A DNA stretch of 64,000 nt from contig CM119376.1 of NCBI GenBank assembly GCA_051294905.1, positions 24,118,001-24,182,000 on the forward strand, read 5' to 3'. The notes beneath the pieces are model-generated. The model searched no databases and had not been told where the DNA came from. It saw only the letters and a list, made by a program, of their open reading frames with translations. Of this stretch, positions 1 to 64,000 are shown one piece after another. The position numbers were made by a program, and so were the translations under genes. The first letter of the stretch is position 1; the number at the start of each line of letters is the position of its first letter. The stretch is from Botryllus schlosseri (taxonomy: Eukaryota).

Positions 1-101
1 AAAAAAGGTCATAACTTCGGATTTGTTTTGCGCAACGTAGATTTTCTGTGCGCAGAGACCGTGTCAGCACTGCGCACGTGCGCAGCTTAGAGGGAACATT
101 G
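1..101. mobile_element. Right end of a hAT-type MITE (TIR ...AGCTTAGAGGGAACATTG), cut by the window edge
   Basis: Near-identical to 30178-30278; ends in the reverse complement of a CA(G/A)TGTTCCCTCTAAG-type terminus; contains the 16-bp palindrome CTGCGCACGTGCGCAG (70-85). Confidence 0.75.
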
Positions 102-1814
102 CACCTCACTCAGCTCTACCGGTAAATCTGGTAGCGTGAGCAGAGAGGACAAGGAATTGATAGCAAAATATACGCAATTCCCGATCTTACTGACCGATTT
201 TATCATGAATTATCGAAAGTTTTTGCGCTTCGCACTGGCTCGCTAAACAGTACAGCTGATTTCGTGGCAAAAGCGAACAAAGTGATGGGGGCGGTCGGTT
301 TATCACCCTATATGGGAGCCCAAGATCCAAGTTTTTTCGGCGGGCCTGACGAAGTGCCGTTTCGTTCCTGCCAACGGGTATACGCCCGAAGATGTATAAT
401 TCTTATTGAGGGGTCCTACCTTTTCAATCACACATCACTGAGCTCTACCGGTAAATCTGTTTACGTGAGAAGAGAGAGCATGAAAATTGATATCAATATA
501 CATGCAATTCCCAATTATATTGACCAATTCAATCATTAAGTATTGAAACTTTTCGCGCTTCACGCGTCTAGATGAGAATAGCTGGCTCAGCAGTGGACAG
601 TGGACACCCAATGTAGATGACTAGTAGGCTATCAGCAAATAGCGGATAGCAGAATGGGGGTCTGGGGGCGAAGCCTGCCGTAAGATTGGTTTATCACCCG
701 ATGGGGGCCCAAGACCAACGTTTTGAATAAGTTCAATTATTAATTACGTGCCCTTTATTTTCCCATACAACAGCTCACTCAGCGCTACTGGTAAATCTGA
801 TTCCGTGGGCTGAGAGGATAAAAAATTTATAGCGGCTTATATATGTAACTACCACCTATTCATTCATGCATTATAGAAAATTTTGGTACCTAGGGCGACC
901 AGGCCACACACACTTTGCCGACCATCGAAATCACGCTACGGGTTTCTTGTGGGCTAAGCCCTCAGAAGTTGGGTTTATCGCGCTATGGGTGCGTAAGGCA
1001 ATCGTTTTAGGGGATTGGCGAAGTGCTGTTACGGCCCTCCCTCTTACTCATTGTCTTTATTACATTCCTTACAATATGAGGTTGGGGGGCGCTGGAGCAC
1101 AATAATTTTTGAAAGGGGGCGCTGGAGGAAAAAAGGTTAAGAACCACTGGTATATTACAATTAAACATCTTCGGGCGGGCGAACCCGTTGGTATAATGAC
1201 TTCGCTACATTATGTTATTTCGTGACCCCCTGTCTGCCATGTTAAAAGATATTGAAATCGCCCAAACATACTAAACTATAAAAGACGCACACGACTTCAA
1301 ATTGGTGCTTCTTCATTGGCAAATAATTTTTCCCTGTGGGATGGCATTTGTCTTGTGGGGTTCAGATTGCCAGGACAAGAACATTCGACGCCAGCCATTT
1401 AGGCGCCTATGGACAATTAAACATAGATGTATATTGTATATATATCTAAGTTTTCGGTCAGCATAAGGGTAGTCCTTTTCAGTCAAAGTTTTCTCGCTGC
1501 CGATCCTTCTGGTACATTTTGGAGTAGCATGTTACATGGCCAAATATTGCATATGTCTTGGTGCGTCGGGGCGCGGTAATGATCGGTGCCGATATGCTTA
1601 TTTCTATAAATCAAGCGTATTTTTTCTTGGTGGAAAAGTACCCAATCATGAAGATATTTGGCAACTTTGTATCGCGCCAGGTGCGAAATAATTTTGAAAA
1701 AGTTGCATATATTTCCAAAAAAAATAATGTAATTTATGATGATTCACGAAATAATCCCCCCCCCCCACACCACCCGTCCAATTAGGGGTTTGAGGTGAGG
1801 CAGTTACGGCCCTG
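102..1814. mobile_element. Rearranged fragments of the same non-autonomous element family as 11483-13371
   Basis: 102-880 matches the ~320-bp subrepeat units of 11680-12140 in reverse complement. 1150-1814 matches 12147-12420 plus 13060-13371 in direct orientation and ends in GTTACGGCCCTG, the inverse of the CAGGGCCGTAAC terminus. Confidence 0.7.
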
Positions 1815-1963
1815 ATTATTTCCTTGGAGTTCACACAATATGATTCCGAATCGACCAATTTCTTCAATATTTCAATCCTGATTATAGACCTGGTCATTGG
1901 TCATATCAACTGGTGGTGTAAACACCAAAATTTACTAAAAACCACTCATGCGTGGTACAATAC

Positions 1964-2353
1964 CTTGCTTCTCATTTTTTCAGCGAAAAGAAATCCTGAA
2001 ATCGTCAAACTGAACCCATAGCAAACAGGTGCAATACACCAAATGAGACCCAGCGACGGGGAGTAGACTGTTTCGGCCACACCGTTGATTGATCCTCCTC
2101 CAACCCATGATGCTGATAAAATATTATTTTGATACTTACACATCAATGTCACTCGTCACCTCACAAACCGTCAACGTAATTCACCAGTCATTGTACTAAT
2201 CCCTAACCACAGACCGATATCTTTAGCCCCTACAATCATTAACTCTGCAGGCTTATCTGCTTTTCGATTTTCCGTGAATTTCGCAGCCAATATCCCAACC
2301 AGTGCAATGACCAAGTAAAAAAATACTATTGATATTAGTAGGATGACGTCCAT
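1964..2353 (-). CDS. SLC5A7: SLC5A7/CHT1-like solute:sodium symporter paralog, exons 1-2 only (remainder presumably left of the window, or a truncated copy)
   Basis: Exon 1 2353-2185 (MDVILLISIVFFYLVIALVGILAAKF...GAKDIGLWLGISTMT), 72-nt GT-AG intron, exon 2 2112-1964 (ASWVGGGSINGVAETVYSPSLGLIW...KMRSK) then a GT donor. Exon lengths (169, 149 nt) equal those of the copy at 47880. Matches the CHT1 N-terminus (GGRDIG...ATWVGGGYINGTAE). Confidence 0.85.
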
Positions 2354-3199
2354 AACGCTAATCTGTTAGTAACTTGGAGCATATGAAATCATTTTTGCTT
2401 GATTCAAAAAGGTAGCGTTGTAGCATTTAAGTATATAGCTGTTGTGTGCTGCATATGCACTGAAATTTAACAAAAACTGCTGAGCATTGTATTTGAAAAC
2501 CTCAACTTTCTATGAAAAGTAGTAACAAATTTGGATATTATAAATGAATGCGAATGGAATGAGCTATTACCAAATATGACGAGTATAGCTTGATTGACTT
2601 CGTGCACCCATCGCAGTGAATATGACACATATTACCAATTCAATTATTCCAGAACGGCCATCAACGCAACTTCATAGGAAATATATTCGATAAAAATGCA
2701 AATAATAGTAGTAGTAGCAGCCTAGATTAGGTTCACTGAGGCGCCCAAAATCACGGAACAATTCAGAATATATGTTTGGACCAAGCAAGCATCCTAAAAC
2801 AGGGATGTCAAACCCAAATTGCCACGCGGGCCAGATTCAAACTTGAGTTCGCTTGCGGGCCGGACCTGTCAAATGATTCCATAACGTCACTTCATATCCT
2901 TGTTCTTCACTTGTTTTGGGTAATATTATATTACCTTTATTTACGAACAGTGGAATTGGCAAAATACGATGATTGACAGTCATACATACTGATAAAACAG
3001 TGGCGTTGACCGACTGATTTCAATCGTAATCTGGCGTTAGACCTGTTCATGAGTTTTGAGAAATACAAGAGATTTAACTCTAAATCGGACATTGTAATTG
3101 GCCCATTATCGTGAATCTAATTGATCTGGAGGTCGGGGACCTTTTGAGTCGGAAGTGACACAGCTGTGTGCGAGCTCGAATATCTGAATTACATTTGTG

Positions 3200-3976
3200 C
3201 AGAGCTGGTCAGTAACAAAGTACTTCTACTTTTTGGAAGTACTCAAATAGTTTTCCTCTACTTCTGGTACTTACTCAAGTAGATCTGATTTTCTCTACTT
3301 CTACTTCTACTTCGTAATATTTTGTGATCTAATTACTTACTTTTCGCAATTTTGGGTTTGTCAAGTAGAAGTAGTTTAATCCCCCAATACGAAATATAGC
3401 CAGAGGAATTTTAGGGCTGTTTTCACGGAGTATCGACATTTAATATTCATAAAAATCAAGTAAAGCCCAGAAATTTTGTTGCGCTTCGCGCACAGTAGTT
3501 ATGGAGTGACAAATATGCTTTCACGAAAGTATCAGTGAATATAATTTAGGTACCGGATTGCTTATGGTTCCGCTCACATCGCATTGTCACCCATATCAAA
3601 TATTTCATCACAATAAACTTGGACAAAAGACATGAAATACATTTTCCGCTTTTTAGAAGTGGTAATGGTATTTCACTTTCAATTCCAAGTTTGATACTCG
3701 GAGTATCATACTTTGGGTTCTAATTACTTTCAGATCTTTTGTCTGCAGACCATACATGTTGAATCATAAAAGCAAGTGTAGTAATGCCTTTATTAAGACT
3801 GTTTTCAAAACTACTTACTTACTTGAGTAGATTTAAAGTCAGTCAATTCTACTTCTACTTCAAGTAGTTTTAGGTGTCTTATGGAGGAAGTGCTTCTAAT
3901 CGTACTTGAGTAGATTTTTTCGTCGCTACTTCTACTTCTACTTGAGTAGCTTTCTTGACTACTTTGACCACCTCTG
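3200..3976. mobile_element. Non-autonomous hAT-like element, 'CAGAGGTGGTCA / TACTCAAGTAG' family
   Basis: Termini CAGAGCTGGTCA...TGACCACCTCTG; 8-bp TSD CATTTGTG/CATTTATG (1 mismatch); subterminal CTACTT/AAGTAG repeats. Other copies at 4525-5340, ~38990-39337 and 42188-43661, with degenerate pieces near 15578-15830 and 57700-58090. Confidence 0.85.
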
Positions 3977-4264
3977 CATTTATGTGTATAACTATTATAT
4001 TCTCCATGTAATCCGCATATAACGGCTCCACATTGACGTTTTCGCCACTGTGAAAATAAACTATTTTTTTTCTCCATTCTTCCAGAAAACTCTGAACTCG
4101 GCGTGAATCCGTCTTGCCTTCTCGAAATTGGGTGTGTAATATCACCGACTTGTTCCTATTAAATGCAGTGCAACCATAACACCGCAGTCGGGTGTTGAAA
4201 ATGTGACATATGAACAAATTTGACATGCTCGAAATTATTGATTAATTTAAAATGTCTATGTTCT

Positions 4265-5494
4265 AATCTATGTATTGCGCATGACTCGAACCAATTCATT
4301 GTAATTTCGAAGAATAGTAAAGTAACCACGCAATTGGGATTTCGTCTATTGGTATTGGCACTTGAAAATGCGACCAGAAACTGCTAAAAGTGAGGAAAAT
4401 GAGTATATTATAAATGCGAACCATTCGATATCATCGAGCAGAGTTTTAAAAAGTGGATACAACAAGACTCTTACTGGAAACTGAGTAGTCAACACATAAT
4501 GACTTGGACTCGGACTCGAGTATTTTTCGTCTGCTTCTGGTACTTACTCAAGTAGATCTGATTTTCTCTACTTCTACTTCTACTTCGTAATATTTTGTGA
4601 TCTACTTACTTACTTTTCGCTAGTTTCAGTTTGTCAAGTAGAAGTAGTTTAATCCCCTAATACCAAAGATAGCCTGAGGAATTTCGAGGCTGTTTTCACA
4701 GAGTACCAACATTTAATATTCATAAAAGTCAAGTAAAGCCCAGAAATTTAGTTGCGCTTTGCGCACAATAGTTATGGAGTGACAAATATGTTTTTACGAA
4801 AGTATCAGTGAATATAATTTAAGTGCCTGATTGCTTGGTTCCGCTCACACCGCATTGTCGCCCATATCAAATATTTCATCATAGTATAACGTTTGAATCA
4901 ACCGTTTTGCAATCTAGCAATTACCCATTATTTCGTAATCAAGCAGCCCATGACGTGCCCTGCTAATCTGGAAAGTCCGGCTTCCGGGGTCATCTAGTAA
5001 ACATTTTCATATTAATACTATAATTTACCTCTCATGATGCGAAAGAATGGTTATTCTGTCGAAAATTGATACCTCCTGGGATGCATCAATGCGAATCAAG
5101 CTCTCTGAAAATTACGCATAGCTCAATTTGCAGCTTTTGACAAGCCATTCGAACGAATTAAGACTGTTTTCAAAACTACTTACTTACTTGAGTAGATTTA
5201 AAGTCGGTCAATTCTACTTTCACTTAGAGTAGTTTTAGTTGGCTTATGGAGAAGTACTTATACTCTTACTTGAGTAGATTTTTTCGTCGCTACTTCTACT
5301 TCTACTTGAGTAGCTTTCTTGACTACTTTGACCACCTCTGGCACAATACCATATGACTCGGACTCGAGCCTCTTCTCGCTGACTTAGGCTCGGACTTGAT
5401 TCGGTGGTGAATTGAGAACGACTCGACTCGAGTCAAAACTATAAAAGTGAGATTGACTTGTGACTCGGAGCTGTGTGACTTGGTTACAGTCCTG
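4265..5494. mobile_element. Partial 'GACTCGAGTC' family element (4265-4520 and 5341-5494) interrupted by a TACTCAAGTAG-family copy (4525-5340)
   Basis: The two flanks join into the sequence seen intact at 56677-57217. The inner segment ends with TGACCACCTCTG at 5340 and matches 3200-3976 and 42188-43661. Confidence 0.75.
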
Positions 5495-5669
5495 CCATAT
5501 CCTTTACAGAGGCTATATGCTGCTACTGTGCAGAAATACTACAGCTGTCAATACCAAGGAAGAGAGAGTCATCGACAGTCGACACGTCATAAATGTGATC
5601 CGACATGGCCAACTAAAACATCGCCTTGGATTCGGTCATCTTCAAACTCGCGTTATGATTACTTGATGT

Positions 5670-5900
5670 CTAGAATATCTGATTCCACAGACTACTCCAA
5701 GTCGCTTTGACACCTTCCGAGGCTACTCCAAGTTGTTTCGATACCTTACTATCTTTTCATTGTATCGCAGTCTTGTGATGTTTTGAAATGATGAAAATAT
5801 TATTAAAACTAATTGATTGATTGATTGATATTTTCATTATATCGTATTTTTGTGGTGTATTGAACTGATAAAATTGCTAATAAAACCAATGATGATAAAA
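5670..5900. repeat. Dispersed repeat (GACTACTCCAAGTCGTTTCGACACC...TTTCATTGTATCGC family)
   Basis: Similar segments at 33200-33340 and 46975-47050, and in reverse complement at 14420-14470 and 63465-63520. Confidence 0.6.
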
Positions 5901-6104
5901 ATTGCTAATAAACTTACACAAAAACGCTACTCCGCCGACAGCCTGCGATTGATTCCAGACAAACTAGATGAAGCCCCGTCTTCTGGTGATATGATGATAT
6001 GAATTGATAAACGTGTTAAAAAATCATCCGATCTCTTGATTTTGGCCATTGTGGGATGCGTTGGAAGGAATATGGCGAACCCGCCACGCGGTGTTGTACT
6101 TTAC

Positions 6105-6337
6105 GAGAGAGAGAGAAATGGTATTCTTTTTCGCCTGCACCATCGAGATGCTTTGACGACGGAGTTGCGATACGGCCCCGTGAGGTCATCTAGTCTGCGC
6201 CCCCGCGTTTTTTCTCCTCCATGCGTGATTGGATAGCTGCGGATACCAATCTTTAAGTCTTTGGTATGACCCGGCCGGGGATCGACCCACGACCTACCGC
6301 TCGAGAAGCCGGACGCATAACCATTACACTATCTCGC
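6105..6337 (-). mobile_element. tRNA-derived SINE
   Basis: The minus strand reads GCGAGATAGTGTAATGG (A-box) ... GGGTCGATCCC (B-box-like), then GGTCATACCAAAGAC body, ending in a (TC)n tail at 6105-6116. There is no acceptor-stem pairing, so it is not a functional tRNA. Confidence 0.7.
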
Positions 6338-7001
6338 TCTAATAAGCGATGATCTTGGACTAAAGAAGTTTGTAGAATGTAGATAGTACGACCAATATCT
6401 AGCTATATGATTTGATTACATAATTTTCCGGTGTTGTGAAATATCCTTGAATCGAACTTTTCTGTAAACTGAAAGTGAAACTGAAAGTCTATGCATTCCG
6501 CCTTTTTGTCAGAGAGAAATGTTTCTAAACGTCCGTATTGATGTTTGCTATGGTTGAGTTCCTTCGGTGTTTGGAAAGTGCTGTAATGTGATTTGTGAAA
6601 ACAACAACGGTCACCGTCCTGTAGTGGGCGTATCTCTGGACTAGGGTTGTACAATTTTGGCGCTTTTGAGAGGTGTCTGACTTTTGGTTTGCCTCAAATA
6701 TAACGTATAACTCGTTATTTTACGCTAACATGTCTTAGGACGTTCGCATACTGCTCTACGTATTATTATTGTTGTATTTTCCTATTTCTATTCTTGCAAT
6801 ACTCGTGTGCTCGAACTCAGCGATAAAATTGAGATTGACCATATTTAACCTTCGCATTTTGGCCCTTTGTCTGTCAATAGATCATGAATTTAAATGTAGT
6901 TGGAACATAGGCTGCATCTGCTTCTGCAGTGGAAAAAGATCGGACGTCTGATGACGTCTGATTTCTAACAACATTTGTACCACGAAATTCTGAGCCCTAC
7001 G

Positions 7002-10000
7002 ATGCAAGACCGCCCTGATTCAACGAAACCGGAAAATGTCGGATATTCTCTGGGAAAGATTCTGGTATTCATGACCTGTGCAGCAATGATTTTACAATCT
7101 GCGTTAGGTATGAAGTATTGTCGCAATTGTACGATAGCAATTTGGCAACTTCTTATCTGGACAGACAAATTACAACTTCCGTTGGCTACTGATGAATTCG
7201 AGAATGAGCCTCATTTGGATCTCGCCCACATGCGGAGTGAAGAATATTGCAACAGACCTGGATCTGGTGAAGAAATCCATGGATTGGAAGGTTATTTATC
7301 TTTTAGAAATTAGTGTATAATGACGCGTAGTTGTGAAGTTTTACGATAACGAACATGCATTCAGTGACGGAAAGAGAAATACATTATTGCAAAGCTACAT
7401 GTCGTAGCCATTATCCATAATAGTCTGTTGGGCTGATTGCCTCGCCATTTCATTCTGAGCCCTGAGCACACTGCGTACGTATACAGTAGCAGTAGATGCA
7501 GCACTGGATGCAACCGACTAATTTTTCAAATTTAGAAGAGTAGTCTAGTTTTAAATAGACATATCTCCAAGTATATGTTAGGCTACTCGATGTTTCCGAT
7601 ATTATGTTGTCAGAATCACAATATGCTTCAGAACATTCGCTGGTCTACTGAATTATAACACAACCAACTAACACCAACTTCTTTTGCGGCAGGTTCTTGC
7701 GCAAGATAGAAAGGTGGGAAATTGTAGATTCCGCATCAATTCATGGCAGATGAAGTGTGCAATCTTAGCTCTAGATTTCAATCAATTATAGAATGCCAAT
7801 TGCATGCAATAGCAGTGTTCAATTCTAGTTCTTTTTATAATTCTGAATTGACGGCATATTAATTTGCTTTGGAATTGAAGTGAACACTAGTTTTGCCAAG
7901 TCCTGATCGTTATACCGGTAATCAAGTTTGTGTTCAATTCTGAGCAAGCAATCTGAGAGTGAAAAATATATTACAACTCTACGTAGGCCTGATATGTACT
8001 GCAAGTCCATGGCACAACCATACTGCAAGTGCACGGTGATCAGGCTCTACCAGAAACTATAGAAATACGGTTTGACTTGGCAAAACATGTGGTTGGTTGC
8101 GACATTTAGTTGTCGAAAACTTAATTGGAATGTTTACTTCTGAAATTGTCGACTGTTTGGCGCCTAATTAGATTCTGGCATCTAGTAATGATCATGATTA
8201 ATTCCCCATTTAGTTTTGGTTAGTGTCTTTCAACCTGTAGATATCGAGATATTCATCCTCACACAGTATTATTCATATGTTGTTTCCAATGTTGGGACTT
8301 CAGTCATGCTTAACTCAAGTGAAATATCTAAAATGAATCTATGATTGTATCAAAGAATTACTGTATTTTGTAGTCCAATAAGGTTCGGTGTTTTCCAGGC
8401 TAGCATGATGAAGACTAAGTGCGCTCACTCACTATAAACTGCAATAGCCAATCTTTTGATCTAGTAGAAATTTGCTAACCTAACTATGATATCCACTCCA
8501 AAATTTCCATGACTCTCTTCTTTTGTATTCTGAAACTATTGCTTCATGCGAAAGATTAGAAATTCCCTTGCTCTAGAATTAATTTTTGTAGACTTATGCG
8601 ACTTTTTATTCAATTCTTTGTACTCTAAGTTGCCTAACTTCTGATACCTGCTTACGGGAACAATTATACTATTTACCGGTAATTGATTGTGGGGTATTGA
8701 GCACTTTCATGCACCTATGATTCACAATCCATTATATAAGGAACTGATTATAGAGATTTTTCCAATTAATTATTCATAATGTGCAGGCGTTTCAAAAGAC
8801 AGTCGTAGACTGCTAGTTTTGGAAGTAGTACAAATTATGGAATGAAAATGTCACAGTTAATTCGGATCTGTGTTGGGTTTCAGTCACATCTGTAATTGCA
8901 CACTATTCGGGAGGGTGGAGATGTTTGACGTTTGTTTGGTTCACGTGAGTGTATGTAAACCACAGTTACTTTTGCTTCAGGCGTGCACCCTGTTTCCAGC
9001 ATGAAACTTCTTGGTGCCGTTCTTCTAATACGGCATGGCGATCGGCTGCCTATCTCGCGACCACCTGTAGCTCTTCAGAATCTTGTAAAGAGGAATTCTT
9101 GTTTTCTTGGTCACCATGCACAGCCTTCAACACCTTTACTTTATCAGTTTATCAAAACAGTATGAAATTTGTAATCTGACCTTTCAGCAAATTTCGCTAC
9201 CTTTAATTATGTTTCAGATTACTAAATATGAAAATGCAATCAAAACCATGATTACTCCGTCTCTTCGAGACTACGCTCTTCTTCCTGACACATGTTCAGA
9301 TATATCCATTACTCAATCTGGGATTGTTCAAATGCTGAAACTGGGAAAATACTTGGGGGATCGTTATATAACGAAAGAAATGGGTACCAACCATTTGACA
9401 AGTTTTGCTGGAAATCTCCTCATAACCTTGATTTTTGTCTATTCCTAGGAAGCAGCCAAGATATCGTGCTGTCGACATCCAGATTTGACAGGACGTATCA
9501 ATGTTTGCTATCGTTTCTGTATGGCTTTGCTCAAGACGATTTTTTGAAACTTTTGTCCAATGGAATAGATTCCTCAAGTTCAATCTATTTTTGCGACGGC
9601 GATAAATCTGATTCTCCAGCATTCGGGTCTAGCTGCAAATGCCCGCATGCTATCAATATCCCGAACTTGCGAAGATCGCTCAGATACTGGAATGTCACCA
9701 AACCCTCCATCAAGTTCCTATATCAGCTACTCGAACTGGAAGATCATAGGGAAAGTGACCAGCCGGCCATATCACCAAGCCGAGTTTGGGATTGGTTGGT
9801 CTCGGATTACTACTGTTCCGGGCGAAACCCGCCATGTTTTCCGAATGCAGATGGAGAACTTAATGAATGTTTGAATGCCTCTGTTATTGCTGACCTTATC
9901 GAATTGGTGGAGGAAAATCAGAAGCAAATGATAATCAACCCTGAATACATCAAGGTCAGCTTATTTATTATTGCATTTTTATATCCCTTATGTCAGTTAT

Positions 10001-11035
10001 GTAACTATTCCAGTGTTGTAGTGACATATTCAGCCTGGCTATGGTTATTTAGGTAGGGTTACCATACGTCCTCTTTTTTGACTTTTTTGAAAGTGTCCTC
10101 GGAGGACGCCTTTTTGTCCTCTTTTTTGAGATCTTGTCCTCTTTTTTGAAAATTTAGGTAATATTTAGAGCAAAATGCGAGTGATATGCTGTAAATTAGC
10201 ACAGAAGTGACGCTCCGGCTGGGCGAAAAGTTGCCGTTTTGTTGCCATTTTCTTTTTTTTCTTCTTTTTATTAGTCAACCACCAGCAATGTGGAGAGAAA
10301 AGCGGTATTTTGAGCTCTGAGCGAAAAGTTGACCCCGATCACAAAGTGGGAAAAATTTACCGATTTTTGAGAATTCTTCTCCGGTTTTGCAAGTCTCAAA
10401 TTTCTGCAAAAGTGTCCTCTTTTTAGATTTCCAAAATATGGTAACCCTAATTTATGGACCCATCTCCCACACGGGAGATAAAGTTGTTTGATTTTAGTTT
10501 GTTGACACATGGATTAAATCCAGTATCGTAAACACTGTTAAATCCATGGACTGTGTATGCATGACGGGTATACTCAAAATAATTTATTTCACAGGGAGCA
10601 AGCCTCGTCGTGTATCCGTTATTGTCTTCCATCAATAGAAAATTTCAAGAGCTCCTGAAGGCATTTCGGCAAATAACTGAAATACAAACAAAGCAGCCAT
10701 ATCTCTGGGTGGTTTCTAGCCACGATGTGACAATGGGTCCTTTGTTCACCGCCTTGCAAAAACTGTCGTTGAGGAAAGTTCCCTACGCCACTCGCCTTGT
10801 TTTTGAACTCTGGGCGGATGAATCAAGCCGTCATGGATCAAGTTCCAGCGAAGCGAAGTCTCAAATCAGAATACTTCTGAACGGTGAAGATATCTCCAAA
10901 CAAACTTCGATATGCAGGCACTGTGATGAATCCGGATTGTGCACACTAGACTGTTTTTCTTCCTTCCTCAATGTCACGTTTTTTAAAAATATAAATGAAG
11001 TCGATTTTCGTACTGCTTGTAACTCCTATCCATAA
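7002..11035 (+). CDS. PXYLP1: 2-phosphoxylose phosphatase 1 / acid phosphatase-like 2 (histidine phosphatase, type II membrane)
   Basis: Exons 7002-7107, 7165-7290, 8981-9159, 9218-9383, 9449-9954, 10595-11035 are all GT-AG and phase-consistent (1524 nt, 507 aa). N-terminal hydrophobic anchor; catalytic RHGDR motif; SHDVT; ATRLVFELW and IRILLNGEDI match PXYLP1 (AARLIFELW, VRILYNGVDV). AATAAA near 11109. The start codon is the least certain element. Confidence 0.88.
10054..10449. mobile_element. MITE with TAGGGTTACCATA termini in PXYLP1 intron 5
   Basis: TAGGGTTACCATA...ATATGGTAACCCTA inverted termini and internal GTCCTCTTTTTT repeats. TSD not clean. Confidence 0.75.
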
Positions 11036-11482
11036 CTTCAATAGCCTCTTGCCCAATGAGTTGGTATATTATGTTTTCAAATTATATGCAAGGTTGATCA
11101 TGATTCACAAATAAAGAGCAATGCTGATTAATTATTTTGCATGTACTCTAGAATAGGTGTTAGTAGAAGGACTTTCTCAATAAATGTGGATGAGGGGCAC
11201 TGAATCTGTTTGAAAAACTGATGTCATTGGTGCGTTCATTTATAGAGATATTTCAATCTAGCCTAGGTGAGCAGAAACCTGATATTGGCCTCTGCGATAT
11301 TGCTGGTTTTCGGGCGAGCAGGGTTATTCGTACTAATTCCGAGCACGTGTGTAATCACTAATCACGAGTCGAAAGAATCATCCGTTAACGCATTCGTGAT
11401 GAAACATGCCTCAAAATCACATAGCCTAATCGAGTCAACTGAACCGTCTTTTTGTTTTAGATATGAATTCCCATAGCAGAGG

Positions 11483-13371
11483 CAGGGCCGTAACAGCACT
11501 TCGCCAGCCCCCCCAAAAAACTTAATTCGTGGGCCCCCCATAGGGTTATAGACCGAACTTCTGGGGGGCGAAACTCCCCAGACCCCCCTCCGGCGATACC
11601 CTGTTTACCGCTATTTATGATATGCGTTGGGAGTTTGTTGGGTGGATCAGCTTTTGTCGCCTAAACGCGCGAAGCGCGGGAAATTTCTAGAATTCATGAC
11701 TGAATCGGTTAGTATGATCGGGAATTGCATATATATTGTTATCAATTTTTATCTTCTCTCTGCTCACGTAATCAGATTTGCTGGTAGAGCTGAGTGAGGT
11801 GTGTTTGAAAAGGTAGGACCACTCAACAATAATTAAACATCTTCGGGCGTATACCCGTTGGTAGGGACGAAACAGCACCTCGTCAGGCCGCCAAAAACGT
11901 GGGTCTTGGGCTCCCATAGGGTGATGAAACGATCCCTCCATCACGTTGTTCGCGTTTGTCACGAAATCATCTGTACTGTATTGTGAGCCAGCGCGAAAAT
12001 TTTCGATAATTTATGATAAAATCGGTCAATTAGATCGGCGATTGCATATATATTATGCTATCAATTTATTGCCCTCTCTACTCACGTAATTAGATTTACC
12101 GGTAGAGCTGAGGGAAGTGTCTTGAAAACGGGAGGGCCCGTAAATAATAATTAAACATCTTCGGGCGGGCGGACCCGTTGATATGACTTCTTTACATGAT
12201 GTTATTTCGTGACTTCCAGTCTGCTATATCAAAAAATATAGAATCGCCCGAACGTAGGCTTCTAAACTAAGAGACGCACACGATTTCAAATTAGTATTTC
12301 TTCACTGGCATAAAATTTTTCCCAGCGGGATGGTATTTGTCTTGTGAGGTTCAGATTGCAAAGACAGGAACATTCGGCGCCAGTCATTTAGGCGCCTATG
12401 GACAATTAAACCTATATAAGTTTTGTATATATAACCATAGTGTCCTATATGGTGTCGACACAAGCAAATCGCACGGTCCAATGAAATTGTATCACGTCAC
12501 AGTTTCCATTTGGCTACAGGCAATTTGACGGTGATTTTTGACCGATTTGCCGAGCATCAAATTTGATAAAACGGGTATCAATCGAAAGCTGCCGCCGTAC
12601 TGATTACGAAAATATAAATTTTATTCCGCTCGCGGCCCTGGAACCCCCACAATCAGCCTCTAATTTTTCATTGTTATGGAGATTGGCATTGAGACGCAAC
12701 AATGCTGTCTGGCGAAACGACAGACAACAACAATACTGTCTGGCTCCCTTCTTCTCGAGCACCTGTCTCGTTTCGCTAGACAGCATTGTTGCGTCCCAAT
12801 GCCAATCTCCATAACAATGAAAAATTAGAGGCTGATTGTGGGGGTTCCAGGGCCGCGAGCGGAATAAAATTTATATTTTCGTAATCAGTACGGCGGCAGC
12901 TTTCGATTGATACCCGTTTTATCAAATTTGATGCTCGGCAAGTCGGTCAAAAATCACCGTCAAATTGCCTGTAGCCAAATGGAAACTGTGACGTGATACA
13001 ATTTCATTGAACCGTGCGATTTGCTTGTGTCGACACCATATAGGACACTATGATATAACGAAGTCTTTGGTCAGCATAAGGGCATAGACCCTTTCGGCCA
13101 AGGTTTTCTCGCTGCCGATCGTTCTTGGCACACTTCTTAGAGTCGCATGTTATATGGCCTAAAACTTGATTGTATGTCTTGGTGGGTCGTGGCGCGGTAA
13201 TGGCCCAATACCCAATAATAAAGATACATGGCTACTTGAATTCGCATAAAATTGCATAAATTTTCAAAAAATACTCTATGATTTATGCTAATTCACGAAA
13301 CAATTTTGGGCCCCCTTCGAGCTCGCCCCCCCCCTAATTGGGGGGTTTGGGGTGCGGCAGTTACGGTACTG
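11483..13371. mobile_element. Non-autonomous hAT-type element (~1.9 kb including a nested foldback)
   Basis: Termini CAGGGCCGTAAC...GTTACGGTACTG; perfect 8-bp TSD AGCAGAGG (11475-11482 / 13372-13379); internal ~320-bp tandem subrepeats; no transposase ORF. Confidence 0.9.
12436..13052. mobile_element. 617-bp foldback (palindromic) element with 7-bp TSD, P/Galileo-like
   Basis: CATAGTGTCCTATATGG...CCATATAGGACACTATG; arms of ~285 bp with about 4 mismatches; ATATAAC on both sides. The related copy has no such insert between its matching flanks (~1430-1450). Confidence 0.88.
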
Positions 13372-13905
13372 AGCAGAGGTGATATATATATACTCGTCAG
13401 TTCGAATATTTTCCATGGTGAGCAATGATATATATACATATATATCATTGATGGTGAGGGATACTCCGAAGTCCAGCACTCCATGGAATATATGCATAAC
13501 GATCGCCCCAGATGTGTTAATCATCCGCTAATGGCAAGACCATCGGGTTTTTTACCTAATTTTTCCTTATCTTTAAGGGGGATTTCATTTATGTAGTAAC
13601 GTGACTGACGTCATCGAATTTTTCACACCCTCCGCCCAAATATTTTTTTCTGGCTGCGCCCTCGTAGGAACACTTAATTCTGTTGCGATAGGAGACGGTA
13701 TCCGGTCCGCAATCTGAAAATGGTGGTTTCCGCCGGACGCTATCTCGTCGCCTAATCTGCATTTTATGCGTGATCATTTGATCGATAATAACCCCGTTTT
13801 AACGATGGTACACAATACACTTGTACAATGTACGTCTATGATAAACATATAATTGGCGTTATTTTCATTTGCCATTCACTGATTTATACACTGACGCGAA
13901 CTCAC

Positions 13906-14315
13906 TGCAAGAAAGCCAAATGTGTTTACATCAATGATTCCTTGTCGATTCGCTTGAGTACACTCAGCCCAAATGTTTACTACAGCAAAGCGCGAAGCTT
14001 CAGTGCCACTTATCCTGCTGTTTTCATCTTTGATGTTTTGTTTACATCTGCGAAGATCGGACTTCATCAAGGTAGGAGACTCGTCCACTGTTTTTCATGA
14101 TTTGCTCCGTTAGTATGTGCTGTGAAACGAATCAGTGTCTCGTACTTTCACTTCGGACACAGTTGTTATCATAGCACTTTTTTTGGATACTGTCTTGGGC
14201 AAAATATTTCACGTAGTCATAAGTGTAAGTCATCAATTTCACATTACCTGCGGTATTAGTGTTTACTGCAGTTGTTCGTGGTTGTATTTTGAAATTATAA
14301 GATGAACACTTCGGG
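13906..14315 (-). CDS. Candidate internal exons of an unidentified gene (14315-14248 and 14087-13906)
   Basis: AG acceptors, strong donors (CAG|GTAATG, GCA|GTGAGT) and compatible phases give a stop-free peptide PKCSSYNFKIQPRTTAVNTNTAVDESPTLMKSDLRRCKQNIKDENSRISGTEASRFAVVNIWAECTQANRQGIIDVNTFGFLA. I recognise no homology. Confidence 0.3.
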
Positions 14316-14419
14316 CTGAATAAGATGGAAGGAAAATGGTAATCTTAGTACCCTGGTATAAGGTCTTAATTCCATCCGTAATTGTATCAGTTAATTTGAT
14401 AATTTTATCATTTCAAAAC

Positions 14420-14640
14420 AGCGATACAATGAAAAGATTGGGGTGTCGAAACGACTTGAAGTAGTCTATTAAATCAAGCAATCACCTGGGCTTAGGCGAT
14501 GTAAACTGGAGGCATGCACACTGAATGAAAAGTAAAAGAACAAGCGATAAAATGAGCTTGCGTGTTACAGAAGGCGAGATCGATATGTGTCAGATCGTGG
14601 TCCGGTAAATTGAGGACTGAATGATTTTCATAATACTTGT
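14420..14640. repeat. Dispersed repeat family (GGCGATGTAAA...ACTGAATGAAAAGTAA...ATCGTGGTCC), possibly SINE- or MITE-like
   Basis: Direct copy at 33380-33545; reverse-complement copies at 46800-46950 and 59060-59200. Confidence 0.6.
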
Positions 14641-17600
14641 TCCCGATGAGTGACGATATAGCAGCTTCTATATAGTGTCTTATTTGCATACGATTTCAAA
14701 TTGGTCTTTGTAATTATTTGTTCATATGTACCAGGCTTGTAATGACTCAATTCATGTCCGACTTGAGTCGAAGTATTTTGTGGACTCGAGACATTTTCTT
14801 GAACATGAAAAATGACTCAACTCGGCCTGAGTCTCTCTGTGTATTGACTCGACACGACCAAGTCATATGACTCGAGACATACTATAGGACTTGATTCTAA
14901 TCTCGTCTATCAGTAACCGATACTTGAAAAATTGGCCTAGAAACTGTCTTTTATCTGTCTCCATAAACATGATAGGAGTGAAAGAATGAGTATATTATGA
15001 ATGTGCGGCATTCGATATCATCTTGAAAATGGTGAGTTGGACCTGACTTGAACTCATTTATTACTCTATAATTGGAACGATCTAAGTCAATAATTCATAC
15101 TAGTCCTCAATGTACATTGTACATAAAATATTTTCGTAACCAAATCAACTTGGATCTATGTCACAAAAATCGGTGTGGGCCACTTCCTCCCTGACTACTT
15201 GAGTGTTTTTTGACATTCAATTTGTCCATGCGCAGTTTACACTTTAAATACTTCAATAGTGGGGAAGTTGAGACTAGCTCTCTCCATTGCTTTTTTCTTA
15301 ATAAACGGAATTTCCAATTATCGATTTGATTAGCTCTGAATATTGAGACCGTTTTCCAATCGTTTATTCTGCTTGCACTGAAACGGTTTTACACCATTCT
15401 AGCCATGGTGATGCATCTGCCTTTTCGTCAGTTGTCAGGCCTTTTCTGCATGCAGTTAATAAATTTTAAACCCATGGTTACGGTATACTTCTGAAGTCAC
15501 GTAATTGCTTATATTTTGTATGTTTTATGTGTGTATGTATGTGTGCTTGTGTATATCCCTGATTTCCTCTGTATTTGCAGAGGTGGTCAGCAACGAAGTA
15601 CTTCTAATTTTTGAACTACTCCAAGTAGGTTATCCACACTACCACAAGTGGTTGTTTTGGACTAATTCTACTTCATAGTTTTCAGTTTGTTAGGTGAAGC
15701 TAGGCCTAGAATACTTACTTTTGTAATTGGAAATTGCTGAGAAGCACTTCCACTTTTACATGATTAGAAATTTGTGTTTCTACTTCTACTTTAAGAATCA
15801 ACGGTCACTACTTTGGCCACTTCTGTATGTTTGTGATTGTCACTGCGGATCTGCTTGTTACAATTATCATAATATATTGAGTTGGATACAACAGGGACCT
15901 CGGGGTGGGCCATTCAACCCAAATTAGTTAGCATGGCTTGCAACACGTAACTGGAAATATGAGTGTATCTTTAAGCTTTTGCCTACCATCAACGACGCTT
16001 GTATTGGCGGTTCTCATTGTCTTCTGCTAAATAGCGTCCAAGCATACACTACATTTGTTGATTGCTAGTTGATGTGTTTAACGTATTCTAGTTGATAATG
16101 TGATGATCGTGTTCTCGCACATATAACATCTCGATTATGCCTAGCTCCAGTATCTCCCTATATATAAATGGTAGAATGCATATGACTAGATTAAATTTGT
16201 AGTACCGATATTCTAATCAATGAAATGAAGTGCTGGATTAATCATATCGTCCTTTTTTATCATCGAATTCGGAACCACAGAGAGCTGGCACTGCCTTTTT
16301 CACACCAATGTTCAAGTCGCGATCGTGGCGAATAGCGTAATTAAAATTTCTAGCTTTACAACTTATCTCGACATGAAAACGTCACAATGAAGCGCGTAAT
16401 ACATTACTTGATCTTTTGGTTAAGCATTTACATTCGTGGCGGTAGAATTGTTAGCTTACCCTCGTCCATATCGGTAAATGTGGATTGCGTCATGTGAATG
16501 TAAGGAGAATGACCCTAGTCTCGGTCGGTGTACCGTGTACTGTATATTGTACAATGTACTGTACAAGTACAAGCATTGTTCTACTTCTACATGTGCAAGA
16601 ATCATTAAAAACACAGATTTTTGTTAAGCAATATTTTGCAAATGATGATCAATCATATAGGTAAAATTGTTTTCGCTACAGTCTCTATTTAAAGGGAACT
16701 TTCTGTACGTGAATAAAACTTAGCATAGTCGCCGTTGGGGTACCTCGCACGTGCGCGAATTCTATCCCAATTTTTCGAAGCGACAGTGTGGCAAACGGAA
16801 GTTAATATAGATTTTCAAGGTATTGCGTCAAGAAAATGCAGCATTGTATCGAACTTGTTTTATTAAAATTAACAAATCGCGATCCGAATCGCACCCGTGG
16901 GAGCCGCCGCGCCTATCAGTTCGAAAGTATATCGCCTCTATTTAGCGAAAAGACATAACTCTCGCTGCCATGTGTCATATGAAGAAAACATAATAACTTT
17001 AATTCGCTGAATCACGCCGCGAGGACGGCCTATTCCCATGTTCGGCGTGCTCCAGAAAAACACCATCAATCAATTTCTCGTCGGCAGAAACATCTATCGG
17101 TTTGAATAAATATTCGAATACATCTCGCCCTCTCTCGTATAAAACAAACGTCGCTTTTCGGTTGCTTGTATTTTGGTGCCGGAGCTCTTTGCAGTCGGAC
17201 GACACGGATTATTCGGCAAATAACGAAATATTTATAGGAATAAGTAGACATCATGGCAGCCGGTAAGAATCGGATTGTGGATCTCCATACTATTATCAGT
17301 TTCAAGGTCGTGTTCCGGATAGGGTATTCGTCGGGCTACCGAATTACTCCACAGTCATGTTTATAAATGTAAACGGAGTTTGTACATAAAATAGCACGAT
17401 TTAATGTGGAATTTTTTAATTATTTTTAGATTTTTAATTGTTTAATATTTTGTTCAGAATTGAAAATATTTTTGTTCTCTGGAAATGGAACCTTTTAATA
17501 GTGCAAAATATTTGCCTTGAACCGCCCGCCTTGCTTCCGACGGACAGCACTCTATGTAGGCTACCGGCTATCAAAACGCTATTTTCTAGTGGTTTATGCA

Positions 17601-17913
17601 AGCAACTATAGCATTGTCAGTCTGGTGCATATGTTTGGTACATTTTATGTTACGGGAAGGCGTCTAAGAGTATTAGGTTACCCGAATGGTGGTTATATTT
17701 TGTTAAAGATCCTAAATATGGGATTGGAAACTTCAAGGCGAATAGATTTGACCGCCTGGTGTACGTTCACGCGGCGAGTCGATTGATTTGCGCCTCGTTT
17801 TTTAGATCAAAGTGGTTTGCCGCCATTTTTTGGATCGGAAGATTGGAGGTAACTATGGTCAGGGTGGCTAACGCTCTCACCGGCGTTTAAATATTCCGAC
17901 GCTATTTTCGCAG

Positions 17914-20304
17914 TAAGAATTTGGGGATAAGCTCGCGGAATCCGTTCAACCTGCCGCAGCACCCCTCGCCCTTTGTCGCGCACTTTTACCCCCTCGTTAA
18001 CCCGCACCGCGGACCCCAGACTCCCGGTCAACCAGGCAGCGCGTTCGCCCCCCCATCCGAGTCCATCCTCAGCTCGATTGCCACCGGAAGAGCCGACTTT
18101 TTATGTAATGGTGAGTGATGTCGATGTTGCCACTTGTCGCGCTGGTCTCTTATCATTAACGGCTTTCGTCGGGTTTTTAGAATTGTACAAAAACCTTCTG
18201 AACTCCGCGGCCAGGTTTGATCCGAAACTGCAGATCAAAGGAGACCACTTTCCCGTGCCGGCGCCGCTTGAGGTTCGAAGTAACCTGTATTTTTTTCTGA
18301 CGGCGTTACAACGCTGCAGTTGCACTCGGGTTTCGACTTAGATTACGTATTCGATGCGCGATGTATTTCAATTTGCAATTTTGCCCCGCGCAGGAATATG
18401 TTATCGCATTGTGATGTGCTGGTCGGTACTTGTACTTTTTCGGAATACTCAAGTTGGTTTGGTCGCCTACTTTTGCGGACAACTCGCTCCAATGATCATG
18501 ATTTTAATCGATTTCCGCTTCTGCCTGAGAGTTTTCAGTTCTTTTTGGCAAAATTAGGCCTAAAATACTAATCTTTAATTACTTAGAAACCGCTGCTTAT
18601 ACTTGATTATAAATCTACATCTACTCCATACTTCAGCGTCAACGATCACCGCTGCACGTATTTGAGCTGGCCAGAAACGCTGAAATTTCCGATGTCACCC
18701 CGAGTCTAATAATCCAGTGTTACCGCGAATACGGTTGAACTACTTTACCGCCAGCGTGGGCCGAGCTATAAGTCCCGAGTCACTCTGTCACTGAAGTCCA
18801 AATAAGCAATATTGGCCTTGTTTAACATGACCAATTACACATACATGTCGAAGTACCATTAATACTAAAACAACAACCACCACCATTTCGACGCGGCGAG
18901 ATAGCGTATAGTGGTATAATCAACAGCTGCAACACCTATGGGTTGTGGTTGCGTGAACGCTGTTTTAAAAAAGCCTAGATGTGAGCCGCGCTACATGTCG
19001 GCAGCTTCGGAGTAAAAAATAAGGAATATCGGCCTGGTGTAAATGAACCATTGTAGTCGACAGACACCACGAACACCACAAACAACTGCAACAACCATTT
19101 CGCGATCAACAGATTTCCGTACACTTCATTTCAGAGCTTGCGATCTTTAAACGGGAAATTCGATGCGCACCCCGGTCAACTGATTCAAAGAAACCAAATA
19201 CGAAACTTCTACGGTACGTGATACCTGCACCGTGCACAATGCACAATTGCACATTAGGGCTGTTCAAAAATAACTTTTTTTCCCGGATTCCAGCCATTCA
19301 CTGATTAAATTGTCAGGTTACCCTAAAACACGCTGCACACCAAATTTGGTTCAATTCTAACAAGTATAGGACTCCGCAGATCCAATTAAAATTTTTAGTT
19401 TATTATGGAAAATTAAAAATAAAAATTTTTCAAATTTTTTTGCCAACCCCATGAAATTGTTGAGCTGTCTTCAAAGACGTTGCAAAACAAATTTGAGTCA
19501 ATTCCGACCAGTAGAAGCGGAGTTATGTGAGCTTTTCGATGATAATTCTCGGATTATCCCTGATTGGTGGATAATCCGCGAGTTTTCAACGAAAAACTCG
19601 CATAACACCGCTTCTACTGGTCGGAATTGACTCAAATTTGTTTTGCAACGTCTTTGAAGACAGCTCAACAATTTCATGGGGTTGGCAAAAAAATTTGAAA
19701 AATTTTTATTTTTAATTTTCCATAATAAACTAAAAATTTTAATTGGATCTGCGGAGTCCTATACTTGTTAGAATTGAACCAAATTTGGTGTGCAGCGTGT
19801 TTTAGGGTAACCTGACAATTTAATCAGTGAATGGCTGGAATGCGGGAAAAAAAGTTATTTTTGAACAGCCCTAATGCACATACTTGTCCGGGAAATTTCT
19901 CATAAGCGTCGCGTATATTTTCGCAGAGAGCTTACGACAAAAACTGACTCCCAGAAATCACCTGTTACCTACGGGCGAGAAAATCAATCGAAGCGCCGAC
20001 TCGCGCGCGGAAAATTTCAGCTGGTGCTCCCCGGGGGCTTCTCACCCCGTATCGCGGCACCCGCCTTTTCCATTTGGACCCGCGACCGACAGGGACCGCT
20101 GGTCCGCGAATTCGTCCAAGTCAGACTCGCGCTTCTGTTACCCGCAGCCAAACAGGCGCTCCGCCCCCGACCCGCCCGTCAGCCCGGCGATTTCGGAAAA
20201 CCCGTTTCGCGCGCCGGACATGAAAGACTCGGAACCGGAAGAAAACCGGCCGGCCTCGCTGGGTCCGGGTGATTCGCTGCGGGGATCTGTGGATCGCTTC
20301 AAAA
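17914..20304 (+). CDS. RNF220: Tentative 5' exons of RNF220 (~17914-18110 and an exon ending at 20304; possible start micro-exon ATGGCAGCCG at 17253-17262)
   Basis: GC-rich, Pro/Ser-rich open frames with a SAFAP motif (human SAFTP) and strong donors (ATG|GTGAGT, AAAA|GTTAGT). The 20304 donor is in phase with the 21203 exon. I could not resolve acceptors and phases between these exons. Confidence 0.45.
19257..19871. mobile_element. 615-bp foldback MITE with TA target duplication (Tc1/mariner-like)
   Basis: TA|GGGCTGTTCAAAAATAAC...GTTATTTTTGAACAGCCC|TA; arms ~290 bp and nearly perfect. A diverged half copy lies at 49169-49493. Confidence 0.88.
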
Positions 20305-21202
20305 GTTAGTTGCTTTGACCAGTTGCGTGGAGTTTATTATTAGAGAGGCAGATTCCCTATTAGAATCAATTTCGCAGACGCGATTGTCGTATTGTTAGGC
20401 CAATAATCGATGCGGCAGATTACTCCGTTTCTCACATTCTGTTCGTTCACTACTAAACAGCTATAGAATTTCCAGCTTTTTGAGATTAGATTAAAATTAC
20501 AATTATAGCTACACTTTTTTCGAATTAGATTGGAATTAGAATTACCGAATCTTTAAAAACCTGGGAAATGAATTTAAATCCAGAATAGAACGACATGCAT
20601 AAAAATCAAGTTCGGTACATATCCAATCAGATTTCATCTCCATACGCCCGGCAATGGTGAGTGTCTGTGCAAGCTTGAATCGCTTCGCACTATCCAATTC
20701 TGTAGCAAGAAAACCAGAAATTGCGTTCGAATTATCTCGTCGTCCAAGTCTGGTTTCACTACGCTCTCTTTGTGCGTGACAAAGTCAATTTTCACCATCA
20801 TCCAGTGCACTTACATTGTTAACAATTTTAATTTCAAAATCTGTGCGACAATGGCGTTTGATTGATATCAGTTGCTTATATTCCGAGCTCGTGTCGCTAT
20901 CGCAGGCGCGAGGCTTGGCTCGCGTCTGTCTAACCTCCCCTTTATCCCTATTTGCGAACAATATATATCCAATGTTTCGTGATCGTGAGTGTGAAATGTT
21001 TAAAATTACTTATTCATCAACGTAGGTAGACGAATTTGTCAATAATCATCGACTTTTTCGTTATTTTCTGTATTTTCTATTACTTATCCCCGCGACAGGT
21101 GAGGCTGAGCCTCACTTGCCTCACTTGCCTCCCCTGGCCACACGTACCTGGCGTCACCGTATCTGACCCGTCGTGTTTCGCTCACCGATTGTTTATTATC
21201 AG

Positions 21203-24200
21203 GAAAAAGAAAGCACCCGTTTAGTGCGGATACGTGTCCGGTGTGTGGAATCACTGTCAGGGCCTCGGAGCTCAAACAGCATTTCGTGCAGGAGATGTCA
21301 AAATTGGAGAAGATCCCATTGTAAGCAAACACTGGCCTGCGGCGCGAGGGTATTCTCAAGAGCCGCCGCCAGATTTGTCGCCATATGCGTGTTATTTGCA
21401 TGTCGTACCCGTGCCGTATTGACTCCGAAATCGCGAGTTAAGTGGCGTATTATCGATTGCGTGGGGGCGCCCTGTGCAAATACGGAGATTTAATTCTCGT
21501 GTCGTAATTAGAGCTGGACGCAATGATGCGCCACTTGCCATAGTAAGACTTATGTTATCATAGTTTCTTGTCGCCGTGGCAGCCTTTAAGTCGGCTGTAT
21601 CCCATCAATCAGTCATTTATTGATGTTTTTATCAATTAAATAACACCGCAAAATTGCGACATGATCAAGATACAAGCGCGTGTCCAAATGACTTCGAGTC
21701 GTCTTTTAATCAAAAAAAGCATATAGCGAAAAGAAACTCACGCTAGCCGACGCGACATTTTGTGCGAAGTTGTGACCGATCGCAACGTTCTCACGAAGCG
21801 CAACAAACGCGGTCGGAAAGTATCAAATTATTTTTAATGTGGTGTGTATCTGGGATTATTTTCTTTGCGTTCGCTGAAAAGTACATATTTGAACATTTCA
21901 AATCGTACGTGCTGTTATGATGCGATCTGAGCGATGTGGGAACATCCTTGAAACCTTGAAGAATTTATTCACCTTGAAATAAACCTAAATATGTGTGATT
22001 AGGGCGATTTTTTTGACCTAAAAATGGAAGATTTTGACTTACAAAATCAAAATTTTGACATTTGAATGTTTATGATTCACAATGAGCCGTCTACAACGGT
22101 AGGCCTGTAAAGTAGGCTACAAGCTGTAAAATGTCAAATGATAAGTTCACCGACAGTGCGTAATCTAAGATACAAACGAAATGCTGGTTGCAAAAAAATT
22201 TGACTTTGTGAACAATTTCGACATTTTTTTACCTAACGCTACAATTTTTACGTAAGTTCAACTCTTTTTGACACGTCAAAAAATCGCCCTAGTGAATATA
22301 GTCAATGAATATTATTTCGATTTGAATATGTTGCTCCATCTCCATATACAATGTAAAGTGAAGTTATGTGCGTCTGAGAGTCGCAAACCTATTGCTGGAA
22401 TTCGCGCAATTCTAGTCATTATGATTGGGTGACTATATACTGACTGATTTTGTTTTTTGTTGTTCGTAACCAGGGAAGTTTACCGGAAGCAATACGCGCA
22501 CCGGAAATCTGGCGGGGCGACCCCGAAACCAGTAAGATCACCCGATTTTGGTAACACGAAAGGGTGTTGGAAAATTATCATTTTACAGACAGAACTGTTT
22601 GTCCAAGCTACCACAAGCAGCAGGAAGCACGGCGAGGTCGAAGACAAGTCACCCTCTCGTAAATTAAACCGACAAAAGGTGACCTGTCCGATTCTTATTG
22701 TTTGTCATTTCGCAGTTAATACCGCCCGCGGAAATACACAACCGCTCACTGATCTGATGGTGCCGACCGATAAAAACTGTGTGCCTTCACCCGTGATTAA
22801 TGTACTCGAGTTAGCCGTAGCAGTTTTATTTGAGGGCGTGGCGAAAGAGGCTATCGCGTTTGATTTACACCCTTTACTACCCCTTTATCTTTCTAGTTTG
22901 ATATGCTGCCGTGATTTACTCCGAGTATTACGCGCTGTCCAAATTATGCGGCGGGGTAAACGATTACAAATTGTCGCGTCACAAGCGCTGCTCGGTGATC
23001 TGTCGTCCGTAATCGGGCGCGGCTTCTGAGGCACTGTCTAGCGCGCGTGAATTATGGCCGTATTAATGCCGCGGGATCAATAGTCGATTAAGCGAGATGA
23101 TACACTGGATGCGAGCAAATATATCAGGTGGACGTTAGCTACTTCGCCATTATCATATATTAACGTGCGACGCGTCGTATATCAAATAACTGTATTCTCA
23201 ATCAATCACAGAGGAAGCCTTTAACGGTATTTTTCTGCGCTTTCTCGCCTTTACTTTCGGACTTATCTTAGCAACCCAATCGCGATTACACCATACTATA
23301 GTCTCGGTATTAAGTAACCGCGAATATTATTTGAATGGTATCGCCTTTACTCAAACACATTCCTTTGAGGACGGTCTCCAACGCCGATGTGTCCACCTGG
23401 TATGAAGCGCGCTGTTTATTGTGGCTCGTAATTATGTTTTGATTGTGCCAATAAGGAGTAGCTTGATAAGGATGCACCTGTTAACAGTCCTAATCCACCT
23501 CCGAAGGCGTACACGGCAAACATTGACCTTCTTGTGTTTCTGTGGGGGTGTACTTAGCGTGGTCGTATATCTTCCCGCTCATGCGTGAGATGCGGTAATA
23601 CATTTTTGATGGATTATCAAGTTTAGAAAACGGATGGTAAATCAATATCCTTGCCAACGGTTTACTGTCGTACCGATGAACCTTCCGATTGTGTGTACGG
23701 GAAAAATGGCGGCCGGCTTAGGTTTGCTAACTCGGTTGAAAATGGTGATTTATGCATAGGGCTGTAAACCCACGATTGGGAAGGTCGGTTCGCGTTGCAT
23801 TCGAGCTAATTGAATCGTACACTCGTTTATCAACCATGATTTGCGACGGATTTGGAGACACTCGCGCGCGCTAAAGTAATTAACGTGACAAGGGATGGGA
23901 ATCGGCGATGCGAATTGAATTAAAATTACGGGACCTTGTAGTTTTTTAAATGAGATGAATTGTCCCGAAGCGCTCACGCGCGTTTATGATGGGTCAACAT
24001 CGCGCGCTTTTCCTTTCTTTGACCTTTGTCCCCCCGGGATCCAATGCGGCTTGCTTGAATATTTAACTCTGGTTGATCGCGTAGCCTGTGTTATATATGC
24101 GGCAGGACTTTCTCGCCGATAACAAGCAAATGATGTCCACTCGTAATCGAATCTTTACTGGAATTAGTAGTAGTGGCTACCCGCTACATATTGATCGTCG

Positions 24201-27200
24201 TGATATATTTATATATCAATCTTATATAAATTCCGTCTATTAAATGTAATAGTTTATGGGGTCATATCACTTGGTAATCACAAATCTTGGTTTGGAAACT
24301 TCTGAAACAAGTTGATTGTTAATTATAATTTGCTGTCCCTTTGTTCTTTTTATTTTCAACCGGTGTTATCTCATAATTCATGTGTTACGTGGTATGAATA
24401 GATCGTTTTTCTCTCGCCGCTGCATCAATCGTCGTTAGTTGATCAGGACATACTAACTGTTGGTAATGACAAGGGCTGTAATTACTCGAGTCATGACTCG
24501 ACTCACGATTTTCTGATGACTCGACTTTACTCGAGTCATTTTCTCAAAATACGGAAATGACTCGACTCGAGTCAACTGTTAAAAGTGAGGAAAATTAGTA
24601 TATTATAAATGCGAACCATTCGATATCACCAACAGAGTTATAAAAAGTGTGTTCAACAAGACTTTAACTGGAAACTGAGCAGTCAACACAATGATTGGAC
24701 TCGAGTCATAATACCATGACTCGGACTCGACCTTCTGCTCGATAACTTGGAGTCGGTGATGAATTGAAAATGACTCGACTTGACTCGAGTCAAAACTATA
24801 AAAATGAGATTGACTTGTGACTCGGAGCCTTGTGACTTGGTTACAACCCTGGTAATCACAACCTCGTCTCGTGGTTGGGTTATATGCAAGAAGTGTAGTC
24901 GTTATTGGTTGTCATTTTGTTGTTCTTTCCTAAATATTGCATGTTGTTATCTCTTACGTACATTAGTTTACATACAAAATATATTGATAGGCATTATTAA
25001 AGTACGTTGTTATATGTGTGCCCGATTGTGTGTGTTTATGAGTTTTTGGGGCTGGCGGGCGTGATCTTTTTCCCGATTGCCCGACATTTGAGCACGGGAT
25101 TTATCAAATTATCCCCCACCACCACTCTGACCCCAACCCTAACGTAATCTGAGAAAACCTTAACCCACACTTTTTTCAACAAGAATAAGTGACGCATGCT
25201 TAAGTGTGCCATGATATAGTGTCACATTCTTATATGCCTAGTAGTAGGGCTGGGCACAATGATTCAAGTACTCGAATCTGAATCGAGTATTAATTTTAAT
25301 GATTCGAGTCGAGTAGTAAAAGACCATTTTTTCGAGTATTGAAATTCTACGCTCCTCGCAACTGAAAGTTAATTTACTAACGAGAATTATAGTTTTGATA
25401 CTATTTTCCACCGAGGAAGCCTTGAAACCTCAATGGCCGTGTCGCAGCATACGAGACATAGTACAAAGCTACGAACGTTACTGGAGATATCACATTTCCG
25501 AATTCGGTGAAATCGGAAATCGGAAAAAAATGAAATCGGTATGGTCGGAAAAATACCAAAGTATCTTTAATGTGACGGATAACAGGCATTATGTTCTTTG
25601 TGGTGGTTTTAAGAGGTACATATTTGAACTTTCATATGGCACATTATGTCGTGACGTCATAATGAGTGATACTCGACTCGACTCGAGGCGTTATACGTGA
25701 TTCAGAATCGAATCACTCAGGTACTCGATTTTGCCCAGCCCTACCTGGTAGGCATTTTCCGTGTAATAAATTCGACCCACTCGATCTGCAGACGTTCCAG
25801 AAAGTTCGCAGCAATCGCATCGACCGCTTCAACAGTCGCGTGGGCAGCTCACGGCGGTCGTCTTTTGCCTTGCCCGGCGGCGCGGGCGAATTCCGCGAAA
25901 AAGTCAACGGCGTGCTGTGTCCGATATGCAACGCGTCGCTGTCGCACTTGAAAAACTACGAGGAGCTGTCGGAACACGTCGTGGCGTGTTCTGGACTAGA
26001 GGTAAAACAGTCGGTACTAGCTCTATCGCCTATTATATTGCGCCGTGCGTACAGACAGAGATGTTCAGTATCGAATTACTTCTGTATTTTCATATTACTG
26101 AAGTACATTTTACATACTTGCACGATATACGCAAGTGATCGTGTTTTAGATTTCTTCCACTTTTTCCAGACATAATTTTAGGCTAAATTTCGTGCGTTTG
26201 GCACTTTGATGGATCCCCGTCTACACCTTGCTTATCTGTACATCAGATTCCACTCCATTGCAACTTTGTAATGTATTCTATTGATTTGCACGGGTGACAA
26301 ATACACATTTTATCGATCTGTCTATATAGGTCTTCGGTCTTTCACGAATGAAACTGGTACACTAACTGGCGAATCAGCCCCGTGTATCACGGTGATGGAA
26401 TGCATTTTCGAAAATTGTAATTGTAATTTATAGTGCCATTAGTTATCTTGCGTTAGTTGCGAAGACGCGTGTTGCAATTCCAAACTGTTAGACCAGTGGT
26501 TTCCAACCTTTATCGACTCATCGCCCCCTTATCAAGCTCGACCATAATTTCCGCCTGTCATATTTACGAATCCGAAAAGAGGACGTATAAACGGGAAATT
26601 TGCTCACCTAACTCTGAGATCGCCGGTGAATTGGGTAGGAAAAAATTCTCGCTTTTTCGAGACTTTTTGTTTGGTCAACTTTCGGTTCATATGCAGAATA
26701 GGCCGTCTTGGCGTTCATTTTTTAGCCGTGTTAATTAAATATATCTCACTGGAGGTTTTAATACGTTCACCCCCCCCCCCCCCCCTATCGCCTTGACGGT
26801 TACCCGTGAACTCGGCATTAGCAGTGTAATGACTATTATTGTTACGAAGGCGATGCATCAATGCTGTATTAATAAATTCGAAAATGAATATAACACAGAA
26901 TATTAGTGTTGATTTTGATATATGTCACTTCACTTGGCATGTATGTATTAATGTAATCACTAATCAGGTTAGGTTATGTTTAAGGGTGGAGGTTAGGGTT
27001 AGGGTTAGAATTAGTAGTCGCCAAGTGACAAATTCAACATTCCGACCCTGATGTGCGTTGAAGTATTCTCTCGTCTCCCGACAGAACGGGGCCGAAGGCC
27101 CGACGGGTCGGTCGGGATCTGTGTCGCCTACGACGGTCGACGTCGACGGCGGCGGGTTCGAGGAGTACGAGTGGTGCGGCGAGACGAGGATACGCGCCAC

Positions 27201-28861
27201 CTCGCTCGTGAATCGCGAGCTGCTGGAAGGCGCTCCCGGTTTTCACGTGATCAAACACGACGACGAGACCGATCAGGTATAGTGTTTACGCTTTTGCGCG
27301 CGTAACCAACCTCCGTTTGATAGGGTACCTGGCTTGGAGTTCAGAGCACAGCGAAAATAAGTTCAGCCTTTCCAAATTTTATCAGAATTAGAATTATCAA
27401 GGTCAGTACATATCGAATCAGATTTCATTCTCGTCAGTATGAGAATAGCAATTGTATCTACGCTAAGCTTGGCTCGCTTCGCACTATGCGGTTTCTTCGT
27501 AGCATTTTCAGAATAACCAGAATTTTGATTAGAATTAGAATCACGGCTGGAAACTTTTCACAAATTAGATTAGATATAAATTACTCGCATTTCGCTCTGA
27601 TCGGTGTAATTAGAGCGAAAGCACTGTAATCTGCTTGTCCGGGTCCAAGTTGTATGTATCTACTATGCACAGATCGTGTGTACTGTATGTGTATTCGGTG
27701 TGTGGCCGCAAAAAAAATCAAGGACATCATTTACAACGCTGTTTCACTACATCTGCGGCCTGGAGGTTGTTGTACAATTGTACATTGATGTAGGCTCGCC
27801 CTGCCATAATTTCTGGCGTAGTTCGTTGATCATTGTTGATCGCCATTATCCTTGCATCGTGATCAACTCGTCTAGGACTTGGACGTGGAATCCGACGAGA
27901 CGCGTGACTTCGGATCGACGCAATTCACCGACGATGACCTTTTGCCCGTGGCTGCGAGCGACGACGAACCGCGGAACGGCGATATAGCAGCTCGTGACGA
28001 AAGGTGGGTGATGTCGAGTAGCTCGTTTGTACGGCACTGTGGCAGTGCATTTGATGAAACTAACACTCCGTCCGGTCGTTATGACAAATTTACTCGCAAA
28101 TGTGATACGAACCAACCCAAAACTACTCTTTAGTTTGCAAAATCTAAGGGGTAAAACTAAGTAGTTTTGCCAACTAAAAGCGTTCAAACAGAAGTGGAAG
28201 TATTCAAAAGACGCAACCACTCGGGTTAGTAGCACAAGTAAGCAAAACCTATACTTGAGTACTCCTAAAATGTAGTACGCCTCTGAGTGCGTGCAGTTAT
28301 AGTTTCGTTCCCGTTATCAGTATAGATATATACATGTAGGTTTTACTATGGTCATGAGTTTCCATGCTTCCATTAGAGTCATCGTTTATATTCTCGCTAG
28401 TTTCCTTGTCTAAAATAAAGCGCATCGCATAGGCGTAAACCATATAGCACAAGGCTAAAGGCAGGAATTGATGCAGTGTACGCAATACAGAGTCATTCCG
28501 CATTGCCTACTTCTCAGGCCCATGACAGCGCCCTGCTCTCAACAAGGATGCTCTGACGAGTCATGCTCACCTACGCTGGTGACTAAGGCGCTTCGCATGA
28601 AAATCCACGACTTGGAAACCTCACAACCTAACCGTTGCCTGATTTGCATGGTGAGCGCGGGAACGGTACCGTAATCATAGGCGGCGGCGTGAAATTATTG
28701 TTAATTGATTCCAGAGTCCGTACGAAAGCCCGCTCGTGTCGATACAGTGCTGGCACGTCCACTGCAAGAAATGCTGGCTTCGAGCGCTCGGCGTGAAAAA
28801 GCTCTGCCCGCAATGCAACATGATAACTCCTGCGTCGCAGCTGCGCAGAATATATTTGTGA
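21203..28861 (+). CDS. RNF220: E3 ubiquitin ligase RNF220 (securely supported exons)
   Basis: Exons 21203-21320, 22474-22531, 22589-22678, 25792-26001, 27085-27276, 27876-28003, 28518-28650, 28715-28861 are phase-consistent. Motifs CPVCGITVRASELKQH, TFQKVRSNR, FEEYEWCGETRIRATSL, and C-terminal RING CLICM...SIQCWHVHCKKCWLRALGVKKLCPQCNMIT...LRRIYL*. Confidence 0.93.
22000..22291. mobile_element. MITE with TAGGGCGATTTTTT termini
   Basis: TAGGGCGATTTTTTTGAC...GTCAAAAAATCGCCCTA inverted termini in an RNF220 intron; TSD unclear. Confidence 0.7.
24471..24851. mobile_element. hAT MITE, GACTCGAGTC family
   Basis: Termini (C/A)AGGGCTGTAAT...GTTACAACCCTG; TSD GTAATGAC/GTAATCAC (1 mismatch). Confidence 0.85.
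25245..25743. mobile_element. hAT MITE with TAGGGCTGGGCA termini
   Basis: TAGGGCTGGGCAC...TTGCCCAGCCCTA; TSD CCTAGTAG/CCTGGTAG. A second, interrupted copy lies at 31180-32980. Confidence 0.85.
26985..27012 (+). repeat. Short interstitial telomere-like (TTAGGG) tract
   Basis: GGTTAGGGTTAGGGTTAG in a G-rich context. Degenerate CCCTAA runs also occur at 25125-25170, 56530-56676, 57218-57240 and 63305-63358. Confidence 0.55.
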
Positions 28862-29398
28862 CAGCGGCTCTTACTCAAGGGCTGATACCAGTGAATGTTA
28901 ATGAATTGACGGTTCCGATGTCAAGATTCGCGGGGCTCTTCTGATGTTCCGTGTCGGTGAATTTGTGAATTGTGAACCGAGTCGGCTGTTTCGTAGCTAC
29001 TATATTCGTTGTATTGCACCCGTGGGTTTGGTCCGTCTTTCGATATTTTGACGTTTATTTATTATTTTGATTGAATATTGTGAACTATTCTACCTATCAA
29101 TGCATCAAATATAAAAATGAGATTGAGTAATTGCTTGTCCGGTGCCGCTGTGGAGCCGTGCGAATGCGTAAGGGATTCGTGGTTAGCGTAAAATAACGTG
29201 TGCCAGTTAAGTGGTTGCGGATATGCGCCTTTAGAAATCACCGTTTATACAGCTTGCAGCCATGGTTCTTCCAGTCTGAAGTATTTGGGTGTGTTGTAAA
29301 TGATCGCAATATGATCATGATCATGCAGGTAGGCCTACGATTGCTCTTGATCAACGACGCTGTATGGATTGAAAATGTAGGGTATGTGTATTGTGTAC

Positions 29399-30006
29399 TG
29401 TTCGAACTATAGAAATTAAACATGGAACGGCAACGACCGATTTTGCAGCTTCGTTCCGCTCCGCCGAGGCTGGAGTGGAGAGTGGTTTTGCGTAAGCGAC
29501 TGTAGGATTTCTGGCAATCCAAAAGCTATCTTCCCGAGCACAGAAATTATTAAATATGGTCTTGATCGAAAGCCACTGTTGCACCGATTCCGAAAATATA
29601 AATTAAAATAATGATCAGGCACTGATCCACCTAGAATCCGTCCTCAAAGTCGAAATATCGGCATTGTTCGAACAATCGGAGAGTCGCAACGGGTCATTGT
29701 TACGGCCATTGTGTTGCGGTTACCCGATTGTTCTGAACAATGCCTATATTTCAGACTTGGAGGACAGATTCTAGGTGGATCAGTGCCTGATCATTATTTA
29801 AATTTATATTTTCGGAATCGGTGCAACAGTAGCTTTCGATCGAAACCAGATTCAATAATTTCTGGGCTCGGGAAGATAGCTTTTGGATTGCTAGAAATCC
29901 TACAGTCGCTTACGCAAAACCACTCTCCTCTCCAGCCTCTGCGAAGCGGAACGAAGCTGCAAAATCGGTCGTTGCCGTTCCATGTTTAATTTCTATAGTT
30001 CGAACA
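29399..30006. mobile_element. ~608-bp foldback element downstream of the RNF220 stop codon
   Basis: TGTTCGAACTATAGAAATT...AATTTCTATAGTTCGAACA; arms ~285 bp at roughly 94% identity by eye; loop about 35 nt; no clear TSD. Confidence 0.85.
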
Positions 30007-30086
30007 CTCTAAACGCGATGAAATATCAAGAATACGGATTGGGCTTACCATATAATAGTCTGCTGCAATACTCATGAGCATTTGAG

Positions 30087-30278
30087 CAATCTTCCCTCAA
30101 ATTTTTGACGGGTCTGCGCACACTTATCAACTTACTGCGCAGACCCTTGGACAACAGTGCGTAGCATAGCAACTAGAAAAAAAGGTCATCACTTCGGATT
30201 TTTTGTGCGCAACGTAGATTTTCTGTGCGCAGAGACCGTGTCAGCACTGCGCACGTGCGCAGCTTAGAGGGAACATTG
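30087..30278. mobile_element. hAT-type MITE, same family as 1-101
   Basis: CAATCTTCCCTCAAA...CTTAGAGGGAACATTG termini; the right half is near-identical to 1-101. Confidence 0.75.
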
Positions 30279-31179
30279 CTTATAAGTGTTGACCACCGTC
30301 CTACTTCTAAGTTCTGAACATGCATGACTGAGTCCGTATGCTATTCATTCCGCCGGGGCTGTTATTTTGGTGCTTGCGATGTTGCGACTACTGTGGTGGT
30401 CACTGGTCGGTCATAGCAATTTTACGACATGCGCATATGGTGACTGGTGAGCTGCCGACTTCCAGCTCGGATCACTTTCGTTCTGGGCTTTTGTAAGGCA
30501 CCGTTTGCGCGGATCTGCTGGCGAACTATTGAAGTGAGGATGTCGTAGTATACAACACACTTGTGTAACAAGTTTTAATAGTGTAGAATTCCGTAAAAAA
30601 GAGACGCCTAATCGGTGGTTTCGTATGCTTTCACAAAGTTTGGCTGTTGTTGTTTGTGGTATTCATGGTGTTTGTCGACTACAATGGCTTGCATCAAAAG
30701 CCCACTTCTAGGCTTTTGTAAGACACCGCTGACGCGGATGGGATGGCGAGGAGGAGCCTAGTGGAGTCGGACTCGGCTGTGGATTATAGCACTAGGCCAT
30801 TTCGTCAAGTTTGAGATATTGACGTATTAATTAAAACGATTACCACATAATATACAAACGAACAAATGCAACAGCGATTTTATACTAACAATACGACCGC
30901 CGGCGCCGGCCTCGTTAAGCCAAAGGTGATAGCCTGTAGCTGTCGAAGTGTCGATGCAACTTATTGCAAGGCACGCTGGTATAGTGCTCGGTTGGAGTCG
31001 AGCACTAGCCGACTGACTAATGACCGCTCTGATTTCTCTTGCAATCCCGATCACACGCAGATCCAAGGAGCTTTCTTTATTGACACAGAACAGCCGAATA
31101 GTAGTAGCCTATATAGTAGTCAGAAACTTGTAGATTTACCAGGATCAAATCATACTGCAATATATCAACAAATATAGAA

Positions 31180-32980
31180 AGTATTAATTTTAATGATTCG
31201 AATCGAGTAGTAAAATACGATTTTTCGTGTACTGAAATTATACGCTCCCCGCAACTGAAAGCTAATTTACTAATGACAATTATAGTTTCGATACCATTTT
31301 CCACTGGGGAAGCCTTGAAATCTTGATTGGCCGTGTCGCAGCACACGAGACATAGTACAAACTACAAAGCTAAGAACGTTAGTGCAGGGGTTCTCAACCT
31401 GGGGGGCGCGGGAGGCTCTAAGGGGGGGGCGAGAAATTGACGAAGTCAGTATAGGGGGAGGGGCGCAAGAAATTGACAAAGTCAGTATAAATTGTACGTG
31501 TCTGAACATGTGTTTCACATCCATTATGAGAAGACGATTAATGAAGATGAAATTTATTCCATATTCAAGAAAGCTTGCAAAATACAAACTCTAGCAACCG
31601 CGCTCAACGGAGTCTGATTTCAACTTCATTTGAGCAAATTTTTGAAATTCTTTGGAGATATACAGAGCAATTCCCACGTGTAAGTCATTCATTGCTTCAT
31701 AGCGTTGACAGTAGCCTAAAACTTGTTGCGCTGGGCAGCTCTTGTTAGTAGCTTGCGAACTGCACTGCCTAAGACAGACTTAGATGCAACATAGGTTGCC
31801 CGGTTTCGCCCTCAAGTAGGCTATAAATCAACACAATTTAATTAATTTCCAAAACTGATCAAATTTAGCCTGGCAGGACAGAACGACGCCTTGCTCTCTG
31901 TACTCACTACCAGCATCAGGATTAGTTTAAGGGTGACCTACCTTGAAATTAATTAATGGATGTCTTGTTTAATTATTTTTTGTTATTTTCAAACAAGTTT
32001 GGAGAAATTTGTTAGCAATGTAAAAGACTCAACAACTGGGATGCAGATTCAAAATTGGCGTAAGATATATCTTATGTATAGATCAGGGGTGGGCAGCCTG
32101 CGGCCGTAGAAGGGAATTTGAGCGGCCGTCGACGCCTAATTCAATTAGTATGTGTTGGCGGCCGTAGACATGCAAATTGCAATTACGAATTCACTCCCGC
32201 ATTTTCGAGAGATTTTAACTAATCTTGAAATTTTCTTCGCCCTCCGCGCGATTCAACAAGACTTAATTTTTCGATTTTAATGCAGTAGCGCCCTTCTTAA
32301 TCTGAGCCGGAATGGGAATTGGCAAGAAATAACAATTCGTTCGCGGCCCTGAAAAATTTTCGCGCTCCGCGCGACAATCTGCACCTTCCGGCAACTATTC
32401 ATAACATTGCCACTCGCGATTTGGGTGCGTACAATAGGCCATTGTGAAAAGTAGAATAGTCCGGAGTTCACCGGGAATGGATATGGACAGTTTACCATAG
32501 GAATTTTGCGTCCAGATCGTTCATTGCGGCTATGCCCTGGAATGCGGCCTTACGCTACATAAGCAATCGAAATGCGGCCATGATTATCAAAAACGTTGCC
32601 CACCTCTGTATTAGATGATGTGCTGTTTTTGACATGACGATAAATGCAAGGGGGTAAGGGGGGCGCGATTTTTTTGACCATCTCCAAGGGGGGCGCGTGT
32701 CAAAAAAGGTTGAGAACCACTGCGTTAGTGGAAATAACACATTACCGAAGTCATGATCATCCCACAACAGTGCCATGAAATCGGTATTGTCGAAAAAATA
32801 CCGAAATATCTTTGATGCGATTGATAAGGCATTATGTACTTTGTGGTGGCATGAAAGGTACATATTTGAACTTTGTCATAGTACATTCTGTTGTGACGTC
32901 ATAATGAGTTATGATCGACTCGAATCGTAATACGTGATTCAGAATCGAATCACTCGGGTACTCGATTTCGCCCAGCCATA
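31180..32980. mobile_element. Three-level nest: TAGGGCTGGGC-family MITE containing a CAGGGGTTCTCAACC element (31385-32722), which contains a CAGGGGTGGGCA element (32084-32608)
   Basis: The outer halves rejoin to match 25245-25743. The middle element has a perfect TSD CGTTAGTG (31377-31384 / 32723-32730). The inner element has CAGGGGTGGGC...GCCCACCTCTG termini and an imperfect TSD. Confidence 0.85.
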
Positions 32981-34659
32981 TATTATATATACGACTCTGC
33001 GAATGAAGCGCGAGCACGCCCGCTACACTTGGCGATCTCTCAAAGCATGTGTTCTCAGTCAGACTACTTCGTCAATAAGATTAAGGTCGGGGGAAATGAG
33101 GTTGGGTACAGGGGTGCGTGGGAAGATTATTGGCACCCTGCTGAGACAGCTGCTACAAAAGGCTTCATTCAAATCAAGACACCACAGAATTTCGACACAA
33201 TGACATGATAGAGAGGTATCGAAACGACTTGGAATTCCATAGACTACTCCTTGTCGCTTCGACATCTTCCTGTCTTTTCATTGTATCGCATTTTTGTGGT
33301 GTATTGAACTGATAAAATTGCTAATAAACCAATGATGAATGATGATGATGGAATAGTCTTTGAAATCAGGCACCCACCCGGGCCTAGGCGATGTAAAGGA
33401 GAGGGACGGCGTGCCTGGCACGCACCTTACCCAGCACACTGAATGAAAAGTAACAGAAGAACAAGCGAAAAAAATGAGGTGACATCTGACGGAAGGCGAG
33501 GTCTATATAACATATCGTGGTCCTGTAAACTCGGGCGCTGAGTAGTATTTATCAATTATAATTAGGGTCACCATATTTTGGAATCCGGAATAGAGAGGAC
33601 ACTTTAAAAATCATAAAAAGTAAGTTTTATTAAATTGAAAACAGCTGATTTTGAAATATTTACTAGAAATCTTGTTGTGTTGACTGAAAAAAATGGTCAT
33701 CACATTGACTCAACTTCCGAATTACCCACTTTTTACGATACTTTTGTGGTGTTGACTAAAAAAGGACGTGTGCTTGCTAACCTTATTCATAATTGGTATC
33801 CAGAGCTTAGTTCATGGTTGCTGAGCGCAAAACTACGATAAAACAAAGTGACGAAACAATGAATAAAGGGATGAATGACGTGAAAGAGTAGCAGTCAATA
33901 ATTAAAGTGCAGGCTACTATAGGAAATTTATAGACATTATAGAAGGCTGGATGAATTGTCATACACAGCCTACGTCCAGACGACGTAGTAGTCCAGTGGT
34001 TCTCAGCCTTTTTGTCTTCGCGGGCCCCTTTTTGACCATCACAGACCCCGCGAAGCCCATCAGGTTTTAGTTCAATTATCATGCAACTGTCATCTGTCTT
34101 GTCGAAATAATAACTGTAGGCTTGTGATTAACAGCAACAAAATGACTTATCTTGAAAATAACATCAAGTGTAGAAATTGGGTAGATTTTTGTTACTTCAA
34201 AGCGAATTTTGCAGCTGTATTTCTTCAAGTACGACGACCATGTATTGACAATCCGCGTCTTCGATTTGTTATGAACGATTGCCGAAAATCCATTGCCACA
34301 AAGATAGGTGGAGTCGAATGTAATACAAACGCGTGACGCTTCCGATGACACTTTCGTATGGCCGCAAAATGAGGCACCAATATTGAGAAACATGTTTTCA
34401 ATGAACATATCACGCCTAGTCATTTTATCATCTTGAAGTTATTCTGGAATATTGGTCATATAGGCCTATATCACAGCAGAGGATTTCGTAGCAACATTTC
34501 AATCCCTTATGGCTTATTGGGACAGATTAAGAAAAAACTTCAGGAATTTCGATTTCAAACGACTGCTGTGAGTCCTGAGGCTTTAGCAATTGTGGAGCGA
34601 AACTGCCTCGCGCTTTCCCTGATTTAACATAGTTACAAATTAGGCTATCAATCATTCAT

Positions 34660-37600
34660 TCATTCGCGGACCCCCCGAATGTGCTTCGCGGACCTTCGGT
34701 TGAGAACCGCTGTTGTAGTCAAATTCAAGCCGCTATCATTAAAATTATCTTCTCTTCGATTGACCTTGAAGAAATCGTACCGACTTGGTATATATTCCTT
34801 CTTGAACAACCATCGGGACATGTATGAAACAACCACAGTCGTCGTAAAAGTCATTAGCATGGCAAATGTCTTGACAGGGAAATTTCTGCCGCCAATATAA
34901 TTGAAGGTGGGAGGTAAGTCAAGCAGATATTCTCCAGCTCCGATTCGAAGAGTAAGTCCTATCACGATTCCACAGATAGTTCCGTAAGCATTGGTGTTGA
35001 GATACAGAGAACACACGAACTGGCAAGGAAATTTATATGATTATAATTTACAAACAGCAATTCAACACGTCTAATTTTTACGCTGAGGCATTTCACGCAT
35101 ATTATCACATGTGTGCAAAAACAGATGTCCTTAAAACAGGGTCGCTTAATAAATCAATCCACGCATCAATCAGAACAACCCGAGAGTGTCAGAGTCAATT
35201 AGAGAGATACCAAAGGTATAGAAAAGGAAAAGGGTTATTTTCATTGCATCATCGAGGTACTGGGTCGATGGACAATTGGACATTCAATTGAATGCAATTT
35301 CATCATTTCAATACGCCACAAGTGCGTGCGAGGTTATCACGTCAGCACAAGCATTTTCCCTCTCCTTTGTGGCCTACTGACTACAAGCACCGTGCTGACG
35401 TTTTTAGTCTTCACGTCATAATATCAGTAGCCTATACTATTTAGTCACTTTTTAAAGATTCCCTAGATTTGCAGAGATTTTCTTTTCTACTCAAATTTGC
35501 TTCCCATATGTATCACGAGATTTTCACGAACGACGATAACTCACTTGAGGCCAAGTCAGCAGGTACGTCAGGTCGCAGCATAGAATGTACAATATCATGA
35601 TTGACTTCACTTTGATGGCGATAGTTGCGGAACCGACCCCGAAAAATACAATTGCTGCTCTTATCGCCCATGTAATTTCCCGCTCAGATGCCTGTATTGA
35701 AACGCAACACAGCATCACTGCATCATCAACAATAAGAAGCACTGTGTGTGTAGTCTTGGATTCGCGGGCTATTCTAAGGATACCTTTTATGCTTTGATTT
35801 GATTACCGGCATTTCCATGGGCAAGAGCAATATGCAATATGCATACGATCAATAAGCATCAACGTGCCCTATAGCTGTCGAGATATAGATATTGATATAG
35901 GCTACTACGTATGGCAGTACATCTCACCATCACCGAAGGACACGAATGTTATTATCATTATTAGAAGTTTTGGGTGGCACTTATCACCTGTCATGTAGGG
36001 GCAACATATTTTGGAATCTGGAAAGAAGGAAAATTTTTTCAAATTATAAGAGTTAGTACACCGAAATTGGAAACAGCTGACTTTGAAATATTTACTGTAA
36101 ATCTTGTTGTGTTGACAAAAAAAGGTCAGCACTTTGACTCGACTCGATACTTTGATTTGAAATCTCAAATTTTGAACATCAATAACTTCGTTTCTACTGG
36201 TTCGAATTGAGTCAAATTTGTTGTGCATCGTTTTTTTGTTCATACAATCTAACAATTTCATGGGGTAGCCAGTAAAATTTGAAGAACAATTATATTTATT
36301 TTTATTAAGGGGGCACACCTCTTTAAAAATGATTTTTTTAGGTGTTCACGTTTGTAGTCATAAATTCGTAAAGGTAGATGCGAGCCCCATGATTCATGCA
36401 TTGCTGGAAAGGGCAGGAAATTTCCTTTCCAAATATGGTCTTTATGTTGTACCATGAGCATGTACCCCACCGGTACACTTACTCAAAAAAACATGAAAAT
36501 ATTGAACACGCGTATTAAAAATCCTAAAAACTCAGAAGTCTTTCAAGATTTTCTTTCAAATATTGCTGTAGTAATAGTACATATATATATCTACAAAACA
36601 ATTGAGGGATTTTCAAAAATAGGTTTTCTAACAAAATTTATGATATTTTTTGTCAGCGAACCCTAAATTTTCATTTTTTTCAAAATTCTTTCCTCTGTAA
36701 AAATTTTTCTGGACAAAATTTCTTGAAAACGCTCAATTATTTTATTATACATACCCTAACCATCATTTGTGCAAAATTTCAGATGAATCGAACAAGCAGG
36801 TGCCAAGCAGATACAATTTTTGTGCAGAAAAAGTGTATTTTGAGAAAATCGCGTTTGAAAAAATAAAACCACTATAACTTCGAAAAACAAGGATATGAAC
36901 ACTGATCATGACATCAATGGCCACATTAGTTGATTTGCATCACACATTGAACCATATATAACACAACCTGAGCATTAATAGCCGCCAGGCACATAGTCTG
37001 ATGTGTCTTAGGACTCTTGAACTCTTTCAATTTTTCACAACGAAAGAGCGTCGAGATGCAGTCTTTCTTTTTTTGTCCTTCAAACCAGCTTGATTTTTTT
37101 GAAGGTGTTCACTGGCAAGTTTAGGCTTTCAAGAACACTCAAGTATCCACTACATCCAATATTCCAGTTCAGTACGGACGTAGCTACAGCACGTTTTACT
37201 GCCATAGTTCATAAGTACGTTTTCTTCGGGTACCTTGTCCCTATGGTCACGACGAATGACTCATTTTGGGTTTTGGTGAATTCACCAATGCATCTTTCCA
37301 TTTCAAAGATTCTTCTAAAACTCTAAATTTCCTTGATCGACTCATTCTAGGCAAATTGATAGCTAGAAATGAAAACCAATCCAAGACAGTTATCCAGATA
37401 CAATAAATATTACCCAATATTGTCAGTCAGCAGTCAATGAATAAAAACAGATGAAATAGGAAAACACACAACCTCCATCTCGACCATTTCCTTGGTACTG
37501 AATCAATGAAGCAGCCAAGTATATGAAAGCAGACATGCTAGAACACTTATTTATAAACATACAATAAATACTAGCCAATATGGTCAGTTATCAGTCAACA

Positions 37601-40600
37601 AATCAAAAAATAAATGAAATAAAAACAGCCTCACCTCGCCTGTTTACTGAATCTGTGAAGCAGCCAAGTTTATGAAGGCAGACTGGCTAGAACACTCATT
37701 TCAAGCTCTACAGCAGACATTTCGCCAGGTGGCGCTATTTCCTTCGAATTAGAGATCATATAAATCAGAAGTTTGCTAGCTTTTCGTACAAACCAATATG
37801 AGGCCTCTAGGACGAGCACAAATTAAGATATGATCATATGAAGTTGTTCAATTTGAGATTTTAAAAGGGTTAAGAGGCTGGCGCGGTGCAGTAAAACCAC
37901 GTTTGATCGTAGTGCAACAGCGTATGATGTTTTACATTGGCAAAGCTACTTGATTCGACACCATATTTATGCTCGTGTCTGAAACTTTATCTGACCATTT
38001 GTGTTTCAATTGCGAGTTGTGTGAGGAGCTTCTCAAAGCTTAAACTGATTAAGTCTTGTTGACGTTCTACCATGAATGATGATCGGCTATCGCTCTATGC
38101 ATTCTGTCTATAGAAAGAGACTACGTTCAAAAACTTGAATTTGAGGATAGTATCGCTGATTTTGCTTTGAGGCGGCTAGTAATATTATATTTTCGCAATC
38201 CATTCGTTCGCTATTTCTTGTCATATTATTTTTGACCTTATTAACGATCAGACGGCGAGGCGATACGCGGCATATTATTTGTAATTATTTTTATTGATAA
38301 GATTGTTTGAACGTGAATCTGTCGAAATTTGCTGCGATCTACTTAAGGGGGCGGCATTTTAAGCGAGAGCCATGGGCGGCAGCAGATGCTGCTACGCCAG
38401 TGGTTCACACCATCCCTGCTGATTATTGCCGTTCGCGACTCTGTGTACTTGTCATTATTATGTCACAACGACAAAATTATTTCTATATTTCGAACTTGGT
38501 TAACCTCATTTACTGGCGTTCACTGCTGAAGAGAGCAAGTCGAAAAGCTTCCAGTGGAATAAATTTGGCAATATGAACGTATTGTTTGCTGCAAGCTTTA
38601 TTTCTTGAAATTGAACACTTGCTTTTTTACATCAACATGTATGTTATCCAGACAAAAAACTGATATTAATTAGAAATCAAAATATATGGTACTGGGAATT
38701 GCAAGTGAAATCTAAATCTAAAAACGGAACATGTATTTCACGTATTTGGTCCAGAAAGTTTCGAAGGTTGGTATGCTGAAACAGCTCTAAAACTAAAGAA
38801 AAGTCAGAGTCCACTTTTCCAGATTAGGACACGCCATGAACAGCTAGATTACGATATGATAAGTAAATGCTAGATTGCGAAACATCAGTTTCAAACATTA
38901 TGACAAGCCATATATACTGTGATGAATTATCTCATATGGGCGAAGGACGACAATATGGTGTGAACGGAACCACGCCAACCCGCGCCCTAAATTATATTCG
39001 CCGATACTTTCGTGAAATCATACAGGTCACTCCGTATATCCACTGCGCGCGAAGCGCGACGAAAATTCTTCGCTGTACTCAACTTTTATGAAAATTAAAT
39101 GTTGATACTCCGTGAAAACAGCCCCGAAATTACTCAAGCTATCTTCCTGATTGGAGGATTAAACTACTTCTACTTGACAAACTGAAAATAGCGAAAAGTA
39201 AGTAAGTAGATCACAAAAATTATGAAGTAGAAGTAGAAGTAGTGAAATTCAGATCTACTTGAGTAAGTACCAGAAGTAGAGGAAAACTACTTGAGTACTT
39301 CGAAAAAGTAGAAGTACTTTGTTAATGACCACCTCTGGTTATGAGACAATGTAGTGGGTGCCTAACCCAAAAACTTGACGTGATGGAGAAAAACGGAAGT
39401 CATTTTTGAATTCATCGCCCAAAAGTTAGTCGAAATCATTTGTCTGATCAAAGTCAACAAAAAATCTGTTGACCAGTGTTATACTAACTACTCCGGCTAT
39501 ATGGAAACATCCTCTCACTACCTGTGTGTGATTCAGGCAATGCTCTGCAGTGCTTTTCTTAACTCACCTTTGGTCTCAACACTGCATGATACACATTCCT
39601 TCCGAATTCAGATCCAGCAGCCAGCCCCGTTGCGTCCGCCGATGACATCACAGCCGCAGAAACCGCACCCACGCCGAAAACGCTAACCGCTTGCGGAGTG
39701 AGGTATCGAATGACTATCGGTAGGATTTGGATTTCGCTTCCCACGTCTGCTGGGGAAACTCCAGACCCATTCATGTAATCGGTTAGTGTCCAATCTGCGA
39801 GAATATCGAGAGCACCGTCAGATCACGCAACGCGTCTTTGATATATTTGCGGTCTACTTGTGGATGTGGCAATTCCTCCAATCAGAATCGACGGTATCAA
39901 GAAGGCGATTGCGAGAAGCCCGCTGCATACGGACACTATCTTTGCGTTCCTGGTACTATTTATTGCTAGTATCCGTTGAAACACCGCTTGAATTGGTACC
40001 GCGCCGAACAACTGTTGCACCGGAACTGTTAGGTTTGGCTCTCAAGTAATCTATGGGAAATATAAATACTACTCACAGTGGAAAAGATGATGTCGACATA
40101 TGGACCTGCGGTGTCCGGATCCCACTTTCCAACCCAACTGTTTTCGCCATAAAACGACTCGCTGATACTTCCGACAGCCTCGTGATAAAATACGAACGGG
40201 ACTGCAATAACCTGAATCGAGTACGATGGGTGAAATTGAATAGCCTCCACTAGCAACTATTCTTAATGTAATACGTCGCTATGAAAACAGCAACTGATTC
40301 ATAGAGAGCCATAGCTGGGCGGTTCTGGAAAAATAGTCGCTGACAGGCAAGGGTGGACGGTAACCACGTATACTTCTACCAATCCTACTTTGCAACCTGT
40401 CCTACTTCTTCGACTGAATATACTTTCAGAGTATTTATACTTGCACGAAGTAATATTCGGATATTTGCATCAACGTAATCAGTGAAATTGTTGCCACAAC
40501 CGGGCATTTATAATACGATCAATCATTCTTCGTTTGCCGCAAAATGCACCTGGCAATTTCATGAACTTGTGAGCGGATATTGACTAACAAAAGTATGCGA

Positions 40601-43600
40601 CGCTTTGTTCCAATCTACTTCTTCGAATTAATTTAATATAGAAAAACTTTCCTACCATTGGTTTTATGCTTAAAGTATATTGTTGAGGTTTTGAGGTTCT
40701 GAGGTGAGGAACTTGCAATTGGGTAGATATTTATGACATTACTCCTACTAGTAGGCTTAGTAGCAACTAATTCTACTCGTATCATCAATGGTTATACTTT
40801 TACGGACTCTTTGGCGATATTCCATCTCGCATTCAAGCTTATCTATTCTATAATAGTATAAATATATACCATTCCCAGTGTGACGAAGATCAGTTGAATG
40901 ACATCGGTGTAGGCGACTGAGTATATTCCTCCTATCAGCGTGTAGAGCGTTGCTACCGCTGCGGATGAAATGATGGATGCCTCCCGTGACAGTCCTGCTA
41001 CCACTTGGATAGTCGAACCTGAAAGTACGCAATGCAAATCAGATCGGGCTGTTCGTACAAATAATATATCATATTGCCCGTATACAGGGCACTGACAAGA
41101 CTTTAAAGCAGGGGTTCCTAAACTATAGGTCGCGACCCCAATGGGGTAGTTTGCCTATTCTCTGGGATAGCGGGGGTGTAAATGAAATACCATTGACTAT
41201 TACAAGAATGTCAGTTAGGCGGATGCTATCGGCGGCTAATTTATGAGTATTTAGGTTCATTTCTCAAAATAGAAGAAGATATGACATCTGAGGAATGCGA
41301 ACCCGACAAACAGGGTATCAGATCAGTCGAAGTGTCGTTTTAAAAGCGCCAAGCGCCACCTACTACAACTGATGGTCGGTGTCTCGCCATCACTATGAAG
41401 ATTAAAGTGTCGGGAGTATAATAAAAACCAATAAGACGGTAATTTTTCTTTAAAAAAACAGCCAGTGACCGGTAGTGCTTTGTGTTGACAGTATATAATA
41501 CATACGCACGCCCACGGCCTCGATCGGCGCGGCCGAAAAACTTATAGATCGTTATCTGTATTTCACGTGACGCAGTATTTCACGTAGCAGTATTTGACTA
41601 TGCTTCGATTGGATATAGATAGCAATCGTTTCAAAAAAGCTATATGCAATCATACATCGTTATTGTCTTGGTTGAGTTTCTTATGTCAAGGACGTAGGTT
41701 TACGAGTTTATAATTGCCAATACTGCGCACATATATGCCAGCTTCACACATGTAGGCCGTGAGTAGGGTTGGTTGACGTTGGTGATCAGTTTTTAGTAAT
41801 CAGCACGCCAGATTGCGAGGTGGGATCGCGAAACATATCCAAAGCGAAATTCGGGGTCGCGGCCGTAAAAAGTTTGTGAACCCCTGCTTTAAAGCGGGGG
41901 AGCAATTAACTATATAATTCCACGAACAAATATTCTGATATGAATTGTATTTAAAATATGTTTCGGCATGATTAGGCCTACATAACAATCGATAATTTCT
42001 TGAGTATTTTGTTTGACTTCTGAGTGTTTCTATTACCTACCAAGTGCATTGAGTATTGATCCCACAAAAACAATTCCTCCAAACATGTCAATACAAAAGT
42101 AGAACACGGTAAAATGCTTTCCAAGTGACTCCTCGAAAGGGTCTAAGACGGTGAGGTAATTCTGTAAAACATTGAAATGATAACACTCAGAGGTGGTCAG
42201 TAACGAAGTACTTCTACTTTTTGGAAGTACTCAAGTAGTTTTCTTCTACTTCTGGTACTTACTCAAGTAGAGCTGATTTTCTCAACTTCTACTTCTACTT
42301 CGTCATATTTTGTGAACTAGTTACTTACTTGTCGCTATTTTCAGTTTGTCAAGTAGAAGTAGTTTAATCGCCCAATACGAAAGATAGCCCGAGGAATTTC
42401 TGGGCTGTTTTCACGGAGTGCCAACTCAAGTAGTTTTCTTCTACTTCTGGTACTTACTCAAGTAGAGCTGATTTTCTCAACTTCTACTTCTACTTCGTAA
42501 TATTTTGTGAACTAGTTACTTACTTGTCGCTATTTTCAGTTTGTCAGGTAGAAGTAGTTTAATCGCCCAATACGAAAGATAGTCTGAGGAATTTCTGGGC
42601 TGTTTTCACGGAGTACCAACATTTAATATCCACAACAGTCAAGTAAAGCCCAGAAATTTTGTTGCGCTTCGCGCACAGTAGTTATGGAGTGACAAATATG
42701 TTTTCACGAAAGTATAAGTGAATATAATTTAGGTACCGGATTGCTTCGTTCCGCTCACACCACACTGTCGCCCGTATAAAATATTTCACCACGGTAAATA
42801 TGGCCCACCGTAACGTTTGAAACCACCGTTTTGCAATCTAGCAATTACCTATCATTTCGTAATCTAGCAGCCCATGACGTGTCCTGCTAATCTGGAATAT
42901 CCGACTTTTTTTAACGTTACACCTGTTTTAGCAGATCACCTTTGAAGATTTATGGACAAAAGACATGAAATATATTTTCCGCTTTTTAGAAGTGGTATTT
43001 GTAATTAACTTTCAATTCCGAGTATCATACTTTGAGTTCTAATTACTTTCAGAACATACACGTTGAAGCATAAAAGCAAGTGTAGTATGCCTCTATTTTT
43101 CGAAAATAAAGCTACGCTAAATATAACTTTTACGATACAATATTTGTTATTAACGTATACTAATCGCGCAAAGTGTTGAAACCGTATCCAATACAACTTC
43201 TCCGTATTGCTCTTCGGCTAAACTTGGGGTCTTATAATATGGGGTAGGGCGCCATGCCATGATATTCTCTAAAACGGGATCTTCTAGTGAACAAAGGGTT
43301 AGTATCGCATTTTCATATCAATACTATAATTTGCATCCATGATGCGAAGAATGCTTATTCTGTCAAAATTGATACCTCTTGGATCATGAAATTGACCTCT
43401 TTGAGATACTCAATGCGAATCAAGCTCTCTGCACTTTCCACATAGCTCAATTAGCAGCCTTTGAGACCTGTAATTAGAGACATAGACTTTTCAAACTACT
43501 TACTTACTTGAGTAGATTTAAAGTCAGTCGATTCTACTTATACTTCAAGTAGTTTTGGATGGCTTATGGAATAAGTACTTCTACTTGAACTTGAGTAGAT

Positions 43601-46600
43601 TTTTTCGTCGCTACTTCTACTTCTACTTGAGTAGCTTTTTTGACTACTTTGACCACCTCTGAAACACTTTAGCACCTGCACAGTGTGCACACCTGCAAGT
43701 CAACTGCAAAAATATTCAGAGTGTCTCGAAAATTCAATGCCAAACCGAAAATCTACGCCTGATTTGTAGGGTTCTGGTAAAAATCATTTTGCCTCTAATT
43801 AAAATCACTCTTAATCGAAACAATAATTGAAATCATATTTTTTATGGTTTTTACTCATGATAAAAACAAGGAAAGGACACGGGATGAATGAGGATCATGT
43901 CAATCGAGGGCATTTGAGCGGGATGGCATTTGTCTTGTGCGATGTGGTTGAAATTTTCTTTCTCTATTCAGTTTGCAATTAATGTCCAATTTCATCAACC
44001 TCGTTACTAATAACAATGATTGCTGATACCGTCAAATCCTATTATATTTATTATTAGTAATTTTAAGAGATGTTTGAAAGCACTTGTTTTCATATTAAAG
44101 AAGTTGGAGTCGGAGTCAGGAGCATTTTCACAAACTCCGACTCCGGCACGTATTTTTTTCACGACTCCGACTCCAAGGCGCTCTAAAAATAGACTCCGTC
44201 TTCGATACCCCTGATACAAACTGTATTCACCGGCGAGTTGACTAAAAAAAAAGTAAATCTTTCGGCTCGACCTCGAAATTACACTTTTACAGCTAAATGT
44301 TCGTGAGTTGACTAAAAAAAGGTCATCTCTTCGACTTGACTCCTATATAAACGTTTTAACGCGCCATCGCCCCCTTCGTTATTATCGCCCCCTATCGCCC
44401 CCTTCGTCCGTTTTCGCCCCCCTGTCGCCCCCTTGGTCATTTTCACCCCCCTAGACCGCCAAATCGCCCCCTGGGGGCGATATCGCCCACGTTGGGAACC
44501 ACTGGTCTAGGGTTACCATATTTCTGTGACTTAAATCCCGGACACTCTTTAGCGCCCACTAGAGGATTTCAAAATGAGGTATGAGCACATTGTATGAATA
44601 TGACGTCACACTAGCAAAGCTTTGCTTATTGACCACAGGTGGTCAGGTCACGATCCGGTTCTAGAGTATATGGCTGTGTGTTCTGTAAACAGGACTGAAA
44701 CCACATTTTTCAGCCCCCTCCCACCCAAATTAACAATGATTTTGGGCCCACCACAGGGTAATCGATGTAACTTCTGGGGGGATGCTTGCTATATGTGTCT
44801 GGTTTCTATATGCATCTGGTCGTAAATTATTTGTAGGGACTCTGTCAATAATATTGGTTCTTCCATTTATTACTATATAGTTTGATCCGATCCCCGCCAA
44901 CATGATCAGAGTTAGCGGTTGAACTGGTGGAGGATGATGACTACAAAAATACAGGGATCATGGAGCTTTATAAACAGCCCACATTCGTTGGTTTCCCACC
45001 TTTTATGGTCGCGACTCCATCTCCATAAGTTGAAAAGGTTCCATTGCACAGATCAAAATTTGACGAGCTGATTACTAAAAGAAGTCAGAACATTTGCCTG
45101 GACATACTCACCGGCTATTTAGGAAGATGATTACGTTCAACATCTTCGCGAACCCCAGAATAAAGGCAAACGACCACCACATTTGCAACCACTATCTTTG
45201 AAAAAAGCATTTAAGCGGCTTAACCGTCTCTAGAAATATACCGTTCTCCTATAATTGCGAGTACAATTAGGCTTATTTCAGTGAATGAAGGTTATTATTA
45301 TTTATTTTTTATTGCAGTTTTGGCGAGGGTGGTAGTCCCACTAATGAAATCAATATATTTGATAGTAAATTGCGCATAGCGCGAAGAAAAATTTCATGTA
45401 GCATAAATCTCACAAAAAATAAAGTTATTATGTTGATTAACGAAAAAAAATTTGAGCCCACGTCAAACCTTCAAAATTCCGGACATTAAATCATATTATA
45501 GAAATTCTCCCGGACGCAATTTGAACAGTGAAATTCCGGACATGTCCGGGAAATTCCGGACGTATGGCAACCCTAGTCTAAAGGCAATTTTAGGAATGGT
45601 GTGAACCTCTGAAAGGTTCAGGTTCGTGTGAATGCGAATCTTTTTGAAATGTTCTGTGTGAACGCGAAAGTGAACCTCATGACGTCACGTGACGTCATAT
45701 TGCTAATTCCAATCCTACATTTTAGCGAAGTGATAGCCTATATTGATGTACGTACACGATACCAAGCGACGACTCGGGCCACTTGATGCCACAATGTTGA
45801 AGTACATATTGACGTTTTAAACGTTGCCACATGTTTCAATAGGGGCAATCAAATGTATAATACTCCCATAAAATCAATGTATTCCGTTACTTTGCCAACA
45901 ATTTCGACGAGGACTTGCAAGAAATATAAGCTTACGCCTTGACGGTCTTCGCCAGACCGGACAATGTAGTCGGCGTCTGAGTATTGCTACGTTGATATTG
46001 AACAGAGTGTAAAATGGGTTTCCCTACTTGCTACCGATAAACACCACTAACAAGTTATACAGCAGTAGCCAACACCCCAATCGCACGGATTGGGTTTTTA
46101 TGATACAATAAACAATGAACATCTTTAATCAAGATTGACCCCATACGCCTGCTAGATTTTTACATCAGAAATCGATATCAATTTCATTGATTGGTTGAAT
46201 AAGCATCATTCGCTGACTACCTGCTCTATTTGTATTGTAGTATATATTTCGCTCTTGGTGTTGTGTGATTGCGGGTCAAGCTCACAGCAGAGAGTCACTA
46301 AATACTCGAGCAAGCTTTTGTAACAAAGCAAGTAAAAATTTTGAGATTGTCAATGCGCATGCTCGTTTAGTGTCGATTTTTTTCATACTGCCAGCATCAT
46401 GCATATAGTGGCCCGCAGTTGAAGTGCAATAAATTCCAACCAAAGATGTTATAACGAAGTGAAAATTGTAATATATCAAAAAGGTTCGCGGTCCAGAAGC
46501 TACCAAGGTTCGTTTGTGAACGTAAACCTCTAAATTTCTGAGGTTCACACACAGAACGCGAGCGTGAACCTCACGTTCACACCATCCCTAATAAGTAGGC

Positions 46601-47880
46601 TATGTCACAGTTGTCACACGCGCGTATGGACGTCGTCCAACTACCACAAGGTAGACAAATAAGACAATCGCTCTATCAAATATGCCGGATCTGATTTGTG
46701 GAACAGTATATCTCTCCCGCTATCCGACAATCATCGAGCATGTCCACATTCAAGTCAAAATAAAAAATAAAAAATAAAATTTTTACTGAATAAATACTAG
46801 TTAATCCTCTAGTCTATCGGACCACGACCTGACATATCAATCTCACTTTCCGACACATGCTACCCTTTTTTGTCACCTGTCTTTTTATGTTATCTTCTTT
46901 TACTTTTCATTCAGTAGGTGTTCCTCCTTTTTTACATCGTTTAGGCAAGGTGGGTGTCTTATTTCGAAGACTACTGCAAGTCGTTTCGACACCTTGCTAT
47001 CTTTCATTGTATCGCAGTAATGTGGTGTATTGAGATAATGAAAATTGTAGCAATAAATTGAATTGAATCATTGATGATATCTGGAGTGGTCTCTGGATGC
47101 GAAAAACTCTTTCCCGTCTATGTACATTGTACAATGTACAATGTACAATGCATATGGTAGTCACAAAATATACCACATTCATGCATCTCTCCAAAAAATC
47201 AAACAGCCACAAAAATCAAAAAATTCAGCACGGTGGAATTAAAATTTGAAATCAGGGGTAAGAACCTGAAATATATCGCACTGATTTAAATCAGCCTGAT
47301 TTAAACCAGAACCTACTGATTTGTATGCAACGAAACGAACGCATCATTACATATTTACATATTTTAGTGCCTGTTTAGATTGTACTGTAGCCTACTATGT
47401 AGGCCTATTATTAAGTATGGGCTACATATACGTTTGTTAGTGTATTTTGTTTTATGGAAATAGCACCGAAATACTATATTAGATCGATTCTACCTTGCTT
47501 CTCATCCTATCGGAGAATGCCAATCCTGCGATTATCAAACTGCATCCGTAGCAGACAGGAGCTACGCTCCAAACAAGACCCAATGATGGAGAGTATACTG
47601 TCTCGGCCGCACCATTCAATGTTCCACCTCCAACCCACGATGCTGAGAGATAAATAGAGAGTTTACAAATTATATATGTCATTTTGGCTCTAGTATACAT
47701 ATGTCCCGTACCTGTCACTGTGAAAATTCCCAGACACAGCCCGATGTCTTTGGCGCCAACTATCATTGCCTCTGCAGGTTTACTAGCATTTTGATTTTTC
47801 GTAAATCGAGCTGCCAATATCCCAGCAGCAGCAATAAGTGCGTAGAAAAACGCGACGGAGACGAGCAGAATAACGTCCAT
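34660..47880 (-). CDS. SLC5A7: Complete SLC5A7/CHT1-like solute:sodium symporter (divergent), about 536 aa
   Basis: Exons 47880-47712, 47642-47494, 42161-42041, 41018-40870, 40211-40077, 40011-39858, 39794-39568, 35691-35545, 35019-34660 are all GT-AG and in phase (1611 nt). CHT1 motifs GAKDIG, ASWVGGG, LDPF, YSVAYTDVIQ, QAVFQR, GAVSAAVMSSAD, FPVKTFAM. The 3' end of the last exon is uncertain. Confidence 0.92.
37415..37873. repeat. Two diverged ~160-bp tandem units followed by a piggyBac-like end (AAAGGG|TTAA)
   Basis: GAAGCAGCCAAGT.TATGAA.GCAGAC.GCTAGAACACT occurs at ~37508 and ~37658; AAAGGGTTAA at 37864-37873. I found no matching left end. Confidence 0.4.
41109..41886. mobile_element. hAT MITE in SLC5A7 intron 3
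   Basis: CAGGGGTTCCTAAAC...GTTTGTGAACCCCTG; perfect TSD CTTTAAAG. Confidence 0.88.
42188..43661. mobile_element. TACTCAAGTAG-family element with an internal ~195-bp tandem duplication
   Basis: CAGAGGTGGTCAG...TGACCACCTCTG termini; 42229-42423 is repeated at 42424-42618; interior shared with 3200-3976 and 4525-5340. Confidence 0.87.
44508..45575. mobile_element. Non-autonomous hAT-like element, TAGGGTT(A/G)CCATA termini
   Basis: TAGGGTTACCATATT...CGTATGGCAACCCTA. The left end, the 45055-45180 interior and the right end all match 50017-51848 in reverse orientation. Confidence 0.8.
45591..46590. mobile_element. ~1-kb non-autonomous TIR element with GTGAAC subterminal repeats
   Basis: TAGGAATGGTGTGAAC...GTTCACACCATCCCTA inverted termini; clustered GTGAAC/GTTCAC motifs at both ends; no convincing ORF. 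Confidence 0.7.
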
Positions 47881-48306
47881 ACTTCCGACAGGACGATTCA
47901 ATGTCGCAATGCAACTGAGAATTCGTCAAATATGTATCATACCTCTGTGCCCGAATAAAACGTTTCAGCGCATAGATGAGGTTCATAACAAAATTCGAAT
48001 ACCTTCCGATTTCAACGGAAGTGCGACAAAAAGTAGTTTGCATGCGAGTTGGATGTAATAAAATTTAATTGAGTATACGATTTCTGGCATTGCGAACTGC
48101 AAATCGTATGTTCGCATAGCTCAATAGTCTATACCCGCGTTCTCGACCGCCTCTCCGCGTCAACTTTCCTGTCGGTCTGCAAATATATCACAATTTTATA
48201 TGTCAATTGCAAAATGCAAGGCGTTGTAGGCTGGTCCATCAACAAAGGGGCATTGCATGCGCTGTAAATGGGATATGGTCTCAAATTAAATAAGTAGCCT
48301 AGAGGT

Positions 48307-48563
48307 GCGTAAAACATTTTTGTAAAACCCATCTCCTCAGAAAGCTACCATTCTATAACTGCAGCGAAATATTTTTTCTAGTATCTATAAGCGCAGCTGG
48401 ATTTCAACGTCAGATATATAATGATATTAGTATAGCGTAAAACAGTTTTGTAAAAGCCATTCTGCTCAGAAAGCTACCATTCTATAACTGCAGCGAAATA
48501 TTTTTACTATAGTATCTGTAAGCGCAGCCGGATTTCCACGTCAGATATATAATGATATTGGTT
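48307..48563. repeat. 128-bp tandem duplication upstream of the SLC5A7-like start codon
   Basis: GCGTAAAACA...CAGAAAGCTACCATTCTATAACTGCAGCGAAATATTTT...GTCAGATATATAATGATATT starts at 48307 and again at 48435. Confidence 0.85.
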
Positions 48564-49168
48564 GCGTAGTTATTGTTTTAGCATATCAGTATCAGTTTAT
48601 TAGTATTTTCATCATTTCAAAACACCACAGAACTGCCGCTGAAGCTTTCTGGACAAAAGATATTGTATATATTTCCGCCTTTGAAATTTGTATTTATGTT
48701 TCTTTTAATACACGGTATCATTAATTTGAGGTCTTTTGTGTGGAGCACATATGCATGTTGAAGTTTAAGACTATAAGTGCAGCATTTCTTCTATTTTCCG
48801 AAAGTAAAAATAAATGAATGCTAGATTGTCTTTTTACTATCGACCATATTCTATAGTTAACGCATAGTAAACGCGCGAAACGTTGCTGCATTATCCGATT
48901 CCGTAACTTAATGTATAGTCGTTTTGGTTTCTCCGTATTGCTCTTCGTCCTAACTACGGGACACGGGCCTAATACGGAAAAGGGCACCAATCCATGACAT
49001 TTTCCGGAACGGGCCGACTAGGTGAACAAAAGAACAACATCAGTTTCATTGCAAAACTAACAACTATTATTTGCATCCCATCATGCGGTCGAACTGTGCT
49101 GCGGAACATGTATGGCTTGTATGCCTCCGGGGATGTAGCAGCACCATAATTATATATACCATCATATA

Positions 49169-49493
49169 GGGTTAGTCAAAATAACTTTTTCCGGATTCCC
49201 GCCATCCACTGATGAAATTGTCAGGTTACCCTAAAAATTGCTGCACACCAAATTTGGTTCAATTCAAGTTAAGCCGCCGCAGAGCCATTTAAAATTATTA
49301 CTGAGAAAAATTTAAAAAAAATTCAGCTTTTTCTCACAACCCCATGAAATTGTTGAGTTGTTTTCATATACGATGCAAAACAAATTTGACTCAATTCCAA
49401 CGAGTGGAAGCGGAGTTATTTGAGTTTTTCGTTGATAATTCTCGCATTATCCTTGATTGGTGGATAATCCGAGAATTATCAACGAAAAACTCC
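49169..49493. mobile_element. Truncated, diverged copy (one arm plus loop) of the 19257-19871 foldback
   Basis: Begins TA|GGGTTAGTCAAAATAACTTTTT and follows the left arm, the loop (TTATCCTTGATTGGTGGATAAT) and ~35 bp of the right arm. Confidence 0.8.
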
Positions 49494-50016
49494 ACCGGAT
49501 TCCAGCTGTCGGCACGAGGGATGACGAGTTCTCTTTTCTACCTGCGGCCTGCGGACGTGATATTGAAATGACGAAGGTCGAAGCACAAGGACGTGGGTGA
49601 TGCATGAGAACCTTTTAATTCTACGTATGAACTGCGTGCATTGAATGTTGCGATAGAAAGATTTTTGTCATATAACTACGACTGTTAGTGTGGTGATTTG
49701 GTTTAATGTGGTGGATCATCATTGGATGGATTTGGATTCATAAACATTTTTCCATGACCCAATATCGTATCCGTGGCATCCTGATTTTGATTAAGAAATA
49801 ATGAACCAAATTCTAATCACCAGCCTTCACAACTGAACTTCTGGTATTCGTCACAATATATACGTAAGGCCATCATCACATCACCAAGAGCACAGGGAAC
49901 TTAGAAATACGCCGTTGTGACATGTGACTTTAAGGCTAATGTTTTGGTGGTTTATAACTAGATTCAATCATCCAATCACTGCGACGGGGAAATAAGATGT
50001 AAAAATATTCCTAGAG

Positions 50017-51848
50017 TAGGGTTGCCATACGTCCGGAGTTTCCCGGACATGTCCGGAATTTCACTGTTGGAACTGCGTGTGCAGGGGAATGCTGAAATAT
50101 GCTCAAATGTCCTGAATTTTATTTGAAGTAAGCTCGAAATTTATTCGTAAATCAACATAAACACTTATTTGGGAGAAGATTTTATGCTACTTGACATATC
50201 ATGATTTTAATATGGATACCCCTGTCCTAGCAAAAACTACAATCAAAAACAAATTAATACAACCATCATTTATTGTAGGCCTAATCAGGGCTGTGGAGTT
50301 GGAGTCGGAGTCGGAGTCGGAGTCGGAGTTTCGCTAATTTTCGCTTCATGGAGTCGGAGTCGCGAAAATTATAGTGGCTGGAGTCGGAGTCGGAGTCGAG
50401 TGGGACTCGTTTATCCTTTACTGGAGATCGCGAAGATGTTGAACGTAATCAGCTTCCAGCATAGGCCGTGAGAAAGTCCTGAAAAATTTGCTGACATTTT
50501 TATAGTAATCACGCAGCTTACCAAATTTTTAGGTGGGCCATACGGAACATTTTCAAATTGGAAATTAATTCGCGGCCATCAAAAGGTTGCAAGCCACGGG
50601 ATGTGCAACCTGCTGGTGCGGACCCGCATTCCAGCTCATAAATAGTCATATCCATGTGACGTGAACACGACACAGCGATGTACAATATTGTACAATTACG
50701 TTCCCGGCATTTTCGAAGTCATCACCTCCACCCCTTCTACCGCTAATTGTGACCACTTGGGCTGAGAGAGGATATAAATTTTATAGTTATAAGTGGGTAG
50801 ACCAATATTATTAAAAAAATTCATTCACCACATTTAACAACCAGATGCATAGTAAGCCCCCCAGAAATTTCATCGATCACCCTATAATTGTTGGCCGAAG
50901 ACCAGTTTTTTGGGGGGACAGGAGTGAGCTGCAAAAGTGCTATTTCGGTCCTGGCACCAACACACAAACACAACCACATATCTGCACCGACCTAACAGTA
51001 TAGTCAAACACACGGCCCGCGGGCCAGACAATTTCATCCGGCCCATGAAGAAGAATGTTACAGACCAAAATGAGAGTACCGACCAGGGTTGTAATGACTC
51101 GACACGAGTCATGATTTTCTTATGACTCGACTTGACTCGAATCATTTTTTCAAAATACAGAAATGACTCGACTCGCGTCAATCTGTGTATTAACTCGACT
51201 TGGACTCGAGTCATTGCGCATGACTCGTCGAGACTCAGACGGCCAAGACCAACATTTTTTTGTAATTTCGAAGAATAGTAAAGTAACCACCCTCCTGGCA
51301 TTTCGTCTATTGATACTGGTACTTGAAAATGAGACCAGAAACTGCTAAAAGTGAGGAAAATAGTAATTTATAAATGCGAACCATTTGATATCACCAAACA
51401 GAGTTATAAAAATTGGGTTTAACAACACTTCAACTTGAAACTGAGCAGTCAACACAATGACTTGGAATCGGCTTCGAGTCATTATACCATGACTCGGACT
51501 CGACCCTCTGCTCGATGACTTGGACTAGGACTTGAGTCGGTGGAGATTTGAAGATTACTCGACTTGACTCGAGACATAACTATAAAAGTGAGATTGACTT
51601 GTGACTCGGGGCCCTGTGACTTGGTTACAATCCTGGTACCGACAAGAGCAATCACTAGAGCTCAAATTGTAGATATGACCCAATAGAATAGTTAATTACG
51701 ATCTATGTTAAAAAATCCACTCCTGTATACAATCGATAAGCAAAGCATTGCTAGTATGGCGTCATATGTTTCCATACCTCATTTTAAACCCCGCTAGTTG
51801 TCGCTAAAGAGTGTCCGGAATTTGGCTCACGAAAATATGGTAACCCTA
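50017..51848. mobile_element. Second copy of the 44508-45575 family, inverted, carrying nested inserts
   Basis: TAGGGTTGCCATACG...AATATGGTAACCCTA. Contains a (GGAGTC)n element (~50286-50400), a CGGCCCGCGGGCC MITE fragment (~51010-51045) and the 51084-51635 element. Confidence 0.75.
51084..51635. mobile_element. hAT MITE, GACTCGAGTC family
   Basis: CAGGGTTGTAATGACTCG...GTTACAATCCTG; perfect TSD GTACCGAC. Confidence 0.9.
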
Positions 51849-52740
51849 AGAGTCTCCCTCACTCTGCTCATAACGTTAATATTAGCAGCACACCTGAGAA
51901 TCTGTGGCGAAACACAGTTTGGGATAACATCCAGTTTTCAGTGAACAGACGATAAAATAAGTAGGCACATTAACTGAACCGTGACGACATCATTCTGATT
52001 TTTGTAAACAAGTATGTATGAATGAAGAACACGCGTGTTTTTAGCGAACTGTATAATTACTTAGTCTGCATTCGTCCACTCATCATCGATAAAATTGATC
52101 GGATATTACGGATTTGTATTTTAGTATGATCTTGATTAACACATCAGTTGCTCTAGTTTAGAGACTTTAATCAGAATCAGGTTACCATGTCTGAACCAGA
52201 GTGGAATTGGTGGCAAACGTCACGCGCAACTTTCCATTTAATTCCTTAATTATTTTAGGGAAGAAACCCTTCTGTCACGCGCAACTTATTGCCGAAAACA
52301 ACCACTAATTCCAGTCTGGTGTCTGAAAACAAGAGGTAAAACAGCGGGGCTGCTCTCTTTTCTTGGTATTTCTTTCTCGTGTACTATACATGCAGTCTGT
52401 TTCGGTATTTGATTTTTGGTCTCTTGAGTATACATTCTCAATAAGTACCCTCTCGAACCGCTGAACGGACCCCATTTGGTTTGGTACATGACCCCAGTTT
52501 GAAAATCGTCGAGATAAATTCCTGTTATTGCTGCAATATAAACACATGCAACTCTTCAGCAAGCGTCACATTGGCATTGGGCATATGGAACAGTTGGGTT
52601 CAGGATAGCTTTAGTGTAATGTAACTGAAATGCCGTATTTTTTAGCAATAACCATATCTCAACATCACAGTGGAACTTGCTGCCCACGAGCCAATATTAT
52701 TTTGAGAGTTTGAACTTATAGCGACCGGAACATGTATATT

Positions 52741-54435
52741 ATGAATCCAAGAGAAACTGGAAAGTTTATAACAGATGAGTCTGAGGATATTCATATCAAC
52801 GACCGTAAAGTTGAAGAAGTTGCCACTGTATTGGCAAAGGAATTCCTTGCGAATAACTTCACACTTTCTGGGTGGAAAGCGCACGCCCTACACCCTCAGG
52901 TGATATATTATCAGTAATTTATTTTAGCTAGGAATCGTTACTACACAGACAATGGCCTCAGTGTGATATTCAAATATCACTAAGTTTGTGAATACATACA
53001 ACAAATAACCCGCCTAAGATGATTTTTTTATTATTCAGGAAGCCAATGATAAAGCGATTGAAGTGATTTTCGTGAATGACATACTGAATTTTTCATTTTG
53101 GCCCGACGTTCCTGGGAAAAAATTTGGCGTAAGTACAGATTTTTGGTGTTGAAAATATAGTTACAAAGCTATTTTATAGTGCTGGCCAAATATGCAGTCA
53201 TTTGAGTTCGTATATGGCGTCTTACCCAAATTGCAATGAACCTCATTTTTTAACAGGTCCAATACAATGGAAAGTTACACACAGGTTACTGGTCGATGGT
53301 TGCTGCATTGAGGAGAGCTGAAGAGGCAGGAAAACCTGTGTATGACGCTCGGTATATGTGCGACGTGAAGGAGGACGAATTCAACTCTATATTTGCATCT
53401 GACACAGGAGTAAGTTTCGCTGATTTAATATGATGCTTTCATGCTTTTGTGTATTGCATACTTTAAGGTTGAGGTGCCTTTGTTGAAAGAAAGGTGGGAT
53501 GCTTATACGGATAGTGGTAAAGTCTTGTTGGAGAAATTTGAAGGGAAATTTATCAATTGCGTACGGTAAGGAATAAGCAATATTTATGTTACACTTCACG
53601 AATGACCATAATTGATGCCCATGCTGTAAATCAATATTCTAACCAAAAATCATAATTTGGAAGGTCATGCAACAAGGATGCGATTGCATTGCGGAACCTG
53701 GTAGTAGAGAATTTTGCAAGTTTTCGCGATGAATCTGTTTACAAAAATCACAAAGTATCATTCTATAAACGAGCACAAATTTTGGTCGCCGACATATGGT
53801 GCTGCTTTGAAGGTTCGTATGCATGTCATACCAAAATCATCCATGTGTGGCTAAGGTCATACAACTTATGTCTTCCAGGTAAAGGTCTCGGCGAATTTCA
53901 CAACATTGAGCAAATCACGATGTTCGCCGACTACAGAGTACCGCAAGCTCTTGAATATTTTGGTGTTTTGGAGTATTCTGACAAGTTTAAAAATATTCTA
54001 CATCGAAGAGAATTGCTACAGCCTGGCGATAGGTGAATTCATAGTGTACAAAATGTAGCTGGCTTGTAGTCCTCATGATGAATCCATGATGATTTCTACT
54101 AGGCATGCTAGACCGCAATAGCATCCCGATTAGTATTAAGAACATTGTGGCTCACAAATCAGAGATATACCAGTATATCACTATATTCGATAAATTTCAC
54201 TGATGCGATAATTTTCAGAATCGAATTGGAAATCCGAGCAACATCAATAGAAGCCACCGAAAGGCTGGTCGCCGCAGTAAAAACTGTGGTGACAGAGACT
54301 CAGAAGTGCGATGATGCTCAGTTAGCTACTGTGAATGCAATAACAGTTGATAACTTTCTTTGGGATTACTCACGGGCACACAGAGACAAGACAGAAGCCA
54401 TTCCTTTTCATCTTGTGAGAACGATATACTACTAA
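52741..54435 (+). CDS. QNG1: Queuosine 5'-phosphate N-glycosylase/hydrolase (queuosine salvage protein, C9orf64/DUF2419 family), 339 aa
   Basis: Exons 52741-52899, 53039-53128, 53257-53409, 53468-53565, 53664-53812, 53879-54032, 54219-54435 are phase-consistent (1020 nt). Motifs NPRETGKFI, LNFSFW, GYWSMVAA, VSFYKRAQILVAD, ITMFADYRVPQ, LWDY...PFHLVRTIYY*. Confidence 0.95.
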
Positions 54436-55279
54436 ACAGCAGTGTTGGGATGACTCGAGTCACTTAGCAAAAATGATTGACTTGACGCTTCTGAAATGTG
54501 GATTGACTCGTGACTCGGAGCAAAAATTACGAGTCATCTAGTGAACAGTGTTGATTATATCACTATATCTTATGTATGTTCGGATTGTTCGTGATACGCC
54601 GGTGTCACTTGTGAGAGCAACCAGTCCTTCACTGATTGCACGTTTCACTGGTCCTCCATTGTTACTTCACAAATTAATTGACCGGAAACGAAAGGATCAC
54701 AGCTTATATGTTGTTGTTGTAGTAGTAGTAGTAGATTAACGGATCTGTGTTTCTTGGATGGCTCAGTGGTTTCATCACATAGACCTCCCCTTTTAGCAAC
54801 CCTCTTGTATAATTTAAATCGAACGAAAATGGTTTATGCGTTCATATTCTCCTGGATATGTAAATGGGTAGTGCATTGTACATTTGTACCGTATCAATTT
54901 GTATCAACTTCTCGCAGCTTGGTATTCGATCCTCTCTATTTTGGCCGATAATAACAGAATGTAGCATGTGGCTATACAGTTACGCGGGTATTTTATTAGC
55001 ACATAGCAGTTCTAGGTGTGCGTGAGCGATACAGCGCCATTCTTTATATCTTTTTAATTCGCTATTTGATTCAAGATAAATGGCCAATTAATCTGTCTTT
55101 CACACAGCTAGCAAAATGTAATGACTTTAAATCATCAATCATACTTCGAAAATTCAATTTGACTCATGACTTGATCCCACTGCTGAACAGACGAACATCC
55201 ATAGTGTCCCAACATCTGCCAATTCAAGTACAATACCAGCTGGTTCAAAGTGCATTCTGCACCAGTAGCTTATGTGCAC

Positions 55280-55313
55280 AATAAACAAAGCCTTTTTCAT
55301 TAAAATATTTATT
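55280..55313. terminator. Back-to-back candidate polyadenylation signals of convergent QNG1 and ABCA
   Basis: AATAAA on + at 55280-55285 and AATAAA on - at 55313-55308, between the two convergent stop codons. Usage is unverified. Confidence 0.35.
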
Positions 55314-55920
55314 CATATGTCCAAAGTGAAGGAAATGTATTTCCAGGACAAAGTGCAACGAAATGGAAAATTAGGAAAATCTGGTCTACTACGTACAGTT
55401 CCAGCACGATATCAGTTTAGAAACCACTATTTCGTTTACTGGCTGGAAAACAGCACTCGCTATATTGAATAGGAGGAATTTGATAGCGAACATAATATGC
55501 ATAGAACGTTTATAAAATCAATATACTGCACAGATGAAATTACAGATCGGTTCAGTAAGGAGGATGATGGCGCAACAGTTATGAAACAAGGTAGAAAAGA
55601 AACGTCTGATTGCCGCAATAATTGACAAGAGATGTGTTAGAAATTAGAATATCGACAAATTTTCAATGCAGAGGTTTGGTACTCTCATACTGCCATCTCA
55701 AATGGAAACTGGTGGTCATGCCGCAGTTTATCATAGAATCGCTATAGTCGACTGTGGTGTTAACACCAACATAACAGATTTGCCAGCAGTAAAAAAATTG
55801 AACTACCATCCACTCCAGCTCGATGTACTAGGCATTCGACTCCGTGTCCATCTCGAGCAAAACCTCGATAGATGTCACGACATGGCCGGCGTGCAGCATC
55901 GCAGTGAGATTTGATTCGAT

Positions 55921-58900
55921 TTATACGATTGTTTGATAGAACTTGTCGTTGCTGTCAACTGGCGACTTTTCGAGATTGCTGTATACATTCTGGTTGTGAG
56001 AGTCGAGCGGCATTACTTTCGTTTCCAAATCGATGTTCTCGTGCACGACCGAGTCGTCCATTCCGTCGGTCTGGTGTTTCGCGAAACTCACAAATACCTG
56101 AATTGAATAATATCTTAATATTTACAGCTGAAACACGTCTGGGGTAATCGACAGCAACTAGTAGAGAATATATGAGAACGTTGTATACCAACAATTCTAT
56201 CACCAAATATGACGTCACCGGCATGAAATTTTGTATAATTGCTTCAGCTCAACGTACTATATATTTTCCTGTTGGCACACCGGAATTGAAGCGTCGCTTA
56301 GGCCGTGAAGTAGGCAGCTACATTTCCCAGTGAATTCAATGTAAATTTTTGTGCCAAGTATCTCACAAGCCCCCGACTCTTTGTAGTTTGAGATTTCGGC
56401 TCTAGTATAGGCCTACTTATCAAAAACGACCACCAATCAGGGTTCACCATGAACATGTCAAAGTCCGTGGTATTTATAATTGGATTTAGGGTTACGGTGT
56501 CATACGAGCATTCATTACCCTTAATCCTACCATACCCTAACCTAGCACTAGTCCCAACTATAACCTCACCTTAAACCCCAACCCTCATCTTACGATACCG
56601 CAGCCTCACCATCATTTTACGGTACCCCAACCAGAATCTTACAACGCCCTAACCCTGATCAAACGATACCCTAACCCAGGGTTGTAATGACTCGAGTCAT
56701 GACTCGACTCGAGTCAGGATTTTCGGATGACTCGACTCGAGTCATTTTCTCAAAATACGGAAATGACTCGACTCGAGTCAATCTGTGTATTGACTCGACT
56801 TGGACTCGAGTCATTGCGCATGACTCGAAGCAAGTCATTGACTCGAGATTCAGACGGCGAAGACCGACATGTCATTGTAATTTCGAAGCCAACACACTAT
56901 TGGGATTTCGTTTGTTGGTACTGGTGCTTGAAAATGCGATCAGAAACTGCTAAAAGTGAGGAAAATTGATATATTATAAATGCGAACCATTCGATATCAC
57001 CAAACAGAGTTAAAAAGTGGGCTTAGGAAGACTTTAACTGGAAACTGAGCAGTCAACACAATGACTTGGACTCGGACTCGAGTCATAATACCATGACTCG
57101 GACTCGATCCTCTGTTCGCTGACTTGGACTCGGTGGGAATTGAAAATGACTCGAGTCAAAAATATAAAAGTAAGATTGACTTGTGACTTGGAGCCTTGTG
57201 ACTTGGTTACAACCCTGCCCTAACCCTAACTTCCAACCCCAATTTTATGATACTTTACCTAACACTAAACCTATTATAAACATGTTGACATACGACCTTT
57301 TAATGGGGAACACTGATTGGTGAAGGTTGTTGTGGATAAGAAGGTACACTAGATCCTAGGTTTCCGTATGATGCCAGATTCCAACTCCGTGACTCAAAAC
57401 CGAAACGTTTACTTCCTGCCATTTGCAACACCAATTAAAACCAATTTAAAACCGGACCATTAAAATTCCCCAGCCCCGAACCAGTAAGAGCTAAGCGATA
57501 ACGCTGGAATAGAATCCAAAACGAACGCAATGCTTACCTCGTCCAGCGTTGTCTGACTGAGCGAGTAATCTTCGATTGCCATTTCGGCCTTGTTGGTCTC
57601 GATATGTTGAAAAACTTCGGCAAGCTTTACACTGCCGGGATGTAGCTGCATCTGAAAAGGAGATAGTAGCAGTGTTATACACAAAGATAGTCACTGGTCA
57701 GTAATGAAGTACTACTTCTTTCGAGAACTGAATTAGGTTTTGTCTACTACCAGTACTTACTCAAGCGGGGATGTTTTTCGACTTCTTCTATTGGAACACT
57801 TTTTATACGAAGAACCGCTTGCACTTGAAGTAGTTTTGGCTTGTCTCGTAAATTTCTACTTGTAATGAGTAGGAATTTATGGCGTAACCTTTACTTGAGT
57901 AGCAACGCTGACTACTTTTACCAGTTGTGCCTTTCTGTTATCATGAGGACAGCGAGGTCAATTACACTACTTGTACTTCTACTCAACTGTTGTCAGTTTT
58001 TTAGTCGAAGTTAGTCCTAGAATACATACTTGATTACTTGCAAATTTCTTACTTGTACTTGAATATACATTTATGACTTCATTTCTACTTCCAATCGAGT
58101 ACCAACATCGGCCACAGGCAAAACACAGATCGTGCATCGTGAAACACAGTTTGCGTGACCATCAACAAAACATCACCCCCGACACTCACTACAAGCATGT
58201 TGTGATGTTTCTCCTTCAGCTCCGCGCCGTCAAAAGCTTCCATCAGAGAGTTCTCGACCCGGTCCATGTCCGGGTTATTTCCGCCCACACGAACCGACAA
58301 AGTGTACCCCTTGCCGTACCTGGTAAAATTTTCGATTTCACATAACCGATAAGGTTACGGCGGTAAGTCGAACTCACTTATTTTTCAAATGCTGCGGTGT
58401 TCCGATACACATAAACTTCCCGTTGACCATGATAGCGAGTCTTGTGCATAACGCTTCGCATTCCTCCATGCTGTGAGACGTGAGAACCACGCACCTCTCG
58501 TGGAAACCGCTGATCTTGTCCTTGCCTCTCACGACCTCCAAGATCCGTTTCCAGAGGAACCTTCGAGCCCCGGGGTCCATACCGGCCGTCGGTTCGTCCT
58601 GAGACGATATACGAGTTTCGTTATTTGGGGTTGTTGATAAGGGACATAAAATTTTGATTCTATGTCACAATTGAATTAGCATAGGTATCAAGATGCAAGT
58701 CTGACCTCAAGTCGATGCGAATTGCATTGTAAAGTGTTTTAAGTCAAGCCATGCAAACTTCTACAGTGACTAGAGTCCACACATCGTCTATCAAGTATGC
58801 CGGACCATACTCATGATATTTGATTACACACGTCATTCTACACCAGGCCGATTGATAGTCTTTATCATGATTCTGTTCTGCCGGCTCGTAGCACGGCTCA

Positions 58901-61900
58901 CTTCTGGGCTTTTTTAGAAGACCAATCAACCGGATCAGATGGCAAGGAGGGGCCTAGATAAACCTCCAACGCTTTGTTATGAATTTTGGCGTCGACAATA
59001 ACTGTGGAATAGGACTTTGACAGCTATCTGACAGTACTCGAGCATGTCCACATTATATATATTAGTCAGTCCTGAAGATTACAAGACCATGATCTGACAT
59101 ATGCCATATTCATTTTCATCTCTTGTCCTTATATGTTATCATCAACTGTTACTTTTCATTTAGTCCGTACTATACATGCCCCTTACATGCTCCAGGCCAT
59201 GGGTTGTCAAACTGTAATCTACGGACTAGTTTGAAGTGGTCCATGAAATGACAGTGTTGAAACATAAAATATACAGAACTACGTTTTCCTTCATAAGATG
59301 TCCTTGTTTTGCCAAATTACCAGCGCTCACGACCATCTCAAACGCCACACGGAAGATACGATACTAATAATTGCACTCCTTCTGGCAATCAGGTCGCTTT
59401 TTAATCATTGGGAGAAAAAGATTTAGAGGTTCAACCTAGCAAAAAGGTTCCGAACCGCTGGTCTAGGTCTTTTTATTTTATCGCGATCTTGTGTTTTAGA
59501 ATTTATCAAAATTTCAATAAATGTCTGATTGTTGAGCATCAGACGGTACAAGATGTCTGAATTCACATATTTTCAGCCTCACCCAAGGAATTTGCATATA
59601 CGCACATTAATTTTGAGTGTACATAATTAAAAAAACATTGTAGTCCGCTTCAGGCTTATCTGCAAATGGTAAGACGGAAAATAGCAAACGCACCAAGAAA
59701 ATGATCGGAGGAGATCCCATAAACGCGATCGCCGCCGACAGTTTCCTCTTATTCCCGCCGCTGTAGGTGCCGGCAGTTTTGAACGCGTAATGCTTCAATC
59801 CCAGCTTGTTGATGCCCCAACGAGCCACGTCATCCACCTCTTCGGGTGGCACGCCGCGCAGTCTCGCATAAAGTTGGAGATGTTCGAAACCTTGATAGGG
59901 AGATGTGATAATTGTCATCACAGAATCGGAACTGTGACTGGAGCGTGATCGATACGAAAATGTAACATATTACAGCTACAACATCTACTAATTTGAATAT
60001 TTGATTTACTTACAATAAAACTCTAGCTGACTACACATAAACATAGACTAGAGATAGGAGAAAGGAACTAGCACTTCCAGTCAATCAGGAAACACAATAA
60101 TTTGGGATGTTTGCAGCAAGGAATGAAGACAACATTTAACGTGCAAACAGCACAGAAGACAAAACGATGACATTATCGGCCAATATCAATGTCTCCGGAG
60201 ACGGATATCAGACAGGCTCTAGCAGCGATGCTAGTAATGGAATTGGGAGGTAATCCTACAATATGAAGGTCTGCAAAATCCACTTGTCCAATCATGCGTC
60301 TTTCAAAGACAAGTCAAACTCAAATGCTTAGATTTGTAAAACCCAATCATTGACACCGACATCGTTTATGAAGCAATTTTATGGAAGCCACCGACACATT
60401 GTCGAGACAGAGGCCTAGTTTTCCAGTTAGCTAGAGGATTATAATAACAAGTACGAGCCGTTTTGACATTTCTTGGCAATCGCTGCTCAATTACTTATAT
60501 TCGAGAAGAAATTAATGTCACTACTTCAACTTCTACTAGAATACTAAAGCTTACTACTGGACACAATGGGCAAAGAACAAAATGGATTACACCAAACCTA
60601 GCGTTATTTCGCACTTGCATTTGACCAATACATGTTATCCCAGAACAAACCGGACTCAGAATCCCAACACCGAGCAACAACAAACCTGTCAAGTGCGAGT
60701 TCAAGGCGTCAAACTGCGGGCAGTAGCCGCTGCTCTGCTGCACAACACGTATGGCGTCTGTAATGCTGTTGCCTAAAACTGTGGCGTTGCCCGCGGTCGG
60801 TTCGATATCGCCGGTCAACATTTTGAAGGTGGTCGTCTTCCCGGCGCCGTTAACCCCGAGCAGCCCGAAACATTCTCCACCCGACACGGCGACATTCATT
60901 CTACAATAGGGGTGGGGAATTATTTTTCATAAAAGAGAGGCAGAAAATATTGTGGCGGGCAGAACCAAAGTTATAGTATATTCTGTGGCGTGTTATTTTT
61001 ATTTTAAAATCAAAAGCAGAGATTGACCCTGTTCACACAGGCCGCTAGGTAAGGGGTAAGTGAGCGTTTATTTAGTTGGTTAAGTTAATAAATTAAGTGA
61101 GTAACATAACAATGAAGAAAAACACGGTTTGAACTACAGTGCACGAAAACAGTAACGGTGAAGTTGGAATCATCATTTATTCAAGTTGACCAATCCAAGT
61201 TTATGCAGACAAGAATTTTGCAAATTTCACATCAGTTTTTTATGTTTTTATGAGTTTATGTGTCATATTCAACTTCAGCGTTCATGTTTTCGTATAGTAT
61301 AGCAATAGTTGCCATTGCTGCATTGGTAATTTAAAGGTCTGTGACTTCAACTAGATAGGTTTCATTTTGAATCTGCATTTCACATACGTAGTCCACATAC
61401 TAAAGACACATGAATAATCACTAAACAGGCTTTGAAGAAGCCTACGGCTTTAGTGTACGGTGATGGACTCACCTGTCGACGGCCAGAAGCGATTTTTGAA
61501 ACGGCCCTTTCTGGTATACTTTGCTCAGGTCGTCGACTCGTAGAATCTCGGAACCGTCCAACATGGTTTTGACACGGATCCTTTCGGCGTCGACGTCTTC
61601 GTCCGAAGACACGCTGCTCTGTGCGGCGTTCGCTATTCCGGACTTCGATCGCCATTTGAACAAGTTGAAAAATCTGTCAAAAATAACTTGTCAGGGGGAT
61701 ACGTGCACACAACTAATACTACTGGTAAAACGCGATTGACTCGGCACAACAACATCCGACAGAGCAATGGTCGGAAACCTGTGGTAAGTCAAGTAGAAGT
61801 GCCACTTGAGTGAGGAGAGCAAGTAGCCAAAACCTACTAGGAGTACCTCAAAAAGCAGAAGTGCTTTGTTAGAGCTATTTAGGATGCTGTGCGGTCAAAA

Positions 61901-63783
61901 AAATCGTTTGACGAAGCAGTACAAAAAGCTCAAATGGATATTGTAAATCTGAATAATAGCCTGGACTCACTCGAATTGTATAAGCAGAGTGAGTAGGATA
62001 AATACAAATCCCTCGATCGCCATGGCAATAATATTCCAACCGGCCACTTCCAAGCTCAACGGATCCTGAAAGCTGTCGATACCTGGAGAATAACACTCGG
62101 TAAAACATGTGACAGAACATCTCTCGCGCTTATAAACCCACCGAATCTAGAGTAAGCGTCCGCTTGCGCCTGGTTGACGGCCATATCGATCAAGCCCCGT
62201 CCAAGGCAGAAATGCGGGAAGATCAGAAAGATATTCTGCAGCAGGTTGCTGACGTCTTGCAGGTGCGGGTCGTTCAGAAGCTGTCGAAAGCGCCACGAAT
62301 AAAGCGGGGTCAAAGTTTGAAACGAAAACAAGTTACAAAACTCACGTCCAGCACCAGAGTCGCGATGGTGGTGTTGATGCCGATGAAGAGGTTGACACAA
62401 GTCAGCACGACGTACGCTGTGCTAGATACCTGTGCCGACAGAAATTGATTTGATAAATTTGATAAAACCGTTCGGGTCTAATCAAGCCATGAGGGGTACA
62501 GAGCCTCTAAATTACAAAAAATAAAAAGTTGTATTCATAATTTCCTCATTAAAAGCATATCGACTCACTGCCATCAATAGCTAACGTCAGTAATACAGTG
62601 AATCAAATTTGAAATTAAAGAAATAATCTTTTACTTTGTGACATCTAGCAGACAGTGTGGTACTATGGTAACTGGATATATTTCAAATTTTATCCACCGT
62701 ATTACTGATGAGAGTCAGTTGAACAGTATTTAGTGAATAAATTATAAAGAGAATCTTGGATGTTCAGATATTCAGTAAACAATTGAATAATATTGTCATG
62801 TTGTAATAAACCCAAATATTTTCCGCTGACACTCGTCAGGGATAACGATCAGCAACTGGAAACATTGGAAAGAACATTGTATAGATTTATGGTATATATA
62901 TATATATTGTCTTATGCAAAAAAAGCGAAAGCATACCTCGAAAACAAAGCTAAATGGATACATCATTGGTGTGATCGCCCAGCCGTAAAACACCAGCAGC
63001 AATATCAAACACGGCAGATTATCAGTCGACACATACGCATCGGTTTGAAAACAAAGAAAAATGATGATTACAATCGCCGTCGGCACCAGGTAGTTCATCT
63101 GAAACGGAGGAGACATCGTTCAATACTGCATGATTGCAAACCAAACGTGCTCAGTAATAAAGCACTACTTTTTCAAAGCACTCAAGTAGATTTTGGACTA
63201 CTCCCACTTATACTTTACAGTTTTCGGTATTGTAGGCAAAACTAGGGCCTGAATATTTGCTTTCTTACTTACTAGTGAACCCTCACTTTATAACCAAAAG
63301 AAAACAACCCTAACCCAAAAATGAACACTTACCGTAACCCTTAAATATAACCCTAACTTCAGCCTACGTGCTATAGTGTTGTATGCTGCCGTGTTACATG
63401 ATCAGGTGTCCATAAAATAATGACTTTGTTCATTCAGATTATTTGTCAGTTCAAAACACCACAATATTGCGATAGAATGAGTTGATAGGAAGGTGTCGAA
63501 ACAACTTGGATTAGTCTGTCAAGTCAGGCGTAGCAGCGAAACGTTCAGAATTACCAGTGTCGAAAAACGAGGCGTTCAAAATTAGTGTTTCTACTACAGA
63601 CTCACCATATCCCAAACGTAACTTGCGATCCAATAAATGACCTGTCCGACGCCACTGATGAACTGCAAGTGCTTGGCCTTGGTGACGCGTTCGTCGATGA
63701 GAAACACGACAAAGCTGGCGGGCACGAAAGACATTGCGAACACGACCACGATCGCAATCGAAGTGTCGAGAGCAGTCTGGGCC
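55921..63783 (-). CDS. ABCA1: ABC transporter subfamily A (ABCA1/4/7-like), second TMD and NBD2; 5' part beyond the window
   Basis: Exons 63783-63606, 63098-62937, 62429-62346, 62280-62142, 62082-61971, 61673-61473, 60900-60686, 59890-59694, 58598-58378, 58319-58190, 57651-57538, 56097-55921 are in phase (~643 codons). Walker [11 protein letters not shown], signature [52 protein letters not shown]. The exact paralog assignment is uncertain. Confidence 0.92.
56677..57217. mobile_element. hAT MITE, GACTCGAGTC family, in the last ABCA intron
   Basis: CAGGGTTGTAATGACTCGAGTC...GTTACAACCCTG; perfect TSD CCCTAACC. Confidence 0.9.
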
Positions 63784-64000
63784 CTGGAAAAGTATGTGAT
63801 GCAAAAAATCGCGTCAATCAAAGGGGCACCTAATACTTGGTATGTATGCATTTAATTTGGCATAGAAAAAAAGTAGAACATAGGTGAGTAACGTACCAGA
63901 TGTCTGTTTACCGCGTCAAAATCGATCTACAGTTTAGTAGCCAAGCATCGTTGATCTTAAAGTCAACACTGCACAATTACGTGAGTGTCGTAGATCACAA

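Follow-up and report, generated by a model that had tools for sequence, protein, structure and literature searches.

Gene structure and transcription

The window analyzed here, a stretch of 64,000 nucleotides from the tunicate Botryllus schlosseri (contig CM119376.1, 24,118,001 to 24,182,000), carries on its minus strand, at 34660-47880, a gene of nine exons whose single open frame encodes a protein of 536 amino acids (CDS of 1611 nt including the stop, with no internal stops). All eight introns have GT..AG borders. A sequence-only reading of the same DNA had described a complete, stop-free frame, and its start, end and exon count proved exact. The first exon (47712..47880, with the ATG at 47880) encodes residues 1-56 plus one nucleotide, ends at the donor GTACGG and supplies K44 and D45, equivalents of R47 and D48 in the human high-affinity choline transporter CHT1 (SLC5A7), to residues 8-61 of which phmmer aligns it. 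Exon 2 (47494..47642), which phmmer places without gaps on human 58-109, encodes the unwound loop of TM1 together with TM2 and carries W59 (human W62), the VGGG motif, T64 (Y67), E70 (E73) and Y88 (Y91). TM3 comes from exon 3 (42041..42161), with D131 (human A134) and F138 (W141); taken alone this exon aligns ungapped to human 111-149 with a weak E-value of 0.78, its placement being backed by the full-length MAFFT alignment described below. The best-conserved block, YTLIGGIYSVAYTDVIQL, lies in exon 4 (40870..41018), which includes D185 of the Na3 site (D188) and is the exon recovered as a PF00474 match in a six-frame search of the genome (C6:24158765-24159025). Exon 5 (40077..40211) covers an extracellular loop and the start of TM6, and its residues I237, S240 and T241 occupy the places of the human hemicholinium-3 contacts S243, L246 and L247. 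The unwound segment of TM6 is encoded by exon 6 (39858..40011; weak donor GTAGAC), which has I248 (human W254), Q253/R254 (Q259/R260, kept) and A257 (S263), and which phmmer aligns without gaps both to human 250-298 and to residues 293-337 of the bacterial transporter sfCHT. Exon 7 (39568..39794) contributes TM8 with the Na2 site, namely A340, S343 and S344 (human A343, S346 and S347), followed by D346 (D349) and A347 (S350). Finally, exon 8 (35545..35691) encodes TM9-TM10 with M400, Y403, I404 and C407 (human Y403, W406, Y407 and S410), and exon 9 (34660..35019) encodes TM11-TM12, with E447 (E451), and a short C-terminal tail ending at the stop TGA (34662-34660).

The gene is transcribed at a low level. 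A contig from the public run X1 covers exon 7 with one mismatch, and the joint 35690|39567 in an X1 contig shows intron 7 spliced out and thereby confirms the junction between exons 7 and 8; one X1 contig stops precisely at the acceptor of exon 9 (35019). Intron 6, which is only 63 nt long, contains an in-frame stop and begins with the weak donor mentioned above, is left unspliced in one contig. A few RNA-seq reads from run X19 fall on exon 9, and in one bulk RNA run the reads are restricted to exons, with a depth on exons 8-9 of roughly 0.3-0.75x. The study that supplied the best DNA match also includes an RNA run, and in that run no reads from the gene were seen.

Phylogenetic affinities and paralogs

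In full-length blastp comparisons the protein is 35-46% identical to proteins that all contain the PF00474 domain, placing it in the SSS family. We aligned it with MAFFT to 133 family proteins (134 sequences in all), among them the mammalian CHT1 representative P0004, which matches the human CHT1 chain 8j74_A over 1-580, so that human numbering can be used throughout. In the resultant tree tunicate CHT1 proteins form a clade (support 100/99) that is sister to vertebrate CHT1 (98/86). Nested within the tunicate group is a divergent clade of eight Botryllus genes, including that of the window (100/100), which is set off by a long stem (lengths 0.71 + 1.22) and has the Styela clava protein P0023 as its sister (100/99). 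For all nine exons, boundaries and phases coincide with those of the canonical paralog. Given this nesting within the tunicate CHT1 clade and the shared exon structure, the gene belongs by descent to the SLC5A7/CHT1 lineage.

The genome also encodes a separate canonical CHT1 (C7a, at C7:3203579-3220023) with a complete cage (pattern DWYYWWYWY), which falls together with the canonical P0153 of Styela clava in the tree (100/98), and a second, near-canonical copy lies at C6:27.775 Mb. The window gene is thus not the only CHT1 of the species.

All eight members of the divergent clade are complete; their models were built exon by exon and with attention to phase, given that chaining of HSPs reads through the short in-frame introns. 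The nearest of them physically is a tandem neighbor (C6n, C6:24107605-24120350, 521 amino acids) whose first two exons lie within the window on the minus strand (1964..2353; exon 1 at 2353-2185 and exon 2 at 2112-1964), the remainder extending beyond the window start. The two proteins are 71% identical, and the neighbor has the same kind of altered pocket (Y67S, W141F, W254L, W406F). Indeed, W141, W254, Y67 and W406 are missing from all eight paralogs, which share a common pocket type: a small residue at 67, Phe or Tyr at 141 (Tyr in five of the eight), an aliphatic residue at 254, Tyr or Phe at 406, and Met or Leu at 403.

Purifying selection acts on this clade, as dN/dS values of 0.14-0.26 indicate: the window gene and its tandem neighbor give 0.137 at a dS of 1.36, and recent duplicates within the clade give 0.20-0.26. 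A set of 122 canonical proteins has 170 columns conserved at 93% or above; all eight paralogs keep 99 of these columns, and about 40 are altered in at least six of the eight, many of the latter lying around the pocket in TM3, TM6 and TM10. No signal of pocket diversification was detected among the eight, since 11 of 13 pocket and vestibule positions vary as against 62% of columns (Fisher p = 0.14), and the changes at these positions stay within the same residue class.

Searches of a collection of 5.8 billion proteins, made with P0023 and with a profile combining P0023 and five exons of the window gene, recovered no full-length relative closer than P0023 itself. Among 1.84 billion representatives, members of the clade appeared only as two short fragments, P0002, which resembles exon 1 of the tandem neighbor, and P0008, which resembles exon 2 of another paralog (C15b; motif WIGGGALNG); both stem from one Logan run.

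The substrate pocket and the ion-binding sites

In CHT1 the cation-pi cage around choline is formed by W62, Y91, W141 and W254, with Y67 and W406 filling out a shell of six aromatics, and alanine at any one of these six positions abolishes uptake (PMC11589582). The sequence-only reading had drawn the cage as W62, W141, W254 and W406; its first three members stand, whereas W406 belongs to the shell and the fourth ring is that of Y91 (PMC11589582). The retention that it had proposed for D48, W62, Y91, the serine pair of VMSSAD (S346/S347) and E451 was recovered by MAFFT and, independently, by phmmer comparisons of single exons with the CHT1 chains in the PDB, as were the replacements Y67T, W141F, W254I, W406Y and Y407I. 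To these we add E73 among the retained residues and Y403M, L246S, L247T, S410C, R47K, S263A and S350A among the changed ones. Only W62 and Y91 of the six choline-shell aromatics are therefore left unchanged: the cage has lost W141 and W254 to Phe and Ile, and the shell and lid are altered by Y67T, W406Y, Y403M and Y407I.

The exons bearing W62/Y91, W141, W254 and W406 align without gaps to solved CHT1 chains, and neither route restores a Trp at 141, 254 or 406. An alignment artifact can be dismissed, as the MAFFT alignment with 133 relatives and the per-exon comparisons concur at every key position. The aligned sequences have Trp at 141 in 129 of 134 cases and at 254 in 126, and hence the replacements are not a matter of chance. 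Canonical CHT1s of both invertebrates and vertebrates are free of these changes, so the notion that they are commonplace among invertebrate orthologs is likewise rejected, the exceptions being a few duplicated or long-branch sequences.

The ion sites present a different picture. The Na2 site of CHT1 comprises A60, V63, A343, S346 and S347, and Na3 comprises D188, D349 and S350 (PMC11589582). All five Na2 residues are identical in the window protein; at Na3 both aspartates are present and S350 is Ala, as in four other paralogs, suggesting that the ion stoichiometry may differ. Across the clade A60, A343, S346 and S347 are invariant, and variation at the ion sites is limited to S350 and to V63, a backbone ligand that is conservatively replaced by Ile in five paralogs. 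The W-V-G-G-G loop of the broken TM1 helix and the exit-pathway residues Q259/R260 are also retained. The chloride site is formed by the backbone of the 63-VGGGY-67 loop and the indole N-H of W141, which binds Cl- (PMC11589582). Here the VGGG part of the loop persists, and the side-chain ligand is lost, because a Phe at 141 cannot donate a hydrogen bond.

Functional implications

To our knowledge, choline is the only substrate so far ascribed to the SLC5A7/CHT1 lineage, and CHT1 has been treated as having a single function. The presence of a canonical CHT1 elsewhere in the genome, together with a pocket rebuilt in eight copies, makes a different substrate probable for the window protein. We accordingly favor, with a probability of about 0.6, the view that the window gene encodes a Na+-coupled LeuT-fold transporter that was derived from CHT1 by duplication in tunicates and has acquired a new substrate, ceasing to be a high-affinity choline carrier. 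The neofunctionalized branch put forward by the sequence-only reading is thus supported by the long-stemmed tunicate clade, the common altered pocket, purifying selection and the separate canonical gene, and every refuting condition in that reading that computation can address was decided in its favor.

The principal alternative is that the protein still carries choline or a close quaternary amine with low affinity and high capacity, for instance in the uptake of a nutrient or osmolyte, as a case of subfunctionalization. W62, Y91, the Phe at 141 and the Tyr at 406 do leave aromatics in place, and E73 and E451 are both present; moreover, human CHT1 with W141F or W406F is published to keep uptake, with an approximately 10-fold lower apparent affinity and half the Vmax. 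Since these mutants retain partial uptake, low-affinity choline transport may survive in the window protein. However, either W254A or Y67A suffices to abolish uptake by human CHT1 (PMC11589582), and here these positions are occupied by the non-aromatic Ile and Thr, with W141F, W406Y and the loss of the chloride ligand coming on top. Furthermore, the clade-wide change of about 40 near-invariant columns far exceeds what a shift in affinity would need, and we consider this alternative unlikely, though it is the strongest of those weighed.

A heavily altered pocket combined with a conserved ion site and overall fold might also be expected of a protein with no organic substrate at all, for example one that serves as a sensor (transceptor), lets Na+ leak without coupling or regulates the canonical transporter as its partner; the low expression and the short C-terminal tail, which cannot be aligned with that of canonical CHT1, would be compatible with this. 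Yet the same pocket type recurs in eight paralogs under purifying selection, the retention of Q259, R260 and all the gating glycines of TM1 is more easily explained by ongoing translocation of a substrate, and there is no positive evidence of signaling domains, so that such a role appears improbable. That the gene is a duplicate which is decaying or was inactivated recently, its frame open by chance, is very improbable: low expression, retention of intron 6 in one contig, several weak donors, non-canonical donors in two sister paralogs (GA in C6b, AT in C9a) and partial copies in the same genome (C9c and fragments on C4) might suggest it, but they are set against 536 stop-free codons, the low dN/dS over a dS of 1.36, the 99 invariant columns kept throughout the clade, splice sites that are all GT-AG and an exon 7/8 junction in use.

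Returning to the transporter with a new substrate, its origin would lie in a duplication, within tunicates, of the chordate high-affinity choline transporter. Na+-driven alternating access would still operate, whereas the pocket, wider and less aromatic as judged from the alignment, would have given up high-affinity choline binding, and chloride dependence of the CHT1 type would be gone. Another small solute is predicted to be accepted; given that three to four rings suitable for cation-pi contacts remain, our best guess would be an organic cation or zwitterion of greater bulk or hydrophobicity. The clade would then be a tunicate-specific family of orphan transporters and not a set of synaptic choline carriers. 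As to the still broader proposition that stolidobranchs possess a multi-gene family, represented by the eight intact Botryllus copies and the half-eroded Styela clava sister, with Na+ coupling, a rebuilt chloride-independent pocket and a non-choline substrate, constituting a new substrate class for this branch of the SSS family, we are evenly divided.

Conservation of the CHT1 binding residues extends from bacteria to humans, and yet the cage has been exchanged in a selectively maintained clade of eight genes that has kept the ion-coupling core, which amounts to a natural experiment in respecifying the substrate of a LeuT-fold carrier. It also offers eight orphan transporters for de-orphanization in tunicates, which among invertebrates are closest to the vertebrates. 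In databases, cage-eroded tunicate relatives are named 'high-affinity choline transporter 1-like', and members of the clade would probably receive the same name, with the result that cells in which they are expressed would be mislabeled as cholinergic in single-cell atlases of tunicates.

Comparison with known transporters

The nearest database protein, Styela clava 'high affinity choline transporter 1-like' (P0023; UniRef UPI00193A9232; 46% identity), shares in the erosion, already having W141Y, Y403F, W406A, A134E and S263A, but its retention of Y67 and W254 leaves the cage only half eroded; as far as our searches show, it appears to be a single gene in the Styela clava annotation. Other CHT1-like copies with eroded cages, from Clavelina lepadiformis (P0156, P0161, P0162) and from vertebrates (the 'CHT1-like' P0246, P0029 and P0111), carry one or two cage substitutions, such as W254A with Y91S in P0156, W141F in P0162 and W254Y in P0029 and P0111. 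None of these combines the loss of W141, W254, Y67 and W406, and relative to the window clade they fall in a tunicate polytomy or are distant. The canonical tunicate CHT1s, i.e. C7a, Styela clava P0153 and Ciona intestinalis P0154, share 42% identity with the window protein and keep DWYYWW at 48/62/67/91/141/254 along with a long C-terminal tail; position 406 is W in C7a and P0153 and F in the Ciona protein.

Even the bacterial sfCHT (PDB 9rws/9rwt), whose TM6 and TM10 segments are homologous to those of the window protein and align without gaps, retains W99, Y126, W176, W298 and W445, corresponding to W62, Y91, W141, W254 and W406 (bioRxiv 10.1101/2025.09.30.678764), an aromatic set that the window protein has not kept in full. 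With human and other vertebrate CHT1 (SLC5A7; PDB 8j74-8j77, 8zqo-8zqr, 9bfi-9bfk, 9bim) it shares about 41% identity over nearly the full length, the SSS/LeuT fold family (PF00474), the TM1 loop, the Na2 ligands, D188/D349, E73, E451 and Q259/R260. It departs from them in four of the six choline aromatics (Y67T, W141F, W254I, W406Y), the lid (Y403M, Y407I, S410C), the hemicholinium contacts (L246S, L247T), S350A, the lost chloride ligand, and a short C-terminal tail that does not align with that of CHT1.

Gene structure and transcription

Six-frame translation of window positions 34000-48500 gave colinear CHT1-like open pieces on the minus strand, and reading of the DNA at each boundary set the limits of nine exons: 47880-47712, 47642-47494, 42161-42041, 41018-40870, 40211-40077, 40011-39858, 39794-39568, 35691-35545 and 35019-34660, with a TGA at 34662-34660. 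Joined, these yield 1611 nt encoding 536 aa with no internal stop, and the start, end and exon number proposed in the sequence-only reading proved exact. All eight introns (69, 5332, 1022, 658, 65, 63, 3876 and 525 nt) are of the GT..AG type. Among the Logan contigs of the public run X1 is one that links 35690 directly to 39567. The 3876 nt left out begin with CT and end with AC on the plus strand, i.e. GT..AG on the gene strand, and the joint falls precisely on the exon 7/exon 8 junction of the gene model. Further X1 contigs lie over exons 7, 8 and 9, one of them stopping exactly at the exon 9 acceptor, and one retains the 63-nt intron 6, which contains an in-frame stop and has a weak donor (GTAGAC). 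Of the bulk RNA-seq run X19 about 6% was read; a few of its reads fall on exons 8-9 and none on the unique intron sequence adjoining them. None were seen in RNA run X16, which belongs to the study that also supplied the best DNA match, X10. On this thin evidence the gene is transcribed and spliced at a low level.

Intron 2 carries a 195-bp unit twice in tandem (42229-42620; 97% identical), which stops 68 nt before the exon 3 acceptor. In public runs the word depth over intron 7 (about 36100-39470) is uneven and very high, reaching about 25,000, and many reads fit only in part, which suggests that this 3.9-kb intron contains high-copy repeats or transposon fragments. Elsewhere in the window, an open frame at 60498-60899 (minus strand) is hit by PF00005, the ATP-binding domain of ABC transporters (E = 5.6e-14), and is probably an exon of a neighboring ABC transporter gene. 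Weaker matches in open frames are to the Pfam family RNF220 (25666-26172, plus strand; 25 bits, just below the cut-off) and to the C-terminal end of histidine phosphatase branch 2 (10610-11032, plus strand; 26.7 bits), the latter followed by a faint DDE-transposase zinc finger.

Substrate pocket and ion sites

In CHT1 choline is enclosed by the six aromatics W62, Y67, Y91, W141, W254 and W406, with W62, Y91, W141 and W254 forming the cation-pi cage, and uptake is lost when any one of them is changed to alanine; the 63-VGGGY-67 backbone and the W141 indole N-H hold Cl-, Na2 comprises A60, V63, A343, S346 and S347, Na3 comprises D188, D349 and S350, the extracellular lid is formed by Y403, W406 and Y407, and hemicholinium-3 contacts L246, L247, W406 and Y407 (PMC11589582). 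The same aromatics are kept in the bacterial homolog sfCHT, and the exit pathway is lined by R47, Q259, R260 and S263; human CHT1 carrying W62F, W141F or W406F still takes up choline, its apparent affinity reduced about 10-fold and its Vmax about halved, and W254A and W406A are inactive (bioRxiv 10.1101/2025.09.30.678764).

We aligned the spliced window protein with 133 family members including mammalian CHT1 (P0004, 580 aa), for which human numbering is valid because its match to human chain 8j74_A spans residues 1-580 (1252 bits). D48, W62, V63-G66 (VGGG), E73, Y91 and E451 are retained, the Na2 site is fully intact, and D188, D349, Q259 and R260 are also kept. The replacements are Y67T, W141F, S243I, L246S, L247T, W254I, Y403M, W406Y, Y407I and S410C, together with S350A, S263A and R47K; the choline shell has hence lost four of its six aromatics, and the chloride ligand is gone. 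As a second route, single-exon phmmer searches against PDB chains gave ungapped alignments with the same residue pairs: exon 2 to human CHT1 58-109, exon 3 to 111-149 (colinear, F facing W141; the exon is short and strongly diverged, and its E-value is no better than 0.78), exon 6 to 250-298 (I facing W254) and to sfCHT 293-337 (I facing W298), and exon 8 to 372-420 (Y facing W406). The initial by-eye assignments (D48, W62, Y91, E451 and the SS pair kept; W141F, W254I, W406Y and Y407I) are borne out, and the altered pocket is not a chance effect, since tryptophan occupies position 141 in 129 and position 254 in 126 of the 134 aligned sequences.

Paralogs, descent and constraint

The window is C6:24118001-24182000 in a 495-Mb assembly. 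Searching this whole assembly with the canonical Styela clava CHT1 (P0153), followed by exon-by-exon, phase-aware modeling, recovered ten complete genes of this lineage, all with the nine-exon structure. One, at C7:3203579-3220023, keeps all six aromatics, with exons 66-84% identical to P0153, and is the separate canonical CHT1 whose presence had been put forward as a check; a second with its cage essentially unaltered, at C6:27.775 Mb, keeps W62, Y67, W141 and W254 with Y91L and W406F. The remaining eight (the window gene, C6n, C6b, C15a, C15b, C9a, C9b and C9d) are closer to the window protein than to any database protein. C6n is a tandem paralog with exons 1-2 at window 2353-1964 (minus strand) and the rest extending outside to C6:24107605; its 521-aa product is 71% identical to the window protein and has the pocket Y67S/W141F/W254L/W406F. 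The six further complete copies, together with a 3'-partial copy, C9c, that has exons 7-9 only, lie at C6:25.515 Mb, C15:6.80 and 7.02 Mb, and C9:0.49, 0.59, 0.62 and 1.20 Mb; an inverted pair of exon-2-like fragments is at C4:4.285/4.295 Mb. Among splice sites, the C6b exon 3 donor is GA, C9a has AT at the conserved exon 8 donor position with the nearest in-frame GT 15 nt downstream, and C9b and C9d use GC donors. Weak PF00474 clusters at C11:13.40-13.57, C8:13.07-13.10, C9:11.43-11.59 and C14:16.39-16.52 Mb, all at profile positions about 110-180 and absent from the genome search with the CHT1 protein, may be other expanded SSS-family genes.

One pocket type is common to all eight divergent paralogs: T/S/A at 67, F (three) or Y (five) at 141, I/L/V/M at 254, M (seven) or L (one) at 403, Y/F at 406 and I/L at 407. 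Across 170 columns conserved at >=93% among 122 canonical proteins, 99 are kept in all eight and about 40 are altered in at least six, many of these around the pocket in TM3 (126-141), TM6 (247-263) and TM10 (403-424); one of the altered columns is human position 134, where an acidic residue is new.

By descent the window gene belongs to the SLC5A7 lineage. An IQ-TREE analysis with bootstraps recovered a tunicate CHT1 clade (100/99) as sister to vertebrate CHT1 (98/86), within which the C7 gene groups with P0153 (100/98). The eight paralogs form one clade (100/100), whose stem is very long (0.71 + 1.22 substitutions per site). Their sister (100/99) is P0023, a 'CHT1-like' protein of S. clava and the nearest database protein to the window protein (46% identity). 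P0023 already has W141Y, Y403F and W406A and retains Y67 and W254; the cage was therefore lost stepwise. By the Nei-Gojobori method the window gene and C6n have a pairwise dN/dS of 0.137 (dS 1.36), C15a and C15b one of 0.20, and pairs of the C9 trio give 0.23-0.26.

Functional interpretation

The gene is intact, and the fold and Na2 site are conserved in its predicted product, the window protein. This protein does not have the defining features of a functional high-affinity choline transporter. We infer that it would be a Na+-coupled transporter with an enlarged, less aromatic pocket and a non-choline substrate, which may be a bulkier organic cation or zwitterion, because W62, Y91, F138 and Y403 (the last two in window numbering) could still provide cation-pi contacts. 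We give the new-substrate reading a probability of about 0.6. That the protein is instead a low-affinity carrier of choline or quaternary amines is unlikely, and a non-transport role is less probable still. The paralogous copies are under purifying selection, and decay of the window gene is very improbable.

A new-substrate transporter is the preferred reading for a pocket type shared by eight selectively maintained paralogs alongside a separate canonical CHT1. We found no full-length clade member outside this genome in a 5.8-billion-protein collection and a 1.84-billion representative library, where the sole members are two exon-sized fragments from one public run, and full-text literature searches on CHT1 structures and on SLC5A7 paralogs in tunicates gave no paper on such paralogs. 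Duplicated SLC5A7 copies with one or two cage substitutions occur in Clavelina lepadiformis (P0156, P0161, P0162), and likewise among vertebrate 'CHT1-like' proteins (P0029, P0111, P0246), examples being W254A with Y91S, W62F with Y91S, W141F and W254Y; erosion of the cage after duplication may be recurrent.
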